Made by a program: the position numbers and the translations under genes
Shown: one piece after another, positions 1 to 64,000 of the stretch
How positions within the stretch are numbered: the stretch's first letter is position 1
Layout of the letters: the number at the start of each line of letters is the position of its first letter
Assembly (NCBI GenBank): GCA_902492325.1
Contig: CABULC010000004.1
Coordinates: 24,833 to 88,832, forward strand
DNA length: 64,000 bases
Reading direction: 5' to 3'
Origin: an uncultured Clostridium sp.
GTDB lineage: Bacteria > Bacillota_I > Bacilli_A > RF39 > UBA660
Notes under the pieces: model-generated
Told to the model about the DNA's origin: nothing
Database searches by the model: none
Seen by the model: only the letters and a program-made list of their open reading frames with translations

Positions 1-1258
1 AAATTTCTATCATTTCTATATTTTGTGAAGCAGGAACACTAGTAATTTGAGTAACTGGTTCTACAGAACTAACTGTTTTAACCTCCTCTACAGGTTCTTG
101 ATTTACTACTTCTTCCTTAACTTCAACTTTAGTATCATTATTAGTAGCTTCTTCTACCTTCATATCATTAGTTTCTTCAGTACTTTGAAGTTCACTTCCC
201 TTTGGTATGAATGGATCTTCCTGCATCATAACACCTTGAGAAGCTAAATAATCTATCAAGTGTGATGTTGGATTATTATAAACTTCATTTTCCATCAAAT
301 CACGAGCATATAATACATTTACCTTAGCTTCATTAGTTTCATCATCTACATAAAATTCTACAACTTGAGTAATCTCTCTTTGAAACCTATTATATTTCTT
401 TGAGAAGAAACCTTTAACATGTATACCTAGTTGAATATATCTATGCATACCTTTAACAAATTGATCAATATCTTGACTACTTTCAAGTAGCGAATAAAGA
501 CGCATTGGAATACTTGAAGCTTTATCAGAGTGTATTGTTGATAAAATATTATGTCCTGAAGAAATTGAGTTACGAACAGCAAGAACTGCTTCCGCAGAAC
601 GAACCTCTGAAAGCAAAATCCATCTTGGGTTTTGACGCATACAAGCTACCAAAACATCTGAATATGAAGCAATATTATTTGTTTTCATTGCAACTATATC
701 ACGAGTTGGATAAATCTTATCTAAGTGAAGCTCTAATGTATCTTCTATAGTTATTATCTTTTCATCTTCCTTAATGTGACTAGCTAAATACTTAACTAGC
801 TCAGTTTTACCTGAACCAGTTTCTCCACTTACAAGTATATTACAGTGGCCACCAACACAAGTCATTAAGAAATCATGAAGTTTTAATGATACATAATCTT
901 CTTTGACTAACTTATCTTTATTTAATCTTATCTTTGCCGGAGTTTTTCTTATTAATACAGCTATTCCATTAGTAGCAATAGATTCATGTACAAAGTTAAG
1001 ACGTAACTCAGCGCTTTCGGCATCAAGTAATGGATGAGCCATATTAAATGTTTTACCCATAACGTTTGAACATTGAAACGCTAGTTTTTCCATTACTTCA
1101 TTATTAAGACCATCTATATGAGTAGGTTTAACACCTTGTGACAATGTTTTAATCCATAACTGGCCATTATTTGAGTATGAGATATCGGTAACATCATCAT
1201 CTTCTAAAAGAGGCATTAATAAACCAAAGTCTATTTGTGAAAATACAGCATCCTCCAT
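1..1258 (-). CDS. cpaF: Tad/Flp pilus assembly ATPase, CpaF/TadA (VirB11-like) family. The window holds the N-terminal ~420 aa; the gene continues past the window start.
   Basis: Reverse translation from an ATG at ~1258 (RBS aaggaagggaaaaagattaATG) reads MEDAVFSQIDFGLL... The motifs ILVSGETGSGKTEL (Walker A), IITIEDTLELHL, ILLSEVRSAEA and SSGHNILSTIHS match the CpaF family. No stop codon occurs down to position 1, and it is absent from the ORF track only because it is incomplete. Confidence 0.8.
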   Translation of the reverse strand, partial: MEDAVFSQIDFGLLMPLLEDDDVTDISYSNNGQLWIKTLSQGVKPTHIDGLNNEVMEKLAFQCSNVMGKTFNMAHPLLDAESAELRLNFVHESIATNGIAVLIRKTPAKIRLNKDKLVKEDYVSLKLHDFLMTCVGGHCNILVSGETGSGKTELVKYLASHIKEDEKIITIEDTLELHLDKIYPTRDIVAMKTNNIASYSDVLVACMRQNPRWILLSEVRSAEAVLAVRNSISSGHNILSTIHSDKASSIPMRLYSLLESSQDIDQFVKGMHRYIQLGIHVKGFFSKKYNRFQREITQVVEFYVDDETNEAKVNVLYARDLMENEVYNNPTSHLIDYLASQGVMMQEDPFIPKGSELQSTEETNDMKVEEATNNDTKVEVKEEVVNQEPVEEVKTVSSVEPVTQITSVPASQNIEMIEI

Positions 1259-1284
1259 TAATCTTTTTCCCTTCCTTCTTCTTT

Positions 1285-2151
1285 TTATTCAGTAATATCT
1301 ATATTATTGTCTCCACTATTATTATTGTTATTATTATTATTATTATTATCATTATTAGTATTATCACCATCAGTAGTTTCATCTATATAATCTAGCGGAA
1401 CTTCTCTAGTATTTTGTAATATTAAATTCTTTAAGTAATCACTACTAATAGTAGTAGTTGGATTATAATTAGCATTTCTAGGTATTGGTATTAAATTTTC
1501 AGAACCTGAAATAGCATAAGCCTTTCTAAATAATAAGTGTAAATCTTCAGGTACTGCAAATATAAACGCAGCAGCTTCAGTTTGAGAAGCACTCTTCTTA
1601 AAGATATGGTTTCCTTGACCATCTTTAACAGCAAGAATTTCAATACCCTCAATTAATTTTCCATAAACAAGCTTACCACTATCATATGTTGAATAATATA
1701 AGTCTATTTTATCTCCCGGGAATATTGAGTTACCATATGTTGTCTTTTCATTAACTGGGAAAGAAACAACAGTATAACCTTCTGGTATATTACTCCATGC
1801 TGAATCAGGCATTGTATCCCAAGTTACTACGGATGATGCATAAAATAAACTACCAGCAGGAATAAATGTATTATAGTTTACATACTTACCAATAACATTA
1901 GCATCACTTGTAATAACATTGTCAGTAACCATAGATGAAGCAACTTTAACAATTCCAACATCTTCTTGTGTTATTTCAGATCTTGCTTTAATATCTCTTA
2001 AAGCATAAGGAACACTAATAGCATTAATTGCTTTGTCAACTCTATATCTATATGCAAAGAACAAAATAACTAAACATAAGACACCTGCAGCTATAGTAAC
2101 AACACCTTTATTACCTAAAAGTTTTTTTAATGGATTAGTTTTAGTTTGCAT
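1285..2151 (-). CDS. CpaB/RcpC-like Flp pilus assembly protein (N-terminal TM plus SAF-like domain), paralog B. The C-terminus carries a poly-Asn tract.
   Basis: N-terminal TM VVTIAAGVLCLVILFFAY is followed by a SAF-like motif VKVASSMVTDNVITSDANVIGKYV...PAGSL. It sits immediately upstream of cpaF on the same strand. The C-terminus reads DNNNNNNNNNNSGDNN. Confidence 0.55.
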   Translation of the reverse strand: MQTKTNPLKKLLGNKGVVTIAAGVLCLVILFFAYRYRVDKAINAISVPYALRDIKARSEITQEDVGIVKVASSMVTDNVITSDANVIGKYVNYNTFIPAGSLFYASSVVTWDTMPDSAWSNIPEGYTVVSFPVNEKTTYGNSIFPGDKIDLYYSTYDSGKLVYGKLIEGIEILAVKDGQGNHIFKKSASQTEAAAFIFAVPEDLHLLFRKAYAISGSENLIPIPRNANYNPTTTISSDYLKNLILQNTREVPLDYIDETTDGDNTNNDNNNNNNNNNNSGDNNIDITE

Positions 2152-2956
2152 CAGTTACACCTCCGCTTACATTAATATTCTTTAAATCTTCTTCTTTAAC
2201 ATCAACAGTTTGAGATAATATTAAATTTTGAAGATATGAACTAACAATACGTGTTTCTTTAGGGTTTTCAGAATACTTAGCATTTCTTGGTACTGGGAAT
2301 AGCGTACCTCCGACATACATAGTTTTTCTTAATAATAAGTGCATTTCTTCAGGAACATTAAATATTAAATATTCAGGTTGTGCCGAACCATCAGTATTTT
2401 CAAATATATTATTAAATGAAGCATCAGTAACAGCCATTACTCTAATACTTTCAATAAATTTTCCTACTAATAACTTGCCATCATAATCATCACCAGAATA
2501 ATATAAATCAATATAGTTTCCTGGGAATATTGAGTTACCATATGTTGATTCCATTGAAACAGGTAATGCTACAATTGTATTTCCTTCAGGAATATTGCCA
2601 TAAATACTAGTTGGTAATTCTTCCCATGTTAATAATGTATTTGCATAAAATAAACTATTAATTGGAATATCAACTTCGTTACTTACATACTTACCAATTA
2701 TTAAACTTGATTCAGTAATAACATTAGCAGTTACAATACTTCCTGGAACCTTTCTTGTACCAACCATATCTTCAGTTATAAGTGTTCTAGGTGGTAATTC
2801 TTTAATAGCATAAGGAACCATAGTTGGTTGTGTAGCCTTTTTAATTCTATATGAATAAGCAAAATATATAATAACTAAACAAACAACAACAGCAAAAATA
2901 GTAACAGTATTTTTATTCTTAAAAAATCTTTTAACCCCTACCATAATATTATTCAT
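2141..2956 (-). CDS. CpaB/RcpC-like Flp pilus assembly protein, paralog A
   Basis: Same architecture as 1285..2151 (TM TVTIFAVVVCLVIIYFAY; VPGSIVTANVITESSLIIGKYV; YGNSIFPGNYIDLYY). The tandem paralogs overlap by 11 nt. Confidence 0.55.
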   Translation of the reverse strand: MNNIMVGVKRFFKNKNTVTIFAVVVCLVIIYFAYSYRIKKATQPTMVPYAIKELPPRTLITEDMVGTRKVPGSIVTANVITESSLIIGKYVSNEVDIPINSLFYANTLLTWEELPTSIYGNIPEGNTIVALPVSMESTYGNSIFPGNYIDLYYSGDDYDGKLLVGKFIESIRVMAVTDASFNNIFENTDGSAQPEYLIFNVPEEMHLLLRKTMYVGGTLFPVPRNAKYSENPKETRIVSSYLQNLILSQTVDVKEEDLKNINVSGGVTDAN

Positions 2957-3024
2957 TCTTTATTCCTCCAAATTTCATATCACTCTATTCTAATTAATTA
3001 TAGCACACTAATATCTATTTTTTC

Positions 3025-3064
3025 AATATAGGAAAACAAAATAAAAGAGAAAATATTTTCTCTT
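3025..3064 (-). terminator. Rho-independent terminator separating the upstream surface-protein operon from the Tad genes
   Basis: Palindrome agagaaaat/attttctct at ~3045-3062, followed on the minus-strand RNA by UUUUAUUUUGUUUU. Confidence 0.5.
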
Positions 3065-3754
3065 TTACATCTCTATTTTAGCAATCATATATTTATTAAT
3101 ATCTTTTAGTAAATATGAAGCATATAAATTACCATTGGAATCATAAAGTAATATCACATCTTTATAAGATTCTCTAATTTTATACTTTTTATTATCATAT
3201 TCATTCATTATATTAATTGAAGAATCAATAGCTTCTTTTATCTTAGCATCAGATAATTTAATCTTTTCTTTGAATTCTTCTTGACTTAACATTTTACCTT
3301 CTTTTATATCATAAATATATGATGTTGTAGGTATTGGATCATTTTTATCATCACAAACATAATAACCATTTCTAACTACACCAAATGTAACAAAGTCATC
3401 ATTTGTATATTGATAATAATTAGAATTAACAAAATATTTATATTTAATATTCTCTTTACAAACTTCATCTTCAACTTCAGAATTTAAAGTTTTCTCACGA
3501 TACTTTTTAGTATCTTCATTAATAGTATTTAAAGCATCCTTTAGTTCCTTAACATCAGTTGAATAACTCATATTTCCAAAATATGTTGTAGCAGTAACAG
3601 GGCACGTAGATTCATCATCACATATCTTTACATATTCTAATTCTTTTAAATCATAATCAATTTTTTTAAAGTCTTCACTTGTATTTTTCTTGCCACATCC
3701 AGTAAGTGAAACAAGAATTAACAAGGAAAAAAACAATATAGAATTTTTTTTCAT
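3065..3754 (-). CDS. Lipoprotein, function unknown
   Basis: Signal peptide with lipobox LTGC (MKKNSILFFSLLILVSLTGCGKK). Confidence 0.55.
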   Translation of the reverse strand: MKKNSILFFSLLILVSLTGCGKKNTSEDFKKIDYDLKELEYVKICDDESTCPVTATTYFGNMSYSTDVKELKDALNTINEDTKKYREKTLNSEVEDEVCKENIKYKYFVNSNYYQYTNDDFVTFGVVRNGYYVCDDKNDPIPTTSYIYDIKEGKMLSQEEFKEKIKLSDAKIKEAIDSSINIMNEYDNKKYKIRESYKDVILLYDSNGNLYASYLLKDINKYMIAKIEM

Positions 3755-3767
3755 TTATTACCTCCTA

Positions 3768-5189
3768 TTAAGGACAATCAGCTGGTTCACAATCGTCAGT
3801 TCTACTAGCATCATATAAACAATTACTATAAATCCAAAAATACTCATCACCATAATATGAACTGTAATATTTTTCACCAGTTGGAGATTGTGATTCTGAT
3901 TTAATTAACTTAACATATGTCATGCCATTAACCTCTTTTATCTTATAAAGTCTTGCTTGTTTCTTTACAGTACCAGCATATAAACTATTTGTATTAGATT
4001 CCTTATATGCATAAACATTTCCATCTCTACAAAATCTTACTTTAGAGCAACCTTCTGGATTTTCTTTACTACAAGCAGAACTCCATACCGCATAAATTGT
4101 AGTATTAGATGTAAATGCTGTATTTGAATTTACATTAACACTTCCGCCATTAGTTTTAGACCATCCTGCAAAAGTATAACCACTTCTACTTGGTTTACAT
4201 AAGTCGCCAACTTTAACATTATACTCAATTGTTTTCACAGTACATCCACTGCCACCTGTATTATTATAAGTTAATGTTAATTTTTTAGGTTTCCAACAAG
4301 CATAATATTTCATATCTTTGGTTATTGTAGTTGTTGTTTCAGCTTTAGTTCCCTTGCATCCAGTTTGATCATACCAACCATTAAAATCATATCCGTCTTT
4401 CTTTGGTGTACACAAGGTTCCTAATTCAGAACCATTAGTTAAACTCTTAGTATCACATTTTGTACCACCAACACTATCGAATTCAACAACCTTATTCTTA
4501 CATGCAGGCTTACTAACTGTTAATTCTTTTCTCTTTACATAAATAGTGCTTCCTTGATATATAACTTTACAATATTCATCACCACTGAAATATTTTTTAC
4601 ATACAGAATTTATTCCATCAGTTTCATTTTTGTATTTTACTGAATCATATTTTAATAATACAGTAGCACCACGAGTTAAATCATATTGATATACACTTCC
4701 ATTAAGATTATATCCATCAGCAGTTGCATTACAGATTATATATCTTTTTACAGATTTAGTTGTAACCTTTTGTTCATTAGAAGTACTATAAATAGTTTCT
4801 AAAATTCCTGTTACTAATGTATCTAAATTTATATCAAATGATTCATTATCAAGTTCTGTAGTACCAGCTCTAGTTCTAATTTTTATGGTAGCCTTAGGTG
4901 GCTCCTCATATATATCATAAAAACTAATTTGATATGTTTTATTATTTGTTACAGATTCAGAGAATCTTCTTAAGAATACCTCAACAAATTTTTGTTCAGA
5001 CATTACTAATTTACCGGTAGTACGGTAAGTGCCATAATCGACAGCGTCGATCATAGCAGCTTCCATAACCTCTCTAGCTAAGTAAAAGTCTTCTTCAGTT
5101 GTTGTAGTCATTCTTTGTATCAATAACATTATTACGATAATAGCAAGTCCCATTGCAATTACGAAATAACCCCAAAACGAATGTTTCAT
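3768..5189 (-). CDS. N-terminally membrane-anchored surface protein with Listeria/Bacteroides-type Flg_new repeats
   Basis: N-terminal TM FVIAMGLAIIVIMLLI. Repeats KDGYDFNGWYD... and RSGYTFAGWSKT...TTIYAVW are typical of PF09479-like repeats. Confidence 0.55.
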   Translation of the reverse strand: MKHSFWGYFVIAMGLAIIVIMLLIQRMTTTTEEDFYLAREVMEAAMIDAVDYGTYRTTGKLVMSEQKFVEVFLRRFSESVTNNKTYQISFYDIYEEPPKATIKIRTRAGTTELDNESFDINLDTLVTGILETIYSTSNEQKVTTKSVKRYIICNATADGYNLNGSVYQYDLTRGATVLLKYDSVKYKNETDGINSVCKKYFSGDEYCKVIYQGSTIYVKRKELTVSKPACKNKVVEFDSVGGTKCDTKSLTNGSELGTLCTPKKDGYDFNGWYDQTGCKGTKAETTTTITKDMKYYACWKPKKLTLTYNNTGGSGCTVKTIEYNVKVGDLCKPSRSGYTFAGWSKTNGGSVNVNSNTAFTSNTTIYAVWSSACSKENPEGCSKVRFCRDGNVYAYKESNTNSLYAGTVKKQARLYKIKEVNGMTYVKLIKSESQSPTGEKYYSSYYGDEYFWIYSNCLYDASRTDDCEPADCP

Positions 5190-5202
5190 ACTCTACTACC
5201 TC

Positions 5203-8200
5203 CTAACTCTTACTTCCGCTTACTTTAATATCACCGAATTTACCATTTTTAACTTCATTTAAGAATGAACTCTTACATTCAGTGAAAGCTTTTAATCCAC
5301 CAGCATCATTTACCATCTTACAATTAGATAATGTTTCATTTAGATATCCACCATTAGAATTTTGAGAAGAGTTATAATCTCTTATTTGTCTAATATTACT
5401 TGGTGTTAATACATATCTATATTCTAAATAATCATCAGTTGTATAAATAGTATCAGCAGTTTTTTCAATTGCATCTATAACATCAGTCTTACTACTCCAG
5501 TTAATACCAGTGTCTCTAATATTTTCTCCTGGGAATAAGTTGCCAACATCAACGTTTCTATAAATAAATCCATATGTTTTAGAATTGGTATCTTTTGGTG
5601 TCCAAACATCACACGAATCAGTTATAACAGGAACACCATCTTTTAATTCATAACAAGGGTTTTTACATTTAGTTAAATCTGTTACACCATCTTCATTAGT
5701 TTCACAGTCATAATATTTAGTTGTGTTATAAACTTCATAATTACATGCATATTCAAAGTCAAACTTATCATTAGATGTTAATCCTAAATTAGAATATTTA
5801 TGTTTAACATCATATGAACCAGTTGAACCAATGTCTTTACCATTTTTATCTTTTCTTGTTTTATTACTTACAGGGAATACTTCTTTTCCAAGTGGAGTAC
5901 TATCTCCTGCACTAGCAGAACCATCATCTTCACTTACAATACCTGTATAAACAGATGTTTTATAAGATTTAGGTTGCCAGAAATCAGCTTCAGTAACTGT
6001 AATGAATGTAGCATAATCATTTGTTGGTAATGTAATAGTTTTAGTAGAACAAGTAGCACTAGTTCCAACACCAGAACATACAATTCTATCAACAGAACCA
6101 GTTTTATTAGTGTTTTCAATTTCTACTTCTTCATCTTGCTTATATTCATAACACTTAATTTTATTGCCATCATTCTTGCAATAATAGTTATTGTTTAAAA
6201 CAGAAGGAACATTATCAACATTTTTACTAAATTCAGTATTAGCTCCATAATCATCTTCATATCCAAGAATTAATGATACGCAATCTTCTTTAGTTTTACA
6301 ATAAGCTTGTTTAAGTAAGTAATCTTTAATTGTACCACTAGCATTAGAATTAGTTGGTGAAACACTAGTTTCAGAAGTATGATATGTAGCTTTTAAATCA
6401 GTATAGAAACGTGAAATCTTTTCTGCGAAAGTCTTTTTATTTTCAGTAGAATCTACATAGAAATTACAACTTTGTAAATCATAATATAATTGCTCAACAG
6501 CTTTAACAGCAGCTTTAAAGTTATTCCATGCTTCTTTTTCATCGTTTCTTAAAGTACCATCTTTTCCCATATTAGTACTTTCCACATCATTATATGCAGT
6601 ACCATTTGTACATGTAGAACTAGTACTCTTCGTAGAATAACAATTACATTTATAAGTTGTTTTTTTAGGTTTGCAGCCTTTTGGTGCCTTAGGTCCACAC
6701 GTTACGCCATCATGACAACTACAAGTTTTAGCATAAACACACCTCTCAGCACCACATGTTGTACCAGTATTAGGTTTACCAGCCATCAAAGTAGTTGATG
6801 ATTGTGAAGGTTTACTTAATGAACATGTAACTTTACCATTACTAGTAGAACAATTACTCTTTAAATTCCAATTATTATAATTTTTATATTTAACAGTATA
6901 TGTATCTACTCCATTGGATACACAATTATAATTAGTGTACTTAGGCCATGTATAAATCTTCTTTGCTCCACATACATTTGTTGCAGAATCTGTACATTTA
7001 GTATTTTGTGTTCTCGTACAACTAGATGCACCTACCTTACTCTTCTTTTCGCAAGCTGTAAAGTATCTATCAGAAGCTGTTGCTTTATATTCCCAATCGT
7101 ATAATACTTCTATTTTCTTCCATTCATTATATTTAGTGAGCATATTTTTAACAGCAGCATTATATAGGTCTAACCATGTTTGACCATCAGCATTCTTTTT
7201 ATTGTAATATATTTCACTAGTACACTGCCTCTTTTGAAGAACTATACTTGTTAATTTATGATTAGTAGTTAAAACTTTATCAATATCGCCTTCGCCTTCA
7301 ATTACTTTAGATGCGATATCATAACTAAATTGCATTCCTGCATATACTTTAGTTTTATTTGCTAAGTAGAAAGTTAACTCTTTTCTACAATAAATATTAC
7401 ATACCTTACTATTAGCACCAGTTTCTTTAGTATAACTGAAGTCTTCTTTCTTACTTGGATCACATGCATTTAAGATACAGTTCATGTAAGGATCTTCATA
7501 AGTCGCTTTTTCATATGTATCATAAGCACCAGCACCTTGTATTCCATAACCTTCACAAGTATTTTTTAAATAACCTTTTGCTTTAAAATTATCACAATAT
7601 TTTTTAGGGTCACAATAACAAGGAACCTTTATAGTATAATGATAAGTTGAGAAACTACTAGAATTTTCACCATTAACATTTTCAACTTCATTTCTTTTTT
7701 CGTTAAATGCAAATGTAAGCATTATTTGAGAAGCATCAGCTCCACTAGCATTATAGTATTGACGAACATAGCCACCCCTACTATAACCTTTAAGTCCTAA
7801 ATCAAGTGTTAATTTTGATTCTGTTTTAACAATTTTTCCACCTGTTCTAGAACATTCTTTTCTTTTTGCTTTTATAACGAAATCGCAAGTTTCTTTTCCT
7901 TCACATTTAGCATCTTCTATTAATGTATTAACAATTTTACCATTTTCATCTTTTAATTCGGCATAAACTTTGCAATCTGATCTTTTATTTAAAATTTCTT
8001 GCTTAGTACAATCAACCATCTTTTCTTGGAATGTCTCTGGAATTTCAGCAACTATAGTATAAGTTGCATCACCATCATCAGTATTTGAAGATTGTGAGAA
8101 AGTAGGATTAGTTGCTGTATTAGATTCATATTTAACAAACTCGTGTTCACCTTTTAAAGCATAATTAAATAATTCAATAGCTTTTTGATATCTTTTATAT

Positions 8201-9363
8201 TTATCATATGTACATAATACACCACGTCCAGGATTAGAATTACATGCAACACCAGTATATCCACTTGCTGCCTTATTTGCAGTCTTTAAATATGCATCTG
8301 TTCTTGTAACAACATTATATTCATCTTCTGCTTCACCTAAACCTGTTACTATTTCACCATCAGATAAGGTGATAGCTCCTTTAGCAGCATAAGCAACCCA
8401 CATTCTAAGTGCAGTAGTAATTTCTGGATAATCATATTTTCCATTATCTACAAATTTAACAGAACCATCAGAATATGTTCCATCTTCTTTAACTGTTTGA
8501 TATAAAATATCAGCAAATCCACAGAAATAATGGTTTTCTGTTTTACATCTAGACAAATCAAAATCTTGATTCAAACAATATTCAGTTCCACCATTAGCTT
8601 CAGTCCTAGGTCCAACCTTACCTGGTTGAATACAATAAGTTTTATCACCATCATCTGTAATATATTTATATATAGCTAATGGGAAATTTCCTATTTTCCA
8701 ACTCTCATCAACACCAGAAGTAACAGTTTTAGCTTTCCAAACATATCCATATTTTACATTGTTCGAACTAAAATTATCATTACTAACACATGAGTTACCA
8801 CATTTTTTAGTAGTAGCCTTACAAGTACCGCAACTAGAAGCACTCGCTCCAACACATGTTTTAAATGTTGTTGTACATCTATATTTTATGCAATTTTTTG
8901 TACAATTCGATTTAAATGTATATGATTTACCATCAAGTGAACATACATGATTTGCAAATTTATCAGAGCATGTTCCAGTAGTTACCTTATTCCAATAACC
9001 AGATATCGTATAAGTATGATTTTGACATGCATATTCACTACTAAACGAAGCACCTTGACAATAATACTTATTAGAAACATATCGGTAAGATCTTAAACAA
9101 ACTATTTTACCATTCTTATAATTAGTAGTTTTTCTACATGCTTCCAATGCTTCTCTAGAGGTATCCCATCTTGCACCAGATTGGTGTTCATCACCATAAG
9201 AAACCTTTTCCCAAGTTTTTTTATCTAAATATTCTTGTTCATAATACCCAACAATAACGCCCTGACCAGCAGAATTAATCTTAAGGCATTCTTTGGCACC
9301 AACACCACTTAGGCAAAAAAGAAAAGAAAATATAATTAATACTTTTAAAAACTTCTTTTTCAT
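5203..9363 (-). CDS. Large (1386 aa) secreted, extremely Cys-rich protein of unknown function
   Basis: Sec-type signal peptide MKKKFLKVLIIFSFLFCLSGVGA. Dozens of Cys residues are spread through the sequence. There is no C-terminal TM or sorting motif and no recognisable catalytic motif. Confidence 0.55.
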   Translation of the reverse strand: MKKKFLKVLIIFSFLFCLSGVGAKECLKINSAGQGVIVGYYEQEYLDKKTWEKVSYGDEHQSGARWDTSREALEACRKTTNYKNGKIVCLRSYRYVSNKYYCQGASFSSEYACQNHTYTISGYWNKVTTGTCSDKFANHVCSLDGKSYTFKSNCTKNCIKYRCTTTFKTCVGASASSCGTCKATTKKCGNSCVSNDNFSSNNVKYGYVWKAKTVTSGVDESWKIGNFPLAIYKYITDDGDKTYCIQPGKVGPRTEANGGTEYCLNQDFDLSRCKTENHYFCGFADILYQTVKEDGTYSDGSVKFVDNGKYDYPEITTALRMWVAYAAKGAITLSDGEIVTGLGEAEDEYNVVTRTDAYLKTANKAASGYTGVACNSNPGRGVLCTYDKYKRYQKAIELFNYALKGEHEFVKYESNTATNPTFSQSSNTDDGDATYTIVAEIPETFQEKMVDCTKQEILNKRSDCKVYAELKDENGKIVNTLIEDAKCEGKETCDFVIKAKRKECSRTGGKIVKTESKLTLDLGLKGYSRGGYVRQYYNASGADASQIMLTFAFNEKRNEVENVNGENSSSFSTYHYTIKVPCYCDPKKYCDNFKAKGYLKNTCEGYGIQGAGAYDTYEKATYEDPYMNCILNACDPSKKEDFSYTKETGANSKVCNIYCRKELTFYLANKTKVYAGMQFSYDIASKVIEGEGDIDKVLTTNHKLTSIVLQKRQCTSEIYYNKKNADGQTWLDLYNAAVKNMLTKYNEWKKIEVLYDWEYKATASDRYFTACEKKSKVGASSCTRTQNTKCTDSATNVCGAKKIYTWPKYTNYNCVSNGVDTYTVKYKNYNNWNLKSNCSTSNGKVTCSLSKPSQSSTTLMAGKPNTGTTCGAERCVYAKTCSCHDGVTCGPKAPKGCKPKKTTYKCNCYSTKSTSSTCTNGTAYNDVESTNMGKDGTLRNDEKEAWNNFKAAVKAVEQLYYDLQSCNFYVDSTENKKTFAEKISRFYTDLKATYHTSETSVSPTNSNASGTIKDYLLKQAYCKTKEDCVSLILGYEDDYGANTEFSKNVDNVPSVLNNNYYCKNDGNKIKCYEYKQDEEVEIENTNKTGSVDRIVCSGVGTSATCSTKTITLPTNDYATFITVTEADFWQPKSYKTSVYTGIVSEDDGSASAGDSTPLGKEVFPVSNKTRKDKNGKDIGSTGSYDVKHKYSNLGLTSNDKFDFEYACNYEVYNTTKYYDCETNEDGVTDLTKCKNPCYELKDGVPVITDSCDVWTPKDTNSKTYGFIYRNVDVGNLFPGENIRDTGINWSSKTDVIDAIEKTADTIYTTDDYLEYRYVLTPSNIRQIRDYNSSQNSNGGYLNETLSNCKMVNDAGGLKAFTECKSSFLNEVKNGKFGDIKVSGSKS

Positions 9364-10056
9364 TTAATTCACCTTCTTTTTCTTTTCCATATAAATTGTA
9401 ATTCCATAAAATATTGAAATTAAAACTATAGGTATAACAGCATAATAACAATACTTCTTTATATATAACCAAAGTTTAGCAGACCATGACATATTTTTTA
9501 TTTCTTCGGCTGAATTTTGTTTGGCAACATAAGCATTAAACTCTTCTTCAGTCATTGTACCAGCATCAGAATCAAATAAACATTTTTCATCTCCAGGATT
9601 ATTAATACAAAATTCAGTAGTCATATATTTATTATATGGATTTGCCTCATAAGTTAAAGTTTTTAACTTCTCATTAGGACAAGCACTATTGCTACTACCA
9701 TATATTGTAATAGTATATTTCTTTTTCTTATTGTGTATTTTTGATCCAATAGCCACAGTACTAAAATCAGAATTAGGATATACAGTATACTCTTCATTTG
9801 TTAAAGAATCTCTAACCTTAGCGTAAATTATATTTGCTTGAGGATACACTAATAAATAATAATGATATTCTTTTTTATGAGTACCTATTAGATTTCCTTC
9901 TTCATCATAAGTATCCATATCTTGGTCTTCAATAGCTTCTATTCTAGCGCTCTCAGCCCAACTATTCAATTGTTCATCTTCGCAAACAGCTAATACTTTA
10001 TCACTGAAAACAAAAACAAGCATTAAGCTAAATAATAGAAATTTTACTTTCTTCAT
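9364..10056 (-). CDS. Small exported protein with a C-terminal TM and a basic tail
   Basis: Signal peptide MKKVKFLLFSLMLVFVFS. C-terminal AVIPIVLISIFYGITIY followed by EKKKKVN. Confidence 0.4.
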   Translation of the reverse strand: MKKVKFLLFSLMLVFVFSDKVLAVCEDEQLNSWAESARIEAIEDQDMDTYDEEGNLIGTHKKEYHYYLLVYPQANIIYAKVRDSLTNEEYTVYPNSDFSTVAIGSKIHNKKKKYTITIYGSSNSACPNEKLKTLTYEANPYNKYMTTEFCINNPGDEKCLFDSDAGTMTEEEFNAYVAKQNSAEEIKNMSWSAKLWLYIKKYCYYAVIPIVLISIFYGITIYMEKKKKVN

Positions 10057-10144
10057 AATTCACCTACTCTTCTATTCAAAATTATAACATAAATGCATTT
10101 TCGTTTTCAATAGATTATAACAAATAAAAAGAGAAATAAATCTC

Positions 10145-10780
10145 TTAAATTCCATGTTTTACTTTTCTAAGTTTAGCATTAAAAGGAATAATTGTTATAA
10201 CACTAACTACTACAACTATTGCTATTTGAATACCCCAATCTTTCATAAAATCAACTATATCATCTATAATAGTTCTATTATCTGGTTCTTGTATTGGTTT
10301 TTCTAGTTCTATACCACCTAAGTTTTTAACTTGTAATTCAAAAATGTCTAAAGTTGGTTTATAATTCAAAAATTGAGATGAACATATACTTAATTTTCCT
10401 TTATATTCATCACATCTATCAGTTTCATAGAATGTATTATAATATGGAAAATTAATACTAATAGTTTTTATTAAAGAACCACAATCAGTCTCAGAAGTAT
10501 TAATTATATATGAAACACTCTTTCCTTCTTCTATATTGCTTATATATATAGTATTTTCAAGATCAGCACTATAATAATTTGTACTATCAGTAATATATAA
10601 ACCAGGTACAACATTATAAAATGTTACACTAAACTTATTAGCAGATTTACTATATGATGTTTCATAAGTTACATTATCTGCTAACTTTTGATATTGCACG
10701 AACGCTTTAGTATCACAAGCAGCAGATACAACATTTGGAAATAGGATCGTCAATAATAATATAATTATATTTTTTTTCAT
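10145..10780 (-). CDS. Small exported protein with a C-terminal TM and a basic tail
   Basis: Signal peptide MKKNIIILLLTILFPNVVSA. C-terminal IQIAIVVVVSVITIIPF followed by NAKLRKVKHGI. Confidence 0.4.
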   Translation of the reverse strand: MKKNIIILLLTILFPNVVSAACDTKAFVQYQKLADNVTYETSYSKSANKFSVTFYNVVPGLYITDSTNYYSADLENTIYISNIEEGKSVSYIINTSETDCGSLIKTISINFPYYNTFYETDRCDEYKGKLSICSSQFLNYKPTLDIFELQVKNLGGIELEKPIQEPDNRTIIDDIVDFMKDWGIQIAIVVVVSVITIIPFNAKLRKVKHGI

Positions 10781-10792
10781 ATCTATGCCTCT

Positions 10793-12415
10793 CTATTCTT
10801 TTATAAGTACAGCATGTACTACTAATCTCTTCTTACCACTAGCACATGTAGATAAAGTTAATATTTTATCACCATACTCTACTTTATCTTTAGTTTTAAA
10901 AGTACTTCTTCCTCTAATTAATTTAACAAATGCATCAAACTCTTTTTTATTTTCAAAATCAGTTTTTAAATAATCTGTAGTATATTCAACTCTATACCCA
11001 GCAAAAATTTTAAATTTATATTGTCCATTAGGAGTGTCATAACTAATTATCATATTTTCACTATTTTTTCTAAAATTAGAAGTTAATACATTTTTCAAAG
11101 TACCAAACATAGTACCATTAAGCATACTATGTCCATATATAATATTATTAGAATCAAATTCATTTTTAGAATTTCTATAGTCTAAATAAACCCACCCCAT
11201 AGAACTCTTCTTTTTATATATATCTCTTTTCAAATAATAACTATTATCATTATGTTGTACTATTGGATAATTAATATTAGTACCTTTAACTGTTAAAAAA
11301 CCAATTGTTTCATTATTAATCTTTTTTAATTTAGAAAATACTTTTTCAAACTGATATTTTGTACTTGCAGGTTTACTAGTATTATTTTTATTACTATTAT
11401 TTCCACCATTTGCATCACTAGTATCATCATCTTCTTCATCAACATCATCTAATCTATCAAGTTCAAAATCATTACCATAAGTGCCATTACTTATAGTAGC
11501 ATTTATTTCATCTATACTCATTTTTTCTACATATTCATAAGATTTAATAATTATTAAGCTAACTAAACTAACATAGATGCATAATAAAGATATAAGTTTT
11601 AAATTATTAAAAGTTAATTGCTTAAATAAATTATTAACAAGAAAAGAATTAGAATAAACTATTCTAAACTCACAAGTATATTCATTCTTACATTTCTTGT
11701 TTACTTCTTTTAACCAAAGAAAATTCTTAGAAATAAAGTTATATTCATCATATCCTTGATGTAAAAAAACTATAATTTCTCTAGATTCATCTTTCTTAAT
11801 TAAATCCATTATTGAAGAAATTAATTCTTTAGAAAATATATATAAATGAATAGATTTAAGATTATAATTTATTCTTAAGAATTCTTTTAAATCACTAACT
11901 AAATTATCATATTTTTCTCTTATTTCTATATTCTTTTTATAATATAAAGTTTCATAATCAAATGCATCCTGCATTAACATAAATCTATCAGATACTTTTT
12001 CTTTATTATATAGTGTTACATTAACACCTTTTCTATTAAATTTATCAATAATAAATTTAGGCATATAATAACAATCTATTTCTTTTAAACTACCTACTTC
12101 TAAGAACATTTCATAATCTTGTAAACTTACTGTTGAAGCAAAATCAAGTCTCAATCTTTTTATATTCAATTCATTTAATAAATAAATACTATATTTAAAA
12201 GTAATTAATCGTTTAATAGTAAGTATTTCTAATCCTTTATCTTTTAATAAATTAATAATTTTACTATAGTTCTTTTTATAATATTTAAGGGAAATATATA
12301 ATGAAGCATTATAAAACTCTAAACTATTAACAAATTTATTTTCTTTTTCATTAATAGTTTTAAAGTCAAAAAATAATGTTTTATCATTAACTGTAAGTAC
12401 AATATACTCTTTCAT
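10793..12415 (-). CDS. Class B sortase domain fused to a ~290-aa N-terminal cytoplasmic extension and a central TM
   Basis: C-terminal domain carries NIIYGHSM and the catalytic TLSTC motif (ILTLSTCASGKKRLVVHAVLI). A TM (LISLLCIYVSLVSLIII) sits around residue 290. The N-terminal 290 aa is uncharacterised. Confidence 0.6.
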   Translation of the reverse strand: MKEYIVLTVNDKTLFFDFKTINEKENKFVNSLEFYNASLYISLKYYKKNYSKIINLLKDKGLEILTIKRLITFKYSIYLLNELNIKRLRLDFASTVSLQDYEMFLEVGSLKEIDCYYMPKFIIDKFNRKGVNVTLYNKEKVSDRFMLMQDAFDYETLYYKKNIEIREKYDNLVSDLKEFLRINYNLKSIHLYIFSKELISSIMDLIKKDESREIIVFLHQGYDEYNFISKNFLWLKEVNKKCKNEYTCEFRIVYSNSFLVNNLFKQLTFNNLKLISLLCIYVSLVSLIIIKSYEYVEKMSIDEINATISNGTYGNDFELDRLDDVDEEDDDTSDANGGNNSNKNNTSKPASTKYQFEKVFSKLKKINNETIGFLTVKGTNINYPIVQHNDNSYYLKRDIYKKKSSMGWVYLDYRNSKNEFDSNNIIYGHSMLNGTMFGTLKNVLTSNFRKNSENMIISYDTPNGQYKFKIFAGYRVEYTTDYLKTDFENKKEFDAFVKLIRGRSTFKTKDKVEYGDKILTLSTCASGKKRLVVHAVLIKE

Positions 12416-12475
12416 TACTTTCTCCTAATATACAAGTATATAATATCATAATTTTAATCAAAAAAAAATATGAAA

Positions 12476-13006
12476 CTATTCAATTCCATATTTTTCAATC
12501 ATTTTATTTAGTACTTTATAATCAATAGTTTTAAGTTCACTACTCATTGCTTCTACTGCTTCACCATCTTTAATATATATTAATAATGGAGCATTAGTTA
12601 TTTCATCTCTTATATTAGAAAATTGTTTTTTTAAAGTTGATATATAATCAGTACTATCACCATAATCAGATACATTCCAATAAATAATATCATCTAATAA
12701 ATCTTTTTTCTCTAAAACTTCATACATTTTCTTTTCATTATTATATATTTCACTATTTCCAGTATAACTTACATATAGAAGTACATCCCCAGTTTCTGTT
12801 AAAGCAAAGTTAACATCTTTGGTATTTATTTGTTTAATTTTTTGATCTGAAAATACACTAGTACTTAATTTATTATTTCTATATGTTAAATAGAATGTCC
12901 TTAAATATAAACAAGCTATGATAACAAGTACTGACACAACTAATACTATAAAATAATTACGTGTTGGTATTTTTTTATCAAATAATTTAAATTTAAATTT
13001 TTTCAT
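12476..13006 (-). CDS. Membrane-anchored protein of unknown function
   Basis: Single N-terminal TM NYFIVLVVSVLVIIACLYL. No motif recognised. Confidence 0.35.
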   Translation of the reverse strand: MKKFKFKLFDKKIPTRNYFIVLVVSVLVIIACLYLRTFYLTYRNNKLSTSVFSDQKIKQINTKDVNFALTETGDVLLYVSYTGNSEIYNNEKKMYEVLEKKDLLDDIIYWNVSDYGDSTDYISTLKKQFSNIRDEITNAPLLIYIKDGEAVEAMSSELKTIDYKVLNKMIEKYGIE

Positions 13007-13147
13007 CTACGTTCCTCCGTTTATCTTACATATTCATTTTAACATAAATGAATATCTTTTTCAAACTATTTATTAATTTAATATATATTATTTATTGTAG
13101 AAAAATTTATTATTTTATTATATAATTCTTTCTAGAGGTATTTTATT

Positions 13148-13714
13148 ATGTATGAAGCTTTCAATAAAGAATTAAGTTATATAAAAGATGAAAAAATTAA
13201 AAATAGTTTAAAAACAATGTTAAATTTATTACCAGAGTATTTTTATCAAATACCAGCAAGTTCTACTGGTAAATATCATCCTGAATTTACTTTAGGTGAT
13301 GGTGGTCTTGTGAGACATACAAAAGCTGCTGTAAGAATAGCATATGAGCTTTTACAAAATCCAGCTATTAATAACTTCACTGATGAAGAAAAAGATTTAA
13401 TATTATTTGCATTAACTGTTCATGATGGCCTTAAGAATGGTAAAGTCAAAAGTAGATATACAGCATTTGATCACCCTATCCAAATGAGTAACTATATTAA
13501 AGAAAATAAAGATAAACTAGAATTAAATGATAATCAAATTGATTTAGTTTGCAGATGTATAGCTACTCATATGGGCCCATGGACAACTGATTTTAATGGT
13601 AACGAAATATTAGAAGCCCCAAAAGACAAATATCAAAGATTTGTACATATGTGTGACTATCTAGCAAGTAGAAAATTCTTAAACATTAAATTTGAAAATA
13701 ATGAAATAAATTAA
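13148..13714 (+). CDS. HD-domain metal-dependent phosphohydrolase
   Basis: H..H and HD motifs (GKYHPEF...VRHTKAAV...ALTVHDGLK...ATHMGPW). Confidence 0.55.
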   Translation: MYEAFNKELSYIKDEKIKNSLKTMLNLLPEYFYQIPASSTGKYHPEFTLGDGGLVRHTKAAVRIAYELLQNPAINNFTDEEKDLILFALTVHDGLKNGKVKSRYTAFDHPIQMSNYIKENKDKLELNDNQIDLVCRCIATHMGPWTTDFNGNEILEAPKDKYQRFVHMCDYLASRKFLNIKFENNEIN

Positions 13715-13715
13715 A

Positions 13716-13742
13716 ACTGAAGACGAAATCTTCAGCTTTTTT
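13716..13742. terminator. Bidirectional rho-independent terminator
   Basis: Hairpin ctgaagac-gaaa-tcttcag flanked by a T-run on the plus strand and an A-run (U-run on the minus transcript). Confidence 0.6.
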
Positions 13743-13926
13743 AATCATAGAATTCTTGCTTTTTAGAATCACTAACACAAGCATAATCTTTAAGACTTTT
13801 AAACTCTTTATTATTTTTAAAAAGTTCGTTAGCCTTTTCTATATTACAAAAATTAGCAATATATTCTTTAAAGATACTTTTATCTTTTTTTAATGAATCA
13901 ATTTTTACTTTAATTTTATTATTCAT
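13741..13926 (-). CDS. Small (61 aa) Lys-rich cytoplasmic protein
   Basis: Perfect RBS aggaggactaATG. Lies 8 nt downstream of the 874-aa gene. Confidence 0.45.
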   Translation of the reverse strand: MNNKIKVKIDSLKKDKSIFKEYIANFCNIEKANELFKNNKEFKSLKDYACVSDSKKQEFYD

Positions 13927-13934
13927 TAGTCCTC

Positions 13935-16523
13935 CTAATTATTTTGAATATAAACAATCTTTAAGTTGTTCTTTTTAGCAATCGCAAGAAGATCATCAGT
14001 TAATTTACCAACAATTACTAAAAATGCTGGATTCATAGTATATTTAACAGTTCTATCTTTATTTACCTTAATTAAAGTATGATCATCATATGTAGTAAAT
14101 CTAAGAGAACCTGTTTTAACTAATTTATTATAACCATAACAATTCTTTTCAAGATCACTTATATTCATACATGCATAATGTGTTCCATCATTAGTATAAG
14201 AACATAATATTTTAAAGTCTTGATTATTTATTTCATAAACTACTACACCATCTTCTACTCTTTTTTCAACTATATCAGGACTATCTATATATAATAACTC
14301 TATATCATCAATCGTTACAATTTGATCATTTATTATTTCACATCTATATTTCTTTAATTTATTAAAGAAGTCAATAACACCAATTAAATTTCTATTAGTT
14401 TTATTATTAACTAAATTATCAATGTATCCAAGATATAAATCAGTATCGTTTACATTAAATAATAATTTAATCATGCTAAATAAATTAATTTCTTCAGTGC
14501 TAAATACTTTATTACCATCGTCTTCAATATTTTCTAAATTTTCAGCATCAAATACATCACATAATTCTTTAATAGTAGATATTTCTAACCATCCACTATT
14601 TCCATTTTTATCATAACCTTTATTGAATAAATATCTACATAATAAATTCTTATAAATAGATACATCTTTTATAGCAGATAGTTCATTTATTAATTTTTTA
14701 AGAAGTGATATATCATAAGAAGCAAGTTCACTAGTCTTAGTAATATGTAAATAGTTACCATAAGTGGCAATTAAATCTATTAAATTATCAGTTTCAACAT
14801 CAGTTAACTCTTTACCATCTATATCAGCAATAATCTCTTTATAATAAGTAAAATTCTCTACTGCTTTATATAAAGACTCTTTACTCTCACCATAGATAGA
14901 TTTAAATATATCATAATATTTAATAAATAATTCTCTGTTTTTATTACTCTTCGCTATTAAAAGTAACGTAGACATATTAACAAAATTATATTTAAAATAA
15001 TTATTAAGTAACAAACTAGGTATAAATGATAATCTATTATCAAAAATCTCAAGTGAATAAATATTATATATTTCCGTATCTAATTTAATTTCTTTATTGT
15101 ATGCTGTTGATAATAAATCACTTAATAATTTAATAGCTGATTCTTGAGTTTTACCCTCTTTACCTTTATATAACAAAGATATACCCATAAATAAAGTAAT
15201 CTTTTCAACGTTATTCTTTGTCATAATATTTTTATTAAATAAAACTTTAAATAAATCAAATACACAATTATAATCAACATTAAAATCATATTTATCTATA
15301 TTTTCTAAATATTCATTATATATTTTATTTATAACTTTATAAAAATTATTATACATTTCTTGATCGTAATAAGCTTTAAATAAATTTAAACATCTAGAAT
15401 CACAATCTATAATTATACTTTCTTTTGTTTTTCTATCAGTATCATTATTATAAACTGGTACAACATAAGGAAGTACATAGTTAACATCTATATTAATAAG
15501 TAACATCATTTGTTCAATACTAAGACCTTGTATTATCTTAATTAATCTCTTAGTATATTGGTAACTTATATTATTACTTTTAGCATCAAATCTATATAGT
15601 TTACCTTTGGCATTCAGTAACCCTTTATCTATTAATATATTAACTATATCATTTATATTCTTATTACCTATTTCTTCTAAAAGTCCATAAACAACTTCAT
15701 GATCTTTATTATCTTTACTTTTTAAAGCAGCTATATTTAAATATTTAATTAATTCTATATCATATTTTAATAATTCAGTAAGTGTTGATGTATCTAAATA
15801 ATTTATCATAAATGGATATTCTTTTATAAATTCTTTTTGTACATCTATAGGCATAGTATTAAGAAGTGTGAAATCATTTTTAATTTTATCTACTTGCTTC
15901 TTAACAAAATTATTTCTAGCATCTCCACTAATATACATATTATATGCTTCATCTTCAGCATATTTATTTTGAATTGTTTGACTAGCATATTTTATAAAAC
16001 ATGGATTTACTTTTATAACAAATTCCCATTGTTTATCAGTTAATTTATCTTTAATTTTATTTATTAAATCCTCAGTTGATTTTAAATCACTATTAGATAA
16101 AACAGTTATAACTTCTTTTAAATCTTCCATATAAAGTTTAGCTACATCATCAGGTTGTGAAAAATATAATTTAATATATGAAGTATATTCTTCTGGATCT
16201 AAATCAAGAACATTACTATTCATAAAAAATTTATTACCCGCAAGCCAATCACATACCAAAGCCTTACGTGCCTCTATAGAACCATATCTAAACATAGAAA
16301 GATTACTATTAAGACGAGATTTTTGAAAATCGATTGGTAATATTCTAATTAAAGATGGATGATGAAAAAATAAATAGCTTAAAACAATTTCATTATTTTC
16401 AAATTCTTTAGTGTTTAAATAAGCTTGCTCTATTTCTTTTTCACTTTTATTACTAAGACTCTTAATGAAATCATTTGCTCTTCTTTGAATTTGTCTGCTT
16501 TTCATTTGTTTGAATAGTGACAT
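13935..16523 (-). CDS. Large cytoplasmic protein of unknown function
   Basis: Long ORF with typical codon usage. The likely start is the internal MSLFKQ (RBS agaggtgtgtatATG) rather than the first M of the ORF track. No motif recognised. Confidence 0.5.
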   Translation of the reverse strand: MSLFKQMKSRQIQRRANDFIKSLSNKSEKEIEQAYLNTKEFENNEIVLSYLFFHHPSLIRILPIDFQKSRLNSNLSMFRYGSIEARKALVCDWLAGNKFFMNSNVLDLDPEEYTSYIKLYFSQPDDVAKLYMEDLKEVITVLSNSDLKSTEDLINKIKDKLTDKQWEFVIKVNPCFIKYASQTIQNKYAEDEAYNMYISGDARNNFVKKQVDKIKNDFTLLNTMPIDVQKEFIKEYPFMINYLDTSTLTELLKYDIELIKYLNIAALKSKDNKDHEVVYGLLEEIGNKNINDIVNILIDKGLLNAKGKLYRFDAKSNNISYQYTKRLIKIIQGLSIEQMMLLINIDVNYVLPYVVPVYNNDTDRKTKESIIIDCDSRCLNLFKAYYDQEMYNNFYKVINKIYNEYLENIDKYDFNVDYNCVFDLFKVLFNKNIMTKNNVEKITLFMGISLLYKGKEGKTQESAIKLLSDLLSTAYNKEIKLDTEIYNIYSLEIFDNRLSFIPSLLLNNYFKYNFVNMSTLLLIAKSNKNRELFIKYYDIFKSIYGESKESLYKAVENFTYYKEIIADIDGKELTDVETDNLIDLIATYGNYLHITKTSELASYDISLLKKLINELSAIKDVSIYKNLLCRYLFNKGYDKNGNSGWLEISTIKELCDVFDAENLENIEDDGNKVFSTEEINLFSMIKLLFNVNDTDLYLGYIDNLVNNKTNRNLIGVIDFFNKLKKYRCEIINDQIVTIDDIELLYIDSPDIVEKRVEDGVVVYEINNQDFKILCSYTNDGTHYACMNISDLEKNCYGYNKLVKTGSLRFTTYDDHTLIKVNKDRTVKYTMNPAFLVIVGKLTDDLLAIAKKNNLKIVYIQNN

Positions 16524-16577
16524 ATACACACCTCTATTATAATAATTATTATAACACAATTATTATTTTAAAAATAG

Positions 16578-16620
16578 ATTTAAATATATAAAAAAATAGA
16601 TTATATCTATAATCTATTTT
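16578..16620 (-). terminator. Rho-independent terminator of the prepilin-like gene, overlapping its stop codon
   Basis: Perfect palindrome aatagattata-tc-tataatctatt, followed by a U-run on the minus transcript. Confidence 0.55.
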
Positions 16621-18185
16621 ACTTTGAATACTAAACCAGATGGTTTATAACTTGAATTATTTAAAAGTGTAGCAATAGTATCATTTTTAGCATAACCAAT
16701 TCTAACTTGAGCACCTCTAAAAATATCAGTTATATTGGTTGAACTACTGATATCAAAGCTACTTAAATCAAGTGAAGTAACTTTACTACTTGAAAACATT
16801 CCACCCATATCTGTAACCTTTCTAGTATCAAAACTCGTTAAATTTAAACTAGATGCTTTATTAGCATAAAACATATGATGCATATTAGTAACTTTACTTG
16901 TGTTAAAATTTCTTAAATCAAGTGTAGGAACAACACAATCATAAAACATAGAGCTCATATCAGTAACATTTGATGTATCGAAATTACTAACATCCAAACT
17001 GGTTGCAACACTATTCCAAAACATAAAGCCCATATCCCATACCTTACTAGTGTTAAATTTATTTAAGCCTTTAATTTGCGTTGCAGCTGCCCATCCAAAC
17101 ATATATCTCATATTAGTTACATTGGACGTATCAAAATTACTAACATCTAATGAAGTAGCTTTTGAAGTATAAAACATATATCCCATATCTGTAACTTTAC
17201 TTGTATTAAATTTACTTAAATCTAATGAAGTTGCTCTAGATCCAAAAAACATTCCACTCATATTTTTCACATTACTTGTATCAAAGCTACTCAAATCTAA
17301 ACTGGTTGCTGGATTACTTCTAAACATTCCATTCATATTAGTAACATTGCTTGTATCAAAATTATTTAATCCTTTTATTTCTTTAGCTCTACTTTCATAA
17401 AACATACCACCCATATTTATTATATTAGAAGTATTAATTTTTTCTAAATCAATAGAAGATGCTTTAGTTTGATAAAACATACACGATGTAGATACAACTG
17501 GCTTATTATTTATATACGTGCAAACTTGACTTGTTACAGGGTCAGTTGATTCTTGATCCGTTAAAGCTACACCCCATCCATCAGTGTTCATATTGCTCCA
17601 TCTAAATTTAATATTATAAATGCCACCTTGTTGCTTGTATCTATATGTATATTGTCCATTTACATATTCAGCACCCTGCACCATATCTCCATCAAAAGTA
17701 CAATTAATATAATTAGGGAGATCTGGATTGCTTGGTTTATCTGGCTGATTAGGATTATCAGGATTACTTGGCTCATTTGACCCACAATTATAATCATCTA
17801 AATTTCCATTTTCTAAATCATCTATAGTTAAATCTTCAACAGCTTTGCCATTTAAACTTGCTATCCATTTACCATTAGATACTTTCATATCAGTTACTTT
17901 ACCACTACTATTTAAAATGACACAATATTGAAGTTTCTTTCCTGTCATATCGAGTTTAGAATTGTCTTTTGAATTAATAACATTTGTTTTATTGCCACTT
18001 ATTGAATTTGATAAATACTTTTTTTCTGATTCACTATAAACCTTTTTTGCCTCAGTTAAAAAAATTTCTTTTTGTGCTTTGTTATACATATTTATTACAT
18101 TAGGTAGCGCTATAATTACTAGTATAGCTAAGATTGCTATCACTGCCAGTAACTCTACCAATGTAAAACCTCTTTTATTTTTCAT
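16614..18185 (-). CDS. Type IV prepilin-like N-terminus fused to DUF285/BspA-type repeats (putative minor pilin or tip adhesin)
   Basis: MKNKRGFTLVELLAVIAILAILVIIALP is a class III signal (G at -1, F at +1, E at +5). It is followed by about 10 repeats of F(D/N)TS(N/K)VT(N/D)M..MF, the DUF285 signature. Confidence 0.65.
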   Translation of the reverse strand: MKNKRGFTLVELLAVIAILAILVIIALPNVINMYNKAQKEIFLTEAKKVYSESEKKYLSNSISGNKTNVINSKDNSKLDMTGKKLQYCVILNSSGKVTDMKVSNGKWIASLNGKAVEDLTIDDLENGNLDDYNCGSNEPSNPDNPNQPDKPSNPDLPNYINCTFDGDMVQGAEYVNGQYTYRYKQQGGIYNIKFRWSNMNTDGWGVALTDQESTDPVTSQVCTYINNKPVVSTSCMFYQTKASSIDLEKINTSNIINMGGMFYESRAKEIKGLNNFDTSNVTNMNGMFRSNPATSLDLSSFDTSNVKNMSGMFFGSRATSLDLSKFNTSKVTDMGYMFYTSKATSLDVSNFDTSNVTNMRYMFGWAAATQIKGLNKFNTSKVWDMGFMFWNSVATSLDVSNFDTSNVTDMSSMFYDCVVPTLDLRNFNTSKVTNMHHMFYANKASSLNLTSFDTRKVTDMGGMFSSSKVTSLDLSSFDISSSTNITDIFRGAQVRIGYAKNDTIATLLNNSSYKPSGLVFKVK

Positions 18186-18361
18186 ATCATCACCAATTAT
18201 AAGTATAACACAATAAAACTATATTGTAATTAAAAAAACACATAGCTTTTTACATCCAATGTTTGTTCGCACTTACATTGTAACATAGGTAAACACTATG
18301 TGTCTTTTTTTATGTTATTTTCGGACATTTAATTTTTCTAGTTATATTCTAAATAGAACTC
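18186..18361 (-). promoter_or_regulatory. Structured intergenic leader (lemA terminator and/or attenuator-like element upstream of the prepilin gene)
   Basis: On the minus strand, nested inverted repeats (acacatag...ctatgtgt; catag/ctatg; ttaca/tgtaa) end in a U7 run about 48 nt before the prepilin ATG. Confidence 0.25.
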
Positions 18362-18919
18362 TTAGAATTGTACTTTAACGTTTTTACGTTCTTCAACACT
18401 ATCTACTTCATACATTTTTTGTTCTTTATAACCTAACATATTAGCAACTATATTACTTGGAAACATCATTACTTTGTTATTAAATATTTTAACAACGCCA
18501 TTATAATATTTTCTAGAATTAGCTATATCTGCTTCTACATTAGATAAATCAGAACTTAAACTTAAGAAGTTTTGATTAGCTTTTAACTCTGGATAAGCTT
18601 CAGCTAAAGCCATTATTTTAGTAATACCTGCAGATAACTTAGCATTATTTTCTATTTTTTCATCTGGACTCATCTTATCGTAAGCACCACTTCTTAATTT
18701 AACAACTTCTTCTAAAGTTCCTTTTTCATGCTTAGCATAACCTTTAACAGTTTCAACTAAATTTGGTATTAAATCCCATCTCTTTTTTAGATATACATCC
18801 ATTGTAGAAAAAGCTTCTTTAACATTATTATTTAATTTAACTAATGAGTTATAAACACTAATAAAATAAATAACTAATATTACCAAAACTGCTATGATTA
18901 TATAACCAACTGGACCCAT
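18362..18919 (-). CDS. lemA: LemA family membrane protein
   Basis: N-terminal TM and the LemA-type sequence (YNSLVKLNNNVKEAFSTMDVYLKKRWDLIPNLV...YYNGVV). Confidence 0.75.
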   Translation of the reverse strand: MGPVGYIIIAVLVILVIYFISVYNSLVKLNNNVKEAFSTMDVYLKKRWDLIPNLVETVKGYAKHEKGTLEEVVKLRSGAYDKMSPDEKIENNAKLSAGITKIMALAEAYPELKANQNFLSLSSDLSNVEADIANSRKYYNGVVKIFNNKVMMFPSNIVANMLGYKEQKMYEVDSVEERKNVKVQF

Positions 18920-19015
18920 ATATATTCCTCCTAACTTATTAAGAACATTATATCATTAATGTTCTTAATTGTAAATTGACAAAGCATTTACAAATTAAAA
19001 AGAAATAACTTTACA

Positions 19016-21103
19016 TTATTTCTTTGTCAAATATTTATGATTAGCAGCAATACTCTTTATACCTACTCCATGAGCAAATGCAATAGTTGCAATTCCACCA
19101 CTAATTTTAATAACAACACCTTCACCAAATACTGTGTGAATAACATTATCTCCAGCTTTGATTCCATCACTAGTAGCATTATTATTATACATATTTCCAA
19201 GTGTTCTCTTAGGTCTATCATCTGGTCTTACTGACATATTAGTTTTATTTATTAAATCATCATCTATTTCTTTAATAAATCTACTTTCTACAGTACCACT
19301 AGTTTTACCAAATAAAGTTCTTTGTCTAGCACTTAGTAAATATAGAATACTCTTAGCTCTAGTAATTCCAACGTAACATAGTCTTCTTTCTTCTTCAAGC
19401 TCACTAGCACTTTCAAAACTTCTATTATGTGGGAATATGCCTTCTTCCATACCAAGAATAAATACGACTTTAAATTCAAGTCCTTTTGCTGAATGAAGAG
19501 TCATTAAATTAACAGCATCTTTATTCTCTTTATATTGACCTGCATCACTAACAAGTAATATATTTTCCAAGAATGTTGATAAATCATAAACTCCACTTTC
19601 TTCAAAAGCAACAGCTACAGATTTAAATTCATTTAAGTTTTCTATTTTAGCATCACTTTCAAGTGATTTATCTAGTTCATATTCTGCTCTGATACCACTT
19701 TTAACAAGTGTGTCTTCTATTAATTCAGATAAACTAAGAGTTTTAGCATCTTCTTGTAATTCTAGAATTAATTTCTTAAATTCAAGTTCTTTTCCAGACT
19801 CTATCGCATCAAACATAGATATATTATTTTCACGTGCTTTATTACGAATATTTTCTATAGTTTTAGTACCTATTCCTCTTTTAGGAGTATTAATTACTCT
19901 TTCCAAACTAACTGAATCATTAGAGTTATATACTAAATTTAAGTATGCTATTAAATCCTTAATTTCTTTTCTACTATAGAAGTAATAACTACCAATAATA
20001 TTATATGGAATATTACTTCTTACAAAAGCTTCTTCAATTGTTCTACTTTGAGCATTAGTTCTATAAAGTACAGCAAAATCACTATATTGATATCCTTCAT
20101 CTATCATCTCTTTTATCTTTTTGATAACAAATGAACTTTCTTTAATTTCATCTTCAAGTCTAATATATTCAATTTTTTCTCCATCTCCACTAGATGTCCA
20201 TAGATTCAATTTAGTACCTTCACGATTATTCTTAATTACAGAGTTTGCTGCTTTTAGTATTGTATTAGTACTTCTATAATTTTCTTCTAAAAGAACTACT
20301 TTAGCATCTTTATAATCTTTTTCAAAATTAAGAATATTTTTATAATCAGCATTTCTCCATGAATATATAGATTGATTAGCATCTCCTACTACAAAAATAT
20401 TATGATACTTACTAGCAAGTAACTTACATAGTTCATACTGAATACTGTTAGTATCTTGATATTCATCAACAAGAATATATTTAAATCTTTCTTGATATTT
20501 TTCCAATATATCTTTACGTTTTTTAAATAACTCTACTGGTTTTAATAATAAATCATCAAAATCTACTGAATTATTCTCTTTTAATAGCTTAATATATTTT
20601 TCATATACAAAAGATATTACTTTATCTTCATCTCTTAAAAATAATTTAGAATATTCTAAAGGACTTAATCCATCATTTTTAGCACTACTAATTCTAGATA
20701 TAATATGTTTAATATCATAGTTAGCTGGGTCGTAAGAATTTTCTTTTAATATTCTTTTGATAAGTGCTTTCGTATCATCTGTATCAAGTATTGTTATATT
20801 AGATGTATATCCTATATCACTATAATTTTCTCTAAGTATTCTAAGACCAAATGAATGGAAAGTTCCAATAAATATAGAATCAGCTATTGTATCTATTTTA
20901 GCTTCTACTCTTTCTCTCATTTCTTTAGCTGCTTTATTAGTAAAAGTTATTGCAAGTATATTATATGGACTTACTCCTTCGTCTATTAATTTTATTATTC
21001 TTTCAGTTAATACTCTTGTTTTACCACTACCTGCTCCTGCAAGAACTAAACAAGGCCCTTCTTTATGATTAACTGCTTCCATTTGTTTATTATTTAACAT
21101 CAT
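19016..21103 (-). CDS. pcrA: ATP-dependent DNA helicase PcrA/UvrD
   Basis: AGAGSGKTRVLTERI, the DEYQDTN Walker B motif, and the UvrD/Rep motifs throughout. Confidence 0.9.
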   Translation of the reverse strand: MMLNNKQMEAVNHKEGPCLVLAGAGSGKTRVLTERIIKLIDEGVSPYNILAITFTNKAAKEMRERVEAKIDTIADSIFIGTFHSFGLRILRENYSDIGYTSNITILDTDDTKALIKRILKENSYDPANYDIKHIISRISSAKNDGLSPLEYSKLFLRDEDKVISFVYEKYIKLLKENNSVDFDDLLLKPVELFKKRKDILEKYQERFKYILVDEYQDTNSIQYELCKLLASKYHNIFVVGDANQSIYSWRNADYKNILNFEKDYKDAKVVLLEENYRSTNTILKAANSVIKNNREGTKLNLWTSSGDGEKIEYIRLEDEIKESSFVIKKIKEMIDEGYQYSDFAVLYRTNAQSRTIEEAFVRSNIPYNIIGSYYFYSRKEIKDLIAYLNLVYNSNDSVSLERVINTPKRGIGTKTIENIRNKARENNISMFDAIESGKELEFKKLILELQEDAKTLSLSELIEDTLVKSGIRAEYELDKSLESDAKIENLNEFKSVAVAFEESGVYDLSTFLENILLVSDAGQYKENKDAVNLMTLHSAKGLEFKVVFILGMEEGIFPHNRSFESASELEEERRLCYVGITRAKSILYLLSARQRTLFGKTSGTVESRFIKEIDDDLINKTNMSVRPDDRPKRTLGNMYNNNATSDGIKAGDNVIHTVFGEGVVIKISGGIATIAFAHGVGIKSIAANHKYLTKK

Positions 21104-21147
21104 ATTTATTACCTCTTAATCATTATAACATTATCGCCTGTTTAAGA

Positions 21148-21188
21148 AAAGCAAACAAATAAAAAAACAAAAGTAAATTTACTTTTGT
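21148..21188 (-). terminator. Rho-independent terminator after the giant surface protein gene
   Basis: Palindrome caaaagtaaa/tttacttttg, followed by UUUUUUUAUUUGUUUG on the minus transcript. Confidence 0.6.
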
Positions 21189-21189
21189 T

Positions 21190-24100
21190 TTAATTAGCTA
21201 CTAAATAATTACTATAAGCTTTAAAGTATGTATTAGATCTATAATTACTTATATAGTCAGTAGGAACATACATTTGTAATTGATATGAAGTATCAAATGT
21301 ATCAAATCCAGTCAACTTAGGTACATCTGTATAAAAGTAATAAGCTGATAAATTTGTACATCCATTAAATGCATAAGCACCAATACTTTCAAGTATATTA
21401 TTCATATATATAGTATTTATATTAGTTTGATTAGCAAATGCTCTATAACCAATTGTTTTAACAGTAGATGGTACTGTAAAAGTAATAGCTGTTTTTCCAT
21501 TTGGATATCTAATTAATGAACTAGCATCTTTATTATAAAGAACTCCTGAAGTACTTGAAAATGTTGCATTGTTAGCATCAACATTTATATTACTAATATT
21601 AGAGTTTCCATCTAAGAATCCCCCCGGAATATCATCTAAATATCTTGGAAGTTTTAATGTTGTTACATATCTATTTCCATCAAATGCATCAGCTGTAATA
21701 CTAGTAACATTATAACTTCTACCATTAACATCTAATGTATCAGGAATAGTTACAGAAGCTGAACTTCCTGTATAAGATGTTATCTTAATTTCATTGTTAT
21801 TATTAAGTATATATAAGAAATCAGATGAATATTGGGCGCTCGAATAATTATGATAACTCCAAGGTGTAGCATTTCTAAAGTCACTTAGTACACTAGATGG
21901 TACAGAATAAGTAAAGTGTGAATTATACCATAAACCTAAGAATCCTCTTTCATATCCTGGAAGTGCATTAGACGCAGTATTTGGAACACTATTTACTTGC
22001 ATACTTAATGTAGTTGTTGGTCCACCTTGATATGGGTTATATAAAGCATAATCATTAATATTTGTTGTACCAGTACCAAATTGAATATATGAAATAGAGC
22101 CACAACTATAAAGACAATAATCATCAGCTACCACTACACTATTAAATATTGCATTAGTTAATTTTTCACAATCAGCAAATGAATATTTACCAAGTCTTGT
22201 TATTTGGTTTCCAGTTACTCTTGTAACATCTGTTTGATAGAATGCATAATCATCAATAAGAACTACACTATTAGGAAGATTAACTACCCATGTTTGACCA
22301 GTAACAACCTCTACTCCATAATAAGCATAAGTACCAATTGATACAACATCATGTGTTATACCACCAGCAGTAATCTCATTTGGAATTTCAAATGATGAAG
22401 TAACATCAGGTCCATGATATTCAATAATTTCCCAACCAGTTACATCAGCATTCATCATATTTTTAAGTGTTACTTCACGTACACTATATTCTCCAATATC
22501 ATATGGAAGTGTACCAAATTTATAACTACCAATTATATATCCAGTTGGATAAATATAATCTTTAACATTAGATGGGAATGTATTCTTATATGCTTCTTGA
22601 TAAGTTACATTTGAAGTACCTATCTTACCATCTGGAACATATATTCTAAATCTCTTTCCAATTGTAGTACCTACATTATAGAATGCATTACTTCCTACAC
22701 CAATTTTCATACCACTTGCTTGTGTATCAGCATTAGTAGAAGTAAAGAACATTTGCTCCATTCCAGTACATCCATAGAAAGCACCTTCACCAATACTTGT
22801 AACAGGTCCGGCATTAACATAGTTAAGAGTTATATTATTAGCATAAGCATAATTACCAAGTTCTACAAGTTTAGGAGTTGTTGCTTTATAAAGTTTATTA
22901 TTAAATAATGCGTACTCACCAATGTAATCAACATTTGAAAGATTAAGTTCACGAACACCTTGTAAATTATAGAATGCATAGTTTCCAATATATCTTAAAT
23001 TTGTATTAACTATATCAAATGTACTACCAGAACTCATTGTTACCCATCTAAATGCTCTCTCACCTACACCAATTACTTCATAACTTTGACCATCAATAGC
23101 TAATGTAGTTGGTAACATATAAGTAGCATTTAAGTCAGCACCATGATATTCAACAATTTCTAATCCTTTAACACTTTGATTATCTTTTGTTATATATTCA
23201 CGACTTACAACACTATATTCACCAATATTATATGGAATATTTGTAGAACTATAAGTACCCATTATTGTTCCATAATCATAGAAATAATCTTTATATTCTT
23301 TTCTAAATGAATTAGCATATACATCAGTTAAATAATCAGTTGAAGTTGTAATTGTAGTTGTATAGTAAGTACCAGTTGAACCAGATAAATGACCATATAA
23401 GTTTGTCCAAGTGCTACTATTTGTTGTTCTAACTGTATAACTAAATGTTGTACTTGAACCATTAGTTAACGTACCATTACTAGAAGTATTATTAAATACT
23501 ATTCTAGAACTTGATGCTTCATATAAAGCATTAGTAGCAGTTTGAAGTGTAGTATTTCCAAGAGTAACAGATGTAGTCCATGCTTCTATATCATGTCCAG
23601 AATCATTTCTAACTGTTACAGTACATACATAAGTATATCTTCTACTAGTACCATTACCCCTTTGACTTCTAGAACAACTATCAGTAACATTGATATTTAC
23701 ATTATTTGGAGTTTTAACTTCAGTTGAAGTATTAGAAGAACCAACATAGAATCTAATTCTATTATTAGTAAGTGTTCCAACATCAGTAAATGCATATTGA
23801 TCAAATACTCTAGTTTCACTTCCTGGAGTAAAGAATACTTGTACTAAATTTGGAAGAGCATAAACAGCGTTTGTATCCATTTGATATACAGAACCTAAAT
23901 TAATTTTATAAAGTGTATTCATATTAGCAAGTGCATAAGAACCAATGCTTCTTAAATTAGGTGTTTCTAAATATACAAGGCCACCATTATTAAATGCATA
24001 ACTTCCTATATCAAGTAAACTAGTAGATGTAAATGATTTAATAGCTGTAATTCCTTCGAAACTATGATCTCCTAATTTCATAAGTTTATTATTAACTATA

Positions 24101-27100
24101 TCACTACCACCGCTACCATTAACAGTAGTATGTTTAAATGCATGATCACCTACAGCTATAACATCTTTAGTAACTCCTTTTATTGTATACGTAAGTGGAA
24201 TATTAAATGTATTAGATATATCTGCTCCATGATATTCAATAATTTCCCAACCATTAACATCTTGATTATTTCTATCTTTTATAGTTGTCTCTCTTACACT
24301 ATACTCACCAATATCATATGGAATTGGTGTATTGATAAATGAACCAACTATATATCCAGTTGGATAAATATAATCTTGATAATTACTAAATAATGCTTTA
24401 TAGAAATCAACTTTTCCTTCAGGTACATATATTCTAAGTCTATTATTAGCATTAGTACCAATATTATTCATCGCTGTACTATGAACTGACATGTTATCAG
24501 TATTAGTAGTACCTATAAATATTTGTTCTAAGTTAGGGTTATTACTAATAGCATTCTCTCCCATTACTTGAATATTACCAAGGTTAACACTATATAAAGT
24601 ATCCATATCCGACATAGCATATTTACCCATAGAATTTAAATTTGGAAGGTCTACTGTTTGAAGACCAGTATTATATAAACTATAGTCTCCAATAGAAATT
24701 AAACTCTCTGAAGTAAGTGATTTAACTTTAATATTTTCAAGACCATGATTATCTATATTTATTAAATTATTCGCAAGTAAATCAATAGTTTGATTTGATG
24801 ATGAAGCAGTATGTCTATATGCATACTCGCCTACTGAAATTATATTCATTAAAGGACTAGTCGAAGAATATACACTCAAGATACCAATACTTAAACTTTG
24901 AGAAGACATATCATAATAGAATGACAATTGTTTACTTTCTCCAGGAGCAATAGTTCCATTATAATCTTTACTTGTTAAGATTAATAAGTTACCATTTACA
25001 CTTTCATTAGCTCCAGTATAAGTAGAACCCCATGTAACACCCGTTGGAAGATTTATTCTAACAGTCCAATCATTTATAGTAGCTGTTGTATTATTTGTAA
25101 TTGTTAAGTTACCACCAAATCTGTATCCACTACCATTTTGCCATGAGTTACCAGTTATAGATGCAGATAATCCTTCGTCAGATACTATAACATCTGGTAT
25201 TTGATAACTACTAGTTAAATCAGCTCCATGATATTCAATAATTTCATAAGCAGTTACATCTTCGCCCTGAGCATTCTTTTTAGTAACACCACGTACACTA
25301 TATTCACCCCAATCATATGGAATAGCTACGTGTTTATAACTACCAATTATTGTTCCTTTAGGATATACAAATGATTCATTAGCAGCAAATATCTTCTTAT
25401 ACCCTTGTAAATAATCAAATCCTTCAGCATCTGTTCCTGATGGAACATACACTCTAAGTCTACCATCTAAGTACATTCCCCAATTTGTAAATACAGCATC
25501 TTCACCAACAGTTAAATCAATACTTTTACCATTATTTACAACCTTAGTAGAAATATTACTAAACCAAACTCTACCAAGTTGAGGACAATTATAAAATGCT
25601 TTATCACCTATTACTTTAACAGTTCCAAGGTCCATCTCATAAAGAGTTGTACTATTCATAAACGCATATGACATTATTTCATCAACATTAGGAAGACTAA
25701 TATAAGTTATTGGATTTTGATAGAAACCATAAGAACCAATATATTCAAGTTTATTAGAAACAAGTGTAGTTAACTTTGTATCATAAAATGCATATGAATT
25801 TATTTTACTAACTTCACCTAAATTTATTTCAGTTATATTATCTTTATAGAATGCATATGAATCAATTAATGACACAGTATTTGGAATAGTTATCTTAGTA
25901 CCAGTAGCAGCTGTATTTAAATTCCTATATGAATTATATCCAAGTGCAGTAACAGGTTTAGTAACAGATGATTTAGTTATATTATTTGGAATAGTAATAC
26001 TAGAACCAACTGATACACTATTTATAAAGTATGAAATTCCATATCCTTCACCATAATCATAAACAAAATATTGTTTATTATCAGATAATTCTCCGTGATA
26101 ATATACATATGCTTCATTAATATTTTTAGTATTTCTAAATGTTTCAATTGCTCCTTGACTTACAAAGAACTTAGTACCATTAGAACTATCATTAAATGTA
26201 TTACTTCCAATAGTTGGAGGAATTTGTCCTCCAAACTTAACATATCTTGCATTAGCAAATGCTCCATCACCTATATTAGTTACAGTAGATGGAATTGATA
26301 AGAATGTAAATGCTCTAGAAGTAGATATACGGCCTAGGTTAACATTAGCAAATGCATTAGAACCAATAGTTGTTAATGTTTTAGGAAGAATTAATGTCTT
26401 AATACTTGTCTTATCTTTTAAAGTATTATTAGCTATTTTATTAATTGTTGTTCCATCGCTAACAGTAGCATTCGCAAGTCCTAAATATTCTATAGAATGC
26501 ATTTCATCACTAGCTATATAAGTAAAATCTTCATTTTCAAAATAAGCACTATTTAATGTATATATTATTAATTTCTTAATATTATAAATATTTTCAGTAG
26601 TAGTTGTAGGATCAATATCATCAAAGTATGCTTTTAATAGCTTTTCTAATGATTCGTTATTATCACGAATATAAACATAATATGAATTTTCTTCACCTTG
26701 AATTGGTATTACAGAATCTTCAGGAGCACCCTGATTGATATCATCTCCAGTAAAGTTATCAGATCCGCCAACTGTAATATTGTTAGATGAAACTCCTCTT
26801 ATAATTAATGTATTACCAGTGTTAGGACCAGTATATGGTGTTGAGTTAGATGGAAGCATAATAGAAGGTCCATTTAATACCCCAAGAATTGTATTTAAGT
26901 TGTATACATATATTTGATATTTAGAGAATGAATCAATAAGTTTCATGTTTTGAAGTTGTATTTGAGTAATAGTACCATTATTAAGAATCTCAATGTTAGT
27001 TGAACCATCTGCTCCTATTACATAACCTACTTCTACATTAGGTGCAATAGTTAAACGAGTATTTGATTCAACAATTATATCAACAGGTATATTACCTACT

Positions 27101-28530
27101 TTATTTTTAACAATTCTAACAGCTTCTAATAAAACACCATCTTCCTCTTCATTTTGAATACCATTAACAGTAAATTCTTTACCAACAAATATATCATAAT
27201 CTTGATTTAAACCAACAATATGTATTTGACTCTTTGGAGTATTTATATATAAATTTCCATCAACATCTATTTTTCCACCAGAGGAAGTATCAATGTTAAG
27301 TTTACCCATCTCAACGAAATCATAAACTAAGTCTCCAGTAAAATGTAAGTTGTATCCAGCAGTATCTAAATGTACTCTACGTTGAAAATCAACACTACCA
27401 TCAATCTTAATATCATCAGCAAGCTTAATTGTATCTCCACTAAGAGCATTAAGTGCAGCATCTCTAAATTGACTTTCATTTTCTACTAACCAAATTTGTC
27501 CTTCATTAGCAAGGCTAACATCTATTCCTCTTTGAGTACAATACACGTTCGCATGAACACTTACTGAAGCTCCACTATATAATGACGAATTAACATTTTG
27601 ATACATACCATAATCTATTCTAAAGTATCTATAATTATTTTCATCATCATCTTTATCTTTATCTATTTCACCTTTAATAATTATTTGAGGTATTGTAGTT
27701 AAATTTGATACTGGGTTTAATGCATCAGTTTCAAGATTATCAGGTGTTGGATTTGAAGCAGCATATGCTTTTAACTTAGTATCATTAGTAGCAGTAACTG
27801 TACTTGAAAGTACTTCATCAGTAATATCTATAACTCTATAATATAGTACTCCTGCATTAGACATTGTTCCATCTAACGTAAATGATAAGTTATAATCTAT
27901 ATTTAATGAACCAGTATTTTTAATCTCAATATATCTTGTATTCTTAAATGTATTACTTAAATCTGTTTCACGTACTACAGTAACGGTGTCACCTTCAGTA
28001 CCAATTAAAACACCAGATTTATCATATTGATTAACTATATGTTCTACAGTACCTAATTTAATTTCAGTACCTTTACTAACATATTCATTATAAAACCAAC
28101 TATAAGCATCATATATTAAGAAAACACTAAGTATGACAAGTACAAATGATTTAGCCATAATTCTAGGAGTCATATATTTAGAATATTCACTTCTGTAACC
28201 GTCTATTCTCTCTTTATTTTTAGTTTTAGCTAAACTCAAGTACTCTTTAAATTCACTATAATATTCTTTTGCATATCTCTTAAACTTTTTACAATATAGT
28301 ACTATATAAAGTCTAATCTTTTTTAAGAATCTTAAATTATAAATTGAATCAATAAATCTATATAGATAAACAGATACTACTATTACACCAAGTATTTCAT
28401 AATAGTAAAACTTTCTTAATTTCTTTCTAATTTTTTTATAACATCTTTTAAATCTTTTTTTAGCAACATGAAAGAAATCAATTAAATAATTGATTAATGC
28501 ATTATAAATTTTATTAATGCTTTCTTTCAT
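21190..28530 (-). CDS. Giant (2446 aa) surface protein. It has a Lys/Arg-rich N-terminal region, a TM or signal segment ending in a SipW-type AYSWF motif, multiple BspA-type leucine-rich repeat blocks and four ~230-aa internal modules.
   Basis: A strong RBS aaggagtagatATG sits at the first ATG. AKSFVLVILSVFLIYDAYSWFYNE resembles SipW-cognate signals. LRR_5-like stretches include IGSNAFANV... and IGDKAFYNCPQL... The module IPY(D/N)(W/I)GEYSV...EI(I/V)EYHG(A/P)D recurs four times. There is no LPXTG motif. Confidence 0.7.
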   Translation of the reverse strand: MKESINKIYNALINYLIDFFHVAKKRFKRCYKKIRKKLRKFYYYEILGVIVVSVYLYRFIDSIYNLRFLKKIRLYIVLYCKKFKRYAKEYYSEFKEYLSLAKTKNKERIDGYRSEYSKYMTPRIMAKSFVLVILSVFLIYDAYSWFYNEYVSKGTEIKLGTVEHIVNQYDKSGVLIGTEGDTVTVVRETDLSNTFKNTRYIEIKNTGSLNIDYNLSFTLDGTMSNAGVLYYRVIDITDEVLSSTVTATNDTKLKAYAASNPTPDNLETDALNPVSNLTTIPQIIIKGEIDKDKDDDENNYRYFRIDYGMYQNVNSSLYSGASVSVHANVYCTQRGIDVSLANEGQIWLVENESQFRDAALNALSGDTIKLADDIKIDGSVDFQRRVHLDTAGYNLHFTGDLVYDFVEMGKLNIDTSSGGKIDVDGNLYINTPKSQIHIVGLNQDYDIFVGKEFTVNGIQNEEEDGVLLEAVRIVKNKVGNIPVDIIVESNTRLTIAPNVEVGYVIGADGSTNIEILNNGTITQIQLQNMKLIDSFSKYQIYVYNLNTILGVLNGPSIMLPSNSTPYTGPNTGNTLIIRGVSSNNITVGGSDNFTGDDINQGAPEDSVIPIQGEENSYYVYIRDNNESLEKLLKAYFDDIDPTTTTENIYNIKKLIIYTLNSAYFENEDFTYIASDEMHSIEYLGLANATVSDGTTINKIANNTLKDKTSIKTLILPKTLTTIGSNAFANVNLGRISTSRAFTFLSIPSTVTNIGDGAFANARYVKFGGQIPPTIGSNTFNDSSNGTKFFVSQGAIETFRNTKNINEAYVYYHGELSDNKQYFVYDYGEGYGISYFINSVSVGSSITIPNNITKSSVTKPVTALGYNSYRNLNTAATGTKITIPNTVSLIDSYAFYKDNITEINLGEVSKINSYAFYDTKLTTLVSNKLEYIGSYGFYQNPITYISLPNVDEIMSYAFMNSTTLYEMDLGTVKVIGDKAFYNCPQLGRVWFSNISTKVVNNGKSIDLTVGEDAVFTNWGMYLDGRLRVYVPSGTDAEGFDYLQGYKKIFAANESFVYPKGTIIGSYKHVAIPYDWGEYSVRGVTKKNAQGEDVTAYEIIEYHGADLTSSYQIPDVIVSDEGLSASITGNSWQNGSGYRFGGNLTITNNTTATINDWTVRINLPTGVTWGSTYTGANESVNGNLLILTSKDYNGTIAPGESKQLSFYYDMSSQSLSIGILSVYSSTSPLMNIISVGEYAYRHTASSSNQTIDLLANNLINIDNHGLENIKVKSLTSESLISIGDYSLYNTGLQTVDLPNLNSMGKYAMSDMDTLYSVNLGNIQVMGENAISNNPNLEQIFIGTTNTDNMSVHSTAMNNIGTNANNRLRIYVPEGKVDFYKALFSNYQDYIYPTGYIVGSFINTPIPYDIGEYSVRETTIKDRNNQDVNGWEIIEYHGADISNTFNIPLTYTIKGVTKDVIAVGDHAFKHTTVNGSGGSDIVNNKLMKLGDHSFEGITAIKSFTSTSLLDIGSYAFNNGGLVYLETPNLRSIGSYALANMNTLYKINLGSVYQMDTNAVYALPNLVQVFFTPGSETRVFDQYAFTDVGTLTNNRIRFYVGSSNTSTEVKTPNNVNINVTDSCSRSQRGNGTSRRYTYVCTVTVRNDSGHDIEAWTTSVTLGNTTLQTATNALYEASSSRIVFNNTSSNGTLTNGSSTTFSYTVRTTNSSTWTNLYGHLSGSTGTYYTTTITTSTDYLTDVYANSFRKEYKDYFYDYGTIMGTYSSTNIPYNIGEYSVVSREYITKDNQSVKGLEIVEYHGADLNATYMLPTTLAIDGQSYEVIGVGERAFRWVTMSSGSTFDIVNTNLRYIGNYAFYNLQGVRELNLSNVDYIGEYALFNNKLYKATTPKLVELGNYAYANNITLNYVNAGPVTSIGEGAFYGCTGMEQMFFTSTNADTQASGMKIGVGSNAFYNVGTTIGKRFRIYVPDGKIGTSNVTYQEAYKNTFPSNVKDYIYPTGYIIGSYKFGTLPYDIGEYSVREVTLKNMMNADVTGWEIIEYHGPDVTSSFEIPNEITAGGITHDVVSIGTYAYYGVEVVTGQTWVVNLPNSVVLIDDYAFYQTDVTRVTGNQITRLGKYSFADCEKLTNAIFNSVVVADDYCLYSCGSISYIQFGTGTTNINDYALYNPYQGGPTTTLSMQVNSVPNTASNALPGYERGFLGLWYNSHFTYSVPSSVLSDFRNATPWSYHNYSSAQYSSDFLYILNNNNEIKITSYTGSSASVTIPDTLDVNGRSYNVTSITADAFDGNRYVTTLKLPRYLDDIPGGFLDGNSNISNINVDANNATFSSTSGVLYNKDASSLIRYPNGKTAITFTVPSTVKTIGYRAFANQTNINTIYMNNILESIGAYAFNGCTNLSAYYFYTDVPKLTGFDTFDTSYQLQMYVPTDYISNYRSNTYFKAYSNYLVAN
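22000..26200 (-). repeat. Four diverged ~0.7-1.1 kb intragenic repeat modules within the giant gene (approximate bounds)
   Basis: Recurring protein module ...IPYD.GEYSVR..T.K......V.G.EIIEYHGAD..... flanked by LRR blocks. Confidence 0.45.
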
Positions 28531-28539
28531 ATCTACTCC

Positions 28540-29082
28540 TTATTGATTTTTTATTTTTTTAACATCCTTTACTATATCTTTTATTTCAAAGAAATATATA
28601 AGTCCTAAAGGTATAATTATTATAAGTATAAATCCTAATTTAGTATCCATTATTCTTTCTATAATACTAAATAAGAAAAATTTATATATGTATTTTCCAA
28701 GCATTTGTTCTTCATAAACCGCTGGGTCATTTGACACATTTTTAATACCTTTAGTATAAAATATTCTTCTATTGTTTTCTTTTGAAATTCCAACTATTTC
28801 GTGAGTAACTATTTTACCTTTTAAGTCTCCATCCATTCCTCTAAAAGTAACTATATCTCCAACTTTATAGTCAGATATTTTTTGTTTTTTTATAAGTATT
28901 ACATCACCTTTTTTTAGTTTAGGATACATACTATTAGTTATTATTGAGTAAGTTCTAAATCCAAAAACACTTGGATTATTTGGCACTACTTTTTGATAAG
29001 CAGTTGCTATTACAAATAGTACAAGTAAGATAAGTAATATTATTTTAATAACATCTAATATTTTAAGTAATACTTTTTTCAT
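28540..29082 (-). CDS. sipW: Signal peptidase I, archaeal/ER-type (SipW-like), paralog 1
   Basis: N-terminal TM, box B TNSMYPKLKKGDVILI, box D IVTHEIVGI. Confidence 0.75.
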   Translation of the reverse strand: MKKVLLKILDVIKIILLILLVLFVIATAYQKVVPNNPSVFGFRTYSIITNSMYPKLKKGDVILIKKQKISDYKVGDIVTFRGMDGDLKGKIVTHEIVGISKENNRRIFYTKGIKNVSNDPAVYEEQMLGKYIYKFFLFSIIERIMDTKLGFILIIIIPLGLIYFFEIKDIVKDVKKIKNQ

Positions 29083-29093
29083 ATATATCCTTT

Positions 29094-29669
29094 CTATGGT
29101 TTAATAAACATTATTTTGTTAACTTTTAGTGATGTTCCCTGTAATGCATTTGGAGCATCTATATCTATTTCTAAATTCCAATAATAATTTAATGTTGAGT
29201 TCGCAGGAATTGTAACACTTTTAGCAAAATCGAAGAAATATCTATCATCCTCTTCATTATGTTCAAGTCTATCATTAAGCATAAATGAGAATGTTTCAGG
29301 GTTAGTAGCACTTATTTTTAAATAATTCTTCATAAAATTTATATTACCTGTTATTTCAGTAAATACAATCTTAACTTTAGCAGCTACCTTATTTTTATTA
29401 GTTAATTCAAACCTATATCTTTGTATTTTTCCTGGATACATTTCATCAAGAGTAATAAGTGCATCAGCACTTTGTTGTCCTTGAAGAACATAAGTATTAT
29501 TAACAAGAGCATAAAGTTTAACATCTATATCACTATCAGTTATATAAAAGTCACGATTATATTCAATGTTTTCGCCTAAAGATGGTTCTGTTTGCATCCA
29601 TCCATAAGCTATTCCTATTAATAAAGCAATTATTAGAATATTTAATATTATTGATATATTCTTTTTCAT
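29094..29669 (-). CDS. TasA/camelysin-like SipW-dependent secreted protein (small paralog, family 1)
   Basis: Likely ATG start at MKKNISII (RBS GGGGG); the track's upstream start is a TTG. Signal ends IAYGWMQTE. C-terminal motif is shared with the neighbouring paralogs. Confidence 0.5.
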   Translation of the reverse strand: MKKNISIILNILIIALLIGIAYGWMQTEPSLGENIEYNRDFYITDSDIDVKLYALVNNTYVLQGQQSADALITLDEMYPGKIQRYRFELTNKNKVAAKVKIVFTEITGNINFMKNYLKISATNPETFSFMLNDRLEHNEEDDRYFFDFAKSVTIPANSTLNYYWNLEIDIDAPNALQGTSLKVNKIMFIKP

Positions 29670-29670
29670 A

Positions 29671-30723
29671 TTAACCCCCAAATGTTACCAGTGTTGCATA
29701 ACTTTCTGGAGATACACCAACCACTTCAGCAATTCTAACATATACACTTTGATATCCTGTAAATTGTTGATTTGGATCAGTTACCTTAGTCCATACAGTA
29801 TTTTGATCATTAGTAGTTGCCCATTCCATTGTAGTATCAAGTCCAGTAATTGTATAGTTAGTATTTCCAGTTAATGAAGGAGCCGCTAATAATTCATTCG
29901 CACTACCAAACTTAAATAATACATTTATTATTGTAGAAGCAAGAGCATTAGTACAATCAACATCTCCCCCTTCTAACCATATCTTAAGATTAACTTGCAT
30001 TCTAGAGTTTTTAGGAATAGTAAACAGCACTTTATTAAGATCAATATTATCACTATCACTAGAACTTCTTCCACCATCTTTAAAACTAAAATTACGAACT
30101 AATTGGTTAGTAGAATATTCACTAGGTACATTACCAAAAGTAAATTTTCCAGTTTTAATTATAGCCTTAGTTGTATACGGATCAGTTATACCATTTTCAG
30201 GTGTTTTACCAAATATCACTGTCGCAGTTGAACTACTTGAAGTTGGATAAGTAATTGCTATTCTAAGAGCATCCCACGCAGGACCAGTAACTTTAGTATC
30301 CCTATGTATATATACATGTTTTGGATAGTCTTCAGTTTGTAAATAAAAATTAAAATCAACGTAACCATTCTCTATCATTTGAGATACACTTCCATCAGAC
30401 TTAGGAAGTAAAATAAATTCTGGATCAGTCAATGATAAACCTTCATTAAAATCAATTGTATAAAAGTTAGCAGCATCTACACTAGATACTTGTTTTAACT
30501 CAAATTCATCAAAATTATCTAACATATTATTTAAATTAACAACACTTCTAGCAGCAGAATCTGGTTGAAGTTTTATAACCAATCCTTCAGCAGCACTAAC
30601 CTGAATATTAGATAAGTTTATTTGAGGATTTGATCTATCTTGAAACCATGCATATGAAGTCATAAATAATATAACAGTAAATCCAACAAGTAATATTATT
30701 TTTACTATTATTTTCTTATTCAT
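29671..30723 (-). CDS. TasA/camelysin-like SipW-dependent secreted protein (family 1)
   Basis: Signal peptide ending SYAWFQD (matches the B. subtilis TasA GTWAAFND logic). C-terminal motif NLKIWLEGGDVDC. Confidence 0.5.
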   Translation of the reverse strand: MNKKIIVKIILLVGFTVILFMTSYAWFQDRSNPQINLSNIQVSAAEGLVIKLQPDSAARSVVNLNNMLDNFDEFELKQVSSVDAANFYTIDFNEGLSLTDPEFILLPKSDGSVSQMIENGYVDFNFYLQTEDYPKHVYIHRDTKVTGPAWDALRIAITYPTSSSSTATVIFGKTPENGITDPYTTKAIIKTGKFTFGNVPSEYSTNQLVRNFSFKDGGRSSSDSDNIDLNKVLFTIPKNSRMQVNLKIWLEGGDVDCTNALASTIINVLFKFGSANELLAAPSLTGNTNYTITGLDTTMEWATTNDQNTVWTKVTDPNQQFTGYQSVYVRIAEVVGVSPESYATLVTFGG

Positions 30724-31892
30724 TAATTTTCACCCCCAAACTTAACAATTACTGCTTTAGATGCTAATAACTCATCTGTTTCTTTATATCTAACATATAC
30801 AGTAGAATTCTTATCAAATGTTACAATATTTTTATATTCAATGTATGTAAGACCATTATCAGTTGAATACTCCATGTGTTCATTTATACCATCTATAGTT
30901 TTACTAACATCATCAGCTTTAACATTTGGAACATTGGTGTTTTCCTCTTTAGTAATACCTACAAAAGATAAATTTATTTTAAATATTCCACCTTTTAAAG
31001 CAGAAACAGCATCTCTATCATTTCCTTCTACCCATACTCTAACTTTAAGTCCAGCTTTTTTCTCTAGCCCATCTTCTGTATCTATAGATACAAGTACTGG
31101 ATCTCCATTAGCCATTTTGGTATCATATGAAGCGCTTATATCATCTTTTAAATTATCTAAATCTTCTTCACGAAAAGTATTTGAATCTTCAACTTTAATA
31201 TATTTATAACTTTGACTATTAGTTGATTCAACATCAGCTGTAAACCAACCATCATTTTCAATTATTTCATATGTTTTATTTGGAGCCCAAATTAGAACTG
31301 GTTTATCTTCAAGTTCAAAACTATTAGTTTCCTCATTAAAATTATATCTTATAAATGCGACTCTAACAGCCCCAGCTATTAAGTCTCTACTAAAGTCTCC
31401 ATAAGCACTAGCTCTAACAATATCATCTATCTTTTTATCACTACCTGGAGTTAATACCAAGTCTTCTTTTTTAGTACCACACTCTGGAGTAACACTAGAA
31501 TCTTCTTCTAAAAATAATTTAACAGAAGAATCATTCTTAAACCAAACATCAAATTCTAAATAATCTTCATTAAGAGTAGCATTAGTAAAACTTAAAGGAG
31601 TTCCATACTCATCTTTTAAATTAGCTTTATAGAAATTAATACCATCACTAGTTACTTCATTATTAAATCTAAATCCTTCACCAACATCAATATTAAATGA
31701 GTCTCCCCAACCTTGATTTCCATCTTCAGAAATCATAATATTATTTGTTTTAGCAGTACCAATATTAACTCCTTCTACATTACTATCACTTTCATGAACA
31801 AACCAAGCATAAGAAAAAACAAATATAGATACAATTATAGCTATAAGTTTAAACATTGTAACATAAATATTTTTACTTGCTTCCTTATTCAT
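30723..31892 (-). CDS. TasA/camelysin-like SipW-dependent secreted protein (family 1)
   Basis: Signal peptide ending SYAWFVHE. C-terminal motif VRVWVEGNDRDA. Confidence 0.5.
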   Translation of the reverse strand: MNKEASKNIYVTMFKLIAIIVSIFVFSYAWFVHESDSNVEGVNIGTAKTNNIMISEDGNQGWGDSFNIDVGEGFRFNNEVTSDGINFYKANLKDEYGTPLSFTNATLNEDYLEFDVWFKNDSSVKLFLEEDSSVTPECGTKKEDLVLTPGSDKKIDDIVRASAYGDFSRDLIAGAVRVAFIRYNFNEETNSFELEDKPVLIWAPNKTYEIIENDGWFTADVESTNSQSYKYIKVEDSNTFREEDLDNLKDDISASYDTKMANGDPVLVSIDTEDGLEKKAGLKVRVWVEGNDRDAVSALKGGIFKINLSFVGITKEENTNVPNVKADDVSKTIDGINEHMEYSTDNGLTYIEYKNIVTFDKNSTVYVRYKETDELLASKAVIVKFGGEN

Positions 31893-31895
31893 ATA

Positions 31896-33008
31896 CTACC
31901 TCAAATATGCAAATGCATCTTGTTTATTCTTTCTATATCCTTTAAGAAGTCCTTTAAACTTCTTAATAATCTCTTTGTCTGTTTTTAACTCTTTTTCATG
32001 AGCTAATTTAAACTCTTCAGTAAGAATCTTTTTGAATTCCTTTTCAGAATATTTTCGATTATTAATCATAAAGTCAGCAATCAACTTGCGAAGAGCATAT
32101 CTATTAATTTTATCTTCTTTAAATGTTTTATTAGAATCGCTCTCATTAAGTATTACATAATCTAAGAAGAATGCCATGTCCATTCTATTTTTAGTTTTTT
32201 CATCATCTACTTTTTCATGAGAATCATTAACTTCCTTCTTATCTTTAACATCATATTGCTCTATAAATTCCCATAATTCTAATGCTTTTTGAAAGTTTGG
32301 ATTTTTAAGAATAGTATTTGTCTTTCTAATTGGAGATTTTACTGGAGCAGCACTTGCAAGTTCTTTAACAAATGGTGTTTTTAAAAAGTCAGCAACTACT
32401 AACTCAATCTTAGCAAGTCTTTGTTCAACACTCTCTCCACTTGATGAAGTACCACTTAAATCTTCAAATGAATTAGTTTCCATATTTAAAGTTATATTTA
32501 CTTCATCTTTTCCTAACTTAGTTTTACCATTATAAGTCATTATTCTCTTTTTCTTAGCATAACTTCCACTCGCAGTAGCTTCTTTTCTAAGTTTAAAGAA
32601 ATAATTAAGGTTATTTAATAATGATATTACAAATCTATTCTCATAAATATCAAAGCTTTCTTCCTTGTTTACATTAAGTACTTTACTAGGAGTAATTGTT
32701 CCATCTTCACTAACATCTTGTATTAAATCAGTATGTTGTGCTAAATGTTTTATAGTTTCTTGACTAATCTTTTTAGCTTTTTCTACTGGAACTATTTCTT
32801 CTTCTTGCATTATGAATCTTTTAGGGTTTCTAATGATATTATCAAGATAAATAAGAGTTTCTTCTATTTTATCTATCCATGAGTAATCATACTCTACACT
32901 TTGAAAAGATGAATTAACAACAACTTTAGATTCATTAGAACCAACAAATTGTTGCATAGCTAAATTATCTGTATCATCTAATAAATTTAATAATTCGTTT
33001 TTATTCAT
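31896..33008 (-). CDS. Hypothetical cytoplasmic protein in the McrC position downstream of the McrB-like GTPase. No nuclease motif is evident, and the C-terminus is K/E-rich.
   Basis: Tightly coupled to the upstream AAA+ gene (13-nt gap). No PD-(D/E)xK motif recognisable by eye. Confidence 0.4.
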   Translation of the reverse strand: MNKNELLNLLDDTDNLAMQQFVGSNESKVVVNSSFQSVEYDYSWIDKIEETLIYLDNIIRNPKRFIMQEEEIVPVEKAKKISQETIKHLAQHTDLIQDVSEDGTITPSKVLNVNKEESFDIYENRFVISLLNNLNYFFKLRKEATASGSYAKKKRIMTYNGKTKLGKDEVNITLNMETNSFEDLSGTSSSGESVEQRLAKIELVVADFLKTPFVKELASAAPVKSPIRKTNTILKNPNFQKALELWEFIEQYDVKDKKEVNDSHEKVDDEKTKNRMDMAFFLDYVILNESDSNKTFKEDKINRYALRKLIADFMINNRKYSEKEFKKILTEEFKLAHEKELKTDKEIIKKFKGLLKGYRKNKQDAFAYLR

Positions 33009-33021
33009 CTTTTATTCCTTT

Positions 33022-34623
33022 CTACATTGCTTTCTTAAGTCTAGCTAAATATTCTTTACATTCACTCATATTTTCTTTTCCAAATGTTTTATCTAAGAAT
33101 TTAACATATCCATCTATCTCATCACGAATGAATGATAAGTTTAATTGTTCAAACTTTCTAAGTACTTTTTTACAAAGTATATAATCAAATCCATCTAACT
33201 CAGTACCACCACATGCTACATATACTGGAATGAATTCTTTAATATGTTTTACGATACGGTTTCCAAAGGCTAGTCTGAAATGTTCAATAACATAATTGTC
33301 CATATCTTCTAACTTATTAAGTGTATCTTGACTAACTGCATGTTCTTGCTTAGCTTTAGTAAATAAGCTTTCTAAGTAACTACTATTAATTCTAATACCT
33401 TCTGTATCAGGTGCATCAAATGGTTGACCTTTATCATTAATATCTATAGGCATCGCACGGTCGTATACCTTATCTGTTACCATAAATGTTGAATCATCAT
33501 TATTGATTGTACCAATGTACCACATGTTATCTGGTATCTTAAGTTTACCATCAGGTAAATGTTTAGGATCGTTTGGCCATACATTTGGTACCAAATCTAT
33601 TACCCATTCATCACGAGAAGGCATTTCTAATATAGATAGCATTTCTGCGAAATAGTATTCAACACGAGCTATATTCATTTCATCTAGTATTGTTAAATAC
33701 ATTTCATCATTATAACTTGCTTCATACATAGCTTTTAATACTTCTGTTTCGTTAAACTTTTTAGTAAACTCGTTGAAGTAACCAAATAGCTCTGTTCTAT
33801 CTCTCCATGAAGGTTGAACTGAAGCAATAGTTGCATCTCTACTAATAAATTTTCCCCAAGCATATGGAAGTGATGTTTTACCAGTACCAGAGATACCTTG
33901 TAAAATTACAAGTCTTGTTGCTCCAAGAGCTGCTACAAACAAACGAATAATTTTAACTTTATAATATAGTTTCATACGACTAGCAGCAAAGTTTCTAAAA
34001 GTATCACATAATTCTTCAAGTGTGAATGTATTACCAAAGTTTTCTGGTTCTTTATTTGCATACTCTTCATCAATTTGAGTTAACTTGAAGAAACGACTTC
34101 CATTAGCCGCTTCAGGTATAGCTTCAGCTGGAGTCTCTTCACCTTCACCAGTTTCACCTTCAGTAGTAGTACTTTCACTAGTACTCTTAATATCACTAGG
34201 TAAATCTACATTCAAAGCACTCTCTTGAGGTTTAAGACCAATTTGTGAAACTTTCAAAGCATATAATTCTTCTTTTTCTTGATTAAGTCTTATAACATCT
34301 CTATCAAGTTTAGCCACTTCTTCTAATAAACTTTCTTGCTCAACTAAAGTTTTCTTAAACTTAAATATTTTTCTAATTAACAAAAATACCAAATATATAA
34401 TTCCAAGTAAGAATGCAAGTATAAGTAATACTGCTAAACCTACTAATATCCATTGACCAACTGAAAATTCTCCAGAATATTCTTTTAATATTTTCAAATA
34501 TGCTTTAAAGTTAAACATCTTAATAATGCCTTTAAAAAATCCCATAAAAATATTTATTATTCCGGAAAAGAATTGTTCAAATAAATCATATAAAAATCTA
34601 ATATATGTTGACAATTCTTCCAC
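33022..34623 (-). CDS. Membrane-anchored McrB-family AAA+ GTPase (AAA_5), with N-terminal TM helices and a coiled coil
   Basis: Walker A VILQGISGTGKTS. Walker B region YLTILDEMNIARVEYYFAEMLSILE (compare McrB IDEINRAN). McrB signature WYIGTINNDDSTFMVTDKVYDRAM (compare IIGTMNTADRS...D.ALRRRF). Two hydrophobic helices occupy the first ~100 aa. The start codon is ambiguous: GTG at 34623 or TTG ~9 nt downstream, after RBS agaggtgg. Confidence 0.65.
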   Translation of the reverse strand: MEELSTYIRFLYDLFEQFFSGIINIFMGFFKGIIKMFNFKAYLKILKEYSGEFSVGQWILVGLAVLLILAFLLGIIYLVFLLIRKIFKFKKTLVEQESLLEEVAKLDRDVIRLNQEKEELYALKVSQIGLKPQESALNVDLPSDIKSTSESTTTEGETGEGEETPAEAIPEAANGSRFFKLTQIDEEYANKEPENFGNTFTLEELCDTFRNFAASRMKLYYKVKIIRLFVAALGATRLVILQGISGTGKTSLPYAWGKFISRDATIASVQPSWRDRTELFGYFNEFTKKFNETEVLKAMYEASYNDEMYLTILDEMNIARVEYYFAEMLSILEMPSRDEWVIDLVPNVWPNDPKHLPDGKLKIPDNMWYIGTINNDDSTFMVTDKVYDRAMPIDINDKGQPFDAPDTEGIRINSSYLESLFTKAKQEHAVSQDTLNKLEDMDNYVIEHFRLAFGNRIVKHIKEFIPVYVACGGTELDGFDYILCKKVLRKFEQLNLSFIRDEIDGYVKFLDKTFGKENMSECKEYLARLKKAM

Positions 34624-34651
34624 CTCTATTCTTAATTCTATACTCAGTTTA

Positions 34652-34681
34652 ATTTTATCATATTTTAGGACTAAATTACAA
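34652..34681 (-). promoter_or_regulatory. Candidate sigma-A promoter for the mcrB-like to giant-protein operon
   Basis: Minus strand TTGTAA, 18-nt spacer, TAAAAT. It lies just downstream of the sipW2 terminator. Confidence 0.35.
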
Positions 34682-34697
34682 GGAAATATACTACTTT

Positions 34698-34730
34698 TAT
34701 CAAAATAAAAAAGCTATTCAATGAATAGCA
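34698..34730 (-). terminator. Rho-independent terminator after sipW paralog 2
   Basis: Inverted repeat gctattca-a-tgaatagc, followed by UUUUUUAUUUUG on the minus transcript. Confidence 0.5.
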
Positions 34731-34748
34731 ATTTTTATATTAAACAAA

Positions 34749-35303
34749 TCATTTAACTTTCTTATAATCTAGTAACAACATTATAAATTTATATAATTGA
34801 TATATAAAGAATGCTGCTAAAGGTAAAATGATACATACAAAGAATCCAACTTTAGCTTTTAAGAATGTTAGGATTGAACCTAAAACCGGTAATCTTGTTC
34901 CATTCCATACAGAGATAATATCTCCAGGAGCAACTTGTTGTGGATCTTCTCCAGTATTAGCATCACCTTGAGTAACATAAGATGTCATACCATTTACTGT
35001 AAGTACTGATTTAATTCTGTGTGTTTTAATTATTTTAGTATTTTCTTCCATTGCGAAGAATGCAATAACATCCCCCTCTTTTAATACAGTTTTTCCATCA
35101 TAACTCTTAGTAACAATTAAGTCACCAGTCTTAATAACAGGTTCCATTGATCCTGTTTGAATATTTAGAGGGATGTATCCAAATATTTTAGAAACTCCTT
35201 TTTCACGAGAAGTTAATGTAATCAAAGTTACACTAGCTGCTAAAATAATAACAACCCAAATTATTATATCTAAAATAACTTTTAAAATCTTTTTTCCTTT
35301 CAT
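34749..35303 (-). CDS. sipW: Signal peptidase I, archaeal/ER-type (SipW-like), paralog 2
   Basis: Box B TGSMEPVIKTGDLIV, box D IIKTHRIKSV, N-terminal TM. Confidence 0.8.
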   Translation of the reverse strand: MKGKKILKVILDIIIWVVIILAASVTLITLTSREKGVSKIFGYIPLNIQTGSMEPVIKTGDLIVTKSYDGKTVLKEGDVIAFFAMEENTKIIKTHRIKSVLTVNGMTSYVTQGDANTGEDPQQVAPGDIISVWNGTRLPVLGSILTFLKAKVGFFVCIILPLAAFFIYQLYKFIMLLLDYKKVK

Positions 35304-35321
35304 ATTACGCCTCCAAAATTA

Positions 35322-36446
35322 CTATACACCAGCATTTTTAGATATTTGAATGTTGAAAGTAATATTAGAACCAGAAGCATTATTTTCACAGTCATAATCT
35401 TGTCCTTCAACCCATCCATATATTCTAACCTTATTAATACCAGCAGCTAAGTTAAATAATGTTTTATATTCTCCATTAGCAGTATTTCCATTTGGAGTTT
35501 GAATATCAGGAGTTACTTGATCAAAATATGTAGTAACTTTTGATTGATAGTCTACTGCAGGATTTGCAGCAATAGCAGCTTTAATACCATAGTAATTAGG
35601 TACAACTGTAGTCGTATCATATGTAGTTTCACCATAGTTGTTTGCTTGTGCTACACCAGCAGCTGTGTGTATATTTGAGTTTGGTTCCCAGAACATATTA
35701 GTAGCACCACCAGCACTATGACTAGCAGCACCTTTTAATGCAATAGCATCTGCACTAGCACCTGTAGCAGCACTACCTTCATAAAGGAATGCAACTCTAG
35801 CGGCATTCTTAAGTCCAGTATCAGCAGCAGTAGCTACAACATCTGATGAAGTTGTTAAATATACTGTAGTAGCTTGTGTAGTTAATAAGAATAAATCAAA
35901 TGCAATAAAGTCACCTGTAGTACCTGCTTTTTCAATAGATTGTTCTGCAACTAATCTATAACCATGAGCAGTAGTAGCATCAGCTTCAATACTACCTTTA
36001 TACATTTTCATAAATCCTGTAGTAGCATCTACATCACCTATAGTAGATACAGGAACAATTTGATTTGGTAATTGGTTTGTATTACCAGCATAAGCATTAG
36101 CAGTAATATCATTAGTTGAAATATTTGCTTTCCAGTTAACAGCATCTACAGAAACTTGGATACCATTAGCAGCACTAACATTTACATCAATGCTATCAAC
36201 AGTAACAGTTGTATTTTCAGTGAACCATGCATAAGATGCAGTAGTTAAAGAAATAGCAGTAACTATCAACATAAGGAATGCAGTAAGAATCTTTTTACTA
36301 TTATTATTTGATTCTTCATGATTTTCTTTTACAACATTGTTTTCAACAACATTAGTTGCTTGTGGTTGAGCAGGAGTATTATTAACAACTGCTTGATCAA
36401 CAGGTGTTGTTTGAACATTGTTTTTTACATTGTTTTCATTTTCCAT
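35322..36446 (-). CDS. TasA/camelysin-like SipW-dependent protein (family 1) with a ~50-aa N-terminal cytoplasmic extension
   Basis: TM ILTAFLMLIVTAISLTTASYAWFTEN. C-terminal motif VRIYGWVEGQDYDC. Confidence 0.5.
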   Translation of the reverse strand: MENENNVKNNVQTTPVDQAVVNNTPAQPQATNVVENNVVKENHEESNNNSKKILTAFLMLIVTAISLTTASYAWFTENTTVTVDSIDVNVSAANGIQVSVDAVNWKANISTNDITANAYAGNTNQLPNQIVPVSTIGDVDATTGFMKMYKGSIEADATTAHGYRLVAEQSIEKAGTTGDFIAFDLFLLTTQATTVYLTTSSDVVATAADTGLKNAARVAFLYEGSAATGASADAIALKGAASHSAGGATNMFWEPNSNIHTAAGVAQANNYGETTYDTTTVVPNYYGIKAAIAANPAVDYQSKVTTYFDQVTPDIQTPNGNTANGEYKTLFNLAAGINKVRIYGWVEGQDYDCENNASGSNITFNIQISKNAGV

Positions 36447-36461
36447 AATTTAATCCTTTCA

Positions 36462-37151
36462 TTAATCAGTTTTTTCAGTAATTATCATAGACATTTTCAT
36501 TTCCCCTCCAATGATATCATCGATACATTCAGGGTCTTTACCTTCAAGCCAAACAATTACAGTGTACCTGTCTATTTCACCAGGTTTAATGTTATTTCTA
36601 TCTTGTTGCATTATTAAATGATTTGATAAAAACGATATTGTATTTGGTTCAGCTTTGCCATCTTTAGACTTTTTAGCATAAACCTTTTTTTCGCCATTAG
36701 TATAAAGAGCAACTCTAACAGCCTCATCAACATTCTTTATAACAGATTCTATAACAATCTTAGATTTATAACTAACATTCTCTTTTCCATCATTTTTTAC
36801 AAAGAACGTATATGCGATATAGTTATCTTCACTATGATCACCTTCTTTTGATATTAAACTATCAAAAGGAATCCACCCTTCAGTAATGTTATCCATATAC
36901 TCTAAACCTTTTACTTTGATTTCAACAGTTTCCGCAGAAAACTCTGAATCAGAAGATAAAAGTATATGTCTTTCAGACTTTAAATTTTTATCTAGTTTAA
37001 TTGTAAAATAACCATTGCTATTCACAACATATAATATTAAATATAATATTGAGAAAAACAGTAATAAAACTAATAAAGCCATTTTTACAATTCTAGTAAA
37101 TAATTTTCGTCTATAAACTTTTTCAGCAGTTACTTTAACAATATTATCCAT
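36462..37151 (-). CDS. Family-1 paralog with an uncleavable-looking N-terminal anchor (possible TapA-like anchoring or accessory protein)
   Basis: TM LLVLLLFFSILYLILYVV lacks the A-W-F motif. The C-terminus shares the family motif VIVWLEGKDPEC. Confidence 0.4.
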   Translation of the reverse strand: MDNIVKVTAEKVYRRKLFTRIVKMALLVLLLFFSILYLILYVVNSNGYFTIKLDKNLKSERHILLSSDSEFSAETVEIKVKGLEYMDNITEGWIPFDSLISKEGDHSEDNYIAYTFFVKNDGKENVSYKSKIVIESVIKNVDEAVRVALYTNGEKKVYAKKSKDGKAEPNTISFLSNHLIMQQDRNNIKPGEIDRYTVIVWLEGKDPECIDDIIGGEMKMSMIITEKTD

Positions 37152-37159
37152 AAAGTCAC

Positions 37160-38281
37160 CTACTTATACATTTTATAAGTTCCATTATCATATTCTTCTA
37201 CAATTGTGGCATTAATACTTCTAGAAAAATTGATAATACTTTCATAATTAGTAACTTCGCCAGGCTTTAAAAATAAATAATTTACAAGACCTTTAAGTTT
37301 AATAGATTTTTGCTCTAGAGTATTTAAATGATAAACGCCAATCATAACACCAGCATTCTTCAGCTCTTTTACTTTAATATCTCTAGAAATTAGTTCACTA
37401 TATGGTACTAAAAATACAAAATGATTTAGAGTTTTAGGCTCAATAATATTAAGCATCTTAGTAACATTAGTTCTAAGTCTAAAAAATCCATTCGGAAGTT
37501 TTATAAAATATAATGTATTCTTTTTATCAGAGAAAACATCTTTAACTATTTGAAAACTTACATTTTCAGCTTCAATATACTTAAAATCTATCGCAAATTC
37601 ATATTTAATAAATGCATCATATACATGACTAGAATCAATACCACTAAATTCTTCTTTATCAAAATGAATTCTTGACATATAGTAATTAATACCATTTAAA
37701 TTACCAACAATGTCATAATAAACTTTCAAAGGTGATTTCGATAATTCTCTTAAACACTTTTTATAATTTTTACTTTCTTTAGTAATATTTTTAATTATTT
37801 TAATATAATTTTCATCAAATAATTCTTTTACTTCAGAATCAAAAAGTGACTTATTCTTAACTTCAAACATCTTTATGATTTCTTCATAACTGTATTTATC
37901 TTTAGTTAATGAATTAGAATATTCTTCTAAAGCAATATTTAAAAGAATAAGTTTAGCTACTAAATAATACCAATTGAATAACTTTTTATTATCAATCAAA
38001 TCTAAGTAATCAACTACATTTTCAAAAATAAGTAAAAGCATTCTTTTTGGTACAATACTAACTACACCATATTTTTCAAATATTTCTGTATATTCTTCTA
38101 GAGCTTTATCTATGTTTCTATTTCCAAAAAAGAAGTCTTGATAGAATTTATCTATACATATTTCAAAGTCTTCTATATTTTTTGGATATGGAACAATCTC
38201 ATCACGAATAAGTATATCTACGTTTTTAAGAATGCATTTAGCTTTTTGTTTTAAAAAAACATCTGCTATGCACCTCATCAT
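37160..38281 (-). CDS. Cytoplasmic hypothetical protein at the head of the fibre operon
   Basis: ORF with no signal peptide and no motif recognised. Confidence 0.4.
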   Translation of the reverse strand: MMRCIADVFLKQKAKCILKNVDILIRDEIVPYPKNIEDFEICIDKFYQDFFFGNRNIDKALEEYTEIFEKYGVVSIVPKRMLLLIFENVVDYLDLIDNKKLFNWYYLVAKLILLNIALEEYSNSLTKDKYSYEEIIKMFEVKNKSLFDSEVKELFDENYIKIIKNITKESKNYKKCLRELSKSPLKVYYDIVGNLNGINYYMSRIHFDKEEFSGIDSSHVYDAFIKYEFAIDFKYIEAENVSFQIVKDVFSDKKNTLYFIKLPNGFFRLRTNVTKMLNIIEPKTLNHFVFLVPYSELISRDIKVKELKNAGVMIGVYHLNTLEQKSIKLKGLVNYLFLKPGEVTNYESIINFSRSINATIVEEYDNGTYKMYK

Positions 38282-38383
38282 TTCCTCCTTACCCTATACA
38301 TTATACAAACTAATTATATACTAGTTTTAGAAAAAACACAATATTTTAACGATAAAAAAAGAAAGATAAACCCTTAAACATTT

Positions 38384-38722
38384 TTATAAGACTATATGTC
38401 TACTTTTAGAAATTATATTTTTATAGTTTTTTAAGTTATTTTGATTATTATTTTGGTTTAATGTTTTACCCAAAGCATTTATACATCCAAGCTTTTGATT
38501 TGGTGTTAATTTTGCTAATTTAACAACTTTACAAGACATTAAAAATCTCATGATATTGTCTACATGACCTAATGTACGACTTGCAGAATTATAAGCATAA
38601 TATACTATATCACCATTACCCATTTCTTTAGAAAAGAATAAATATGAGCCATCCTTTTTTAATTTACCATTTACTACCTTTAATGGAACATATACTTCCA
38701 CATCAGAATGTTCATCAATCAT
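38384..38722 (-). CDS. Small hypothetical cytoplasmic protein
   Basis: 112-aa ORF; function not inferable. Confidence 0.3.
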   Translation of the reverse strand: MIDEHSDVEVYVPLKVVNGKLKKDGSYLFFSKEMGNGDIVYYAYNSASRTLGHVDNIMRFLMSCKVVKLAKLTPNQKLGCINALGKTLNQNNNQNNLKNYKNIISKSRHIVL

Positions 38723-38853
38723 ATAAACACCTCTAGTATTATTTTACATTAAATGAATACTTATTGTCAAACTTGTTTATAATACTTAATCAAAGTTATG
38801 TTGGTAACTTTAATCTTTTATGTTATACTAATATAAGAATAAGGAGAATATCT

Positions 38854-40317
38854 ATGATAGTAAATTCAAACTATGATACAAGGATTAAAGTAATTGAAGA
38901 TGATATTATCAACACTATTAAACCTGAATGGAATAAAGATGAAATAATAAGATATGTTTATTTATATATAGGTAAAATAATATCAAAAAATGTAGATTTC
39001 TTCTATTCATTAGGAAGAAAACTAGAATATAAAAATTATCCATTTGATAGACTAAAAAGAACATATGAAAGTAAAAGAATAGCTAATTTATCAGTTATAT
39101 GTAAATCTTCTGCAATCATTTTAAAAAGAATATATGATAGACTTGGTATAGAGAGCAATCTTATGGAAACAGTTGATTACAATCAATTCACTGATGAAGA
39201 AACAAAAGAAACATTAGATGTTCACCATTGGTTTTTATGTGTCACTGGAGAAAACAATAGAAAATATTTTTTAACAATTATACCTGACTTATTTTTTATA
39301 CAATTTAATATGAAAACTAAACACTTTGCTAATAGAATCGATTACTATAGAGAAGTAGATGGTAAAAAACTTCAAATATACAAAGGTCCACCAATAAATA
39401 ATACGATGTTAACTGATGAAGAAATAGAAAAAATAGATGAAAAAATTGGATATATTATCCCCTACTATGTCGAAGAAAAGAATGGTAAAAGAAAAAGATA
39501 TAATGGTTACGATGATATATTTATAGAAAACTTAAAAATGTATTCAAGAAAAAATAGTTATCTTATAGAACTTGGATATGATACTGATTTCTTTAAAGAT
39601 ATTACAAACTATAAAGTTGGAGATTTAACTATTGAAGAATATTTAAATACAAAAGAATTTAGTATGGATAAAGTAGATAAATGGATAGATTACATTAAAG
39701 AAAGAGCAACATTTTATGGACACGATCCAGAGCAAGATAAAGACACTAATGGAAAAATAAAAGCATTAAGAAAAACTCTTGAAAATAGAGATGCCAAAAA
39801 ATACAGAAATGTTATTGGCCAACTCGGAATTTCTTTCGTAGATGATAAATACAAAATTGATGAAAATGGATACTGTTCACTAACTTATATAGAGAAAAAA
39901 TTTGAATATTTATTTCCTAAATTCTTCTCTTGTAATGAAACAGTAAAACCTTTAACATCAAAATTTACAGGTTTAGCAGAAAAATTAGATTTCATTGATA
40001 TGTTTATTGATAACATGTTTCCTGAATTAAAAGAATCTAAAGCAAATGCAGGAATCAAAATAAATCCTAAATATTCTTTAGTAAGAAATAGAATTCAAAG
40101 ATATGTTGTATACTCAACAAAAAGAAAAAAATATGACATAATATTTTCAATAGATAATAGTAATACTTATTATTACTTTAATCCTATTAGTGGAAAATTT
40201 GCTAAAATTGGTAACTTACTTAATTTAATAAGTGATGAATTTATAATAGTAAGTGATGAACTAAAAAATAGAATGAGAGAAGTTGAAAATATAGAAAAAC
40301 CAACTAAAGCATTATAA
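38854..40317 (+). CDS. Hypothetical cytoplasmic protein
   Basis: Probable start MIVNSNYDTRIK, with RBS aaggagaatatctATG (the track ORF starts upstream). No motif recognised. Confidence 0.5.
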   Translation: MIVNSNYDTRIKVIEDDIINTIKPEWNKDEIIRYVYLYIGKIISKNVDFFYSLGRKLEYKNYPFDRLKRTYESKRIANLSVICKSSAIILKRIYDRLGIESNLMETVDYNQFTDEETKETLDVHHWFLCVTGENNRKYFLTIIPDLFFIQFNMKTKHFANRIDYYREVDGKKLQIYKGPPINNTMLTDEEIEKIDEKIGYIIPYYVEEKNGKRKRYNGYDDIFIENLKMYSRKNSYLIELGYDTDFFKDITNYKVGDLTIEEYLNTKEFSMDKVDKWIDYIKERATFYGHDPEQDKDTNGKIKALRKTLENRDAKKYRNVIGQLGISFVDDKYKIDENGYCSLTYIEKKFEYLFPKFFSCNETVKPLTSKFTGLAEKLDFIDMFIDNMFPELKESKANAGIKINPKYSLVRNRIQRYVVYSTKRKKYDIIFSIDNSNTYYYFNPISGKFAKIGNLLNLISDEFIIVSDELKNRMREVENIEKPTKAL

Positions 40318-40340
40318 AAGACTATAAAGTCTTTTTAATT
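40318..40340 (+). terminator. Rho-independent terminator
   Basis: Hairpin aaagacta-ta-aagtcttt followed by TTT. Confidence 0.5.
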
Positions 40341-40387
40341 TAACAAAAATATTTATTTAGAATATATTACTATGAAAGCGAGGTTAT

Positions 40388-41356
40388 ATGAAAAAAATAA
40401 TTCTTATAGTAGTAACTATATTTTTAATATTTATAATTGGTTTTTCTTTTAAGAAAGATGAAAGCAAAAGAATTGTTGTTTCAGAAGTTACACATTCAGT
40501 ATTTTATAGTCCTTGGTATGTGGCTCTTGAAAATAAATATTTTGAAAGTGAAGGACTTGATATTGAAGTCGTTTTAACACCAGGTGCTGATAAGGTAGCT
40601 GCATCTGTTATATCTGAAGATGCAACTATTGGATTCTCCGGACCAGAAGCAACTGTTTATATTTATAATAATAGTAATGAAAAATTAGTAACATTTGCAT
40701 CTCTTACTAAAAGAGACGGACAATTTATAGTTGGAGATTGTAAATATAAAGATAATTTTAGTGTACAGGATTTAAAAGGTAAAAAAGTATTAGCTGGAAG
40801 AAGTGGTGGTATGCCATTACTTATGTTTAAGTATGCTTTAAAAGAAACAAACATTAATGAAAATGAAGTTAATATAGATACATCTATAGACTTTGCATCC
40901 CTAACAGGAGCATATATAAGTGGTCAAGGTGACTTTGTTAATCTTTTTGAACCAAATGCATTAAAAGTAGAAAAAGAAGGAAAAGGATGTGTATTATCTT
41001 CACTAGGTAATATATCAGGTACTGTTCCCTACACTGCTTTCTATGCTAAAGAAAGTTACATTAAAAAGAATAAAGATGTCATAAAGAAATTTAATAAAGC
41101 ACTAAATAAAGGATTAGAATTTGTACATAAAAATGATGCTAAAACTATAGCTAATGCTATTAAAAACCAATTTAGTGATACTTCTATTGAAGACCTAACA
41201 ACTATAGTAGAAAGATATAAAAGTGCTGACTCATGGTATAATTCAACATACATAAACAAAAAAGACTATAATAGATTATTAGATATTATGATATATGGTA
41301 AAACAATAGAAAAAAAAGTTAATATAGATGATTTAATAACAAATGAATACAACTAA
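40388..41356 (+). CDS. ABC transporter substrate-binding protein, NMT1/THI5-like (NitT/TauT family)
   Basis: Signal anchor, periplasmic-binding-like sequence, and operon context with a NitT/TauT ATPase and permease. Confidence 0.65.
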   Translation: MKKIILIVVTIFLIFIIGFSFKKDESKRIVVSEVTHSVFYSPWYVALENKYFESEGLDIEVVLTPGADKVAASVISEDATIGFSGPEATVYIYNNSNEKLVTFASLTKRDGQFIVGDCKYKDNFSVQDLKGKKVLAGRSGGMPLLMFKYALKETNINENEVNIDTSIDFASLTGAYISGQGDFVNLFEPNALKVEKEGKGCVLSSLGNISGTVPYTAFYAKESYIKKNKDVIKKFNKALNKGLEFVHKNDAKTIANAIKNQFSDTSIEDLTTIVERYKSADSWYNSTYINKKDYNRLLDIMIYGKTIEKKVNIDDLITNEYN

Positions 41357-42095
41357 TATTTTAGAAGTTAAAAACATATCTAAAGTTTACCATACAACCG
41401 AAGGAGAAATAGAAGCACTAAATAATATAAGTTTTAATATTGACTCTGGTGACTTTATTGGTCTTATAGGTCCTTCAGGTTGCGGAAAAAGTTCTATACT
41501 AAATATAATATCTAATCTTGATAAAAATTATAAAGGAAATATAAATATTAAAAATGGCATAAAAGTTTCATATATGCTTCAAGAAGATGCATTATTTCCA
41601 TGGTTAACTGTTCTTGATAATGCCCTACTTGGTTTAAAAATAAAACATAAACTTACTAAAGATAACAAAGAGTATATTTTATCTCTATTAAAAAAATATG
41701 ATCTATATGATTTTATTAATAAGTATCCAAATTCTCTATCAGGTGGTATGAAACAAAGATTAGCACTTATTAGAACATTAGCAATGAAACCTGATATTTT
41801 ACTTCTAGATGAACCTTATAGTGCTCTTGATTATCAAACAAGATTAAAAGTTGGAGATGATGTATTTAAAATAATCAAAGAAGAAAATAAAACTGTTGTA
41901 ATAGTGACTCATGATATTGCTGAAGCAATTTCTATGTGTAATAAAATAATAGTTTTCTCTAAAAGACCAGCAACTATTAAAAATATACATGAAATAAATT
42001 TATCTAACAAAAGTACACCAATAAATAATAGAGAAGCAAAAGAATTTAAAGATTACTACAAACTTATCTGGAAGGAAATAGATAATAGTGAGTAA
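41343..42095 (+). CDS. ABC transporter ATP-binding protein (NitT/TauT family)
   Basis: GLIGPSGCGKSS; LSGGMKQRLALIRTLAMKPDILLLDEP; VTHD. Confidence 0.85.
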   Translation: MNTTNILEVKNISKVYHTTEGEIEALNNISFNIDSGDFIGLIGPSGCGKSSILNIISNLDKNYKGNINIKNGIKVSYMLQEDALFPWLTVLDNALLGLKIKHKLTKDNKEYILSLLKKYDLYDFINKYPNSLSGGMKQRLALIRTLAMKPDILLLDEPYSALDYQTRLKVGDDVFKIIKEENKTVVIVTHDIAEAISMCNKIIVFSKRPATIKNIHEINLSNKSTPINNREAKEFKDYYKLIWKEIDNSE

Positions 42096-42864
42096 TGAAC
42101 ATAAAAAATATTTAAAAAGAATTAAGCTCAATAAGTTATTAGTAACTATTACACAGTTTAGTATATTTATATTTTTTATTATTATTTGGCAATATCTAGC
42201 TAATCATAATTATATAAATTCTTTTATCACTAGTTCCCCCTCTAAAATAATAAAAACTATTTCTAGACTTTATATTGAAAATAATCTATTTATTCATATA
42301 TGGATTACTATAAAAGAAACTCTTATTTCTTTTATTATAACTACTCTTATATCTATTATTATATCTATAATTTTATATGAAAGTAATTTTCTTTCTAAAG
42401 TTATTGATCCATATCTTACAATATTAAATAGTCTTCCAAAAGTAGCATTAGGTCCTATAATTATTATATGGATTGGTGCTAATCAAAATGGAATTATTAC
42501 TATGGCAATATTAATTTCAGTTATTGTAAGTATTCAAACTATCTATAATGGTTTTATAAATACAGATAAATTAAAAATTAAATTATTAAAAACATTCAAC
42601 GCTACAAAGAAAGACATATTATTTTATTTAGTAATTCCATCTAATAAAAACACTATTATTAATACTTTAAAAATAAATATATCAATGTGCTTAATAGGAG
42701 TTATTATGGGAGAATTTCTAACTTCAAAAGCCGGGATTGGATATTTAATATTATATGGTTCTCAAGTATTTAATTTAGATTTAGTAATGACAGGTATATT
42801 CTTATTAACAATTATATCGATTGTTATGTATAAAGTTATTTCAAAGATAAGTAAAAGAAGTTAA
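42088..42864 (+). CDS. ABC transporter permease (NitT/TauT family)
   Basis: Six-TM permease directly after the ATPase, with an 8-nt overlap. Confidence 0.7.
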   Translation: MSNEHKKYLKRIKLNKLLVTITQFSIFIFFIIIWQYLANHNYINSFITSSPSKIIKTISRLYIENNLFIHIWITIKETLISFIITTLISIIISIILYESNFLSKVIDPYLTILNSLPKVALGPIIIIWIGANQNGIITMAILISVIVSIQTIYNGFINTDKLKIKLLKTFNATKKDILFYLVIPSNKNTIINTLKINISMCLIGVIMGEFLTSKAGIGYLILYGSQVFNLDLVMTGIFLLTIISIVMYKVISKISKRS

Positions 42865-42888
42865 CTATCTATTAACTTCTTTTTTATT
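42856..42888. terminator. Bidirectional terminator hairpin between convergent genes
   Basis: agaagttaa-ctatctat-taacttct followed by TTTTTT. Confidence 0.4.
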
Positions 42889-43358
42889 CTACAATACCAT
42901 CCCAATTGACAAATTTATCTCTTAAAGTATCTGCGTAATCAGTTGTAATTATTATCTCATTTTCAGATATTTCTTTTTCTTCTACTACTATAGGATTACA
43001 TCCATCTTTCTCTACTCCTATTTTGTCTATGTGAAATAAACTAGCACAGTTTTCACATTTTAAGTATTCTCCCTCTTGAACAAAATATGCTCTTGGAGAA
43101 GGATTACATGCTTGACATGTATTGAATGCAATTTTAACTTCACCATCAGTATCACGTACAACGATAAACTGTATTATTACTCCATTACTATCATAATTAA
43201 CAAATGTAACATCACTAGTTATATTAGTAGTATCAAGCACTAATTTTCCATCTACTGAGTTTACAGTTATAATATTATTCTTCTTTTCTGCTTCTTCTTG
43301 CTTATCACAACCATATAGAATAAATATTGAAAAAAGTAACCAAAATACTAAAAAATTT
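42884..43358 (-). CDS. Cys-rich (CxxC...CxxC) putative metal-binding lipoprotein. The N-terminal signal peptide appears frameshifted relative to the body.
   Basis: The body ORF (from 43240) lacks an ATG. Upstream, ATG-aag-aaa-ttt-ttt-agt... (MKKFFSILVTFFNIYSIWL*) terminates early. Removing one T from the T6 run gives MKKFLVFWLLFSIFILYGCDKQEE..., an in-frame lipobox signal. Confidence 0.45.
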
Positions 43359-43365
43359 CTTCATA

Positions 43366-43593
43366 TTACTCTTTTACACCTACAAATGTAAACCCTGTTT
43401 CATTTACATTTTCTTTTACACTATTAATGTCAATCGAATTTTTACTAGTAATAATTACTCCACCACTCTTTAAATCTACTTTAACTTTAGCACTATCATC
43501 TACTTTAAGTATTGCATCAGTAACTTTCTTAGCACAATGTTCGCAATGCATACCATCCACTATAATTATTATTTTGTTTTTCTTTCCAAACAT
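43366..43593 (-). CDS. copZ: Copper chaperone CopZ (HMA domain)
   Basis: GMHCEHCAKKV metal-binding motif; 75 aa. Confidence 0.8.
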   Translation of the reverse strand: MFGKKNKIIIIVDGMHCEHCAKKVTDAILKVDDSAKVKVDLKSGGVIITSKNSIDINSVKENVNETGFTFVGVKE

Positions 43594-43594
43594 A

Positions 43595-45784
43595 TTAACA
43601 CTTCCTTACCTTTACTCTTTTTAATCTTAATGTATTTAACATAACAGTAACGCTACTTAATGTCATTGATAAACCTGCTATCATAGGATTCATATTAATA
43701 CCAAATCTACTTAGTAATCCTATTGATATAGGTATCATACATATATTATAAAAGAATGCCCAAAATAAATTTTCTTTTATAATTTTAATAGTACTTTTAC
43801 TAATATTAATTAAATTAACTATATTTACTAAATTATCATTCATAAGTATTACATCTGATGAATCATTAGCTATATCAGTACCACTTCCAATAGAAACACC
43901 AATAGAAGATGTTGCAAGACTAGGAGCATCATTTATTCCATCCCCTATCATCATAACTGTTTTTTCTTTCATTAAATTATTTATTTCTTTTACCTTTTCA
44001 CTTGGAAGTACATTAGAAATAACTTTATTTATATTTAATTCTTTTGCAATAACATTTGCAGTAACTTCATTATCACCAGTTAACATAATTACTTCTCTAC
44101 TAACATTTAATTCATTAATTATTTTTTTAGCATCATCTCTAATAATATCTTTCACACCAACTAATGCAATTACCTTTTTATTCTCAATAACATAAAGAAT
44201 ACTATTACCATCATTAGTTAACTCTTTTTCATCATTAGAGTAATTATTTTCAATTTTCAATTTTTCAAATAACCTAGCATTACCAATATAATATTTATTA
44301 TCTTCTATCTTTCCTTGTAAACCTATACCATCAATATTTTTATAATTAGTTACTTCTTTTAACTTTAATTTTTCATTCTTAAACGCACTTGCAATTGGAT
44401 GACTAGATTTACTTTCAAGAGACGAAATTATTATATTAAGTTCACTATCTTTATAATCACTATAATTATTTACTTTATTTATTTTTAAATTACCATATGT
44501 TAATGTACCAGTTTTATCAAATACCATAGTATTAACTTTATACGAATTTTCAAGTGTCTCACTATTCTTTACAAGAATACCATTTTTAGCACATACTCCT
44601 TCACTCACGACTATCGCAAGTGGTGTTGCAAGTCCTAAAGCACAAGGGCATGAAACAACTAATACATTAACAAAATGAACTAAACTATTGTTAATACCTT
44701 TACCAAGTAACAAATAACTAGCAAATGTTATAACAGCTATTAAGATTATACTTGGTACAAAGTAACCACTAACCTTATCAGCAAATCTAGCAATTGGAGC
44801 CTTCGTATTACTAGCATCAACAACTAATCTGACTATTTCAGATATTGTTGAATTTTTTCCTATAGCCTTCGCTTCATATAAAACAGAACCATCTATATTT
44901 AAACTACCAGCAACCACTTTATCATTAATACTCTTTTTATTTGGTTTACTCTCTCCTGTAATAAAAGATTCATCTGCATGAGTACTACCATCAACAATAA
45001 TACCATCAACTGCAAACTTCATACCAGGTTTACAAATTAAAATATCTCCCACTTTAACTTCATCAATAGTTACTTCTTTTTCTCTATCTTTAGTTTTAAC
45101 TAAAGCTTTCATTGGAGTTATTTGTACTAAAGACTTTATTGCATCTTTAGTTTTTTCTTTACTTTTAGAATCTATATATCTTCCAAGTTTTATGAAATAT
45201 ATAACTACTCCAGCACTTTCATAATATAAATTATGGACAAACATATCTTTATCAAGAATAATCATAATACTACTAAATAAGCTATAAATAAAGCTTGATA
45301 AGACACCAATAGACACAAGAGTATCCATGTTAGGTGTTTTATGTATTAAGTTCTTATAACCGCCCTTAAATATGTCTAAGCCATAAATCATAAACGGAAT
45401 AGTAAGAACTAATAAACATATAGAATAATTATTAGCATAATTTTCCATATTAAGAAAATCAATAGTTGGAAGTCCTACCATATGAGACATAGATACATAT
45501 AATAAAATCAAAACCAATACACTATATATAATTAAATTTCTTTTAATATTTTTATTTTTTTTCTCTTTAAATAAATCATAAGGTCCTAAACTTTCAAAGC
45601 CTGCTTCCTTAATATATCTTTCAATATCTTTAATATCAATTCCTTCATATTTTATAGTAGCCATCGCAAGAACTAAATTAACTGAAGCGTCCACTATACC
45701 CTTTTGTTTATTTAAATATTTTTCAAGTCCAGAAGAACAAGCACTACAACTCATTCCCCCAATACTAAGATCAATCTTATTCAT
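43595..45784 (-). CDS. copA: Copper-translocating P1B-type ATPase CopA
   Basis: N-terminal HMA GGMSCSACSS, the CPC motif SCPCALGLATP, DKTGTLT, GDGINDAP. The real start is probably MNKIDLS; the track start lies inside the promoter -35 region. Confidence 0.9.
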   Translation of the reverse strand: MNKIDLSIGGMSCSACSSGLEKYLNKQKGIVDASVNLVLAMATIKYEGIDIKDIERYIKEAGFESLGPYDLFKEKKNKNIKRNLIIYSVLVLILLYVSMSHMVGLPTIDFLNMENYANNYSICLLVLTIPFMIYGLDIFKGGYKNLIHKTPNMDTLVSIGVLSSFIYSLFSSIMIILDKDMFVHNLYYESAGVVIYFIKLGRYIDSKSKEKTKDAIKSLVQITPMKALVKTKDREKEVTIDEVKVGDILICKPGMKFAVDGIIVDGSTHADESFITGESKPNKKSINDKVVAGSLNIDGSVLYEAKAIGKNSTISEIVRLVVDASNTKAPIARFADKVSGYFVPSIILIAVITFASYLLLGKGINNSLVHFVNVLVVSCPCALGLATPLAIVVSEGVCAKNGILVKNSETLENSYKVNTMVFDKTGTLTYGNLKINKVNNYSDYKDSELNIIISSLESKSSHPIASAFKNEKLKLKEVTNYKNIDGIGLQGKIEDNKYYIGNARLFEKLKIENNYSNDEKELTNDGNSILYVIENKKVIALVGVKDIIRDDAKKIINELNVSREVIMLTGDNEVTANVIAKELNINKVISNVLPSEKVKEINNLMKEKTVMMIGDGINDAPSLATSSIGVSIGSGTDIANDSSDVILMNDNLVNIVNLINISKSTIKIIKENLFWAFFYNICMIPISIGLLSRFGINMNPMIAGLSMTLSSVTVMLNTLRLKRVKVRKC

Positions 45785-45800
45785 TTTTATCACCATACAC

Positions 45801-45829
45801 ATTATAGGGTATAGGGATTTCCCTGTCAA
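45801..45829 (-). promoter_or_regulatory. copAZ promoter with an embedded palindrome (candidate copper-repressor operator)
   Basis: Minus strand TTGACA, 17 nt, TATAAT. The spacer contains GGGAAATCCC and a TACCCTA element that resembles CsoR-type operators. Confidence 0.5.
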
Positions 45830-45866
45830 CGCTAAAACAAATAAAAAGTACTATTTCTAGTACTAA
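45830..45866 (-). terminator. Rho-independent terminator after the lipoprotein gene, overlapping its stop codon
   Basis: agtacta-tttc-tagtact followed by UUUUUAUUUGUUUU on the minus transcript. Confidence 0.5.
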
Positions 45867-46567
45867 TTAATTTTCTTGTATAAGAATAAAGTTATAACCA
45901 ATAATATACCAATTATTACACCACTAGCAATATACCAGCCACTTATTCCACTTCCAACTTTATCTTTACTAATTGCAAAATAAATATTATTGTCTTCTTG
46001 ATCAATAGTCCAAGTAGCAGTATCTCCATTTACATTTTTCGAATTCGTATTTAATAACTTATCTTTTGCTTCAATTTTAAATTGCATACCTTCTACATAT
46101 CTACATGTATAATATCCAGATAAGCTATAATAATATGCTTCATCATCATCTCTTATATATTTAATACTAAAGCAATTATTAAATATATTATTATTTTTAA
46201 ATTCATCATATTTATATTTATAGGTATACTCATATATAAAGTCATTATTATTTTGTGTTAATTTTCCATTGTATTTATAAGTATCCATATTAGCAAAACT
46301 ATTTATTTTGTTTTCATCAAATAATTTTTCAGAACCAGTTTTTACTTGATAACTAGTATATGTTCTACTAACATTAAATTCTTCATCAGTATCATTTACA
46401 TATTTTGTATATTCATTTGCATTGTATTTTATTGTTATTTTTGAATCAATACCATCTTCTCCAAAGTTATAATATATTTCACTAGTACAACCCGTACACA
46501 AAATAATAACGAATACTAATAAAAATAATTCTTTAAATTTAAGCAATTTTGTAACTTGCATATCCAT
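45863..46567 (-). CDS. Lipoprotein with an additional C-terminal TM
   Basis: Lipobox ILCTGCTS. C-terminal GWYIASGVIIGILLVITLFLY. The start is probably MQVTK. Confidence 0.5.
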   Translation of the reverse strand: MDMQVTKLLKFKELFLLVFVIILCTGCTSEIYYNFGEDGIDSKITIKYNANEYTKYVNDTDEEFNVSRTYTSYQVKTGSEKLFDENKINSFANMDTYKYNGKLTQNNNDFIYEYTYKYKYDEFKNNNIFNNCFSIKYIRDDDEAYYYSLSGYYTCRYVEGMQFKIEAKDKLLNTNSKNVNGDTATWTIDQEDNNIYFAISKDKVGSGISGWYIASGVIIGILLVITLFLYKKIN

Positions 46568-47492
46568 CAACTCCAGAATAATCAAATAAATTTGTTATAT
46601 TAGCACCAGGATCTATAATGTAAACATTACTTCCTTCTACTCTATCAACAAAAACCCAATGTCCCCCACCTTTTACATAAGCAATAACATATTCTCCTCT
46701 ATTTAATGCTTGTCTTAATTGTTCAGCTTTATGAGCATTAGAACCAGTTAAACTAGTTTGTCCTTGATATTTAAAATTTGGTGCTAAATTTGTTACGGCA
46801 CCCCAAACTAATAAATTACCAGAATATCCGCCATTATTATTCATCCAGTTAACAAAAGTTGCCGGATTAAGTGTTGGAACATTTACTCTTACACCACTTT
46901 TAGCTAAAGCTATTGCTACAGAAGTAGAAGTACATCCTGCACCACAAATAGTTTGACTTTTTCCCATTCTATTACTTCCCCAATTTTGAGAACATTGTTT
47001 CCAAGTTCTATAGTCACCTGTAGAAAAATAATTAGAACTACCACCATAAGTTGCACCTTGTGCATTTTTTTCAACTCTTTCGGCTTCTAATCTAGCAGCC
47101 TCTTCAGCAACTTTTTTATTATACTCTGCAAGTCTTTCATCATTTATTTTTTGCATTGCTTCTTCTTCGCTTTTTCTTTGTGCTATATATTCAGATGTAG
47201 CATTAGAAAAACAAGTTCTATATTCACTATTACCAGGAGATAATCTAGTCAAAACATTAACTAATGTTGGAATCATAAATATAACTACAGTAGCAATCAT
47301 CTTTTTAACAGCAGTAGTTTTAATTTTATTTAATAATTCAGGATCTCCATTCATTAATTCTCTAACAATATTAATCATTAAAGAAACCATTAAAATAATA
47401 GGAACAGCTATACTAATAATCATAATTACAGTTTTAACAATCAGCATTACATTAAGTATAGCAGAATTATCACATATAGCTAAAAAATACAT
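46539..47492 (-). CDS. Polytopic membrane protein with a coiled coil and a C-terminal papain-like (peptidase C39-like / C39_2) domain
   Basis: SQTICGAGCTSTSVAIALAKSG gives the Gln/Cys arrangement typical of C39-like peptidases. It is followed by GGGHWVFVD (His). Two to three N-terminal TM helices. Confidence 0.5.
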   Translation of the reverse strand: MYFLAICDNSAILNVMLIVKTVIMIISIAVPIILMVSLMINIVRELMNGDPELLNKIKTTAVKKMIATVVIFMIPTLVNVLTRLSPGNSEYRTCFSNATSEYIAQRKSEEEAMQKINDERLAEYNKKVAEEAARLEAERVEKNAQGATYGGSSNYFSTGDYRTWKQCSQNWGSNRMGKSQTICGAGCTSTSVAIALAKSGVRVNVPTLNPATFVNWMNNNGGYSGNLLVWGAVTNLAPNFKYQGQTSLTGSNAHKAEQLRQALNRGEYVIAYVKGGGHWVFVDRVEGSNVYIIDPGANITNLFDYSGVDGYASYKIA

Positions 47493-47504
47493 TTAATACA
47501 CCCC

Positions 47505-48125
47505 CTAAATATTTCCATGCTCATTTTCCATACTTAATAATTTACTTTTAAGTAAAACTAATCTAAATATTTTATAAATATCATATGAAATAATAACAAG
47601 AGCAGGAATCATTATAGCAATAATCCATCCACCTTTAGATGCTAAGAAAAATTGTACTCTTCCAAGCTGTGGTATTTTAAATAAAACTTTACCAACAACA
47701 TTACTAGGAATAACTTTTTCTTCATCAGCTTTAGGATTAGCATCCCCTTTTACTCTAAACATTTTACCTGATTCAGGTACATTAACAATTTCTATAATTC
47801 TATGTGTTATAGGAGTTCCACCAAAGAAAGAGTTAGTAGAATAAAAAGTAATTATATCTCCTTCTTTTAATTTGTCTGTATCAACTCTCATAGTAAAAGC
47901 AACATCATACACATTTAAAGTACCAGTCATACTAGGACTTATTATTGTATATAAACCAAACAATGGTTTTTTACCTTGCTTTTGAGCAATCTTTCCACTA
48001 ATAACATAAAATATTAAAAATGCAGCTATTGCCATAAGAATACAAATAATAGTATAACTTATGACTTTATAAATCATTTTAAATATTTTTTTTCTCTTAA
48101 TTTTCTTATCCTCTTCCATAAACAA
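47505..48125 (-). CDS. sipW: Signal peptidase I, archaeal/ER-type (SipW-like), paralog 3 (more divergent)
   Basis: TM, box B ISPSMTGTL, box D ITHRIIEI. Confidence 0.6.
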   Translation of the reverse strand: MFMEEDKKIKRKKIFKMIYKVISYTIICILMAIAAFLIFYVISGKIAQKQGKKPLFGLYTIISPSMTGTLNVYDVAFTMRVDTDKLKEGDIITFYSTNSFFGGTPITHRIIEIVNVPESGKMFRVKGDANPKADEEKVIPSNVVGKVLFKIPQLGRVQFFLASKGGWIIAIMIPALVIISYDIYKIFRLVLLKSKLLSMENEHGNI

Positions 48126-48131
48126 ACTCCA

Positions 48132-48692
48132 TTATTCATAAACATAAAGAACTGTTATTTTAGCAATAAACATTTTACCATTTAAATAATTTTGATCTTT
48201 ACCATTATCTTTTAATTTAAGTTTTAATTCATAATCATGTAATGAACCAACACTTATATCACCTATTCCTAATTCAGTTGAAGTAACAGGTATAGCTTGT
48301 TCACTTTTAGTAACCACTTTATCATTATTATTTTTAGAAGATTTACCAGTTAATTCAAAAACAAAACTATCTTCTATAGAATCAGTAAGAGGTTTTTCAA
48401 TATCAAAAATTATTTTATACTTACCTACTGTATCAGGACTATAGTTTTCTACTGAAAATTTATATGTAGACTCCCAATTAGGTTCTATATCGTATGCATT
48501 TATTTGATTTCCATCATAAAATCTTAAAAGCATATTTGAACTTTTTATTATAACTCTAGTTTCATCACCATTTTTAATTGTTTTAATATAGTAAGCATAA
48601 GAAGTACCAATTAACATAGTAAATAAAGCTACTAAAACCAATAAATAAATAACAATATTAAATTTTCTTGCCTTTTCTTTTTCATTGTTCAT
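48132..48692 (-). CDS. Small SipW-dependent fibre-subunit-like protein (family 2, minor)
   Basis: Signal ends GTSYAYYIKT. C-terminus ...NGKMFIAKITVLYVYE. Confidence 0.5.
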   Translation of the reverse strand: MNNEKEKARKFNIVIYLLVLVALFTMLIGTSYAYYIKTIKNGDETRVIIKSSNMLLRFYDGNQINAYDIEPNWESTYKFSVENYSPDTVGKYKIIFDIEKPLTDSIEDSFVFELTGKSSKNNNDKVVTKSEQAIPVTSTELGIGDISVGSLHDYELKLKLKDNGKDQNYLNGKMFIAKITVLYVYE

Positions 48693-48767
48693 AATCTCGT
48701 CACCATACTATATATATAATAACAAAAAACGTACTAGTTTACAAGAAATAATACTAACATAAACTTT

Positions 48768-48803
48768 TATTTACAAATAAAAAAAGTAGTAATTAAACTA
48801 CTT
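48768..48803 (-). terminator. Strong rho-independent terminator directly after the candidate major subunit gene
   Basis: agtagt-aattaa-actact followed by UUUUUUUAUUUG on the minus transcript. Confidence 0.55.
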
Positions 48804-48821
48804 ATTTTATCCTAAATTAAA

Positions 48822-49388
48822 CTATTGTGCATTTTCAACAACAAGTTTACCAGCGAATGTTTTGCCTTGAGCAGCATTTTGATCAGAACCTGATTCCTTA
48901 AATTGAATTGAATAAGTATATGTATGAGTTTCAGTACCATTTAAAGTACCATTTCCTAATACATTTTTTCCAACTCCAGGAACAACTTGCTCAGTGATAG
49001 CTTTAGCAACAGTACCACTATTGTTAGCTTTACCACTTAATGAATGAACAAAATAACCATTTGCAGCGTCACTTAATGTATTTGCAGTAACATCTAAATA
49101 AATAACATAATTAATTTTTTCTGTTGCACCAGATGTTGTATTTACAATAGTAAATGTTTTAGTAGTTTGTGGACTTTCTTCTGGTCTAATATTTGTCATA
49201 TTAATTTCATCACCATCAGTAAATACTACACTACCTAATGTTGCAGTAGTTACGATAATACTAGAAGCTTTATCATTTCCTTGGATAGTAATACTAAACC
49301 ATGCAAATGTTGCTCCAATAATTGCTACTAATAATGTTGCGATACCTATAACAGATAAAAATATTGTTTGTCCTTTATTGTTATCCAT
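48822..49388 (-). CDS. Small SipW-dependent fibre-subunit-like protein (family 2, candidate major subunit)
   Basis: Signal ends GATFAWFSIT. Strong RBS aaagggaggatgaatcATG and its own promoter and terminator. C-terminus ...QGKTFAGKLVVENAQ. Confidence 0.55.
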   Translation of the reverse strand: MDNNKGQTIFLSVIGIATLLVAIIGATFAWFSITIQGNDKASSIIVTTATLGSVVFTDGDEINMTNIRPEESPQTTKTFTIVNTTSGATEKINYVIYLDVTANTLSDAANGYFVHSLSGKANNSGTVAKAITEQVVPGVGKNVLGNGTLNGTETHTYTYSIQFKESGSDQNAAQGKTFAGKLVVENAQ

Positions 49389-49413
49389 GATTCATCCTCC
49401 CTTTGCTATAATA

Positions 49414-49442
49414 ATATTAGCATTTTTAAAAAAAACTTTCAA
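49414..49442 (-). promoter_or_regulatory. Sigma-A-type promoter of the candidate major subunit gene
   Basis: Minus strand TTGAAA, 17 nt, TAATAT, about 25 nt upstream of the GGGAGG RBS. Confidence 0.45.
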
Positions 49443-49497
49443 TAGATTTTTTAAAAGTTTCATCATTGTGATATAATTTTTTTACAAGGGTGATAAC

Positions 49498-52050
49498 ATG
49501 AAAATAAAAATTAAGAAATATATTCCAGAAATAATTTCAATAATTATACCAATAATTATTTTATCTATAGCATGCTTTTTTACAAACACACAACCCTTTG
49601 GCGATTACCTATTACCAAAATATGATGGATTATCACAATATGCAAGTTTTACAATGAATTTCAAGAATGCACTTCTTGGAAAAAATAGTTTGTTCTACTC
49701 TTTTGGAGGATCACTCGGATATAATTTCTATGCAACAAGCATTTATTATATGTTTAATCCAACAAACTTACTTTGTTTATTCGCGACAGAAAAAACAATA
49801 ACAGAATATTATACATTTTTAATATTTTTAAGAATTAGTCTTTCAGCATTCACAATGTGTAAATACTTAAAATATAAATTCAAAAACCAAAGTAATATAT
49901 TTTATATTTCATTAAGTATATGTTATGCATTAATGGGATACAATGTTTGTTATTTCTTTAACTATATGTATTTTGACAATGTAATGTTATTCCCTATTCT
50001 AATGATTGGACTAGACAAATTAATAAATGAAAGAAAAAAAGTTCTCTATATAATAATGTTAACAATCTCAATATTATCTAACTTCTATATTGGATATATG
50101 GAATGTATATTTTGTTTACTTTATTTTATTTATAATTATATTAACTTAAAGAAAAAAGATAATAAAATTATTAAAGATTTTATTATCTCGAGTTTATTAT
50201 CTGGATTTATGTGTATGATAACATTAATACCCGAAATATTAGAATTAATGCAAGGTAAATTAGAACACTTTAGTAGTGAATTTCAAACAAACTATTTTGC
50301 TTTCAACAGTAATTACTTAAATTTCTTCTATAAACTCACTCCAGGAAGTATGATAGAATGTGACATTAAATATGGATATGTTAATATATATGTTTCACTA
50401 CTAGTCGCAGTGTTAGTAATTAAATACTTTTTTCTTAAAAATGTGTCAAAAAAAGAAAAAATAACAACGTTAGTATTTATATTATTCTTCATACTAAGCA
50501 TAAGTTTTAATTTATTAGATTACGCATGGCAAATGTTTCAAAGACCAATATGGTATCCTAATAGATATATATTTACATTCTCATTCTTTTTAATAACAAT
50601 AGCAGCAAAAACATATGCTAATAAAGACAAAATAAATCAACCAATTAAATGGAAAATTATTACAAGTATTATTTATATCATATTAATAACACTAGCAGTA
50701 ATTATTAATGAAAGATTCACATATATGTACGGAGCAATCAAAATCGCAGCATTCATCTTCAGTATAATGTTATTGCTAGAATATATATTCTTATTCGAAA
50801 ATAAGAAAGCAATATTATTAATAACATCAATGCTAATTATAGAACTAACGTTTAACACAATAGTTACATTTAAAGAACAAGAAACAATTTATCCATACAA
50901 TAACTTTCAAAATTCAACACAAGAAAAATTAGATATAACTAATTATATCAAAGAAACTGATAATAAAACAAATAACTTTTATAGAGTAAATCTAGAAAAA
51001 ACAAATATACACACAGAAGGTTCATTCTATCAATATAATGGAATTAACTCATTTAGTTCAATAAAAAACTCAAAATTGCTTCATTTCTTCAAAGATCAAA
51101 TGCTTTATGACGTTATTGACAATACACGATTAATATTTAACTATTATAATCCATATATTACATCATTAATCGGAGTCAAATACATAGATGGAAATGAAAT
51201 AGAATATTACTATGAAAAAGTATATGATAAATATGCATCAACAACAATATATAAAAATAATGATGCATTATCTTTAGGTTTCATGATAAATAAAGATATT
51301 ATAAATTATAAATATATAGAAAATAATTCATATGAAAATACAAAAAACTTAACAAACAAAATGATTAATAAAAATAATAAAGTATATGAATCACTAAACA
51401 AAAACATAAAATTACACAACTCCGAAATAAAAACGATAGATAATACAAAATATGTAATAATAAATAATAAAGATGATAATTACATATCTATAGAAGGAAC
51501 AATAACTAAAGATGGTTTTGTAACATTAAACGAGAGTATTGATTTCTATGTTCTAACAGAAGTTTATATAAACAATAAAAGATTAGAAGGTTATGGAAGA
51601 AACAAAACACCACTAACACTTAAAAAAGGTGATAAATATAAAATAATATTTAGAAGCAATAAAGATAAATATGAATATAAATATATAGAATGGTTCTTAA
51701 TATATATAGAAGATTATAAAGAATTTATAAATGAATTAAAAAAGAATGAATTACAAATAACAGAATATAAAAAAGATGATTATATAAAAGGAATAATAAA
51801 TGTTACAAATGATAAAACCACTCTATTTACATCTATACCATATAATAAAGGATGGAAAGTATTAATAGATGGTAAAGAAAGAAATTATGAAGATTGCGCT
51901 AATGCATTTATATGTGTAAATAATCTAAATGAAGGAAAACATACAATTGAATTTAAATTTATACCGCAAGGATTTATTCCAGGAAGCTTAATATCACTAG
52001 TAACTTTAATTCTAACAATTATTTACATAAAAAAAGAGCGTACCAAATAG
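49498..52050 (+). CDS. yfhO: YfhO-family polytopic membrane protein (glycosyltransferase-like)
   Basis: 850 aa with an N-terminal multi-TM region plus a large extracytoplasmic C-terminal domain, typical of the YfhO family. An extended -10 TGtgaTATAAT lies upstream. Confidence 0.7.
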   Translation: MKIKIKKYIPEIISIIIPIIILSIACFFTNTQPFGDYLLPKYDGLSQYASFTMNFKNALLGKNSLFYSFGGSLGYNFYATSIYYMFNPTNLLCLFATEKTITEYYTFLIFLRISLSAFTMCKYLKYKFKNQSNIFYISLSICYALMGYNVCYFFNYMYFDNVMLFPILMIGLDKLINERKKVLYIIMLTISILSNFYIGYMECIFCLLYFIYNYINLKKKDNKIIKDFIISSLLSGFMCMITLIPEILELMQGKLEHFSSEFQTNYFAFNSNYLNFFYKLTPGSMIECDIKYGYVNIYVSLLVAVLVIKYFFLKNVSKKEKITTLVFILFFILSISFNLLDYAWQMFQRPIWYPNRYIFTFSFFLITIAAKTYANKDKINQPIKWKIITSIIYIILITLAVIINERFTYMYGAIKIAAFIFSIMLLLEYIFLFENKKAILLITSMLIIELTFNTIVTFKEQETIYPYNNFQNSTQEKLDITNYIKETDNKTNNFYRVNLEKTNIHTEGSFYQYNGINSFSSIKNSKLLHFFKDQMLYDVIDNTRLIFNYYNPYITSLIGVKYIDGNEIEYYYEKVYDKYASTTIYKNNDALSLGFMINKDIINYKYIENNSYENTKNLTNKMINKNNKVYESLNKNIKLHNSEIKTIDNTKYVIINNKDDNYISIEGTITKDGFVTLNESIDFYVLTEVYINNKRLEGYGRNKTPLTLKKGDKYKIIFRSNKDKYEYKYIEWFLIYIEDYKEFINELKKNELQITEYKKDDYIKGIINVTNDKTTLFTSIPYNKGWKVLIDGKERNYEDCANAFICVNNLNEGKHTIEFKFIPQGFIPGSLISLVTLILTIIYIKKERTK

Positions 52051-52066
52051 TACGTTCTTTTATTGC
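52030..52066. terminator. Bidirectional terminator between convergent yfhO and the repeat-protein gene
   Basis: agagcgtac-caaata-gtacgttct followed by TTTT. Confidence 0.45.
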
Positions 52067-53634
52067 TTAACTATAATTTTTATTTTCGCATCGAATATTT
52101 TACCTTTATCAACATCTTGATTTATACTAGTATTTTTAAATTCAAAACTAAATTTAAAAGTATAAGTTGTTTTAGCTGGTATTGTAACATTAGAAACAAT
52201 ATTTGAATCTTTATAAGGTGCTCTAGCATTTTTTACAAGAACTGTATTATTTCTACTAATTGTATAATATAAATTATTAACTGAAGTAAAAGTATTCTTA
52301 ACATTCAACCATTTCATGTTAATAACTTGTGGAGAATTTGTATTGTTTGATAGTTTAAAACTTTTAGAACCAGTCCAACCAGGAACAATATTATTTCTAT
52401 TATATGTTGCAGAATCAGTAAGAGTTAATACATATTCTTCGCCTTCAACAATATCTATTGTTGGATCATTACATTTCTCATCACACTTGCCGTCTCCATT
52501 TGTATCACAGTACAAATCACATTTTCCATCCCCATCAGTGTCACAGTTTAAATCGCATTTTCCATCTTTATTATTATCACAATTTAAGTCACACTTGCCG
52601 TCATTATTAGTATCACAATTTAAATCACATTTGCCATCTTTATTTGTATCGCAATTTAAATCGCACTTTCCATCGTTATTTGTATCACAGTTTAAATCAC
52701 ATTTACCATCTTTATCAGTGTCACAATTTAAGTCACACTTGCCGTCATTATTAGTATCACAGTTTAAATCACATTTGCCATCTTTATCGGTGTCACAATT
52801 TAAATCACATTTACCATCTTTATCGGTGTCACAATTTAAGTCGCACTTTCCATCTTTATTGGTATCACAGTTAAGTTCACATTTACCGTCACCATCTATA
52901 TCACAATCTAAATCACACTTTCCATCGTTATTAGTATCACAACTATGATTACATTTACCATCATTATCAGTATCACAATTCAAATCGCAATAACCATCTT
53001 TATTATTATCGCAATTTAAGTCGCATTTACCATCTCCATCAGTATCACAGTTTAAATCACAAATTCCGTCTTTATTAGTATCGCAATTCAAATCACACTT
53101 TCCATCATTGTCAGTGTCACAATTAGTGTTACAAACATCATCTTTATCAGTATCACAATTTAAATCACATTTTCCATCATCATCTAAATCAAGGTTTGAA
53201 TCTGGCCACCCATCACCATCCGTATCACAGTTTAAATCGCACTTTCCATCTCCATCTTTATCTTGATTTATTAAATTTGAATCGGGTTTACCATCACCAT
53301 CTTTATCGATATTAAATGTAGGCTTATTATTCTTTTTAAAATCAATATTAGTATTTGGTTTCTTTTTATCATTACTACAATTAACAAGACACTTACCAGT
53401 ACCATTATCAATATTAATATCAGCAATACCATCACCATCTATATCAATATTCAAGTCTCCATTACCCTTGTGTTTAATATAAAGTCCAGTACCTCCAAGA
53501 ATAAGTATTATGAAAAATAAAAGTAACAATAATAATAGTAATAATCTTCTTTTACGTTTCTTCTCATCCTCTTCTTGTTGATTTTGATTATCATTGTATT
53601 CATAATTGTCATTTAAAGTCACATTATCTTCCAT
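52060..53634 (-). CDS. Membrane-anchored surface protein. It has about 20 tandem 10-aa Asp/Cys calcium-binding-like repeats and a C-terminal domain resembling the family-2 fibre subunits.
   Basis: N-terminal TM LLLLLLLLLFFIILILGG. Repeats DLNCDT(D/N)(K/N)DGKC. C-terminus ...DKGKIFDAKIKIIVKQ parallels the ends of the 186-aa and 188-aa proteins. Confidence 0.6.
   Translation of the reverse strand: MEDNVTLNDNYEYNDNQNQQEEDEKKRKRRLLLLLLLLLFFIILILGGTGLYIKHKGNGDLNIDIDGDGIADINIDNGTGKCLVNCSNDKKKPNTNIDFKKNNKPTFNIDKDGDGKPDSNLINQDKDGDGKCDLNCDTDGDGWPDSNLDLDDDGKCDLNCDTDKDDVCNTNCDTDNDGKCDLNCDTNKDGICDLNCDTDGDGKCDLNCDNNKDGYCDLNCDTDNDGKCNHSCDTNNDGKCDLDCDIDGDGKCELNCDTNKDGKCDLNCDTDKDGKCDLNCDTDKDGKCDLNCDTNNDGKCDLNCDTDKDGKCDLNCDTNNDGKCDLNCDTNKDGKCDLNCDTNNDGKCDLNCDNNKDGKCDLNCDTDGDGKCDLYCDTNGDGKCDEKCNDPTIDIVEGEEYVLTLTDSATYNRNNIVPGWTGSKSFKLSNNTNSPQVINMKWLNVKNTFTSVNNLYYTISRNNTVLVKNARAPYKDSNIVSNVTIPAKTTYTFKFSFEFKNTSINQDVDKGKIFDAKIKIIVKQ
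52490..53230 (-). repeat. Tandem 30-bp-period coding repeats (imperfect, ~20 or more units)
   Basis: Recurring tcacatttgccatctttatcggtgtcacaatttaaa-like units are visible on the plus strand. They generate the plus-strand shadow ORF 52316..52948. Confidence 0.7.
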
Positions 53635-53683
53635 AATCTATCTCCTATTATCAAAATAATTTTAACACAAAGAATTAAATACT

Positions 53684-54883
53684 TCAATATTTAGAAATAG
53701 TGAAAACAGGTTTAACATCTAATTTAGTAGTATAATTTTCTTTTACATAAACATCATAATTAAATTGAACTGAAGAACCATAATTTTCTATACCGCTACT
53801 TATTAACCAATAATTTCCAATTAACAACTTTTTATTTTTCATTTTATCAAATATATTAGCATATTCACTATAAGATAATATTCTAATCTTACTTTTACTA
53901 TAATTATTACATGACCAATTATTAGAATTTATTTCATCTTTAGTAAATCCTCCACATCCTTCATCATTTAAACAACCACTAGTGATAAAGTCATCACATA
54001 TTGGTGTATCTTTTAATTTATTTTGAATTTTTTCATTTAAAGTTTTAATATAAACATTATTAAGATAATAATTTATATATGAATTGCTCCATTTATAATT
54101 AACTGTTTTATCATTTGTATAATAACAATAATTACTTTCAACATCTAAACAATGATATAACTTTTCATCAAGTGAATTTTGTTTCATAAGAGTTATATCA
54201 TCTTTATTATCATTAAGAACAATATAATTAATATCATCAATTGATATTATAGAACCATCACAATAATATTTATTTTCGTCATACTCCGCTTTATTTCCTA
54301 AAAAGCATTCTACTGTATAAGAATATGATTTACTTAAATTTCCATCTTTATCTTTAAACCAAATATAATGCTTTCCTTCATCAAATGATTTAATAATAAT
54401 ATTATCAGTATAATTTGGTTTAATCCATTCACCTTTTAAATTATCAGAATCAGATATTAAATATTCTAAATTCTTTTGATTTACACTAAATGAAATAATA
54501 TTGTTGTTCTTATTAATTTGCGCATTTATCAAAATAAAATCAGGGCATTCTTTTTTATCAATTTTTATTTCATCAAGTTGAGTCTTACTAATACAATAAT
54601 CACCTGATTGTATTATAAAACTAACATTTTTATAATCATCAACTTTAATATTACCATTGCCCTCAAAATAATAATCAGTATTTAATATTTTAGTTTCAGT
54701 ATATATCGCACCACTCTTATACTTATATTCACCACTATCTAAAGTATATAAATACTCAAGTAAATTTCTTGATTTATTAAGCAAATGAATATTATTAAAT
54801 CTAAATATAAAAAATAATAGAATCAGTAGCATAACCACTACGAATAAAATAATTGTAATAATATATTTTTTTGCGTTTTTCAT
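53684..54883 (-). CDS. N-terminally anchored extracellular protein of unknown function
   Basis: TM YIITIILFVVVMLLILLFFIF followed by a Cys-containing extracellular region. Confidence 0.45.
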   Translation of the reverse strand: MKNAKKYIITIILFVVVMLLILLFFIFRFNNIHLLNKSRNLLEYLYTLDSGEYKYKSGAIYTETKILNTDYYFEGNGNIKVDDYKNVSFIIQSGDYCISKTQLDEIKIDKKECPDFILINAQINKNNNIISFSVNQKNLEYLISDSDNLKGEWIKPNYTDNIIIKSFDEGKHYIWFKDKDGNLSKSYSYTVECFLGNKAEYDENKYYCDGSIISIDDINYIVLNDNKDDITLMKQNSLDEKLYHCLDVESNYCYYTNDKTVNYKWSNSYINYYLNNVYIKTLNEKIQNKLKDTPICDDFITSGCLNDEGCGGFTKDEINSNNWSCNNYSKSKIRILSYSEYANIFDKMKNKKLLIGNYWLISSGIENYGSSVQFNYDVYVKENYTTKLDVKPVFTISKY

Positions 54884-54931
54884 AATAATTATTATAAATT
54901 AAATAAAAAGAAAAGGAAATACTTTTATTTC

Positions 54932-56302
54932 CTAATCACACCATAAACATTTAGTAACACCAATTTTATCCAATGTATTTTTATTACCCTCAATTGTTAT
55001 TTCTAATTTTCTTTCAACATCATAATTATAAAATCTACCATGTTTTACATCATCTAATATTCTATTTAATAATTTATTTGTTGAGTTTCTATAATATATA
55101 GTTGCAGCTGTAGAACCAAGACTATAGTTATGTTCATAATAGTATGGACTTGAATATTCAGGACCATATACTTTAACAATTATAGTTCCATCTTCCATAT
55201 CTTTCACTTCATTTTTATTTACAATCTTACAATAATCACATTCTATTTTATTAATTACATTTGTATCAAAAGTATATTCTTTTCTTAAAATATATTCTGG
55301 TTCTATATCATTAAAATCAAGACCAGCTACTTCCACAGCAAATAAACCAATTCCAGAGCCAAATAATACAACTGCAGCAATAAATGTAATTAATAATCTT
55401 AATTTATTCTGTTTATAATTAAATATAAATCTATATAAAATTTCACAAAACCAAATTGCTCCTAATAAAAGTCCAAAAGAACCAATAATAGCACCTAAGA
55501 ATAAATAATATTTAAGTGAGAATTCTACTGCAACTGCAAATAATACTGAAACAGTAACCAATGCACAAGCAGCCATAATTAATATCAAGAAAGCATTAAA
55601 CTTAAATATCCAGACAAATACATTACCAATAAAATCCATAAAAGAGTTATCATGCTTATGTAAATCTTTCTTTTCACTCTTTTCTATTTTTTCTTCTTTA
55701 ATCTTTTTACTATTAACATTTTTCTTTTTAGTAACATCTTTTTTATCATTAAGTTCAAAACTATTTAATATTTTTTCACTCATAAGTTTGATAAAGACAA
55801 CGTATGCAATTATTATATAAATGATATTTATAACTACTGCTACGATACCACTAATTACATTATAAATTCTATATGGTAATGGTGAAATAATACTTTCAAA
55901 TCCATCTTGTATAAAATAAAATGGTATTTTAACAAAAGCACATATAATTAAAGCAATTAAAATATAAATTAGTAACTGCAAAATATCTTTAAAAGTACCC
56001 GATGAAACAATTTTAATAGTTTTATTAAACACACTCTTTGTAGTATCTATTAAGTCATTAACTATATTACTATTACCCTTATTATAATTTTTATTTATTT
56101 TATATGCATCTAAAATATTAGTAACTAATTCATTAAAATCACCAAATTCTAAAATAGCATCTTCTTCAGAAACACCAGATTTTACTTTTTCATCTATATG
56201 TTCACTATATTCATTTATTATATCTTCTACTTCATCACTTTTTAATATTTCCAATTTTCCTCTTAACTTGTCTAAAAAATCTTTTTTAGTCATTACTTTC
56301 AC
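54932..56302 (-). CDS. DUF1700 (HAAS)-type membrane sensor partner of PadR
   Basis: N-terminal MTKKDFLDKLRGKL...DIINEYSEHIDE is the DUF1700 signature. It has polytopic TM helices and overlaps the upstream padR by 17 nt. Confidence 0.6.
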   Translation of the reverse strand: MKVMTKKDFLDKLRGKLEILKSDEVEDIINEYSEHIDEKVKSGVSEEDAILEFGDFNELVTNILDAYKINKNYNKGNSNIVNDLIDTTKSVFNKTIKIVSSGTFKDILQLLIYILIALIICAFVKIPFYFIQDGFESIISPLPYRIYNVISGIVAVVINIIYIIIAYVVFIKLMSEKILNSFELNDKKDVTKKKNVNSKKIKEEKIEKSEKKDLHKHDNSFMDFIGNVFVWIFKFNAFLILIMAACALVTVSVLFAVAVEFSLKYYLFLGAIIGSFGLLLGAIWFCEILYRFIFNYKQNKLRLLITFIAAVVLFGSGIGLFAVEVAGLDFNDIEPEYILRKEYTFDTNVINKIECDYCKIVNKNEVKDMEDGTIIVKVYGPEYSSPYYYEHNYSLGSTAATIYYRNSTNKLLNRILDDVKHGRFYNYDVERKLEITIEGNKNTLDKIGVTKCLWCD

Positions 56303-56609
56303 TCTCCTTTATAAAAGAATTAACACTACTCTCAAATTTTTTCCATTCATCAAGTAAACTATCTTTTCTTTTAATGCCAAGTACTGTCAATTTATAATAT
56401 TTTCTACTTGGACCTCCTGTTGACTCTTTAAGATATGTTTCAAAGTATCCTTCATTAGTTAATCTCTTAAGTATTGGATATATAGTGCCTTCATTAACAT
56501 TAACAACTTTACTAATCTCTTCAACTAGTTCATAACCATATCTATCTTTTTTTGATGCAAATAAAAGAACCAACAATTCTAAAACACCTTTTTTAAATTG
56601 TGTATCCAT
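56286..56609 (-). CDS. PadR-family transcriptional regulator
   Basis: GVLELLVLLFASKKDRYGYELVEEISK...GTIYPILKRLTNEGY. Confidence 0.8.
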   Translation of the reverse strand: MDTQFKKGVLELLVLLFASKKDRYGYELVEEISKVVNVNEGTIYPILKRLTNEGYFETYLKESTGGPSRKYYKLTVLGIKRKDSLLDEWKKFESSVNSFIKESESND

Positions 56610-56665
56610 TTAGTCACCTCACGATAATAATATCATTGCTACTATGTATTGTCAAGTAGTGTTTA

Positions 56666-57337
56666 TTACATAAGAGTAAAATATTTAATTAAAAATATAA
56701 TTAATAAATGTATTGGATAAAAGAAATAAAAGAAATATTTATTAATTTTAATATTAGTTTTAGTATTTATTAATATAAAGGGAAGAGCAAAAACCGCACA
56801 AGTATCTATACATGAAGGTATGTTATTAATATAAATATAATTACTAATCGCATAATTAAAATAAAAAGTAATATATGCTAAAAACATTATAAATTTATTG
56901 CTTCTAAAATAATAGAATAATGGTACTAAAAATAAATATGTAACTGCATAATCAACTTTAAATAAGAATGATAATATTACAAAGAATGGCAAATAAAACC
57001 ATTTCTTATTATCAAGAGTATAATAAAGAAGAACTTCAAGTAATATTGTAAACATAATATTAGGATTATAAGTATTAAACAAAATAGTATAAAATGGTTG
57101 ACTAATTATTCCTAAAATAAATAATCTCAAAATATATTTTTTTAAATCTTTAGTTTTAAAATATCCTATCATCGCACAATATGTAAATATAGGAAAAGCA
57201 ATTCTACCAATAGAACGCATTATTAAATCATTAGAAAAAAGTGCATAACCAATATGATCTATTACCATAGAAATAATTGCTATAAATTTCAAAAAATTAG
57301 TATCCATATTAGTAACTATTTCACTATTCTTTTTCAT
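56666..57337 (-). CDS. TraX-family membrane protein
   Basis: LKFIAIISMVIDHIGYALF signature; multi-TM. Confidence 0.6.
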   Translation of the reverse strand: MKKNSEIVTNMDTNFLKFIAIISMVIDHIGYALFSNDLIMRSIGRIAFPIFTYCAMIGYFKTKDLKKYILRLFILGIISQPFYTILFNTYNPNIMFTILLEVLLYYTLDNKKWFYLPFFVILSFLFKVDYAVTYLFLVPLFYYFRSNKFIMFLAYITFYFNYAISNYIYINNIPSCIDTCAVFALPFILINTKTNIKINKYFFYFFYPIHLLIIFLIKYFTLM

Positions 57338-57394
57338 ATATATTCACCATCTAAATTTTAACATAATGATCATTATATGTAAATTAACGAATAT

Positions 57395-57434
57395 TTTACA
57401 CATAAAAAATAGATTGTATGTAAACAATCTATTT
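57395..57434 (-). terminator. metG terminator overlapping the stop codon
   Basis: aatagattgt-atgtaa-acaatctatt followed by UUUUUUAUGUGU on the minus transcript. Confidence 0.55.
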
Positions 57435-58961
57435 AGTTTCTATTCTATTAAATAGTATTTCTGCTTCATTAAGAGTAATATTTGTTTCTAAATTACCAAA
57501 TTCTAAAGTGTCAAATTCTATATTTTTTGTATTTAACATTTTAAATATTCTATCACTAGTTCCAGGTATATATGCTCTTAAAAGTACAGCAGATATTCTA
57601 ATACATTCAAGTAAATTATAAAGTACTGTTTTTAATCTATCAGCTTTTGTTTCATCTTTAGCAAGTACCCATGGAGTTGTATCATCAATATATTTATTAC
57701 TTCTCTTTAATAATTCAAATATATCTTCAAGAGCTTCATTAACTTTTAATGAATTCATTTTTTCATCAACAAGTTGAGGTAAATTTTTAGCATAGTTAAT
57801 TAATTCCGCATCAACTTCTTCACTTACTTTAGGATTCTCAACTTTAGATTCAAAATATTTCTTACTCATCGCGATAGTTCTATTTACTAAATTACCAAGA
57901 GTATTCACAAGATCGGCATTAGTTCTAGTTATTAATGCTTCTTCACTAAAGTTACCATCATTTCCAAAAGGAACTTCACGAAGAGCAAAATATCTAACCG
58001 CATCAACACCATAAGTATTAATATATTCTCTTGGATCTTTATAATTACCAAGTGACTTAGAAATTTTACCACCATTTATAATTAACCATCCATGGCCAAA
58101 TACTTGTTTTGGTAAATCAATACCAAGACTCATACACATACAAGGCCAAATAATAGTATGGAATCTTACGATTTCTTTTCCAACTAAATGTAAATCAGCA
58201 GGCCAATACTTTTTAAACATTTCACTATTTCTATCAGGATATCCAAGTGAAGTAATATAGTTAGAAAGAGCATCAACCCAAACATAAACTACATGCTTAT
58301 CATCAAAAGAAACTGGAATACCCCAAGTAAATGATGTTCTTGAAACACATAAATCAGCAAGTCCGGGTTTAATAAAATTATTTAACATTTCATTTTTTCT
58401 AGTAAGTGGTTGTATAAAATTAGGATTATCTTCATAAAACTTTTCTAAATCTTTTTGATATTTAGATAATTTAAAGAAATATGCTTCTTCACTTACTTCA
58501 TGAACTTCTCTATGACAGTCAGGACACATTCCATTTTCATCTAATTGACTTTCAGTCCAGAATGATTCACATGGTGTACAATAAAGCCCTTTATATTCAC
58601 CTTTGTAAATATCACCTTTATCATACATTTCTTTGAATATAGCTTGAACTCCTTTAACATGATATTCATCAGTAGTTCTAATGAAATGATCATAAGAAAT
58701 ACCAAGCTTATTCCATAAATCTTTAGCATTTTCTACAATTGGATTAACATATTCAATTGGAGTAACACCAGCAGCCTCTGCTTTCTTTTCAATCTTTTGT
58801 CCATGTTCATCTGTTCCAGTTTGAAAATAAACATCATAACCTTTTAATCTTTTATAACGTGCAATTGCATCAGCAACAATAGTTGTGTAACAATGACCAA
58901 TATGAAAATCAGCACTTGGATAATATATTGGTGTTGTTATATAAAATTTTTCCTTTTCCAT
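57429..58961 (-). CDS. metG: Methionine--tRNA ligase (short form)
   Basis: HIGH motif (FHIGHCYTT), KISKS motif (KISKSLGN), and a CxxC...CxxC zinc knuckle. Confidence 0.9.
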   Translation of the reverse strand: MEKEKFYITTPIYYPSADFHIGHCYTTIVADAIARYKRLKGYDVYFQTGTDEHGQKIEKKAEAAGVTPIEYVNPIVENAKDLWNKLGISYDHFIRTTDEYHVKGVQAIFKEMYDKGDIYKGEYKGLYCTPCESFWTESQLDENGMCPDCHREVHEVSEEAYFFKLSKYQKDLEKFYEDNPNFIQPLTRKNEMLNNFIKPGLADLCVSRTSFTWGIPVSFDDKHVVYVWVDALSNYITSLGYPDRNSEMFKKYWPADLHLVGKEIVRFHTIIWPCMCMSLGIDLPKQVFGHGWLIINGGKISKSLGNYKDPREYINTYGVDAVRYFALREVPFGNDGNFSEEALITRTNADLVNTLGNLVNRTIAMSKKYFESKVENPKVSEEVDAELINYAKNLPQLVDEKMNSLKVNEALEDIFELLKRSNKYIDDTTPWVLAKDETKADRLKTVLYNLLECIRISAVLLRAYIPGTSDRIFKMLNTKNIEFDTLEFGNLETNITLNEAEILFNRIETK

Positions 58962-59170
58962 TTTTTCCCTCCTAAAATAAAAAAGTCATAAACTAAGGAC
59001 GACTTATGCCGCGGTACCACCTTAATTCATGACTTATCATGCTTCTTAAATTCTTAACGCGAATAACGATTTAACTCCAGAACCATTTTCAAGTATCTTC
59101 ATATTAGTTTTCACCAGCCACTAACTCTCTACAAATAGGATATCTATCTCTTTCCTTCTTCGTTAATTAC
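58962..59170 (-). promoter_or_regulatory. T-box riboswitch leader of metG
   Basis: The minus-strand RNA contains AAUUAAGGUGGUACCGCGG (T-box consensus AAUUAGGGUGGNACCGCGG). Downstream lies the terminator AAGUCGU...AUGACUU plus a U-run, then RBS AGGAGGG. Upstream are an AGAGA-box and a candidate specifier GAAAACUAAU-AUG-A (Met codon). Confidence 0.7.
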
Positions 59171-59205
59171 AACTGATTTTAACACAAAATAATAAGTTTG
59201 TCTAG
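59171..59205 (-). promoter_or_regulatory. Candidate metG promoter (extended -10)
   Basis: Minus strand TAGACA, 17 nt, TGtTAAAAT. It sits immediately after the upstream ABC gene stop. Confidence 0.35.
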
Positions 59206-59209
59206 TATT

Positions 59210-61651
59210 TTATATATCACTTCTACTCATTATTTCTGCAGGTGTTTTTCTAAGAGTAAATGCACAAGGTAATAAACCTACCAATAAATTAAATAAATAA
59301 ACAATTATTACAATAGTTAAAACCGTAGTACCATTCATTAAAAATTTATTTGCATAATAACTTACAGTTGTTAATTGATAAATAACATAAGATGAAAAGA
59401 ATACACCAGTCATACTACCTAAAGTAGTAATTGCTATTATTTCACCAATAAACATTTTATAAATGTCCAATCTTTTCATACCTATAGCTCTATAAATGCC
59501 TACTTCTTTAATTCTAGATAAGAAAGAAGATCTCATCATCAAATATATTTCAATCAATGATATTAGTAAAATAACAACACTAAATATCAAAGTAGAAGCC
59601 ATAGAATCCATTCTAGTATTATAATATTTATCTCTAGAATATTGATATGAATCCTTAATATTTAAACCCATAGCTTTAAAATCATTTAAAGCTTTATTCT
59701 TATCTTTAACACTAAGAGTCATATCACTACTATTAGAAATTAAACTATATTTAATAGTATTAGTATTTGATAACAAATAACTAATATTATCATCGCTAGT
59801 ATAAAAACCAACTACTTTTAATTTTTTATCATTTATCTTAACATCTATTTCTTGATTTATTTTGTATGAATCCTTATAGAAATTATTTACTATAACTTCA
59901 TAATCATTCAAAGGAAATCTTCCTCCTTTTATAGTTATTTTATTTTTATAAATATTATAATCATATATTAAATTTTCAACCATTTTGTCATCAACAATAT
60001 ATTCTTCATAATAATTATCTGTAAAAGCAGTATCATTTGTATTATAAAGAATATTAATAAATTCACTTTCATCAGTATAAATTGATGGACTACCTAAATC
60101 AACTACACCAACTATTTTATAATTTTCTAATACACCAACTGTTAATTCTCTATCAAATAATTTTTCAGGAGTGTTAATACCTAACATAGATGCAAACGGA
60201 TTACTATAATAAGTATCAAATACTAATTTATCAATAACTATTTCATTAGATTTATTAGGCATTCTACCACTTATGATATCATTCTCACTAATCATATTTA
60301 AACTAGATAAAGAACCATATATTAAATCTTTATAATTAAGAGTTTGATAATAGTCATCATATTCTATATAAAATGAAACCAAACTACCACCTGGTAATAT
60401 ATAATTAACATTATCATTCTTTTCATATTTTAAGAAATCATTAACATCTATTTTTTTAGAATCTATTACTAAATAATTTTTATTAATTGTAACAAACTTA
60501 CTATCATCTATATTATAAATGCCATATAAAGATGATACAGAATATGTTATAAATATACCCGATAAAAAGAAACCAACTAATAATAATTTCTTTATCGCTG
60601 AATAATTAATTACCTTTTTAAATCCATTTTTAATTAATGTAATTGGATTAAATATAGAAGAATATTTTTTATTGATATTTTTATTTATTATCTTATCAAA
60701 ATCAAATTTATATTCTTGATAAATATCTTTGGATATTTTTTTATAATGATCATTCACTAATTCTATGCTTGAATTATTATCAATAACTTCTACTTTATTT
60801 GAACTTTCTATATAAACATTACCATTTTTAACAATTAATTTTATATTTAGTTTTTCTTTAATATCACTATAAAAATCAACTTTTAAATTTTCTTTATCTA
60901 TAGTTTCGTGATTTTCTAAATCTTTAAGATATATTTTATTTTCTAATCTATAATCTAAATCATTATCATGATTATTTACTATATCTTCTATTATTTTTCC
61001 ATCTTCTATTTTTAAAATTCTATCCGCATAAAAATCAGCAAGTTCTGTTTCATGAGTAACAAGAATTACAAGTCTATCTTTAGATATAGCTTTAATTATA
61101 TTCATTATTTCTATTGTATTTTTAGAATCTAAATTTCCAGTAGGTTCATCTGCAATTATTATACTAGGGTCTTTAACAATAGCTCTAGCAATACCTACTC
61201 TTTGTCTTTCACCTCCAGATAACATATTAGCATATCTATTTCTATATCTATACATTCCAACTTTTTCTAAAACATAATTTACTCTTTTTGTTATTTCATC
61301 TTTATCTTTTATACCATTGATTTTCAAAACTAATGCTACATTATCAAAAACAGTCATGTTATTAACAAGATAATAATCCTGAAATATATACCCTATATTT
61401 ATATTTCTAATTTTATCAACACTAGAAACACTTCTTCTAGATAATCTCTCTCCATTAATATATATTTTTCCACTATCAATCTTATCAAGTCCACCAATAG
61501 CATTTAATAAAGTAGTTTTTCCACAACCAGAAGGTCCAAGTAAAGAAACCATTCCTTTGTCTTCTAAAGTAAGAGATGTATTATTAATAACATGTATTTG
61601 ATTCTTCTTATGTCTATAGAAAAACTTATTAACATTTTCTAACTTTATCAT
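59210..61651 (-). CDS. Fused ABC transporter: N-terminal ATPase plus C-terminal FtsX/MacB-type permease
   Basis: LGPSGCGKTTLLN; LSGGERQRVGIARAIV...IIADEPTGNLD; the C-terminal half has FtsX-like TM helices. Confidence 0.8.
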   Translation of the reverse strand: MIKLENVNKFFYRHKKNQIHVINNTSLTLEDKGMVSLLGPSGCGKTTLLNAIGGLDKIDSGKIYINGERLSRRSVSSVDKIRNINIGYIFQDYYLVNNMTVFDNVALVLKINGIKDKDEITKRVNYVLEKVGMYRYRNRYANMLSGGERQRVGIARAIVKDPSIIIADEPTGNLDSKNTIEIMNIIKAISKDRLVILVTHETELADFYADRILKIEDGKIIEDIVNNHDNDLDYRLENKIYLKDLENHETIDKENLKVDFYSDIKEKLNIKLIVKNGNVYIESSNKVEVIDNNSSIELVNDHYKKISKDIYQEYKFDFDKIINKNINKKYSSIFNPITLIKNGFKKVINYSAIKKLLLVGFFLSGIFITYSVSSLYGIYNIDDSKFVTINKNYLVIDSKKIDVNDFLKYEKNDNVNYILPGGSLVSFYIEYDDYYQTLNYKDLIYGSLSSLNMISENDIISGRMPNKSNEIVIDKLVFDTYYSNPFASMLGINTPEKLFDRELTVGVLENYKIVGVVDLGSPSIYTDESEFINILYNTNDTAFTDNYYEEYIVDDKMVENLIYDYNIYKNKITIKGGRFPLNDYEVIVNNFYKDSYKINQEIDVKINDKKLKVVGFYTSDDNISYLLSNTNTIKYSLISNSSDMTLSVKDKNKALNDFKAMGLNIKDSYQYSRDKYYNTRMDSMASTLIFSVVILLISLIEIYLMMRSSFLSRIKEVGIYRAIGMKRLDIYKMFIGEIIAITTLGSMTGVFFSSYVIYQLTTVSYYANKFLMNGTTVLTIVIIVYLFNLLVGLLPCAFTLRKTPAEIMSRSDI

Positions 61652-61652
61652 A

Positions 61653-63869
61653 CTACACCTCTTCTCTATAACTATTCATAGCTGAATCTTTAAATAGTTT
61701 TCTTGAATATCTCATCGTAATAAATAATGACATAATAATTATAACAACATATATAACAACATAATTACTAAGATTCATAAATGTTGATAATTCATTTAAT
61801 AATTCATTGTTTATTAGAGAATATTTAACAAGCATCAAGAATATAACAAATATAAAATATGATAAATTTGCTAGTGTTAAGAGCTCTATATTTAAAAGTG
61901 ACTTAGTGCATTTATATGAAGAACCAAGAATTCTAAGAGTCGAATAATAAATATTTCTTGATTTAAACACTAACTTAATAATGAAATATGATATGAAGAA
62001 TAACGTAATGAATAAAATTGTTAAAACTAACATTCTAGCTATTTTTAAACCAGCTGTACCATCTGACATAGTATTAACTAATACATCAGGTATATATAAA
62101 GTTATATATCCTAAATCATTTAAAGTCTTAATCGTACTTCTAACATCTTTTACATCTTTTATGAATACACTACTTTGATAATAACCTTTATCAAATAAAT
62201 TATAATAATCTTTTTCATTTATAAAAATAGCTCCATTATATTTATCATAATTATATCCCGTAAATTTTTCAAAAGTCTTAGAATTATAATTGTCATAAAC
62301 AGTAAATTCTTTATCAAAATTAAAATACAAGTTATCAACATTTATTTTTACTTTACTATTTTTACAATCAAAATCTTTACATTGTATTTTCCATTCTTCA
62401 GGTATAACTATTTTACCAGTATCAACTTTTTTACTAGGAAGTACCTCGCCAGAAACAGTATCATAATAAGAATTTCCAGACAATTCGCCAAACTTATAAC
62501 TTAGGCTACTATAACTTTTATTAATTTCATCACTTAATTTTTTATGTAAATTATCAGTGATATAAAATATAGAATCAGAATTCAAAGATGAACTACTTTT
62601 TATCTTTTTAATACCTACAATTTTTAAATTATTAATTTCTCTTCCATTCACATCAATAGAAAAAGTACTTTCAAAAAATCTATTTCTATCAGTTTCATCA
62701 TATATAGAATAATCGTTTGTTAAAGCAACAACTATTTCATTATCATTAGATGGGATTCTTCCATAATCTACACCATCAATCTCATTCATATTTGAAATAG
62801 TTCCTGAAAAATATAAATAGTTTCCATTATTAATATAAACACTTTGATCTAGTAATAAATCATTTTTAATAATATTATCAACATTACTAAGTTCATTTAT
62901 TTTTTTATAATCTTCTTCACTTATATTAGATTTATCATTCTTTTTAATTATTATTCTTTTATCACTTATATTCTTAAAAAATGAACTAGCTCCATCAATT
63001 GATAACTGATACTCTAATTTTTCAAAAGCAGAATATGCAGAAAAAATAGATAAAACCATAAAGAAATATACAGCAGTAATTAAAAAGAATTTCGAAGGTA
63101 TATTAAAAGCATTACGAATACCTAAACAAAACTTATTAAACCAAGTAATATCACTAAAATTATTTTCTAATACTTTATCTACCTTATCATAATTTTTAAC
63201 TTTCTTATCTTCTAAAACTTTACCATCATGCATAGTTATTTTTCTAGTAACATATTTTTCTATTTGATCATAATTATGAGTAACTATAATAACTAATTTA
63301 TCTTTAGAAATTTCATATAAAAGTTTTAAAACACTTTCGCTAGATTTTTTATCTAAATTTCCAGTAGGTTCATCAGCAAGTATAATTGGTGTATTCATCG
63401 CTAATGCTCTAGCAATCGCAACTCTTTGTTTTTGACCACCAGATAGCTTCGATACTTTTCTATTTCTATATTTATATAAATCAACTTTTTTTATTAAAGA
63501 TATTATTTCATCTTTTATTTCACTTTTCTTTTTACCATTTAATAAAAGTACAAGTTCAATATTTTGATAAACAGTATAACTATTAACTAAATTAAAATTT
63601 TGAAATATATTACCAACATATTTCCTTCTATATATTTCATAATCTTTTTCTGTGTAATGACTTGTTTCATCACCATTAATATACATCTCTCCTTCTTCAT
63701 AAGAATCAAGACCACTTATAACATTTAATAGTGTACTCTTACCACTACCACTCTCTCCAGTAATCGCAACAAATTCACCTAAATCAAATTTTAAAGAGAC
63801 ACGTGAAAATCCAGTTGAAACCATACCATTACTAGAATAAAATTTTGAAACGTTTTTTAACTCTAACAT
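61653..63869 (-). CDS. Fused ABC transporter ATPase plus FtsX/MacB-type permease (paralog, translationally coupled)
   Basis: GESGSGKSTLLN; LSGGQKQRVAIARALA...ILADEPTGNLD; C-terminal TM region. Its stop lies 1 nt before the next gene's start. Confidence 0.8.
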   Translation of the reverse strand: MLELKNVSKFYSSNGMVSTGFSRVSLKFDLGEFVAITGESGSGKSTLLNVISGLDSYEEGEMYINGDETSHYTEKDYEIYRRKYVGNIFQNFNLVNSYTVYQNIELVLLLNGKKKSEIKDEIISLIKKVDLYKYRNRKVSKLSGGQKQRVAIARALAMNTPIILADEPTGNLDKKSSESVLKLLYEISKDKLVIIVTHNYDQIEKYVTRKITMHDGKVLEDKKVKNYDKVDKVLENNFSDITWFNKFCLGIRNAFNIPSKFFLITAVYFFMVLSIFSAYSAFEKLEYQLSIDGASSFFKNISDKRIIIKKNDKSNISEEDYKKINELSNVDNIIKNDLLLDQSVYINNGNYLYFSGTISNMNEIDGVDYGRIPSNDNEIVVALTNDYSIYDETDRNRFFESTFSIDVNGREINNLKIVGIKKIKSSSSLNSDSIFYITDNLHKKLSDEINKSYSSLSYKFGELSGNSYYDTVSGEVLPSKKVDTGKIVIPEEWKIQCKDFDCKNSKVKINVDNLYFNFDKEFTVYDNYNSKTFEKFTGYNYDKYNGAIFINEKDYYNLFDKGYYQSSVFIKDVKDVRSTIKTLNDLGYITLYIPDVLVNTMSDGTAGLKIARMLVLTILFITLFFISYFIIKLVFKSRNIYYSTLRILGSSYKCTKSLLNIELLTLANLSYFIFVIFLMLVKYSLINNELLNELSTFMNLSNYVVIYVVIIIMSLFITMRYSRKLFKDSAMNSYREEV

Positions 63870-64000
63870 ATTATTCTCCTATAAATTTAATTGTTGTAAT
63901 ATTAAGATAAAACTATACTTAAACAACTCTACTCTATAAAATATTATAACAAAAAAAATATAGATATGAATATCTATATTATTAATCTTTCTCTTTCTTT

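Follow-up and report, generated by a model that had tools for sequence, protein, structure and literature searches.

We identified, on the minus strand of a 64-kb window (the whole stretch of DNA analysed), a gene that is predicted to encode a catalytically competent class B sortase (SrtB), in which a 270-residue, apparently non-enzymatic LRR-like alpha/beta-repeat domain would replace the usual short cytoplasmic stub. The fusion is a lineage-restricted family of uncultured low-GC gut Bacilli, the MAGs that contain it being assigned to Bacilli, Mollicutes or Tenericutes, and in gut Bacilli the gene usually lies inside or beside a pilus/secretion cluster. Sortases are minimal membrane-anchored enzymes, and their targeting, for which membrane microdomains and tails that are short and charged have been held responsible, is understood only in part. 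In known SrtBs, no more than a short cytoplasmic stub stands N-terminal to the transmembrane (TM) helix, and the literature we searched on DUF5411/DUF6568, on sortases with Tad and on N-terminal sortase extensions or fusions does not describe this architecture.

One reading frame encodes the N-terminal domain and the sortase

The protein runs from the N-terminal domain (N-domain, residues 1-270) through one TM helix and an acidic disordered linker to the class B sortase domain:

10793..12415, minus strand: N-domain/TM/linker/class B sortase fusion protein, 540 aa, one ORF including the stop codon
11606..12415, minus strand: alpha/beta-repeat (LRR-like) domain, residues 1-270, predicted cytoplasmic (AF2 pLDDT 89, pTM 0.79)
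11537..11602, minus strand: TM helix, residues ~272-293, hydrophobic segment LKLISLLCIYVSLVSLIIIKSY
11363..11536, minus strand: juxtamembrane helix, then acidic low-complexity linker, residues ~294-351 (pLDDT 25-45)
10796..11362, minus strand: class B sortase domain, residues ~352-540 (H429, C524 in TLSTC, R530)

The ORF begins with an ATG at 12415, with a Shine-Dalgarno sequence (AGGAGA, 12421..12426, minus strand) 5 nt before it, and 540 codons in DNA of ~23% GC far exceed the length expected by chance. The TM segment forms part of a long modelled helix (residues 256-310) and probably serves as a type II anchor with N-in/C-out topology. The linker (about 55 aa, predicted extracellular) has pLDDT below 50 and varies in both length and sequence in the homologue alignment.

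The initial annotation had described an SrtB-like domain behind a TM segment and a large N-terminal region, and this architecture is real, as judged by the single ORF, family-wide conservation and purifying selection. The annotation had also named a way in which it could be wrong, namely that the N-terminal 290 residues are a separate upstream gene and that the sortase starts near the TM segment. Nothing was found in favour of such an artefact beyond truncation, frameshift or chimerism in a few homologues on short contigs (P0104, P0197, P0198). The frame is unbroken in all seven genes translated (window, L002-L004, L006, L010, L011), full-length homologues are uniformly ~513-565 aa, the identical protein is found on many independent contigs, and the N-domain evolves under purifying selection. 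The Shine-Dalgarno sequence stands at the first ATG, and no alternative start or ribosome-binding site was found just upstream of the TM segment. We rejected both a split gene and an internal start on these grounds; the comparative sequence data refute the artefact, to which we assign next to no probability. A plasmid or phage origin was likewise rejected, megablast of positions 9000-13100 against plasmid and phage collections having returned no match; the context of the gene in relatives is chromosomal (UvrD/PcrA, QueG, LtaS).

The catalytic domain matches class B sortases

PF04203 matches residues 374-537 (E = 8e-13, 48.6 bits vs. a Pfam cutoff of 26.6), and the NCBIfam class B sortase model TIGR03064 matches residues 336-532 (175.1 bits vs. 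a cutoff of 153.75). The closest solved sequences are the SrtBs of Bacillus anthracis, Clostridioides difficile and Staphylococcus aureus (E = 5e-37 to 4e-32), and the model of the catalytic domain superimposes on SrtB structures at 1.7-2.2 Å over ~183 residues. When the full-length model was compared with the PDB by Foldseek, every one of the top 19 matches was an SrtB structure (rmsd 1.7-3.2 Å, target TM-score 0.71-0.90). In structural alignments the catalytic domain is 33-41% identical to SrtB of B. anthracis (2oqw/1rz2), C. difficile (4ux7/5gyj) and S. aureus (1ng5), with which the fusion shares the Cys of TLSTC, the His, the Arg and, as predicted, the type II topology. Unlike these enzymes, the fusion carries the ~55-aa acidic linker, has no haem-uptake (isd) context and, in the clade of the window, has no immediate substrate gene. 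A single TM helix is present, yet what precedes it is not a stub; the folded 270-aa cytoplasmic domain sets the fusion apart from every SrtB matched in the PDB.

The sortase domain could instead be a non-catalytic structural subunit of a pilus/secretion machine, a reading with which the failure to find a substrate gene nearby would agree, as would the replacement of the Cys in rare relatives (TLSTY in P0134, TLTTF in P0153). We regard this as very improbable: H429, C524 (TLSTC) and R530 are unchanged across 42 close homologues, [TS]LSTC is retained in 24 of the 27 distant members checked, and dN/dS in the catalytic domain is 0.06-0.18.

The N-terminal domain is a new family under purifying selection

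In the model, the N-domain opens with a beta-hairpin cap and continues as eight beta-alpha repeats, in which each short parallel strand leads into a helix. The repeat units (beta-strand plus helix) span 20-30 residues with conserved Asn and Cys, and the strands carry L-K-x-[I/L]-x-[L/C] motifs of the LxxLxL type with an invariant Asn. In its modelled strand-helix repeats and LxxLxL-like motifs the domain may resemble LRR (RNI-like/F-box-LRR) proteins, which were also its best Foldseek neighbours in BFVD (E = 1e-4). Unlike LRR domains, residues 1-270 gave no Pfam match, LRR included, at E ≤ 5, and Foldseek against the PDB gave no match with E < 1e-3 (TM-scores only ~0.25; ~0.25-0.28 with the BFVD comparison included). 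No PDB relative was found by sequence, the family-profile search giving only U2A' (E = 0.06), and the NCBIfam matches of the fusion protein at E ≤ 0.01 were to sortase models only. (Beta-alpha)8 barrels match the N-domain as weakly as LRR proteins do, so that the scores do not settle the fold class. The model looks like an LRR-like protein-binding scaffold, a weak assignment as far as LRR is concerned, and the N-domain is a new domain family without a Pfam, NCBIfam or PDB relative.

Across the whole family, strict invariance is confined to N183 and L186, and the N-domain therefore appears to hold no catalytic constellation; no catalytic or sensor signature was found in it. Two elements kept in close homologues, DES...FLHQ and CEF, vanish in distant members, and an enzymatic N-domain was rejected.

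Searching with the N-domain alone recovered ~186 clusters (90% identity level, E ≤ 1e-3), nearly all of ~530-545 aa and carrying PF04203. An exhaustive HMMER search yielded 64 representatives (50% level) down to 24% N-domain identity, and the full-length members among them are 513-565 aa long with the N-domain at positions 1-270. A candidate second architecture (P0198, N-domain plus acyltransferase-like TM segments on a 2-kb contig) is a probable chimera and was discarded. Estimates of dN/dS were 0.10-0.22 in the N-domain and 0.37-0.73 in the linker; set beside the catalytic domain, they indicate that purifying selection on the N-domain is as strong as on the enzyme.

The fusion gene is part of a conserved operon

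The sortase gene is the second of a conserved operon, in the order PedC-like, sortase, 211-aa, 230-aa, Cys-rich giant, pilin-like DUF5411, two CpaB-like and VirB11/TadA-type ATPase. Its surroundings in the window are as follows:

12476..13006, minus strand: PedC-like/DUF6568 thioredoxin-fold protein, 176 aa, membrane-anchored (PF20207, E = 2e-24)
10145..10780, minus strand: 211-aa bitopic protein with signal peptide, Cys-containing ectodomain, C-terminal TM and cytoplasmic tail ...KLRKVKHGI
9364..10056, minus strand: 230-aa bitopic protein with signal peptide, C-terminal TM with conserved YWYxxVIP, and non-conserved basic tail
5203..9363, minus strand: secreted Cys-rich giant protein, 1386 aa, no C-terminal anchor, no Pfam domain
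3768..5189, minus strand: 473-aa DUF5411 protein with Listeria-Bacteroides (Flg_new) repeats (PF17424, E = 6e-48; PF09479, E = 8e-24)
3065..3754, minus strand: predicted lipoprotein, 229 aa, LTGC lipobox
1285..2956, minus strand: two CpaB/RcpC-like proteins, 271 aa and 288 aa (PF16976, E = 1e-5 and 1e-6)
1..1258, minus strand: VirB11/TadA(CpaF)-type secretion ATPase (PF00437 T2SSE, E = 3e-28)

The PedC-like gene, first in the operon, is a conserved partner upstream of the sortase gene. Its product lacks CxxC, and the idea that it serves its Cys-rich neighbours as a disulfide catalyst was dropped for that reason. A promoter-like site beside it (13064-13036) is not above chance, and no terminator-like site was found on the minus strand from 13006 to 1. 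The DUF5411 protein was judged pilin-like by eye from its hydrophobic N-terminal helix. The CpaB/RcpC-like proteins score 29.2 bits (cutoff 28.8) and 25.9 bits with PF16976, and 35-36 bits with TIGR03177 (E = 5e-9 and 8e-9), below its cutoff of 71. The frame of the ATPase runs off the edge of the window, its C-terminus lying outside, and its NCBIfam matches (VirB11, 6e-33; TadA-family, 2e-30; also TrbB) all fall far below the cutoffs.

The CpaB/RcpC-like proteins, the T2SSE-family ATPase and small proteins that look pilin-like by eye may be features shared with Tad/Flp (type IVc) and VirB11 clusters. Pfam and NCBIfam confirmed no TadB/TadC or Flp in the complete cluster at L010, where two membrane proteins (300 and 272 aa) and two small proteins (91 and 169 aa) match no T2SSF, Flp or TadE model; TadV was not confirmed either, and the window showed no gene for a prepilin peptidase. 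Conserved components not known from Tad systems come on top: the two bitopic proteins (211 and 230 aa), DUF5411, the giant Cys-rich protein, the PedC-like protein and the sortase fusion. On these matches the cluster may be called Tad-like, but loosely. The Spy0129 pilus sortase (3psq) and the Streptococcus pneumoniae type II pilus SrtB (4y4q) share the class B fold with the fusion (Foldseek ranks 15-19) and, like it, belong to surface-appendage clusters. Their clusters make sortase-polymerised pili from CWSS-bearing pilins, whereas that of the window appears to be ATPase-driven, type IV-filament/Tad- or VirB11-like, with no protein that carries a sorting pentapeptide.

Gene order from the PedC-like gene to the ATPase gene is kept in L003-L007, L010 and L011, and the PedC-like/sortase pair was seen in L010, L011, L015 and L017. 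Immediately behind the sortase gene comes the 211-aa gene, both in the window (gap of 12 nt) and in L001-L007, L010, L011 and L014, the two genes abutting or, in some loci, overlapping. At 29-32% N-domain identity (L017/L018) the sortase gene still adjoins the same cluster, with an opposite-strand ATPase gene standing between it and the 211-family gene.

Sorting signals and candidate substrates

The initial annotation had reported no canonical substrate nearby, and this was borne out: shape and regular-expression scans of the 64-kb window, covering all 211 stop-to-stop segments of at least 50 aa, found no credible [LNSP]PxT[GN]-type signal, and no [N/S]PxTG substrate was present in the window or within 10 kb in close relatives. 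Four distant members of the family lie divergently adjacent to genes whose products end in SPKTG (L016), NPKTG (L017), NPTTG (L019) or NPRTG (L021), each pentapeptide preceding a TM segment and a basic tail. Such NPKTG/SPKTG-type substrates are also those of B. anthracis and C. difficile. The NPKTG protein is the direct neighbour of the L017 sortase, and in L018 the corresponding place is taken by a homologue of it that is cut off by the contig end; tblastn found neither these two neighbours nor the NPTTG protein to have a homologue in the window or close loci. Since four distant members stand beside proteins of this kind, the enzyme of the window is itself most likely a sortase of the ordinary kind that acts on [N/S]PxTG, its motif being taken from theirs.

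A C-terminal TM segment plus basic tail had also been noted in the 211-aa and 230-aa proteins, and the sequences agree, adding signal peptides. The residues preceding the first Cys are unlike a lipobox; the two proteins were therefore treated as putative signal-peptidase-I substrates, and not as lipoproteins. The accompanying hint that they are motif-less sortase substrates was not supported. It can be put in a definite form: the sortase would choose the 211-aa protein, possibly along with the 230-aa one, from inside, the N-domain reading K-x-R-[KR]-x-x-H-G-I-COOH, with cleavage near [KR]-T-[FIL]. The position of the 211-aa gene directly behind the sortase gene would suit such a choice, as would the scans that returned no canonical substrate; the cytoplasmic tail is the best-conserved stretch of the 211-aa C-terminal region, and a Pro/acid-rich segment with [KR]-T precedes the TM segment in 11 of 15 sequences. 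However, the Thr is missing in two of the 15 and the K/R in two more, the position of the Pro is not fixed, and T-x-x-[DE] suits a helix N-cap, so that [KR]-T-[FIL] was rejected as a sorting motif. In L017/L018 the 211/230 families go with the pilus/secretion operon and not with the sortase gene, and in L017 it is a protein with a classical SrtB signal that adjoins the sortase; the catalytic domain, moreover, is an unremarkable SrtB. We hold selection of a non-canonical substrate from inside to be improbable, and a place as membrane-anchored components of the cluster is the better reading of the 211-aa and 230-aa proteins.

Role of the N-terminal domain

The proposal that we favour, with about an even chance of being right, is that of an ordinary SrtB whose N-domain scaffold tethers the enzyme, the pilus/secretion machine being the best candidate partner. 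The extracellular SrtB part would cleave proteins at [N/S]-P-x-T-G signals and attach them to peptidoglycan; the cytoplasmic domain would act as a protein-binding scaffold that tethers or positions the enzyme at a partner in the cytoplasm or the membrane. That partner may best be sought in the neighbouring CpaB and VirB11/TadA-ATPase machine of the same operon, or else in the conserved cytoplasmic tail of the 211-aa bitopic protein, and anchoring would take place where the machine is built. This docking or positioning role is suggested by the gene neighbourhood and the scaffold-like model.

No pilus/secretion cluster was found on the recovered DNA of the distant members L012, L016, L019, L020 and L021 (up to 10 kb on each side, and far less for L012 and L020, on contigs of 9.6 and 6.7 kb); the N-domain is therefore probably not exclusively a docking module for the cluster. 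Three of these genes (L016, L019, L021) are standalone in housekeeping contexts with canonical substrates of their own. They would fit an N-domain that serves the housekeeping SrtB of this lineage as a general module for localisation or regulation, acting for instance in division- or secretion-site targeting or in auto-inhibition and unrelated to the cluster, with adjacency to the cluster a matter of history, as would the loss of DES..FLHQ and CEF across the family. We find this rather unlikely, though it deserves to be taken seriously: adjacency to the same cluster holds from 100% down to ~29% N-domain identity, and in the clade of the window the gene lies inside an operon uninterrupted by any terminator-like site that we could find.

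Regulated or signal-coupled sorting, which the initial annotation had suggested, is possible. A stronger form, in which the N-domain binds the 211-aa tail or the ATPase/platform, and the cell interior, and not the pentapeptide alone, decides which partner or substrate is chosen and where anchoring to the wall occurs, we consider doubtful; if true, it would amount to a way of targeting that has not been described for any class of sortase. An SrtB family with a large, selected cytoplasmic domain would offer a handle on spatial and partner-dependent control of sorting, and in abundant, uncultured gut Bacilli this one recurs in association with a pilus/secretion cluster that is driven by an ATPase. 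If the N-domain is a localisation tag only, the gain for sortase diversity would be modest. The family also flags a conserved, largely unannotated surface-appendage operon (PedC-like, 211-aa, 230-aa, Cys-rich giant, DUF5411).

Some relatives carry an extra HerA/CedD-like ATPase. Related contigs encode MurC, Amidase_3, LysM, glucosaminidase and LtaS, and a cell wall is therefore expected to be present in these lineages.

A class B sortase with a large N-terminal domain

The sortase fusion (10793-12415, minus strand) is an open reading frame of 540 codons with an ATG start and AGGAGA five bases 5′ of it; no alternative start or ribosome-binding site was found before its hydrophobic segment. The Pfam sortase domain (PF04203) covers residues 374-537 (E = 8e-13), and the NCBIfam equivalog for class B sortases, TIGR03064, gives 175 bits (cutoff 153.75). 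Among solved structures, the SrtBs of B. anthracis, C. difficile, and S. aureus are nearest to the catalytic region in sequence (E = 5e-37 to 4e-32), and its AlphaFold model superposes on them at 1.7-2.2 Å. The active site is intact: His429, Cys524 (in TLSTC), and Arg530 are unchanged across 42 aligned homologues.

Segments of the sortase fusion in the full-length model
Residues 1 to about 255: N-terminal domain, well ordered (pLDDT about 90)
Residues about 272-293: sole hydrophobic segment, within one long helix
To residue about 351: acidic disordered stretch
After the acidic stretch: sortase domain

The initial annotation, a SrtB domain and transmembrane segment (TM) preceded by a large N-terminal extension, is correct on the evidence of the reading frame, the domain models, and the full-length model, and the protein is a class B sortase by every testable criterion save its N-terminal architecture. 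Because there is no signal peptide, the TM is single, and the sortase domain is needed outside, the predicted topology is N-in.

Conservation of the fusion

An artefact, either a separate upstream reading frame or an internal start, had been raised as a possible source of the extension, and was not found: a Shine-Dalgarno sequence stands at the ATG, no internal start was detected, and the fusion is conserved. With the N-terminal 311 residues as the sole query, 186 protein clusters were recovered, nearly all of 530-545 aa with PF04203, the few shorter members being from short contigs or frameshifted. When residues 1-270 were run exhaustively with HMMER against 1.84 billion representatives, 64 matched, with identity down to 24%; the full-length ones (513-565 aa) match at their own residues 1-270. 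The TLSTC-type cysteine motif is kept in 24 of 27 members checked, and the exact protein is present on many independent contigs. Pairwise dN/dS between the window gene and four relatives was 0.10-0.22 in the N-domain, 0.06-0.18 in the catalytic domain, and 0.37-0.73 in the linker. Given the low N-domain dN/dS and the family-wide fusion, the extension is a selected, integral part of the protein, and family searches found the N-domain neither as a credible stand-alone protein nor in another fusion.

In the literature we found neither a sortase described as having a large cytoplasmic domain nor functional work on DUF5411 or DUF6568. We rate the fusion as a SrtB subfamily that is specific to its lineage, carries a novel cytoplasmic domain, and is set in a largely unannotated surface-appendage operon. 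A sortase specialist would find the architecture surprising, and it offers a testable handle on sortase targeting.

Fold of the N-domain

In a model of the N-domain by itself, built from the family alignment (pLDDT 89, pTM 0.79), it forms an N-terminal beta-hairpin followed by eight short parallel strands, each then followed by a helix, with strands spaced by 20-34 residues and carrying motifs of the L-K-x-[I/L]-x-[L/C] type. Asn183 and Leu186 are its only residues invariant across the family, and Cys115, Tyr159, Ile189, and Asn262 are nearly so, a conservation that is structural rather than catalytic. The DES..FLHQ and CEF motifs, striking in close homologues, are lost in distant members. No Pfam family matched the domain even at E ≤ 5, and no NCBIfam model beyond those for sortases matched at E ≤ 0.01. 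In a family-profile search of PDB sequences, the only two matches, a de novo TIM barrel (E = 7e-4) and the U2A' leucine-rich repeat (LRR; E = 0.06), were not convincing as relatives. Foldseek against PDB gave no match at E < 1e-3, and what it returned were generic beta/alpha repeats (TIM barrels and NLRP/SKP2/SDS22 LRRs, TM-score about 0.25); against BFVD, the best matches were giant-virus LRR and F-box-LRR proteins (E = 1e-4, TM-score 0.28).

Host lineage and gene cluster

Close relatives (77-90% identity) come from human-gut MAGs labelled Bacilli, Mollicutes, or 'bacterium', and the window has a GC content of about 21-31%. MurC, amidase, LysM, glucosaminidase, and LtaS are encoded on related contigs, so a wall is available for anchoring. 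The fusion is the second gene of a long minus-strand array, and no terminator-like site was found on that strand from 13006 to 1.

Minus-strand array, in order
1. 12476-13006 (-): PedC-like/DUF6568 protein
2. 10793-12415 (-): sortase fusion
3. 10145-10780 (-): 211-aa protein
4. 9364-10056 (-): 230-aa protein
5. 1386-aa Cys-rich secreted protein
6. DUF5411 protein with Flg_new repeats and a hydrophobic N-terminal helix (pilin-like by eye)
7. Lipoprotein
8. Pair of CpaB/RcpC-like proteins
9. T2SSE-family ATPase, frame still open at the window edge

Seven related loci (L003-L007, L010, L011) keep this order. In L010, the rest of the cluster comprises two polytopic membrane proteins, a 326-aa protein, and small proteins judged by eye to be pilin-like; Tad models matched none of them. 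VirB11, TadA-family, and TrbB models are about equally close to the cluster ATPase, all below cutoff. With the ATPase equivocal and no Tad matches in L010, we describe the cluster as type IV-filament/Tad- or VirB11-like, not as bona fide Tad. A HerA/CedD-like DUF87 ATPase lies between the fusion and the cluster in two distant loci (L017, 8036-9793, minus strand; L018, 2836-4698, minus strand), and the L010 cluster ends in a small membrane protein with a weak resemblance to conjugal T4SS pilin-like proteins, so the cluster may be a DNA-transfer-like system and not an adhesive Tad pilus.

The PedC-like protein, which always stands ahead of the sortase, has a thioredoxin fold without any CxxC and is, judging from this, probably redox-inactive. 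A module of one bitopic protein of about 210-230 aa and one Cys-rich secreted protein of 1000-1400 aa, with or without the DUF5411 pilin-like protein (5203-10056, minus strand, in the window), is duplicated in L011 (12256-21152) and moved upstream of the PedC-like gene in L010 (1229-9343). It behaves like a variable adhesin cassette, and no Pfam domain except DUF5411 was found in its proteins.

Substrates and the 211-aa and 230-aa proteins

The absence of canonical substrates nearby was borne out: across all 211 stop-to-stop segments of the window, neither a shape scan (signal peptide, C-terminal TM, and basic tail) nor a regex scan found a credible [LNSP]PxT[GN] signal. Four distant members do have such neighbours.

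Sorting signals beside distant family members (N-domain identity to the window protein)
L016 (P0163), about 26%: 401-aa Flg_new protein, divergently adjacent; SPKTG, TM, KRKNK
L017 (P0144), 32-34%: 374-aa protein between PedC-like and sortase genes; NPKTG, TM, RKQK
L019 (P0191), 27%: 291-aa protein; NPTTG, TM, KKKK
L021 (P0183), 26%: 665-aa SpaA-type adhesin; NPRTG, TM, KKTDKR

The fusion family thus includes enzymes with classical class B [N/S]PxTG substrates. No homologues of the L017, L018, or L019 neighbour proteins were found in the window or its close relatives, and the window enzyme's substrate may lie elsewhere in the genome. A useful short-N-terminus comparator is the canonical SrtB of an uncultured Bacilli MAG (L008, 2797-5417), which has 258 aa against 540 in the fusion, is 44-46% identical to the window catalytic domain, and directly follows a 594-aa protein ending in NPSTYD, a TM, and a basic tail.

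It had been hinted that the 211-aa and 230-aa proteins are substrates lacking the pentapeptide, a minority reading that we consider improbable. Both have the C-terminal TM and basic tail of a sorting signal, but in the 211-aa family 2 of 15 aligned members lack the Thr ahead of the amphipathic helix and TM, and two others lack the K/R before it; the T-x-x-[D/E] pattern is consistent with a helix N-cap. Conservation in the C-terminal region is highest at its very end, in the cytoplasmic tail F-N-x-K-[LFY]-R-[KR]-x-x-H-G-I-COOH. Unlike a discarded sorting signal, such a tail points to a membrane protein that is retained and has a cytoplasmic partner. The 230-aa family conserves the start of its TM (YWYxxVIP) and has only a generically basic tail. 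In L017 and L018, both families are present at the start of the pilus/secretion operon, separated from the sortase gene by the opposite-strand DUF87 ATPase. From this placement, the non-invariant Thr, and the conserved 211-aa tail, we read both proteins as bitopic structural components of the cluster.

Role of the N-domain

The enzyme chemistry is probably ordinary, and the ectodomain would act as a normal SrtB on [N/S]PxTG signals. The function of the extra domain we infer from gene context: linkage to the same cluster persists from 100% to about 29% N-domain identity, which suggests that the LRR-like cytoplasmic domain may be a binding scaffold positioning the enzyme. Since the fusion gene abuts the 211-aa gene, whose product has the conserved cytoplasmic tail, the cluster machinery or that tail would be the best candidate partner. 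Five distant members (L012, L016, L019, L020, L021) speak against an exclusive link, since no cluster was seen on the stretches of DNA recovered around them, which are short for L012 and L020. The main rival is therefore a more general localisation or regulatory module; we hold it to be possible but rather doubtful, and the persistent linkage speaks against it.

Other features of the window

Upstream of the operon, a divergent HD-domain protein (13148-13714, plus strand) and an 874-aa protein that matched nothing in Pfam or NCBIfam (13935-16559, minus strand) keep their synteny in L010, L011, and all close relatives. About 3.6 kb upstream of the operon, a 523-aa modular pilin (16614-18185, minus strand) combines a type IV pilin N-methylation signal (PF07963) with five DUF285 repeats. 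A 2446-aa giant with BspA-type LRR_5 and CBM_2 (21190-28530, minus strand) lacks a sorting signal and, at its called start, any obvious signal peptide; it has a syntenic homologue in L011. Three small minus-strand proteins with a TM at each terminus (28540-29082, 34749-35303, 47505-48125) each adjoin small secreted proteins, including one (48822-49388) with a weak match to camelysin/Peptidase_M73; the first two match Peptidase_S26 (SipW-like), and the third, with no Pfam match, is grouped with them by shape only. These sets look like repeated TasA/SipW-style cassettes. A 240-aa protein (45863-46585, minus strand) with a signal-like N-terminus, a C-terminal TM, and a KKIN tail, and no pentapeptide, adjoins a protein of 317 aa that weakly matches Peptidase_C39_2 and T4SS_pilin.

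Follow-up and report, generated by a model that had tools for sequence, protein, structure and literature searches.

TasA-type fibres are biofilm scaffolds that are built of small subunits. In the tip adhesins of chaperone-usher pili of the FimH type, a fibre-subunit domain joined by strand complementation and a receptor-binding part are combined in one polypeptide. Among the systems that depend on SipW-type peptidases, TapA nucleates TasA through strand donation (PMC9674648, PMC10151520), TasA and CalY form heterofilaments (PMC13082335), and for BsaA membrane-tethered oligomers have been proposed that precede SipW cleavage (PMC11580942). Here, we describe a giant gene of an uncultured, low-G+C bacterium of the human gut, located in a 64,000-nucleotide stretch of DNA that we refer to as the window, in which a TasA-type module is joined to an LRR/CBM2 adhesin of 250 kDa. 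Clustered at 50 %, the family yields about 40 large representatives, none of which bears a name, and it is found in widespread, uncultured gut bacteria with small genomes. Coordinates refer to the window, and the features of the giant gene, as well as sipW1 and g195, all lie on its minus strand.

A TasA-like domain directly after a SipW-type motif

The giant adhesin precursor (21190..28530) is a single open reading frame of 2446 aa plus stop codon, and the ORF list and translation agree with the original prediction on this point. A chance origin of the frame is excluded by its length of 7.3 kb in DNA with a G+C content of 27–30 %, and the gene is conserved in more than 20 genomes. Its N-terminus begins with an extension of 125 residues (aa 1–125; 28156..28530), presumed to be a cytoplasmic n-region on the basis of composition and hydropathy, in which 32 K/R stand against 10 D/E, consistent with the K/R-rich segment of about 120 aa that had been noticed earlier; residues 42–63 form a conserved, weakly hydrophobic stretch. 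The hydropathy profile then reveals the strongly hydrophobic segment of the original prediction at aa 124–142, ending in DAYSWFYNE, and we delimit the h-region and SipW-type cleavage motif as aa 126–144 (AKSFVLVILSVFLIYDAYS; 28099..28155; Kyte-Doolittle peak 2.0). Cleavage is predicted between S144 and W145, and the rule that defines this site is conserved among the orthologues: across 37 distinct cleavage contexts position −1 is A, S or G and position +1 is W in every case, and position −3 is a small residue in 35. The giant has a hydrophobic helix followed by a small-x-small↓aromatic-F/Y-x-D/E motif (the arrow marking the predicted cut) together with a neighbouring sipW gene.

The SipW-type character of this motif, which had been proposed from its appearance, is borne out by the alignment of AYS↓WFYNE with the GTTFA↓WFTD of relatives that match TIGR04088. 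This 34-position signal-peptide model is matched by 22 of 37 remote small relatives and does not match the whole giant protein; the scan of the isolated domain started just three residues ahead of the predicted cut, which makes it uninformative for this model.

The segment that follows the motif, aa 145–340 (27511..28098), is assigned by profile searches, hhalign and Foldseek to the TasA/camelysin (Peptidase_M73) type, as a divergent, predicted jelly-roll. A profile built from aa 142–347 finds 87 proteins at E≤1e-3 (HMMER; 1.84 billion representatives), and among its remote small hits 23 of 37 match PF12389 Peptidase_M73 (best 1.8e-9) and two match the BsaA family model; one of the 19 remote large homologues matches PF12389 directly. 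When signal peptides are removed, hhalign aligns the N-domain with the remote Peptidase_M73-like set over 179 columns (prob 99.8 %, E 1.2e-27). An AF2 model of the domain (pLDDT 75.8, pTM 0.76) is a jelly-roll, for which Foldseek returns jelly-rolls including the TasA fibre 8aur_A (E 2.2e-3, prob 0.97, TMq 0.39); no other hit exceeds 8aur_A in query TM-score, although one chain of a picornavirus capsid equals it, and this TM-score to TasA is only 0.39, with picornavirus capsid jelly-rolls reaching E-values like those of TasA.

Direct comparisons delimit how far the domain has diverged. PF12389 matches neither the whole protein at E≤0.01 nor the isolated domain or ten orthologous domains at E≤10, and the Pfam and NCBIfam scans of these eleven domains return only noise, with neither Peptidase_M73 nor BsaA among the matches. 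The N-domain profile has no match among PDB sequences, a word-indexed homologue search with the domain profile finds only fragments of the giant's own family, and hhalign against a single TasA sequence, verified as identical to 8aur_A, aligns only the C-terminal motif (E 0.06). We count the homology of the N-domain to TasA and camelysin as shown by the analysis, as is the anatomy of the giant protein as a whole.

The most conserved residues of the family are those directly after the cleavage motif, where W145, Y147, E149, G154 and G160 are invariant. In the monomer model the first 17 residues (aa 142–158) have pLDDT below 50 and are accordingly disordered, yet they carry the invariant W, Y, E and G. 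An N-terminus that combines disorder with high conservation has the look of a donor strand, and we designate aa 145–165 (WFYNEYVSKGTEIKLGTVEHI; 28036..28098) as the putative donor strand, since it occupies the position that residues 28–38, the donor strand, have in TasA (PMC9674648).

Predicted processing, gene neighbourhood and proposed placement of the adhesin

Of the options raised by the original prediction, an adhesin on a SipW-dependent fibre is supported by the TasA/camelysin-type jelly-roll directly after the predicted cleavage site, and the reading that we consider reasonably probable is that of a SipW-processed adhesin that, as a subunit of a TasA-like fibre, forms its tip or nucleates it. 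Translation starts at the first ATG. The net-basic 125-residue extension would stay in the cytoplasm and the helix of aa 126–144 would span the membrane; a SipW-type peptidase, be it the neighbouring SipW1 or the canonical SipW2, would then cut behind A-Y-S144. The cut would expose W145 and a conserved strand of 15–20 residues, which may be donated to the beta-sandwich of an adjoining subunit in the manner of TasA, TapA and BsaA, the most obvious partner being the small TasA-like protein g195 that is encoded just before sipW1. The body of some 2100 residues, consisting of the conserved middle domain, BspA-type LRR_5 blocks and one or two CBM2 modules, would then be carried as tip or nucleator on a sortase-independent fibre, where its LRR and CBM2 parts would bind host, microbial or dietary-fibre surfaces. 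Three predictions follow: where the precursor is cleaved, which segment serves as donor strand and which subunit is its partner.

Part of the support for this reading comes from the gene neighbourhood. The sipW1 gene (28540..29082; 180 aa) encodes an ER/archaeal-type signal peptidase I (TIGR02228, 94.4 bits vs a cut-off of 51.85) that scores 76 bits against the Bacillus SipW equivalog, below the cut-off of 190. The adjacency of the two genes stands as originally described, and the 10-nt overlap does not: the sipW1 stop codon TAA (28542–28540) and the giant ATG at 28530 are separated by a gap of 9 nt, and an overlap, of 11 nt, exists two genes upstream of the giant, between 29671–30723 and 29094–29681. 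The latter is g195 (29094..29681), a small protein with an AYG↓WM motif and the candidate TasA-like partner, which hhalign links to the Peptidase_M73-like set after removal of the signal peptide (prob 88.5 %, E 2.7e-6). In all 21 loci whose sequence extends upstream of the giant gene, the order g195-sipW1-giant is the same.

The rival that survives best, although we hold it to be unlikely, is a permanently anchored type II membrane adhesin, in which aa 126–144 would act as a signal anchor that stays uncut, the extension would function as a cytoplasmic tail and the TasA-like domain would form just a membrane-proximal stalk. It draws on the extension itself, which is kept in frame among orthologues and is under purifying selection within the close clade (dN/dS 0.11–0.34); selection of this kind is unexpected if the segment is merely cut off and lost, and it counts against the SipW-processed reading. 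The protein is also devoid of any other anchor, and the adjacent SipW1 departs from the canonical residue set. Compared with B. subtilis SipW and its Ser, His and Asp residues, Asp106 among them, SipW1 conserves Ser and His, and in 21 of 21 orthologues the Asp of GDxN is replaced by I, L, T or K, which makes its activity uncertain. Against the anchor, the cluster contains a second, canonical SipW (SipW2) that retains the GDxN Asp, and the −3/−1 positions follow the signal-peptidase rule in essentially all orthologues, with the invariable W at +1. Between lineages, moreover, the extension is conserved neither in sequence nor in length, ranging from 24 to 286 aa and being net basic in every case, and the members with n-regions of 24–30 aa resemble ordinary cleavable signal peptides. 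Finally, conservation peaks directly after the motif, as a donor strand would show.

Distinctly less plausible to us is an adhesin or matrix protein that, once processed by SipW, is merely released or self-associates, outside any fibre of the other cluster proteins. Camelysin/TasA-family proteins occur also as soluble or cell-envelope-bound forms, which counts for this rival. It draws further on the proteins g229, g350, g374 and g389 of the cluster, which carry the same signal motif as the giant yet form a separate family, family B, with no detectable link to TasA. An apparent kinship of the N-domain with the neighbouring small proteins in phmmer and hhalign was dropped since the match was mostly signal peptide; hhalign without the signal peptide leaves g350, g389, g374 and g229 unlinked to the N-domain. 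The lack of a TasA link in family B counts against the fibre reading too, the fibre itself being putative. What speaks against mere release is the strict synteny with g195 and sipW1 over large divergence, the conservation of the disordered N-terminal strand, and the consideration that a freed 250-kDa adhesin without attachment to the cell could not tether it.

The remainder of the cluster invites a more speculative proposal, to which we give little credence. The same operon has at its head the genes for an McrB-like AAA+ protein that is anchored in the membrane and for a partner with DUF2357 (McrC-N-like), and the idea that the pair is an inserted restriction or defence island was abandoned, as in 20 of 20 full loci it keeps the same position and the same coupling to the operon. 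The cluster also has a fold without a PDB match that counts more than 1400 homologues, and the model of g374 has no fold match in the PDB. Conceivably, the giant is the cargo of an undescribed surface-fibre machine composed of TasA-like and unknown-fold SipW substrates, the McrB-like AAA+ protein and DUF2357, with the basic extension acting as the motor's handle on the export, cleavage or release of a passenger of 2300 residues; if this were true, the biogenesis of fibres or adhesins would have co-opted an NTPase pair of the restriction type.

The adhesin body, its repeats and the translation start

Behind the TasA-like domain lies a conserved middle domain (aa ~345–690; 26461..27498). Its dN/dS of 0.01–0.04 is the lowest within the protein, and about 120 columns are invariant in nine sequences of 51–97 % identity. 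No Pfam or PDB sequence match was found for it in any orthologue, and its interpretation by eye as a beta-helix was dropped for want of such support. Both this domain and the TasA-like domain (aa 145–340) were absent from the original prediction.

The LRR_5/BspA-like blocks that had been recognized in the remainder of the body are borne out by Pfam PF13306 LRR_5, which matches the whole protein in seven stretches (E 2.7e-91, 302.5 bits vs a cut-off of 27.7) and is matched separately in six segments; the first BspA-type LRR_5 region (aa ~691–1047; 25390..26460) rests on Pfam matches in the segments aa 640–900 and 880–1070. A CBM_2 carbohydrate-binding module follows at aa 1128–1210 (24901..25149; PF00553 E 2.7e-11, 44.1 bits vs a cut-off of 24), and a weaker CBM_2-like stretch at aa 1635–1707 (23410..23628; PF00553 E 5.8e-4) remains below that cut-off at 20.6 bits. 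Motif search and hydropathy agree with the earlier statement that LPXTG and a C-terminal anchor are lacking: LPxT[GAS] is absent anywhere in the giant, and there is no hydrophobic window past aa 200 up to the C-terminus …YSNYLVAN.

Four copies of a repeat element were located by regular expression and a four-copy HMM at aa 1048–1117 (25180..25389; copy 1, …IPYDWGEYSVR…YEIIEYHGAD…IP), 1381–1450 (24181..24390), 1743–1812 (23095..23304) and 1986–2055 (22366..22575), with IPYDxGEYSV at aa 1070, 1403, 1765 and 2008 and EI[IV]EYHGxD at aa 1096, 1429, 1791 and 2034. The four modules of the original prediction were therefore found, and their period of about 230 aa was not, the spacings here being 333, 362 and 243 aa. 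The wide spacing reflects the insertion of the CBM_2 module and the weaker CBM_2-like stretch, and a base period of approximately 228–243 aa is seen in distant orthologues without CBM inserts. Nor is the repeated module a separate spacer domain; each copy constitutes the junction and the start of an LRR_5 block.

Whether these repeats drive recombinational length variation, as had been suggested, can be judged from the orthologues, and the reading of the gene as a contingency locus, in which the four internal repeats recombine to produce strain length variants, is already largely refuted and in our estimation very improbable. In its favour are the four related copies, a 29-nt exact repeat, the longest in the gene, whose copies lie 1815 nt apart and in frame, a range of three to five copies within the family over deep divergence, and one shortened allele, P0012. 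Against it, repeat number is stable. All 14 complete orthologues from related genomes (64–98 % N-terminal identity; one further close orthologue, which runs off its contig, was left out) have 2442–2474 aa and four copies at the same positions, including four loci (L001, L002, and L011 with L022, the latter two being pieces of a single assembly) whose identity with the window is about 98 %; more distant orthologues have 1978–2612 aa, and among 39 full-length or near-full-length proteins 32 carry four copies, two carry three and five carry five. The copies themselves have diverged to 27–50 % identity in protein and to 67–80 % in DNA, the latter over at most 131 nt. P0012 had been entertained as a one-module allele that would prove copy-number variation and was rejected, since its contig is a decayed cluster in which the giant is frameshifted and the McrB-like gene is fragmented, so that the surrounding fragmented genes point to decay and not to phase variation.

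The extension belongs to the translated protein. The frame begins at the earliest possible start codon downstream of an in-frame stop, and the strong ribosome-binding site claimed for this first ATG is present as AAGGAG (28536..28541), 5 nt before the ATG and overlapping the sipW1 stop codon (28540–28542). Among ten orthologues printed, seven have an AGGAG-type or GGAG site upstream of the start codon and two more have AAGGTG, and the start codon and the 141-aa lead are conserved among orthologues. Initiation at internal Met120 or Met125, with the upstream 119 codons untranslated, is hardly credible: a textbook signal peptide of 20–25 aa would indeed result from M120 or M125 with R/K and the hydrophobic helix behind it, but neither internal ATG in the window is preceded by a ribosome-binding site, both methionines are unconserved, three loci (L005, L006 and L013) have no in-frame ATG, GTG or TTG at aa 96–131, the first ATG and its site are conserved, and the part upstream of the internal methionines has a dN/dS of 0.11–0.34.

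Comparison with known fibre and adhesin systems

The closest described arrangement is that of B. subtilis TapA-SipW-TasA, with which the locus shares a SipW-type gene between a small and a larger substrate gene, a jelly-roll that is preceded by a conserved N-terminal strand, and attachment that is independent of sortase (PMC9674648, PMC10151520). By eye, the domain also shares with TasA the motifs xNxGSL and, at its end, YxGxS…[AC]TQ, of which hhalign aligned only the second. The locus differs in several points: the TasA-like domain accounts for just 8 % of the mature protein, at its start, with about 2100 adhesin residues behind it, the signal peptide bears the 125-aa basic extension, the domain is too divergent for a direct PF12389 match, and the cluster encodes an McrB-like ATPase, two SipW peptidases and four proteins that belong to another family. 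The SipW-BsaA-BsaB-BsaC system of C. perfringens and the SipW-TasA-CapP-CalY system of B. cereus likewise combine several TasA-like paralogues with SipW and feature heteropolymers and accessory proteins (PMC11580942, PMC13082335), and two remote relatives of the N-domain match the BsaA family model; these systems are, however, without a giant LRR fusion, and BsaC is a vWA protein and not an LRR protein.

With BspA-type LRR adhesins the giant shares a body of LRR_5 blocks, at 302 bits, and HupY/LrrG (NF047961) is matched partially, at 71 bits and far under the cut-off of 1250. The TasA-like domain takes the place that is held in BspA-type adhesins by LPXTG, a lipobox or a type IX secretion (T9SS) signal. 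The likeness to FimH-type pili is one of functional analogy only, given that fold, secretion route and phylum are unrelated, that strand donation in the giant would be N-terminal, and that neither chaperone nor usher is involved; within this limit, the protein suggests that the donor-strand-exchange fibres of Gram-positive-type bacteria can bear dedicated tip adhesins, as chaperone-usher pili do.

Start site and N-terminal extension of the giant protein

The minus-strand ORF at 21190..28530, which encodes the giant adhesin of 2446 aa, opens in the ORF list and its translation at the first start codon past a stop in the same frame, and this ATG is preceded, at a distance of 5 nt, by AAGGAG, in keeping with the real large ORF and strong ribosome-binding site of the original prediction. 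The adjoining sipW1 gene (28540-29082) specifies a product matching TIGR02228, the ER/archaeal-type signal peptidase model, at 94.4 bits versus a cut-off of 51.85. The 10-nt overlap formerly claimed for these two genes is wrong, since the sipW1 stop codon stands 9 nt ahead of the giant ATG; an 11-nt overlap is present two genes farther upstream. At window positions 28528-28542 the sipW1 TAA falls in the reading frame of the giant gene, three codons ahead of its ATG, which is probably a coincidence because the arrangement is not kept across homologous loci (the gap in L003 is 8 nt).

Residues 1-125 of the giant protein contain 32 K/R and 10 D/E and lead into a strong hydrophobic stretch (aa 124-142) ending in DAYS-WFYNE, the basic segment and helix that had been predicted; hydropathy marks a weaker stretch at aa 42-63. 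All close-clade proteins begin MK[EDR]SINK… and have AYSWF at residue 142. Six pairwise comparisons put dN/dS over aa 1-125 at 0.11-0.34, which indicates purifying selection on the extension, weaker than on the remainder of the protein. As for an internal start, the window ATGs at aa 120 and 125 are without a Shine-Dalgarno sequence and neither Met is conserved; in three orthologues (loci L005, L006 and L013) no in-frame ATG, GTG or TTG occurs between aa 96 and 131. The conserved start, the dN/dS values and these three orthologues together argue that the first ATG is the start, as originally proposed, and that the extension is translated. Family-wide, the extension spans 24-286 aa; its sequence is not conserved between lineages, it is net basic in all, and we read it as an expanded cytoplasmic n-region. 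The conserved FYYYEILG… (aa 41-63) might also enter the membrane, but we consider a single span likelier than two, because with two the body would end up cytoplasmic and the inter-span loop is very basic.

Cleavage motif and TasA-like domain

The invariant W directly follows A, S or G in the 37 distinct sequence contexts of the family, and position -3 is S/T/A/G in 35 of these 37, a pattern that conforms at the sequence level to the signal-peptidase -3/-1 rule. The motif of the giant protein, rightly recognized as SipW-type, aligns with GTTFA|WFTD of remote relatives, 22/37 of which match TIGR04088 ('SipW-dependent-type signal peptide'); in the NCBIfam scan the window protein itself does not reach this model. 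The main rival reading takes the helix to be an uncleaved signal anchor; the reading we prefer is cleavage, with a predicted cut at S144|W145.

For aa 145-340 there is no Pfam, NCBIfam or PDB sequence match, and despite this we call the region a divergent member of the TasA/camelysin superfamily, outside the Pfam family as defined, on the strength of profile, hhalign and AF2/Foldseek evidence. A domain profile search retrieves 87 proteins, and the consensus of the remote small hits carries the camelysin/TasA hallmarks NxGSL and YRxDYGM…AGNxYQ…ATQ, with 23 of 37 matching PF12389 and 2 the BsaA family. Aligned by hhalign with this remote small set, signal peptides removed, the giant domain scores a probability of 99.8 % (E 1e-27); against TasA itself, hhalign pairs no more than SLYSGASVSVHANVYCTQ with NKYQGNSIKLQFSFEATQ (E 0.06). 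The AF2 model is a jelly-roll (pLDDT 75.8, pTM 0.76) whose Foldseek hits include jelly-rolls from capsids as well as the TasA fibre 8aur_A (E 2.2e-3, probability 0.97), the query TM-score of the latter, 0.39, being tied with 7x2o_B as the highest in the Foldseek list.

Body and repeat elements

The most conserved and most constrained part of the giant protein is a middle domain (aa ~345-690; 26461-27498, minus strand), with dN/dS of 0.01-0.04 and about 120 invariant columns, for which nothing matched in Pfam or PDB sequences in any orthologue. The predicted LRR_5/BspA-like blocks are borne out by Pfam LRR_5 (302 bits, 7 stretches), and a segment-wise scan places them at aa about 690-985, 1232-1345, 1478-1584, 1837-1934, 2054-2165 and 2350-2420. 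Pfam also identifies a CBM_2 domain at aa 1128-1210, and the segment-wise scan a sub-threshold CBM_2-like stretch at aa 1635-1707. Motif search and hydropathy find neither LPXTG nor a hydrophobic segment after aa 124-142, in agreement with the expected lack of a C-terminal anchor.

Four occurrences of the motif pair IPYDxGEYSV / EI[IV]EYHGxD confirm the four copies of the original prediction; a ~230-aa period is not borne out, the spacings being 333, 362 and 243 aa. The CBM2 and CBM2-like stretches are lineage-specific insertions, and distant orthologues have the bare 228-243 aa period. Each module, 27-50 % identical in protein sequence to the others, runs from the end of an LRR block through a conserved hairpin-like element into the first part of the LRR_5 block that follows; its xEIIEYxGxD…IP portion is similar to the way BspA-type LRR domains usually open, as is the opening of the C-terminal block.

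Recombinational length variation driven by these repeats is unsupported, because copy number is stable, the copies have diverged and the one short allele reflects decay. By an element HMM, the window protein and all close orthologues carry four copies, identically placed; of the remaining full-length proteins in the scan, distant ones included, three copies are found in 2 and five in 5. Copy-to-copy DNA identity is 67-80 % in alignments no longer than 131 nt, and no exact repeat exceeds 29 nt. The shortened allele, P0012, was rejected as length variation: in its cluster the McrB-like gene is fragmented, neighbouring genes are missing and the giant gene carries a frameshift, which is decay, not programmed variation. 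A decayed cluster of a related lineage, L024 (contig k141_11755, 4265-12784), has its McrB-like gene in pieces, is devoid of DUF2357, g389 and g350, and retains a frameshifted giant gene cut down to one repeat element; three contigs carry the same 927-aa product.

Gene cluster and relation to known fibre systems

The gene order, g373 - g229 - g374 - sipW2 - (optional pilin-like DUF285 gene) - McrB-like - DUF2357 - g389 - g350 - g195 - sipW1 - giant - pcrA, is identical in every locus covering the cluster, even those only about 47 % identical. Spacings from the McrB-like to the giant gene are 13, 3, -1, -11, 11 and 9 nt and a terminator-like hairpin lies 3' of sipW2, so the giant gene is the last of a seven-gene operon. 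The small partner candidate g195 (29094-29681) is probably TasA-like (hhalign 88.5 %). Four minus-strand paralogues, g374 (35322-36446), g229 (36462-37151), g350 (29671-30723) and g389 (30723-31892), form a second family (pairwise 45-98 %) with a common SYAWF signal motif, replaced in g229 by an uncleavable-looking TM, and a C-terminal WxEGxDxDCEN motif; no TasA link is detectable for this family. The g374 product has >1420 unnamed homologues and a confident AF2 model (pLDDT 89.7, pTM 0.91), for which a Foldseek search of the PDB gave no match (best E 0.1). SipW2 (34749-35303) retains GSMEP / THR / GD[AN]N and is canonical by sequence; SipW1 retains Ser and His, and has I/L/T/K in place of the GDxN Asp in 21/21 orthologues; its peptidase activity may be altered or lowered.

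The head of the operon (31896-34623, minus strand) encodes an McrB-like AAA+ protein (533 aa) and a DUF2357 protein (370 aa). The former, whose AAA+ domain is near-invariant and which has a strong TM helix at aa ~57-83, matches PADLOC PDC-M26A at 2.8e-37 and E. coli McrB in the PDB at 1.8e-5. The two genes occupy the same place in 20/20 full loci, have decayed in L024 as the giant gene has, and are lacking in the distant cluster L026; the pair looks co-opted rather than an inserted defence island. In L026 (9291-21002), from a more distant lineage, the genes next to the g229-like and g374-like ones encode first a SipW with a fused C-terminal extension of 230 aa and then a different giant (>2800 aa), which has an ordinary signal anchor and lacks a TasA-like domain, so the g229-g374-SipW trio seems to be a portable core pairing with different giant surface proteins. 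Elsewhere in the window, a minus-strand gene at 16614-18185 combines a type IV pilin-like N-terminus (FTLVELLAVIAIL) with many DUF285-like 'FDTSNVTNMxxMF' repeats; in some genomes, though not in the window, related genes (L003 2194-3810; also L004, L005, L011 and L015) form an insertion that separates sipW2 from the McrB-like gene. The 540-aa product of 10793-12415 (minus strand) has a C-terminal third resembling, by eye alone, a class B sortase domain (…NINYPIVQHNDNSYYL…IIYGH…LSTC…); no LPXTG substrate was noticed in the cluster.

Scanning one genome per species gave 23 loci, every one from a metagenome-assembled genome of an uncultured gut bacterium; the genome titles read Bacilli, Mollicutes or Mycoplasmatota bacterium, or Clostridium sp. 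CAG:524 or CAG:1000. The 14 complete orthologues with a 64-98 % identical N-terminal region measure 2442-2474 aa (a fifteenth, L006, runs off its contig and was left out of this range), and those in more distant genomes 2244-2579 aa. An exhaustive HMMER search added about 18 full-length representatives (1978-2612 aa), along with a broader group of proteins, 1000-2250 aa long, whose alignment consensus includes the N-terminal domain, the middle region and LRR_5, the last matched in 19/19. The homologues are all nameless or labelled only 'hypothetical protein', and full-text searches yielded no paper joining SipW or TasA-like proteins with leucine-rich repeats.

From homology to TasA/TapA, CalY and BsaA we infer cleavage, strand complementation and fibre display (PMC9674648, PMC10151520, PMC13082335, PMC11580942). 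The giant would be exported co-translationally via Sec, N-in, with the basic extension as a hold; SipW would cut at S144|W145; the released strand and jelly-roll would complement strands with TasA-like partners; and the LRR/CBM2 body would be carried, at the tip or as nucleator, by a fibre that needs no sortase. The monomer model leaves the first 17 residues after the predicted cut disordered, although they contain invariant W, Y, E and G; in position they are equivalent to TasA residues 28-38, the donor strand completing the next subunit, the first strand of the fibre being proposed to come from TapA (PMC9674648, PMC10151520). The TasA/SipW principle is already known, and what is new here is its fusion to a giant adhesin and the unusually long n-region of the signal peptide.

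Follow-up and report, generated by a model that had tools for sequence, protein, structure and literature searches.

A conserved eleven-gene cluster of an uncultured gut bacterium seems to encode a cell-surface fibre with dedicated signal peptidases

Introduction

What does a gut bacterium build with two unusual signal peptidases, a set of exported proteins and a membrane-tethered GTPase, all encoded side by side? This question is raised by a stretch of 64,000 nucleotides (the window) from an uncultured human-gut bacterium. The genes form an 11-gene conserved cluster which seems to produce a cell-surface fibre, with subunits trimmed by dedicated signal peptidases. We give a probability of roughly 55% to the reading of the locus as a surface-filament system of the CoCoPALM type, carried by an uncultured lineage of gut Bacilli.

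CoCoPALM systems came to light in a restriction-system census and were named from genomics in 2024; they are NxD McrB GTPases fused to an FtsB-like transmembrane (TM) segment and coiled coil, and are associated with signal peptidases (PMC11090510). We found no experimental test or follow-up of this combination in the literature.

Gene order and conservation of the cluster

The reading frames described by an earlier sequence-only reading are all present where it placed them, on the minus strand. It had counted at least 11 genes, and synteny bears this out as eleven in a fixed order, far more than the three or four of tapA-sipW-tasA loci. About 28 of the fetched loci keep the full order, and in the most divergent of them the 374-aa major subunit is still about 48% identical. 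More distant relatives have the GTPase and shaft modules at separate loci, and in other lineages a GTPase-DUF2357-SipW module is either in linkage with the genes for anchor and major subunit or found at a separate locus. Many relatives have anchor, shaft and SipW genes without the GTPase module within +/-10 kb. At all loci where the GTPase pair was seen, it occurs with SipW and exported paralogs. Conservation within the cluster is highest for the GTPase (60-89%, in 7 of the 7 loci compared) and lowest for the 373-aa gene (21-63%). The neighbours flanking the cluster are chromosomal housekeeping genes, and the full-length architecture was not found in phage and plasmid collections. The cluster is not mobile and is inherited together as one block.

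The terminator proposed between two gene groups corresponds to one hairpin with a T-run (34713..34729, minus strand), which has a 7-bp stem and a 3-nt loop and then TTTTTTATTT, and is a consensus match only. After it comes a promoter-like sequence of the extended -10 kind (34681-34652, minus strand), likewise a consensus match only. Operon 1 would then hold the regulator, anchor, shaft and peptidase 1, and operon 2 the motor, minor subunits, peptidase 2 and adhesin. These two putative operons correspond to the two modules found at separate loci in the more distant relatives.

Signal peptidases and a shared cleavage signal

Peptidase 1 (184 aa, two TM segments; 34749..35303, minus strand) and peptidase 2 (180 aa; 28540..29082, minus strand) are both SipW-type signal peptidases. 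They had been proposed to be of the ER/archaeal, SipW/Sec11 type and not the Ser-Lys P-type, and the profile scores agree on both counts. Against NCBIfam TIGR02228 (archaeal/ER-type signal peptidase I, cut-off 51.85 bits) peptidase 2 scores 94.4 bits and peptidase 1 scores 86.3 bits, and against TIGR02227 (bacterial P-type, cut-off 47) the two stay below the cut-off with 33 and 31 bits. Peptidase 1 scores 101 bits against NF046067 SipW, under that model's cut-off of 190. The Ser of S-M-x-P and the His of T-H-[RE] are conserved in both (69 and 34 orthologs). Peptidase 1 orthologs conserve SM, THR and GD.N...D, and those of peptidase 2 conserve SM, TH and N...D, with the first box-E Asp replaced (G-I-K-N). 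The two peptidases share 34% identity over 83 residues.

The motif [YF][AGS]W[FM] occurs six times among the window's 59 long reading frames, five times in the cluster and once in the window's other sipW module, where a rough estimate of the chance expectation is about 0.1. All six sites lie directly after an N-terminal hydrophobic stretch, and the motif is nearly invariant among orthologs. Six exported proteins demonstrably have one unusual cleavage context, the 229-aa member without the Trp. The proposal that these are SipW-cognate signals holds for the shared SipW-like context with an aromatic residue at P2', but not for the formal model, as TIGR04088 is unmatched by the five paralogs at E<=0.1. 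The 229-aa protein had been said to lack the cleavage motif. Its Trp is indeed missing, but the absence of a cleavage site is unproven because a small residue, any residue and F-T are kept at the equivalent place. An LPXTG motif or C-terminal anchor was sought on every exported component, the giant protein included, and none was found.

Exported subunits

The putative major fibre subunit is a 374-aa protein (35322..36446, minus strand) with the signal ...TTASYA/WFTENTTVTV, where the slash stands for the predicted cleavage point. Its orthologs have invariant Y72, A73, W74, F75 and N78, followed by V90, G95, Q97, S99 and D101. There are two larger minor paralogs: a 389-aa protein (30723..31892, minus strand; FSYA/WF) with a C-terminal DUF4073-like Ig-type domain (Pfam DUF4073, 2.4e-7, residues 272-385), and a 350-aa protein (29671..30723, minus strand; TSYA/WF), whose gene overlaps at its start with the stop of the gene before it and at its end, by 11 nt, with the start of the next gene. 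By hhalign the 389 family matches the 374 and 350 families at 98.9% each, and the 350 family matches the 374 family at 95.6%.

The 229-aa paralog (36462..37151, minus strand) has a strong N-terminal TM segment (residues 17-46) and no Trp at the cleavage position. It matches the 350, 389 and 374 families at 77-91%, mainly via the C-terminal W-x-E-G-x-D-x-[DE]-C region, which here reads W-L-E-G-K-D-P-E-C. In its orthologs the TM segment is followed by a conserved G-x-F-T-[IV]-x-L-D, and its gene is always directly upstream of the major subunit (81 ORFs in the fetched loci). It is a candidate membrane anchor or base subunit on these features; the likeness to TapA suggested by the sequence-only reading is a guess. 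A small exported protein of 195 aa (29094..29681, minus strand; IAYG/WM) completes the set which had been described as five related paralogs. This description is right for the clear homology of the 374-, 389- and 350-aa proteins and, mainly at the C-terminus, for the 229-aa protein, but the 195-aa protein and the N-terminus of the giant protein match the other families over the signal region only in profile comparison.

The giant protein (2446 aa; 21190..28530, minus strand; DAYS/WF) is encoded just outside the range of the sequence-only reading, by a gene which is always last in the cluster. It has BspA-type LRR arrays (Pfam LRR_5, 2.7e-91, in 7 stretches) and a CBM_2 domain (2.7e-11), and its signal motif is conserved among orthologs. 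These domains make it a candidate tip adhesin. The roles suggested for the individual paralogs are drawn from gene order and sequence features.

A membrane-tethered GTPase and its partners

The sequence-only reading gave no identity for the GTPase and DUF2357 genes, the 373-aa gene or a third SipW paralog elsewhere in the window. The GTPase is a 533-aa membrane-tethered AAA+ protein of the McrB family (33022..34623, minus strand), in which a TM-like segment (residues 51-89) is followed by a coiled coil, an acidic linker and the GTPase core. It matches McrB in the PDB (6hz4, E 1.8e-5) and in NCBIfam (5.8e-5), and PADLOC PDC-M26A at 2.8e-37. At least 90% of 27 orthologs retain GISGTGKTS, LDEMNIA and GTINNDDSTF, in which NNDD fits either NxD+D or NxxD. 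Plasmids of many phyla carry relatives of the GTPase core with 30-40% identity.

Its gene is always adjoined by that of a 370-aa McrC-like partner (31896..33008, minus strand) with DUF2357 (Pfam, 1.5e-13) and a helical C-terminus. This partner has no TM segment and no nuclease HMM match, and no conserved motif past about residue 250. No other parts of the system are as conserved or as diagnostic as the GTPase and its DUF2357 partner.

The first conserved gene of the cluster encodes a 373-aa cytoplasmic protein without a TM segment (37160..38281, minus strand). It is syntenic in the full-cluster loci, and a weak relative lies directly before the GTPase in split-type loci. Searches of Pfam, NCBIfam and the PDB with the protein itself gave no match, and one of 8 orthologs matches Pfam EAL (2.6e-4). 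It is possibly a degenerate EAL-like (c-di-GMP-related) regulator.

Comparison with known systems

The identities of the GTPase and DUF2357 proteins place the locus in the CoCoPALM class. Both have a McrB-family GTPase with an N-x-D-(D/E)-type signature and an N-terminal TM segment and coiled coil, an adjoining DUF2357/McrC homolog without a recognisable nuclease, and tightly associated signal-peptidase-family genes. Membership here comes from a match to published features, not from phylogeny, and the FtsB likeness is a weak NCBIfam FtsL match (E 0.095, residues 66-120). The CoCoPALM publication gives the combination one paragraph, in which exported subunits, anchor, giant adhesin, EAL-like gene and two-module layout are unmentioned. 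With E. coli McrBC the cluster shares the AAA+ GTPase core (Walker A, Walker B and asparagine sensor motif) and a neighbouring DUF2357 activator gene. The DNA-binding N-terminal domain of McrB is replaced by a TM segment and coiled coil, a PD-(D/E)xK nuclease is not recognisable in the McrC-like protein, and the neighbours are exported proteins, not restriction-modification genes.

The locus had also been called an expanded TasA locus. The SipW-type peptidases, the shared cleavage context and the large cluster support this, but the mature domains are not TasA-like by HMM: all five paralogs leave Peptidase_M73, like TIGR04088, unmatched at E<=0.1. TasA reaches 0.35% against the major-subunit family by hhalign, and a Foldseek search against the PDB gave no match. 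Only the 195-aa family is linked, and only transitively through an intermediate protein, to a Pfam-validated Peptidase_M73 protein; it would be a separate TasA/camelysin-related lineage and not a close paralog of the other four.

Like the TasA superfamily (B. subtilis tapA-sipW-tasA, C. perfringens BsaA, archaeal AbpA/AbpX, Saci_0406 threads and tafi), the cluster combines a dedicated peptidase of the TIGR02228 type, an aromatic P2' residue at the cleavage site, and several paralogous beta-sandwich subunits with a conserved N-terminal strand. A TIGR02228 peptidase, major subunit, anchor and tip adhesin are often paired in such loci (bioRxiv 10.64898/2026.01.04.697558), and tafi loci have an anchor and a tip adhesin, for both of which the cluster has candidates. 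In contrast, the four larger paralogs resemble TasA neither by HMM nor by profile and only weakly in fold, there are eleven genes and two peptidases, and the literature consulted reports no cytoplasmic GTPase pair for TasA-superfamily loci. TasA, archaeal bundling pili, threads and tafi polymerise through donor-strand complementation, with no NTPase involved (PMC9674648, PMC9245690, PMC9715654, PMC12337348). A more canonical, classical sipW-tasA-like module, with the third SipW paralog and two TasA-like genes, sits elsewhere in the window (47505-49388).

Type IV pili offer a functional analogy only, with major and minor subunits, a tip adhesin, a dedicated leader peptidase and a cytoplasmic NTPase. 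No component is homologous, and the cluster has no G/FTLIE prepilin motif, PilD or PilB/PilC. The window separately encodes a type IV pilin-like protein at 16614-18185.

Alternative explanations

The locus could be a plain enlarged SipW/TasA-type matrix-fibre locus, as the sequence-only reading had proposed, with subunits that self-assemble outside the cell without energy and a co-transcribed McrB/McrC-like pair that acts as regulator, checkpoint or quality control and stands outside the assembly machine. We consider this unlikely, although the signal class and peptidase type fit, the fibres cited above polymerise without an NTPase, and the 195-aa protein is linked to Peptidase_M73. The terminator-like site between the shaft genes and the GTPase operon, and the relatives with anchor, shaft and SipW genes alone, also agree with it. 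However, an accessory role is hard to reconcile with the linkage of the GTPase pair to SipW and exported paralogs at every locus seen and with the top conservation of the GTPase, and the four larger paralogs lack sequence similarity to TasA.

The GTPase pair could instead be the core of a system for conflict or defence within the CoCoNuT-like branch of McrBC, with exported proteins that make up a coat, decoy or sensor on the cell surface to detect phage or block it, and not an adhesive pilus. The match to the candidate defence protein PDC-M26A, the McrB matches, the plasmid-borne relatives and the origin of CoCoPALM in a restriction-system census (PMC11090510) all point this way. We nevertheless find it improbable: defence islands are usually patchy and mobile, whereas this cluster is strongly and vertically conserved, with its gene order unchanged, amid chromosomal housekeeping genes; no nuclease or other effector domain was found, phage and plasmid collections gave no full-length match, and the partner proteins are unmatched in PADLOC. 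It is more improbable still that there is no filament, and that the locus makes monomeric, membrane-anchored or released glycan-binding proteins for polysaccharide capture, with N-terminal signal anchors and beta-sandwich paralogs as carbohydrate-binding modules. Two dedicated peptidases and an invariant junction of small residue and W-F argue for cleavage, after which such proteins would have no hold on the cell; carbohydrate-binding modules would not be expected to have so extremely conserved a mature N-terminal strand, and the GTPase is left unexplained.

Proposed mechanism

A multi-subunit surface fibre, as the sequence-only reading had suggested, is the most economical reading, and polymerisation of the exported proteins into it is putative. 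Under the preferred CoCoPALM-type filament reading, the subunits would enter the membrane through Sec and be held by their long N-terminal hydrophobic segment until SipW cleaves them before W-F. The freed, strongly conserved N-terminal strand (WFT-N-TVTV) would be donated to a neighbour's beta-sandwich, giving a non-covalent fibre. The 374-aa protein would form the shaft, the 389-, 350- and 195-aa proteins may be low-copy adaptor or tip subunits, and the giant LRR/CBM protein would be the distal adhesin. The fibre base would be kept in the membrane by the 229-aa protein, whose TM segment is stronger and which lacks the Trp.

More speculatively, the GTPase may form a McrB-like ring under the membrane, with the McrC-like protein as activator and the EAL-like 373-aa protein as regulator, and GTP might serve to gate or power the hand-over of subunits or their extrusion across the wall. 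Such a GTPase would therefore be a functional analogue of the type IV pili ATPase, a motor role without precedent, given that no NTPase takes part in the assembly of TasA-type fibres. The known GTPases of the McrB family otherwise belong to restriction and conflict systems, and the central membrane-tethered GTPase of this surface system seems, from its sequence, to have been borrowed from a DNA-restriction system.

Organization of the gene cluster

ORF calling in the window gave 11 closely packed genes on the minus strand, read from high to low coordinates. The first encodes a 373-aa protein (37160-38281) and is followed by the genes for a 229-aa candidate anchor (36462-37151), the 374-aa putative major fibre subunit (35322-36446) and a 184-aa signal peptidase, peptidase 1 (34749-35303). 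A 125-nt gap, which holds both a terminator-like hairpin (34729-34713) and a promoter-like site, separates these from the genes for a 533-aa protein (33022-34623), a 370-aa protein (31896-33008), exported proteins of 389 aa (30723-31892), 350 aa (29671-30723) and 195 aa (29094-29681), the 180-aa peptidase 2 (28540-29082), and a 2446-aa giant with LRR_5 and CBM_2 domains (21190-28530). The chromosomal flanks encode PcrA helicase, LemA, a copper-type P-ATPase and YfhO, and G+C is about 26-30% across the whole DNA. The 374-aa gene is 99% identical to one in the human-gut MAG "Bacilli bacterium HGM10772", and the MAGs of its relatives are labelled Bacilli, Mollicutes, Mycoplasmatota, "Clostridium sp. 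CAG:524/CAG:1000" and "Mycoplasma sp. CAG:877".

At least 442 species-level genomes hold relatives of the major subunit, and fetched loci were compared by ORF calling and phmmer. Some 28 of these loci, with major-subunit identity as low as about 48%, keep the full gene order (373, 229, major subunit, SipW, GTPase, DUF2357, 389, 350, 195, SipW, LRR giant), and further examples of the cluster adjoin FtsH, ParAB, rpsF, ssb and rpsR. In more distant lineages the system is divided into a shaft module, in which a 229-like gene and the major subunit are joined by a long SipW of about 415 aa, and a motor module, consisting of a 373-like gene, the GTPase, DUF2357, SipW, a small protein with an S-Y-A-W-F motif and small TasA-like proteins. 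The modules, which are adjacent in four loci (L028, L039, L045 and L063) and apart elsewhere, correspond to the two operons of the window. The GTPase is the best-conserved gene in each of seven compared loci (60-89%), and the 373-aa gene is the least conserved of the cluster (21-63%). The full-length GTPase had no match in phage or plasmid collections, where only its core has relatives, at 28-40%. A prophage or plasmid origin of the cluster was rejected on account of the housekeeping neighbours and the lack of a full-length phage or plasmid match.

The split-type loci have features of their own. The peptidase after their major subunit (11950-13200 in L039; also in L038, L043, L050 and many others) is about 405-425 aa long and consists of a SipW domain and, behind it, some 250 cytoplasmic residues in which no domain is recognisable. 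A 539-aa coiled-coil protein precedes it in L039. Three small exported proteins precede the GTPase module (L039 136-2303 and 7537-8130; L086 6781-8938). These have TasA-style leaders (e.g. GGKTYTAFESE), no Pfam match, and no counterpart in the window's cluster.

Signal peptidases and exported proteins

The two peptidases had been read as ER/archaeal (SipW/Sec11) rather than bacterial P-type enzymes, and the profile models agree. Both pass the archaeal/ER-type TIGR02228 (94.4 and 86.3 bits, cut-off 51.85) and both fail the P-type TIGR02227 (33 and 31 bits against 47). Their catalytic residues are Ser (S-M-x-P) and His (T-H-R/E) rather than a Ser-Lys dyad, and orthologs (69 and 34 of them) conserve the SM, TH and N...D positions; of the two box-E Asp residues, peptidase 2 retains only the second, the first being replaced (G-I-K-N). 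Both score below the 190-bit cut-off of the Bacillus SipW equivalog model NF046067 (76 and 101 bits), and are thus of the same type as Bacillus SipW but not its orthologs. The two are old paralogs that share 34% identity over 83 residues.

The A-W-F-type signals noticed in the sequence-only reading are real. A search of the window for [YF][AGS]W[FM] gave six occurrences, each directly after an N-terminal hydrophobic stretch, and five of the six are in the cluster. The motif is near-invariant among orthologs of the exported proteins: [ST]YAWFT is its form in the major subunit, [ST]YAWF and SY[AS]WF are found in the 389- and 350-aa families, AY[GA]WM in the 195-aa family, and DA[YF][SG]WFYNEYVSKGT in the giants. 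The small residues at -1 and -3, together with a P2' Phe or Met, match what has been described for SipW and TasA (PMC10269814), so the signals are not a chance occurrence. The signal class of the exported proteins is SipW-like, and we infer that the two peptidases cleave their neighbours at the A↓W-F junction.

The five family-1 paralogs proposed earlier were compared profile to profile (hhalign), using ortholog alignments built from related loci. The three large proteins hold together, at 98.9% for 374 against 389 aa, 98.9% for 389 against 350 aa, and 95.6% for 374 against 350 aa. The 229-aa family joins them at 77-91%, a similarity that lies for the most part in the C-terminal W-x-E-G-x-D-x-[DE]-C region. 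For the 195-aa protein and the giant's N-terminus, the match to the others is confined to the signal region. The 229-aa protein, which has the strongest transmembrane segment among these proteins, had been said to lack the cleavage motif. The Trp is indeed absent, but in its orthologs a conserved [small]-G-x-F-T-[IV]-x-L-D aligns in register with A-W-F-T-x-N-x-T-V, and judged by sequence it may or may not be cleaved.

No exported protein has a C-terminal anchor. A C-terminal LPXTG-type sorting signal, as found in sortase-assembled pili, was sought in every exported component and was absent, the loose pattern matching only internally or outside these proteins; sortase-dependent anchoring was rejected on this ground. 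The leaders also differ from those of type IV pili, ending in Y-A-W-F and not matching the prepilin G↓F-T-L-I-E.

The first ~50 codons of the 374-aa gene (35322-36446) encode an Asn/Val/Gln-rich extension ahead of the basic n-region. Close relatives share it, but most of the distant orthologs begin instead some 10-30 residues ahead of the hydrophobic segment. In the giant, about 120 residues, including a second hydrophobic stretch, precede the signal. Near the C-terminus of the 374-aa protein (residues 343-354) and its paralogs is an invariant Y-x-W-x-E-G-Q-D-x-D-C-E motif with one conserved Cys, which looks like a cation-binding site. Calcium-triggered donor-strand assembly has reportedly been found for AbpX and cannulae, so the motif could matter for assembly.

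Relation to TasA

The proposal that the family-1 proteins are directly similar to TasA/camelysin, or carry a SipW-cognate signal recognisable by HMM, did not survive the searches. Pfam and NCBIfam scans of all cluster proteins found no TasA/Peptidase_M73, TIGR04088 or TapA, with no Peptidase_M73 or TIGR04088 match at E≤0.1 for any of the five paralogs. The major-subunit family scored 0.35% against TasA in hhalign, and matched the window's 188-aa TasA-like protein in the signal region only. The 374- and 350-aa proteins found nothing among PDB sequences by phmmer. An AlphaFold2 model of the 374-aa protein (pLDDT 78, from a 35-sequence alignment) is a beta-sandwich, for which Foldseek gave no PDB match at E<0.1, and the structural case for a TasA likeness of the paralogs is only suggestive.

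A sequence bridge to Peptidase_M73 exists for the 195-aa protein only, and is transitive. Its ortholog profile found 74 proteins among 1.84 billion representatives. One of these, P0423 (E 1.3e-5), passes Peptidase_M73 over residues 7-102 (26.9 bits, threshold 22.5), and one distant match hits TIGR04088. The broadened family aligned with TasA at 64.7% over 78 columns, covering the signal and first strands as well as the L-x-P-G-D...N motif. From these profile links we conclude that the 195-aa protein is probably related, at some distance, to TasA/camelysin, while the four larger paralogs make up a beta-sandwich family of their own with at most a putative link to the TasA superfamily. The observation first made on this locus is confirmed, and its interpretation as an expanded TasA-like fibre locus is supported in part.

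A compact classical sipW-tasA-like module is present elsewhere in the window (47505-49388, minus strand). It comprises a third SipW-type peptidase of 206 aa (47505-48125; TIGR02228, 90.2 bits), a 186-aa exported protein with a weak Peptidase_M73 match (48132-48692; E 0.03), and the 188-aa exported protein with signal GATFA↓WFS (48822-49388), which matches Peptidase_M73 near full length (E 4.6e-4; 20.5 bits, just below the 22.5 threshold). In the region downstream (45863-47492), the next gene (46539-47492, 317 aa) has weak Peptidase_C39_2 and T4SS_pilin matches.

Three further features of the window were recorded. A 523-aa protein (16614-18185) combines an N-terminal type IV pilin methylation motif (N_methyl, 1.4e-8) with five DUF285 repeats (5e-97), which suggests that the genome encodes a separate type IV pilus or pseudopilus system. 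The region 1285-12415 resembles a further surface-protein cluster: it encodes two paralogous TM proteins (271/288 aa), an exported Cys-rich protein of 1386 aa that has no Pfam domain, small exported proteins anchored by a C-terminal TM segment, and a protein of 540 aa whose C-terminal domain is a sortase (8e-13). A T-box leader (58992-59169, minus strand; Rfam RF00230, 99.2 bits) lies upstream of a 510-aa ORF (57429-58961).

A GTPase pair probably of the CoCoPALM type

In the sequence-only reading, the 533- and 370-aa genes had fallen mid-range in the proposed locus and been left unidentified. The 533-aa protein matches McrB in the PDB (6hz4, E 1.8e-5), the NCBIfam McrB model (NF008457, 5.8e-5) and PADLOC PDC-M26A (2.8e-37), and by these matches is assigned to the McrB-family AAA+ GTPases. 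At least 90% of 27 orthologs share GISGTGKTS, LDEMNIA and GTINNDDSTF, with Walker A and B kept. T-I-N-N-D-D-S fits NxD followed by D, and the ungapped alignment to E. coli McrB also reads NxxD. The N-terminal part has a TM-like segment (residues 51-89), then a coiled-coil-like stretch with a conserved heptad-like region (LVEQE...EKE...KVSQ), an acidic linker and the core; this topology implies that the GTPase pair is cytoplasmic. FtsL was the sole HMM match for the coiled-coil stretch, and weak (E 0.095); the N-terminal 144 residues, searched against the PDB for FtsB, FtsL or DivIC, gave no match. The 370-aa protein carries DUF2357 (E 1.5e-13), the N-terminal domain of McrC. It has no nuclease domain or conserved nuclease motif, and its helical C-terminus is poorly conserved. 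The pair differs from a canonical McrBC restriction system in both partners: the GTPase has a TM segment and coiled coil in place of a DNA-binding domain, and the McrC-like partner has no PD-(D/E)xK nuclease. SipW genes flank the pair in the window and in relatives.

Bell et al. (eLife 2024, PMC11090510) devoted one paragraph to a large clade of NxD-motif McrB GTPases, which they named CoCoPALM, deferring its analysis to a later paper. They described an McrB-family AAA+ GTPase with NxD usually followed by D/E, an FtsB-like TM segment and coiled coil, an adjacent DUF2357 McrC homolog often without an active nuclease, and an association with signal-peptidase genes. The window's pair, with its McrB-family GTPase, adjacent DUF2357 protein lacking a nuclease motif, and SipW genes, fits this description at the sequence level, and we would place the locus, as a probable member, in the CoCoPALM class rather than call it an expanded tapA-sipW-tasA operon. 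The class is named but otherwise undescribed: literature searches for a follow-up, or for McrB together with SipW, returned only the 2024 paper and its preprint as relevant. A C. perfringens literature match for McrB/SipW was merely an E. coli genotype string.

The plasmid relatives of the GTPase core (H3-H10; residues ~215-515, 29-40% identity) are annotated "AAA family ATPase" and come from Deinococcus, cyanobacteria, Betaproteobacteria, Bacillus and Lactiplantibacillus. All lack the N-terminal TM segment and coiled coil, and they are probably defence-type, CoCoNuT-like cousins.

The 373-aa family profile found nothing among PDB sequences. A Pfam scan gave a weak EAL match in one of eight orthologs (2.6e-4) and no domain in the window protein itself, in whose C-terminal half a degenerate EAL-like pattern without catalytic residues can be seen by eye. 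By this pattern the protein may be a c-di-GMP-related regulator.

A proposed GTP-driven pilus

The cluster has a defined component list, a shared cleavage context and co-inherited genes. Fibre formation and the role of the GTPase are putative. In the proposed mechanism, subunits would be exported through Sec and cut by SipW before W-F, and the conserved N-terminal strand of each cleaved subunit would insert into its neighbour; the strong conservation of the mature N-terminal strand is consistent with such donor-strand complementation. The 374-aa protein would form the shaft, the 389-, 350- and 195-aa proteins would be adaptors, the LRR_5/CBM_2 giant the distal adhesin, and the 229-aa protein the membrane anchor. 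An argument for this picture is that, with no LPXTG signal or C-terminal anchor, the cleaved proteins could stay on the cell only by assembling onto an anchored component. More speculatively, the GTPase with its McrC-like activator would drive or gate subunit hand-over or extrusion, and the 373-aa protein would regulate the GTPase system.

The most far-reaching reading, with a probability of roughly one in three, is that an McrBC-type GTPase recruited from DNA restriction powers or gates the assembly of a donor-strand pilus that depends on Sec and SipW, occurs widely in uncultured gut Bacilli and has a major subunit whose fold is without a close solved relative. Gram-positive pilus biogenesis would then have a new class that runs on NTP and differs from type IV, sortase, chaperone-usher and self-assembling TasA-type fibres.

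One rival is a self-assembling TasA-type fibre to which the GTPase is merely accessory. TasA-style fibres are thought to assemble without energy input. The members of the TasA superfamily (TasA, BsaA, AbpA, AbpX, threads, tafi) share a jelly-roll core and donor-strand complementation, and their loci often have a co-located TIGR02228 peptidase, those of tafi also an anchor and a tip adhesin. The cluster differs from these loci in adding an McrB-type GTPase pair, and none of the recent papers that define the superfamily reports an NTPase in such a locus. Alternatively, the exported proteins could form a non-filamentous glycan-capture complex. A defence system is a further rival, but the conserved synteny and the lack of a full-length GTPase in phage and plasmid collections speak against it. 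An inserted defence island was rejected in view of that synteny and of the GTPase being the most conserved gene of the cluster; a conserved GTPase with no full-length phage or plasmid copy is unlike the behaviour of such islands.

If the GTPase pair does take part in fibre assembly, as the GTP-driven pilus proposal holds, this would be the first functional context of McrB/McrC outside nucleic-acid restriction and the first NTPase tied to a TasA-style fibre. More than 1200 major-subunit and more than 8000 GTPase homologs carry no Pfam domain and are annotated as hypothetical, so a correct annotation would spread widely, and the component list and two-module layout given here are concrete and testable. 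The locus is of interest because it links an McrBC-type GTPase with a putative pilus and because uncultured gut Bacilli carry it so commonly: major-subunit relatives occur in at least 442 species-level genomes of these small-genome bacteria, and the giant LRR/CBM protein makes an evident adhesin candidate.

Follow-up and report, generated by a model that had tools for sequence, protein, structure and literature searches.

Why should genes resembling those of the McrBC restriction system lie among genes for SipW-type signal peptidases, putative secreted fibre subunits and a giant surface adhesin? The stretch of DNA analysed here, 64,000 nucleotides in length and called the window below, raises this question through two adjacent genes on its minus strand. 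One encodes an McrB-like AAA+ GTPase of the NxD branch (positions 33022 to 34623; 533 amino acids as listed, probably 530), and the other an McrC-like partner of 370 amino acids (31896 to 33008). The two succeed each other as tightly as a preliminary description of the locus had stated, with 13 nucleotides between them. That description proposed either (a) that the pair has been co-opted for fibre export or assembly, or (b) that it is a defence module inserted into a surface-protein island.

Judged from its sequence, the larger protein is an McrB-family GTPase, with a kinship far above chance. The motifs originally read in it, GISGTGKT (aa 243-250), ILDEMNIAR (aa 312-320, with ILDEMN at 312-317) and WYIGTINNDDST...DRA (aa 368-390), are all present and are invariant in 16 diverse homologues; the first two conform to the Walker A (GxxGxGK[ST]) and Walker B (hhhhDE) patterns. 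Alignment shows the catalytic residues K249, D314/E315, N374-N375-D376-D377 and R389 unchanged throughout the family. The signature that follows the IG(T/L) strand is also present, where GTINNDDST aligns with GLMNTADRS of Escherichia coli McrB and with GTANHDETT of a CoCoNuT-like GTPase. The family profile matched E. coli McrB (6hz4_A) among PDB sequences with an E-value of 7.1e-6 over 206 positions. The entries 6hz4, 6ut5 and 6ut6 represent the type IV restriction system McrBC of E. coli and Thermococcus gammatolerans. Profile searches therefore upheld McrB-family identity and assigned the protein to no other AAA+ clade. Given that the NCBIfam McrB equivalog scored only 22 bits (5.8e-5) against a cut-off of 637, the protein is not an orthologue of E. 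coli McrB, and the only Pfam family recovered was AAA_5 (E 0.042). The PADLOC candidate PDC-M26A matched at 2.8e-37, within the GTPase region only. This match was rejected as a sign of membership in a defence system, since it covers only the GTPase core, a CoCoNuT-like protein from Deinococcus scores similarly and the partner has no PADLOC match.

The true start codon of the GTPase gene is likely the TTG at 34614, which lies behind GAGGTGG and would yield the 530-residue form seen in homologues. All homologues are full length (about 505-557 aa) with a conserved N-terminus. The layout comprises a conserved N-terminal region of about 57 residues, a transmembrane helix (aa 58-83), a K/R-rich stretch and a short coiled coil, followed by an acidic linker, the GTPase domain (approximately aa 215-420) and a C-terminal helical domain. 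An N-terminal domain for DNA binding or the reading of modifications is absent, and the N-terminal 135 residues are instead a conserved membrane anchor and coiled coil. Two transmembrane helices plus a coiled coil had initially been placed in the first 100 or so residues. One helix is well founded, with residues 58-83 forming a strong transmembrane segment (mean hydropathy of about 3) in 16 of 16 homologues, and a short heptad-patterned stretch follows it at approximately aa 92-125, as judged by eye. The second helix is not secure, because residues 18-37 are amphipathic (mean hydropathy 1.5, with a high hydrophobic moment).

The cluster of lysines and arginines behind the transmembrane segment leads us to infer that the coiled coil resides in the cytoplasm. 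This topology would be opposite to that of FtsB, whose coiled coil is extracytoplasmic. Residues 68-120 gave sub-threshold Pfam matches to FtsL_2 (E 0.048) and DivIC (E 0.3). A library-wide search with the N-terminal 135 residues found matches only at the N-terminus of the McrB-like family, and none in which the anchor is fused to other domains; many short proteins among these matches are probably gene fragments.

The 370-residue partner combines a DUF2357 (McrC N-terminal) domain, matched by Pfam at 1.5e-13, with a helical C-terminus, and its fold has its best structural matches in the solved McrC structures. Pfam, residue conservation and fold agree with the original impression that the protein has no PD-(D/E)xK nuclease: its conserved acidic residues E247 and E250 sit in a helix, and there is no conserved ExK. 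The nuclease is likewise absent from 1166 homologues and from the long variants. A classical McrC nuclease with intact catalytic residues is accordingly not what this gene encodes. The model contains a 48-residue terminal helix (322-369), and orthologues from Clostridia carry K/E coiled coils of 300-450 residues in the place of the nuclease.

A relative is encoded in at least 586 species, mostly represented by metagenome-assembled genomes of uncultured gut Bacilli or 'Tenericutes', with Clostridia in addition. The statements on synteny that follow refer to species-level loci, namely the best 80 of these at least 586. The McrB-like and McrC-like genes are adjacent in all 80 of them, and a SipW gene is located within 10 kb of the pair in 79, which bears out across genomes the association with sipW and secreted-fibre genes; confinement of the orthologues to canonical defence islands was not observed. 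SipW genes and genes for proteins with the signal motif described below flank the pair on both sides in these best 80 loci, in two recurrent arrangements. Junctions are typically shorter than 15 nucleotides, with median gaps of 8 nucleotides upstream of the pair, 14 between its members and 3 downstream. The McrB-like gene is the best-conserved gene of the cluster, at about 60% median identity versus 32-40% for its neighbours.

The remaining genes of the 11-gene cluster are all on the minus strand. The protein p373 (37160 to 38281) is cytoplasmic and is assigned to the family we call c5 (89% in hhalign). This family is present in 65 of the best 80 of at least 586 loci, and in most related loci its gene immediately precedes the McrB-like gene. 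No match to it was found in Pfam or PDB searches, and it is probably the third component of the McrB/McrC-like module. A degenerate EAL (c-di-GMP) domain was considered for the C-terminus of the family and rejected, as no member matches EAL at an E-value of 1 or lower and no PDB match was obtained. Next comes p229 (36462 to 37151), which is signal-anchored, rich in beta structure and devoid of the Y-A-W-F motif, and which is present in 45 of the same best 80 of at least 586 loci. It is related to the larger fibre-subunit family, scoring 98.2% in hhalign against that of T374, T389 and T350. T374 itself (35322 to 36446) has an N-terminal tail, a transmembrane segment, an SYAWF motif and a predicted beta-sandwich, and is the putative major fibre subunit. 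The gene sipWb (34749 to 35303) encodes an archaeal/ER-type signal peptidase I of the SipW kind; it matches Pfam S26 and, above the cut-off, NCBIfam TIGR02228 (2e-24), with a match to the NCBIfam SipW model (6e-29) that falls below the equivalog cut-off.

On the other side of the pair are T389 (30723 to 31892), a subunit-like secreted protein with an SYAWF motif and a C-terminal DUF4073 domain, T350 (29671 to 30723), another subunit-like secreted protein with the same motif, and T195 (29094 to 29681), a small secreted protein with the variant AYGWM. These are followed by the second SipW-type peptidase, copy a (28540 to 29082; TIGR02228 at 6.4e-27), a homologue of which occurs in 79 of the best 80 of at least 586 loci. 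The last gene (21190 to 28530) encodes a 2446-residue surface adhesin with BspA-type leucine-rich repeats (Pfam LRR_5, 2.7e-91) and a CBM2 domain (CBM_2, 2.7e-11). Its N-terminus consists of a basic tail of about 125 residues, a transmembrane segment and then AYSWF, which is the motif class of the fibre subunits. Within the subunit family, 69 of 87 members have a Y-A-W-F motif after the N-terminal transmembrane segment.

Between sipWb and the McrB-like gene, a terminator-like hairpin with a T-run occupies positions 34729 to 34713 (-12.8 kcal/mol, z -3.25), as the preliminary description had proposed. Equivalent hairpins are present in loci L001-L004, L048 and L080, the position being conserved in window-like loci, and the element is likely a terminator or attenuator. 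The promoter suggested to precede the pair fared less well: the match at 34681 to 34652 carries no statistical weight, since 73 promoter-like matches were found in this AT-rich DNA versus 82.5 expected from shuffled sequences. The idea that the pair heads an operon holds for the window-type arrangement only, because in most genomes the pair lies in mid-operon, a median of 8 nucleotides from the upstream gene.

Some relatives imperfectly reflect this pattern. In the divergent loci L084 and L086, where the McrB-like protein is 50-53% identical, the trio of p373-like, McrB-like and McrC-like genes is kept (the p373-like proteins reach 97.8-97.9% against the c5 family), and neither an archaeal-type SipW nor a Y-A-W-F protein is recognizable beside it. 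The link of the trio to SipW fibres may therefore be specific to a clade rather than intrinsic. One divergent locus adjoins the start of the dcw cluster, with mraZ, rsmH, a DivIC-like gene and a gene for a penicillin-binding protein.

The secreted proteins had been called TasA-like, a label that can be retained in part. What supports it is the transmembrane segment followed by the S-Y-A-W-F signal, together with the adjacent sipW genes; resemblance to TasA or camelysin by sequence is only marginal. None of T374, T389, T350, T195 and p229 matches Pfam PF12389 (Peptidase_M73) or solved TasA by sequence even at an E-value of 10, and searches of Pfam, NCBIfam and PDB sequences gave no usable family for them or for a related 200-residue family. 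Weak matches to PF12389 came only from an unrelated 188-residue ORF of the window (48822 to 49388; E 4.6e-4) and from one member of the 200-residue family in a related locus (E 3.9e-3). A Foldseek comparison of the T374 model with the PDB returned nothing at an E-value below 0.06, and the NCBIfam model for signals of cognate SipW substrates matched no protein at 0.01 or lower in a full-library scan of the window proteins. Similarities to the tapA-sipW-tasA operon of Bacillus subtilis are that a SipW-type peptidase is encoded alongside its substrates, and that the substrates have in common an aromatic-Ala-aromatic-Phe signal junction, as is established for TasA. However, the subunits here are larger (195-389 residues) and do not match Peptidase_M73, they are accompanied by a 2446-residue adhesin and two SipW copies, and we know of no NTPase that takes part in assembling the TasA fibres of Bacillus.

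With McrBC, the pair shares the AAA+ GTPase core, including the Walker motifs and the asparagine/aspartate signature, as well as the gene order B then C. It differs in having a membrane anchor instead of the N-terminal DNA-binding domain, a partner that lacks the nuclease, an extra C-terminal helical domain that is common to CoCoNuT GTPases, and a genomic context of secretion rather than restriction. Compared with E. coli McrB, the signature is N-N-D-D and one residue is missing between the IG and IDI anchors, with ambiguous placement of the deletion. We read the pair as a GTPase module that probably descends from McrBC and in which both the DNA-reading domain and the nuclease have been lost.

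The closest relatives outside the family are operons of the CoCoNuT type, in which a coiled-coil GTPase is encoded with a DUF2357 protein (CnuB/CnuC, with helicase and HEPN partners). Their GTPase domains are 36-40% identical to that of the window protein, their C-terminal domains are also the closest, and their N-x-D-E motif falls in the same alignment columns as N-N-D-D. Further features common to both groups are the N-x-D-[E/D] pattern, the presence of coiled coils and a DUF2357 partner in which an active nuclease is often missing. In contrast, CoCoNuT GTPases are soluble and begin with coiled coils of several hundred residues (the Deinococcus core starts near residue 470), and they occur with nucleases and helicases, also on plasmids. 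In the window operon the GTPase has a membrane anchor, a nuclease is missing throughout, and the companions are SipW and fibre genes.

The preliminary description regarded the arrangement as new, but it had already been described in 2024 by Bell et al. (eLife, PMC11090510, section 7), who named it CoCoPALM. Their description consists of three sentences on McrB GTPases fused to an FtsB-like transmembrane segment and coiled coil, and it includes the same association with genes of the signal-peptidase family. The supplementary files of that paper contain no details on CoCoPALM, and we found no follow-up or published experiment in the literature. The window pair shares with this class an NxD-branch McrB GTPase, as shown by the alignment of N-N-D-D with N-x-D-E of the closest CoCoNuT-like GTPases, preceded by a transmembrane segment and a heptad-patterned stretch whose similarity to FtsB/DivIC is sub-threshold; a DUF2357 partner that has no nuclease and ends in a helix or coiled coil (helix 322-369 here, 300-450 residues in Clostridia); and linkage to signal-peptidase-family genes, of which the window operon has two. 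No feature contradicts membership. On these grounds we consider it probable that the pair is a member of the CoCoPALM class and a partner in SipW-dependent biogenesis of surface fibres and adhesins, not a restriction enzyme.

One alternative is that the pair is a membrane-associated defence module, either an McrBC/CoCoNuT-derived sensor at the base of a pilus that serves as phage receptor or an old defence insertion, acting through an undiscovered effector. Its GTPase domain is indeed closest to predicted defence GTPases of the CoCoNuT type, it is matched by the PADLOC candidate noted above, and McrC homologues without a nuclease do occur in CoCoNuTs (Bell et al. 2024, PMC11090510). However, that loss is always offset in CoCoNuTs by an adjacent nuclease (PMC11090510), whereas no nuclease, HEPN domain or other effector is found in or beside the window pair, and the PADLOC match does not extend beyond the shared GTPase core. 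Scanning of the window proteins revealed no evident defence genes, the neighbours of the pair being surface-protein and housekeeping genes. The sequences are highly conserved, and searches of 72,556 plasmids, 50,697 phage records and IMG/VR yielded no full-length homologue; the matches there were confined to the GTPase domain, with identities of 40% or less. Because of this absence, and of the synteny with secretion genes in 80 of 80 species (SipW in 79; best 80 of at least 586 loci), the evidence supports a putative role in fibre export or assembly over a defence insertion, which we judge to be very improbable.

Another alternative is a device for positioning or regulation, similar to a cytoskeleton rather than an assembly motor. 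An FtsB/DivIC-like anchor and long McrC coiled coils could place or time fibre production, for instance at the septum or pole, or couple it to a cell signal, with GTP as the switch. The sub-threshold FtsL_2 and DivIC matches, the dcw-adjacent locus and the McrC-orthologue coiled coils of up to about 450 residues are in keeping with this idea, and Bell et al. (PMC11090510) call the domain FtsB-like. Those matches are far under Pfam thresholds, though, and any transmembrane segment with a coiled coil yields such scores. Furthermore, the K/R cluster predicts a coiled coil on the wrong side of the membrane for an FtsB equivalent, and neither the window nor any of the best 80 of at least 586 loci has division genes in the neighbourhood of the pair. 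We therefore regard this explanation as unlikely.

Sequence and comparison together establish the identities of the module's proteins, their intact catalytic motifs, the lack of a nuclease and the conserved tight synteny. For the favoured role in fibre biogenesis, we envisage that the McrB-like protein would form a hexameric GTPase ring, tethered beneath the cytoplasmic membrane by its single transmembrane helix, with the short coiled coil as a stalk in the cytoplasm. The DUF2357 domain of the McrC-like protein would plug this ring and stimulate GTP hydrolysis, as McrC does in the McrBC complexes of E. coli and T. gammatolerans. The helical or coiled-coil C-terminus that replaces the nuclease may, with the p373-family protein, act as an adaptor or scaffold. 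Conformational work powered by GTP on the cytoplasmic side of the membrane could then act on the segments that anchor the fibre subunits and the giant adhesin by their signals, gating or ordering the hand-over of these proteins to the two SipW peptidases before polymerization outside the cell. Threading of a substrate is unlikely, given that McrC occupies the pore of the McrB ring in known complexes, and a motor is not an obvious requirement, since TasA fibres are assembled without an NTPase as far as we are aware. The ring would bear a loose analogy to the NTPase that assembles type IV pili from the cytoplasm. We infer a functional analogy to these systems and to the archaellum, in which the gene for a cytoplasmic hexameric NTPase accompanies those for membrane-anchored prepilins and for a prepilin peptidase dedicated to them, although the PilB/FlaI ATPases are unrelated to McrB AAA+ proteins and both the peptidase class and the signal type are different.

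To the published description of CoCoPALM, the present analysis adds a conserved third cytoplasmic partner (the p373 family), the Y-A-W-F signal class that the giant adhesin also carries, a single secure transmembrane segment with a predicted topology opposite to that of FtsB, and divergent branches that keep the three-protein core without a recognizable SipW. Somewhat tentatively, and at a little less than even confidence, we propose that the p373-family protein, the tethered McrB-like GTPase and the McrC-like protein form the cytoplasmic engine of a new NTP-dependent pathway that would build Gram-positive surface fibres from subunits processed by SipW and display giant adhesins. As machinery for pilus biogenesis this would be a class of its own, which arose by exaptation of a restriction enzyme and is common among uncultured Bacilli and Clostridia of the gut. 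The three-protein core, the signal motif and the invariant catalytic residues provide concrete targets for mutagenesis and complex modelling. If the GTPase does drive or gate fibre assembly, it would show clearly that the motor of a restriction enzyme can be recruited for biogenesis of the cell surface, it would give fibres of the TasA or SipW type their first NTPase-dependent route, and it would explain how abundant, uncultured gut Firmicutes with small genomes display their adhesins.

All genes of interest in the window lie on the minus strand, and the remaining genes encode surface proteins or housekeeping functions. In transcription order, the cluster comprises the genes for a cytoplasmic protein, p373 (38281-37160), a signal-anchored protein, p229 (37151-36462), the putative fibre subunit T374 (36446-35322) and SipW copy b (35303-34749). 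After a 125-nt spacer come the genes for a membrane-anchored, McrB-like GTPase (34623-33022) and its McrC-like partner (33008-31896), then those for the putative subunits T389 (31892-30723), T350 (30723-29671) and T195 (29681-29094), SipW copy a (29082-28540) and a 2446-aa LRR/CBM2 adhesin (28530-21190). Within the stretch that starts with the McrB-like gene and ends with the adhesin gene, all junctions overlap or span at most 13 nt. The probable start codon of the McrB-like gene is the TTG at 34614, preceded by GAGGTGG, which agrees with homologues of 530 aa. The spacer carries a hairpin with a T-run (34729-34713, -12.8 kcal/mol, z -3.25), and a promoter-like match in the same spacer has no statistical weight in such AT-rich DNA.

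Scanning one genome per species, we found that at least 586 species encode a relative, mostly uncultured gut Bacilli and 'Tenericutes'/Mycoplasmatota MAGs with some Clostridia. Among the best 80 loci, which were those inspected, the McrC-like gene is adjacent in all 80, a SipW homologue lies within 10 kb in 79, and the pair always sits within a block of co-directional genes, those for SipW and for small-to-large proteins with an N-terminal transmembrane (TM) segment. Most commonly, the order is SipW, a 200-aa family, a 310-aa family, a 330-aa cytoplasmic family, McrB and McrC, followed by SipW, the 200-aa family, p229, T374 and a protein of 1600-2000 aa. In loci of this arrangement (L006-L080), a member of the 200-aa family (~190-225 aa, Y-A-K-Y motif) that comes two genes after the McrC-like one is consistently on the opposite strand of an otherwise co-directional cluster. 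The window's own arrangement is seen in about 10 of the 80 loci, Clostridia among them, and there the hairpin past SipW copy b recurs at the same position. Thus, the preliminary description of the pair as heading its operon holds only locally, for this arrangement; across loci, the gaps around the pair have medians of 8, 14 and 3 nt. The hairpin may be an attenuator.

The p373 protein, absent from the preliminary description, is related to the 330-aa cytoplasmic family (hhalign, 89%), whose gene directly precedes the McrB-like one in 65 of the 80 loci. This family, which matches nothing in Pfam or the PDB, is probably a third core component. Two divergent loci, L084 and L086, whose McrB-like proteins are 50-53% identical, retain the trio (hhalign, 97.8-97.9%), and therefore p373-like, McrB-like and McrC-like proteins form the invariant core. 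No archaeal-type SipW or Y-A-W-F proteins were recognisable among the downstream genes of these loci. The SipW link is very strong in the window's clade, yet it may not extend to the whole family. After the trio, both loci (L084, 7412-18407; L086, 7344-14280) encode proteins of 419-554 aa with a long cytoplasmic N-terminal domain and a TM segment. L084, with mraZ, rsmH, a DivIC-like gene and a PBP gene close upstream, has only a bacterial-type S26 peptidase, and L086 has none.

The McrB-like protein itself gave nothing above threshold against Pfam. A profile of 16 homologues matches the solved E. coli McrB over the full AAA+ core (E 7e-6), and Walker A, Walker B, the N-N-D-D signature and a downstream D-R are invariant among them. 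Outside the family, the nearest relatives come from Deinococcus and cyanobacterial plasmids; they are coiled-coil GTPases (36-40% identity) whose genes adjoin those for large DUF2357 proteins. GTINNDDST aligns column for column with GTANHDETT or GTANQDETT of these GTPases, and all share a C-terminal helical domain, a region not covered by the E. coli McrB fragment in the alignment. This places the protein in the NxD branch of Bell, Koonin et al. (eLife 2024, PMC11090510). GTPase-domain-only relatives (28-31% identity) occur in a human faecal phage contig (MT835511.1, 40037-41155) and an IMG/VR contig (L081, 10001-10489), and are probably CoCoNuT-like defence genes outside the family.

The N-terminal 135 aa are kept in all full-length homologues listed, and in a library-wide search they matched only the N-termini of McrB-like family proteins. 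Two TM helices and a coiled coil had been proposed here; the helix at aa 58-83 is the one unambiguous TM segment, and the hydrophobic helix ahead of it (aa 18-37) is amphipathic. The 17 residues past the TM helix include five K/R, which argues that the coiled coil and GTPase are cytoplasmic, opposite to the arrangement of FtsB/DivIC, to which the domain has been likened. Against DivIC and FtsL_2, the anchor scores far under the threshold.

The McrC-like protein carries Pfam DUF2357, which corresponds to the N-terminal domain of McrC, and all 1166 homologues detected have that domain alone (full length ~370 aa); the family has no conserved D...(D/E)xK. Conservation peaks at aa 62-125, where model confidence is low, as would be expected of a segment folding against a partner. 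Clostridia orthologues reach 677-828 aa by addition of a K/E-rich coiled coil, without a nuclease. In Clostridia MAGs (L046, 11577-13685; L048, 5313-7778; L069, 1606-3834; L073, 11613-13646; L080, 11559-14045), the 300-450 additional residues consist of K/E-rich repeats of the sort seen in very long coiled coils. Two metagenomic proteins of 456 aa, P0192 and P0193, join RmuC (PF02646) to DUF2357 (76% identity across 55% of the partner), reflecting either a gene fusion or an artefact of assembly or gene calling.

T374, T389 and T350 form one family, also related to p229 (hhalign, 98%), in which 69 of 87 members carry Y-A-W-F or Y-S-W-F past the N-terminal TM segment; at the same site, the 200-aa family has Y-A-K-Y and T195 has Y-G-W-M. 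SipW substrates such as TasA have a junction resembling this type of motif. The evidence supports these proteins as SipW substrates and probable fibre subunits. Their earlier label 'TasA-like' is plausible but unproven. Sequence comparison with Pfam camelysin/TasA and solved TasA yielded no match, and a Foldseek search with the T374 model against the PDB returned nothing significant. The adhesin N-terminus (27931-28530, minus strand) has a basic tail of ~125 aa, a TM segment and A-Y-S-W-F. The tail is cytoplasmic, the motif is of the class found in the small subunits, and the protein is of BspA-LRR/CBM2 type; its sequence suggests that it is SipW-processed and built into or attached to the fibre.

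The surface-structure genes of this region belong to several independent systems. A second SipW-type cluster (46539-49388, minus strand) lacks McrBC and contains a third SipW paralogue (47505-48125), a 188-aa ORF (48822-49388) with a TFAWF motif and a weak camelysin match (Pfam M73, E 4.6e-4), a 186-aa ORF with YAYY, and a 317-aa ORF that weakly matches Peptidase_C39-like and T4SS-pilin models. The minus strand also encodes a protein with a sortase domain (10793-12415) and one resembling type IV pilins, which has an N-terminal methylation motif and DUF285 repeats (16614-18185).

The arrangement, previously thought undescribed, already has a name. Bell et al. (PMC11090510) describe a large clade in which an FtsB-like TM/coiled-coil domain is fused to NxD GTPases, in a system with coiled coils on the McrB and McrC homologues alike that they call CoCoPALM and leave to a future paper; we found no follow-up study in the literature searched, to mid-2026. 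Three of their four stated features are present in the window system, and for the fourth, an FtsB-like anchor, an anchor is present, and its matches to FtsB/DivIC-type domains stay below threshold. Thus, we assign the system to this kind. The preliminary description had offered two roles, fibre export or assembly and a membrane-associated defence module. No full-length McrB-like homologue was found on plasmids, phages or viral contigs, and the fibre role is the better reading. The association of an McrB-like GTPase with a fibre cluster is real and biologically interesting. Judging from family knowledge and synteny, the GTPase would form a membrane-tethered ring plugged by the McrC-like protein, and this ring, together with the p373-family protein, may act on prepilin signal-anchors.
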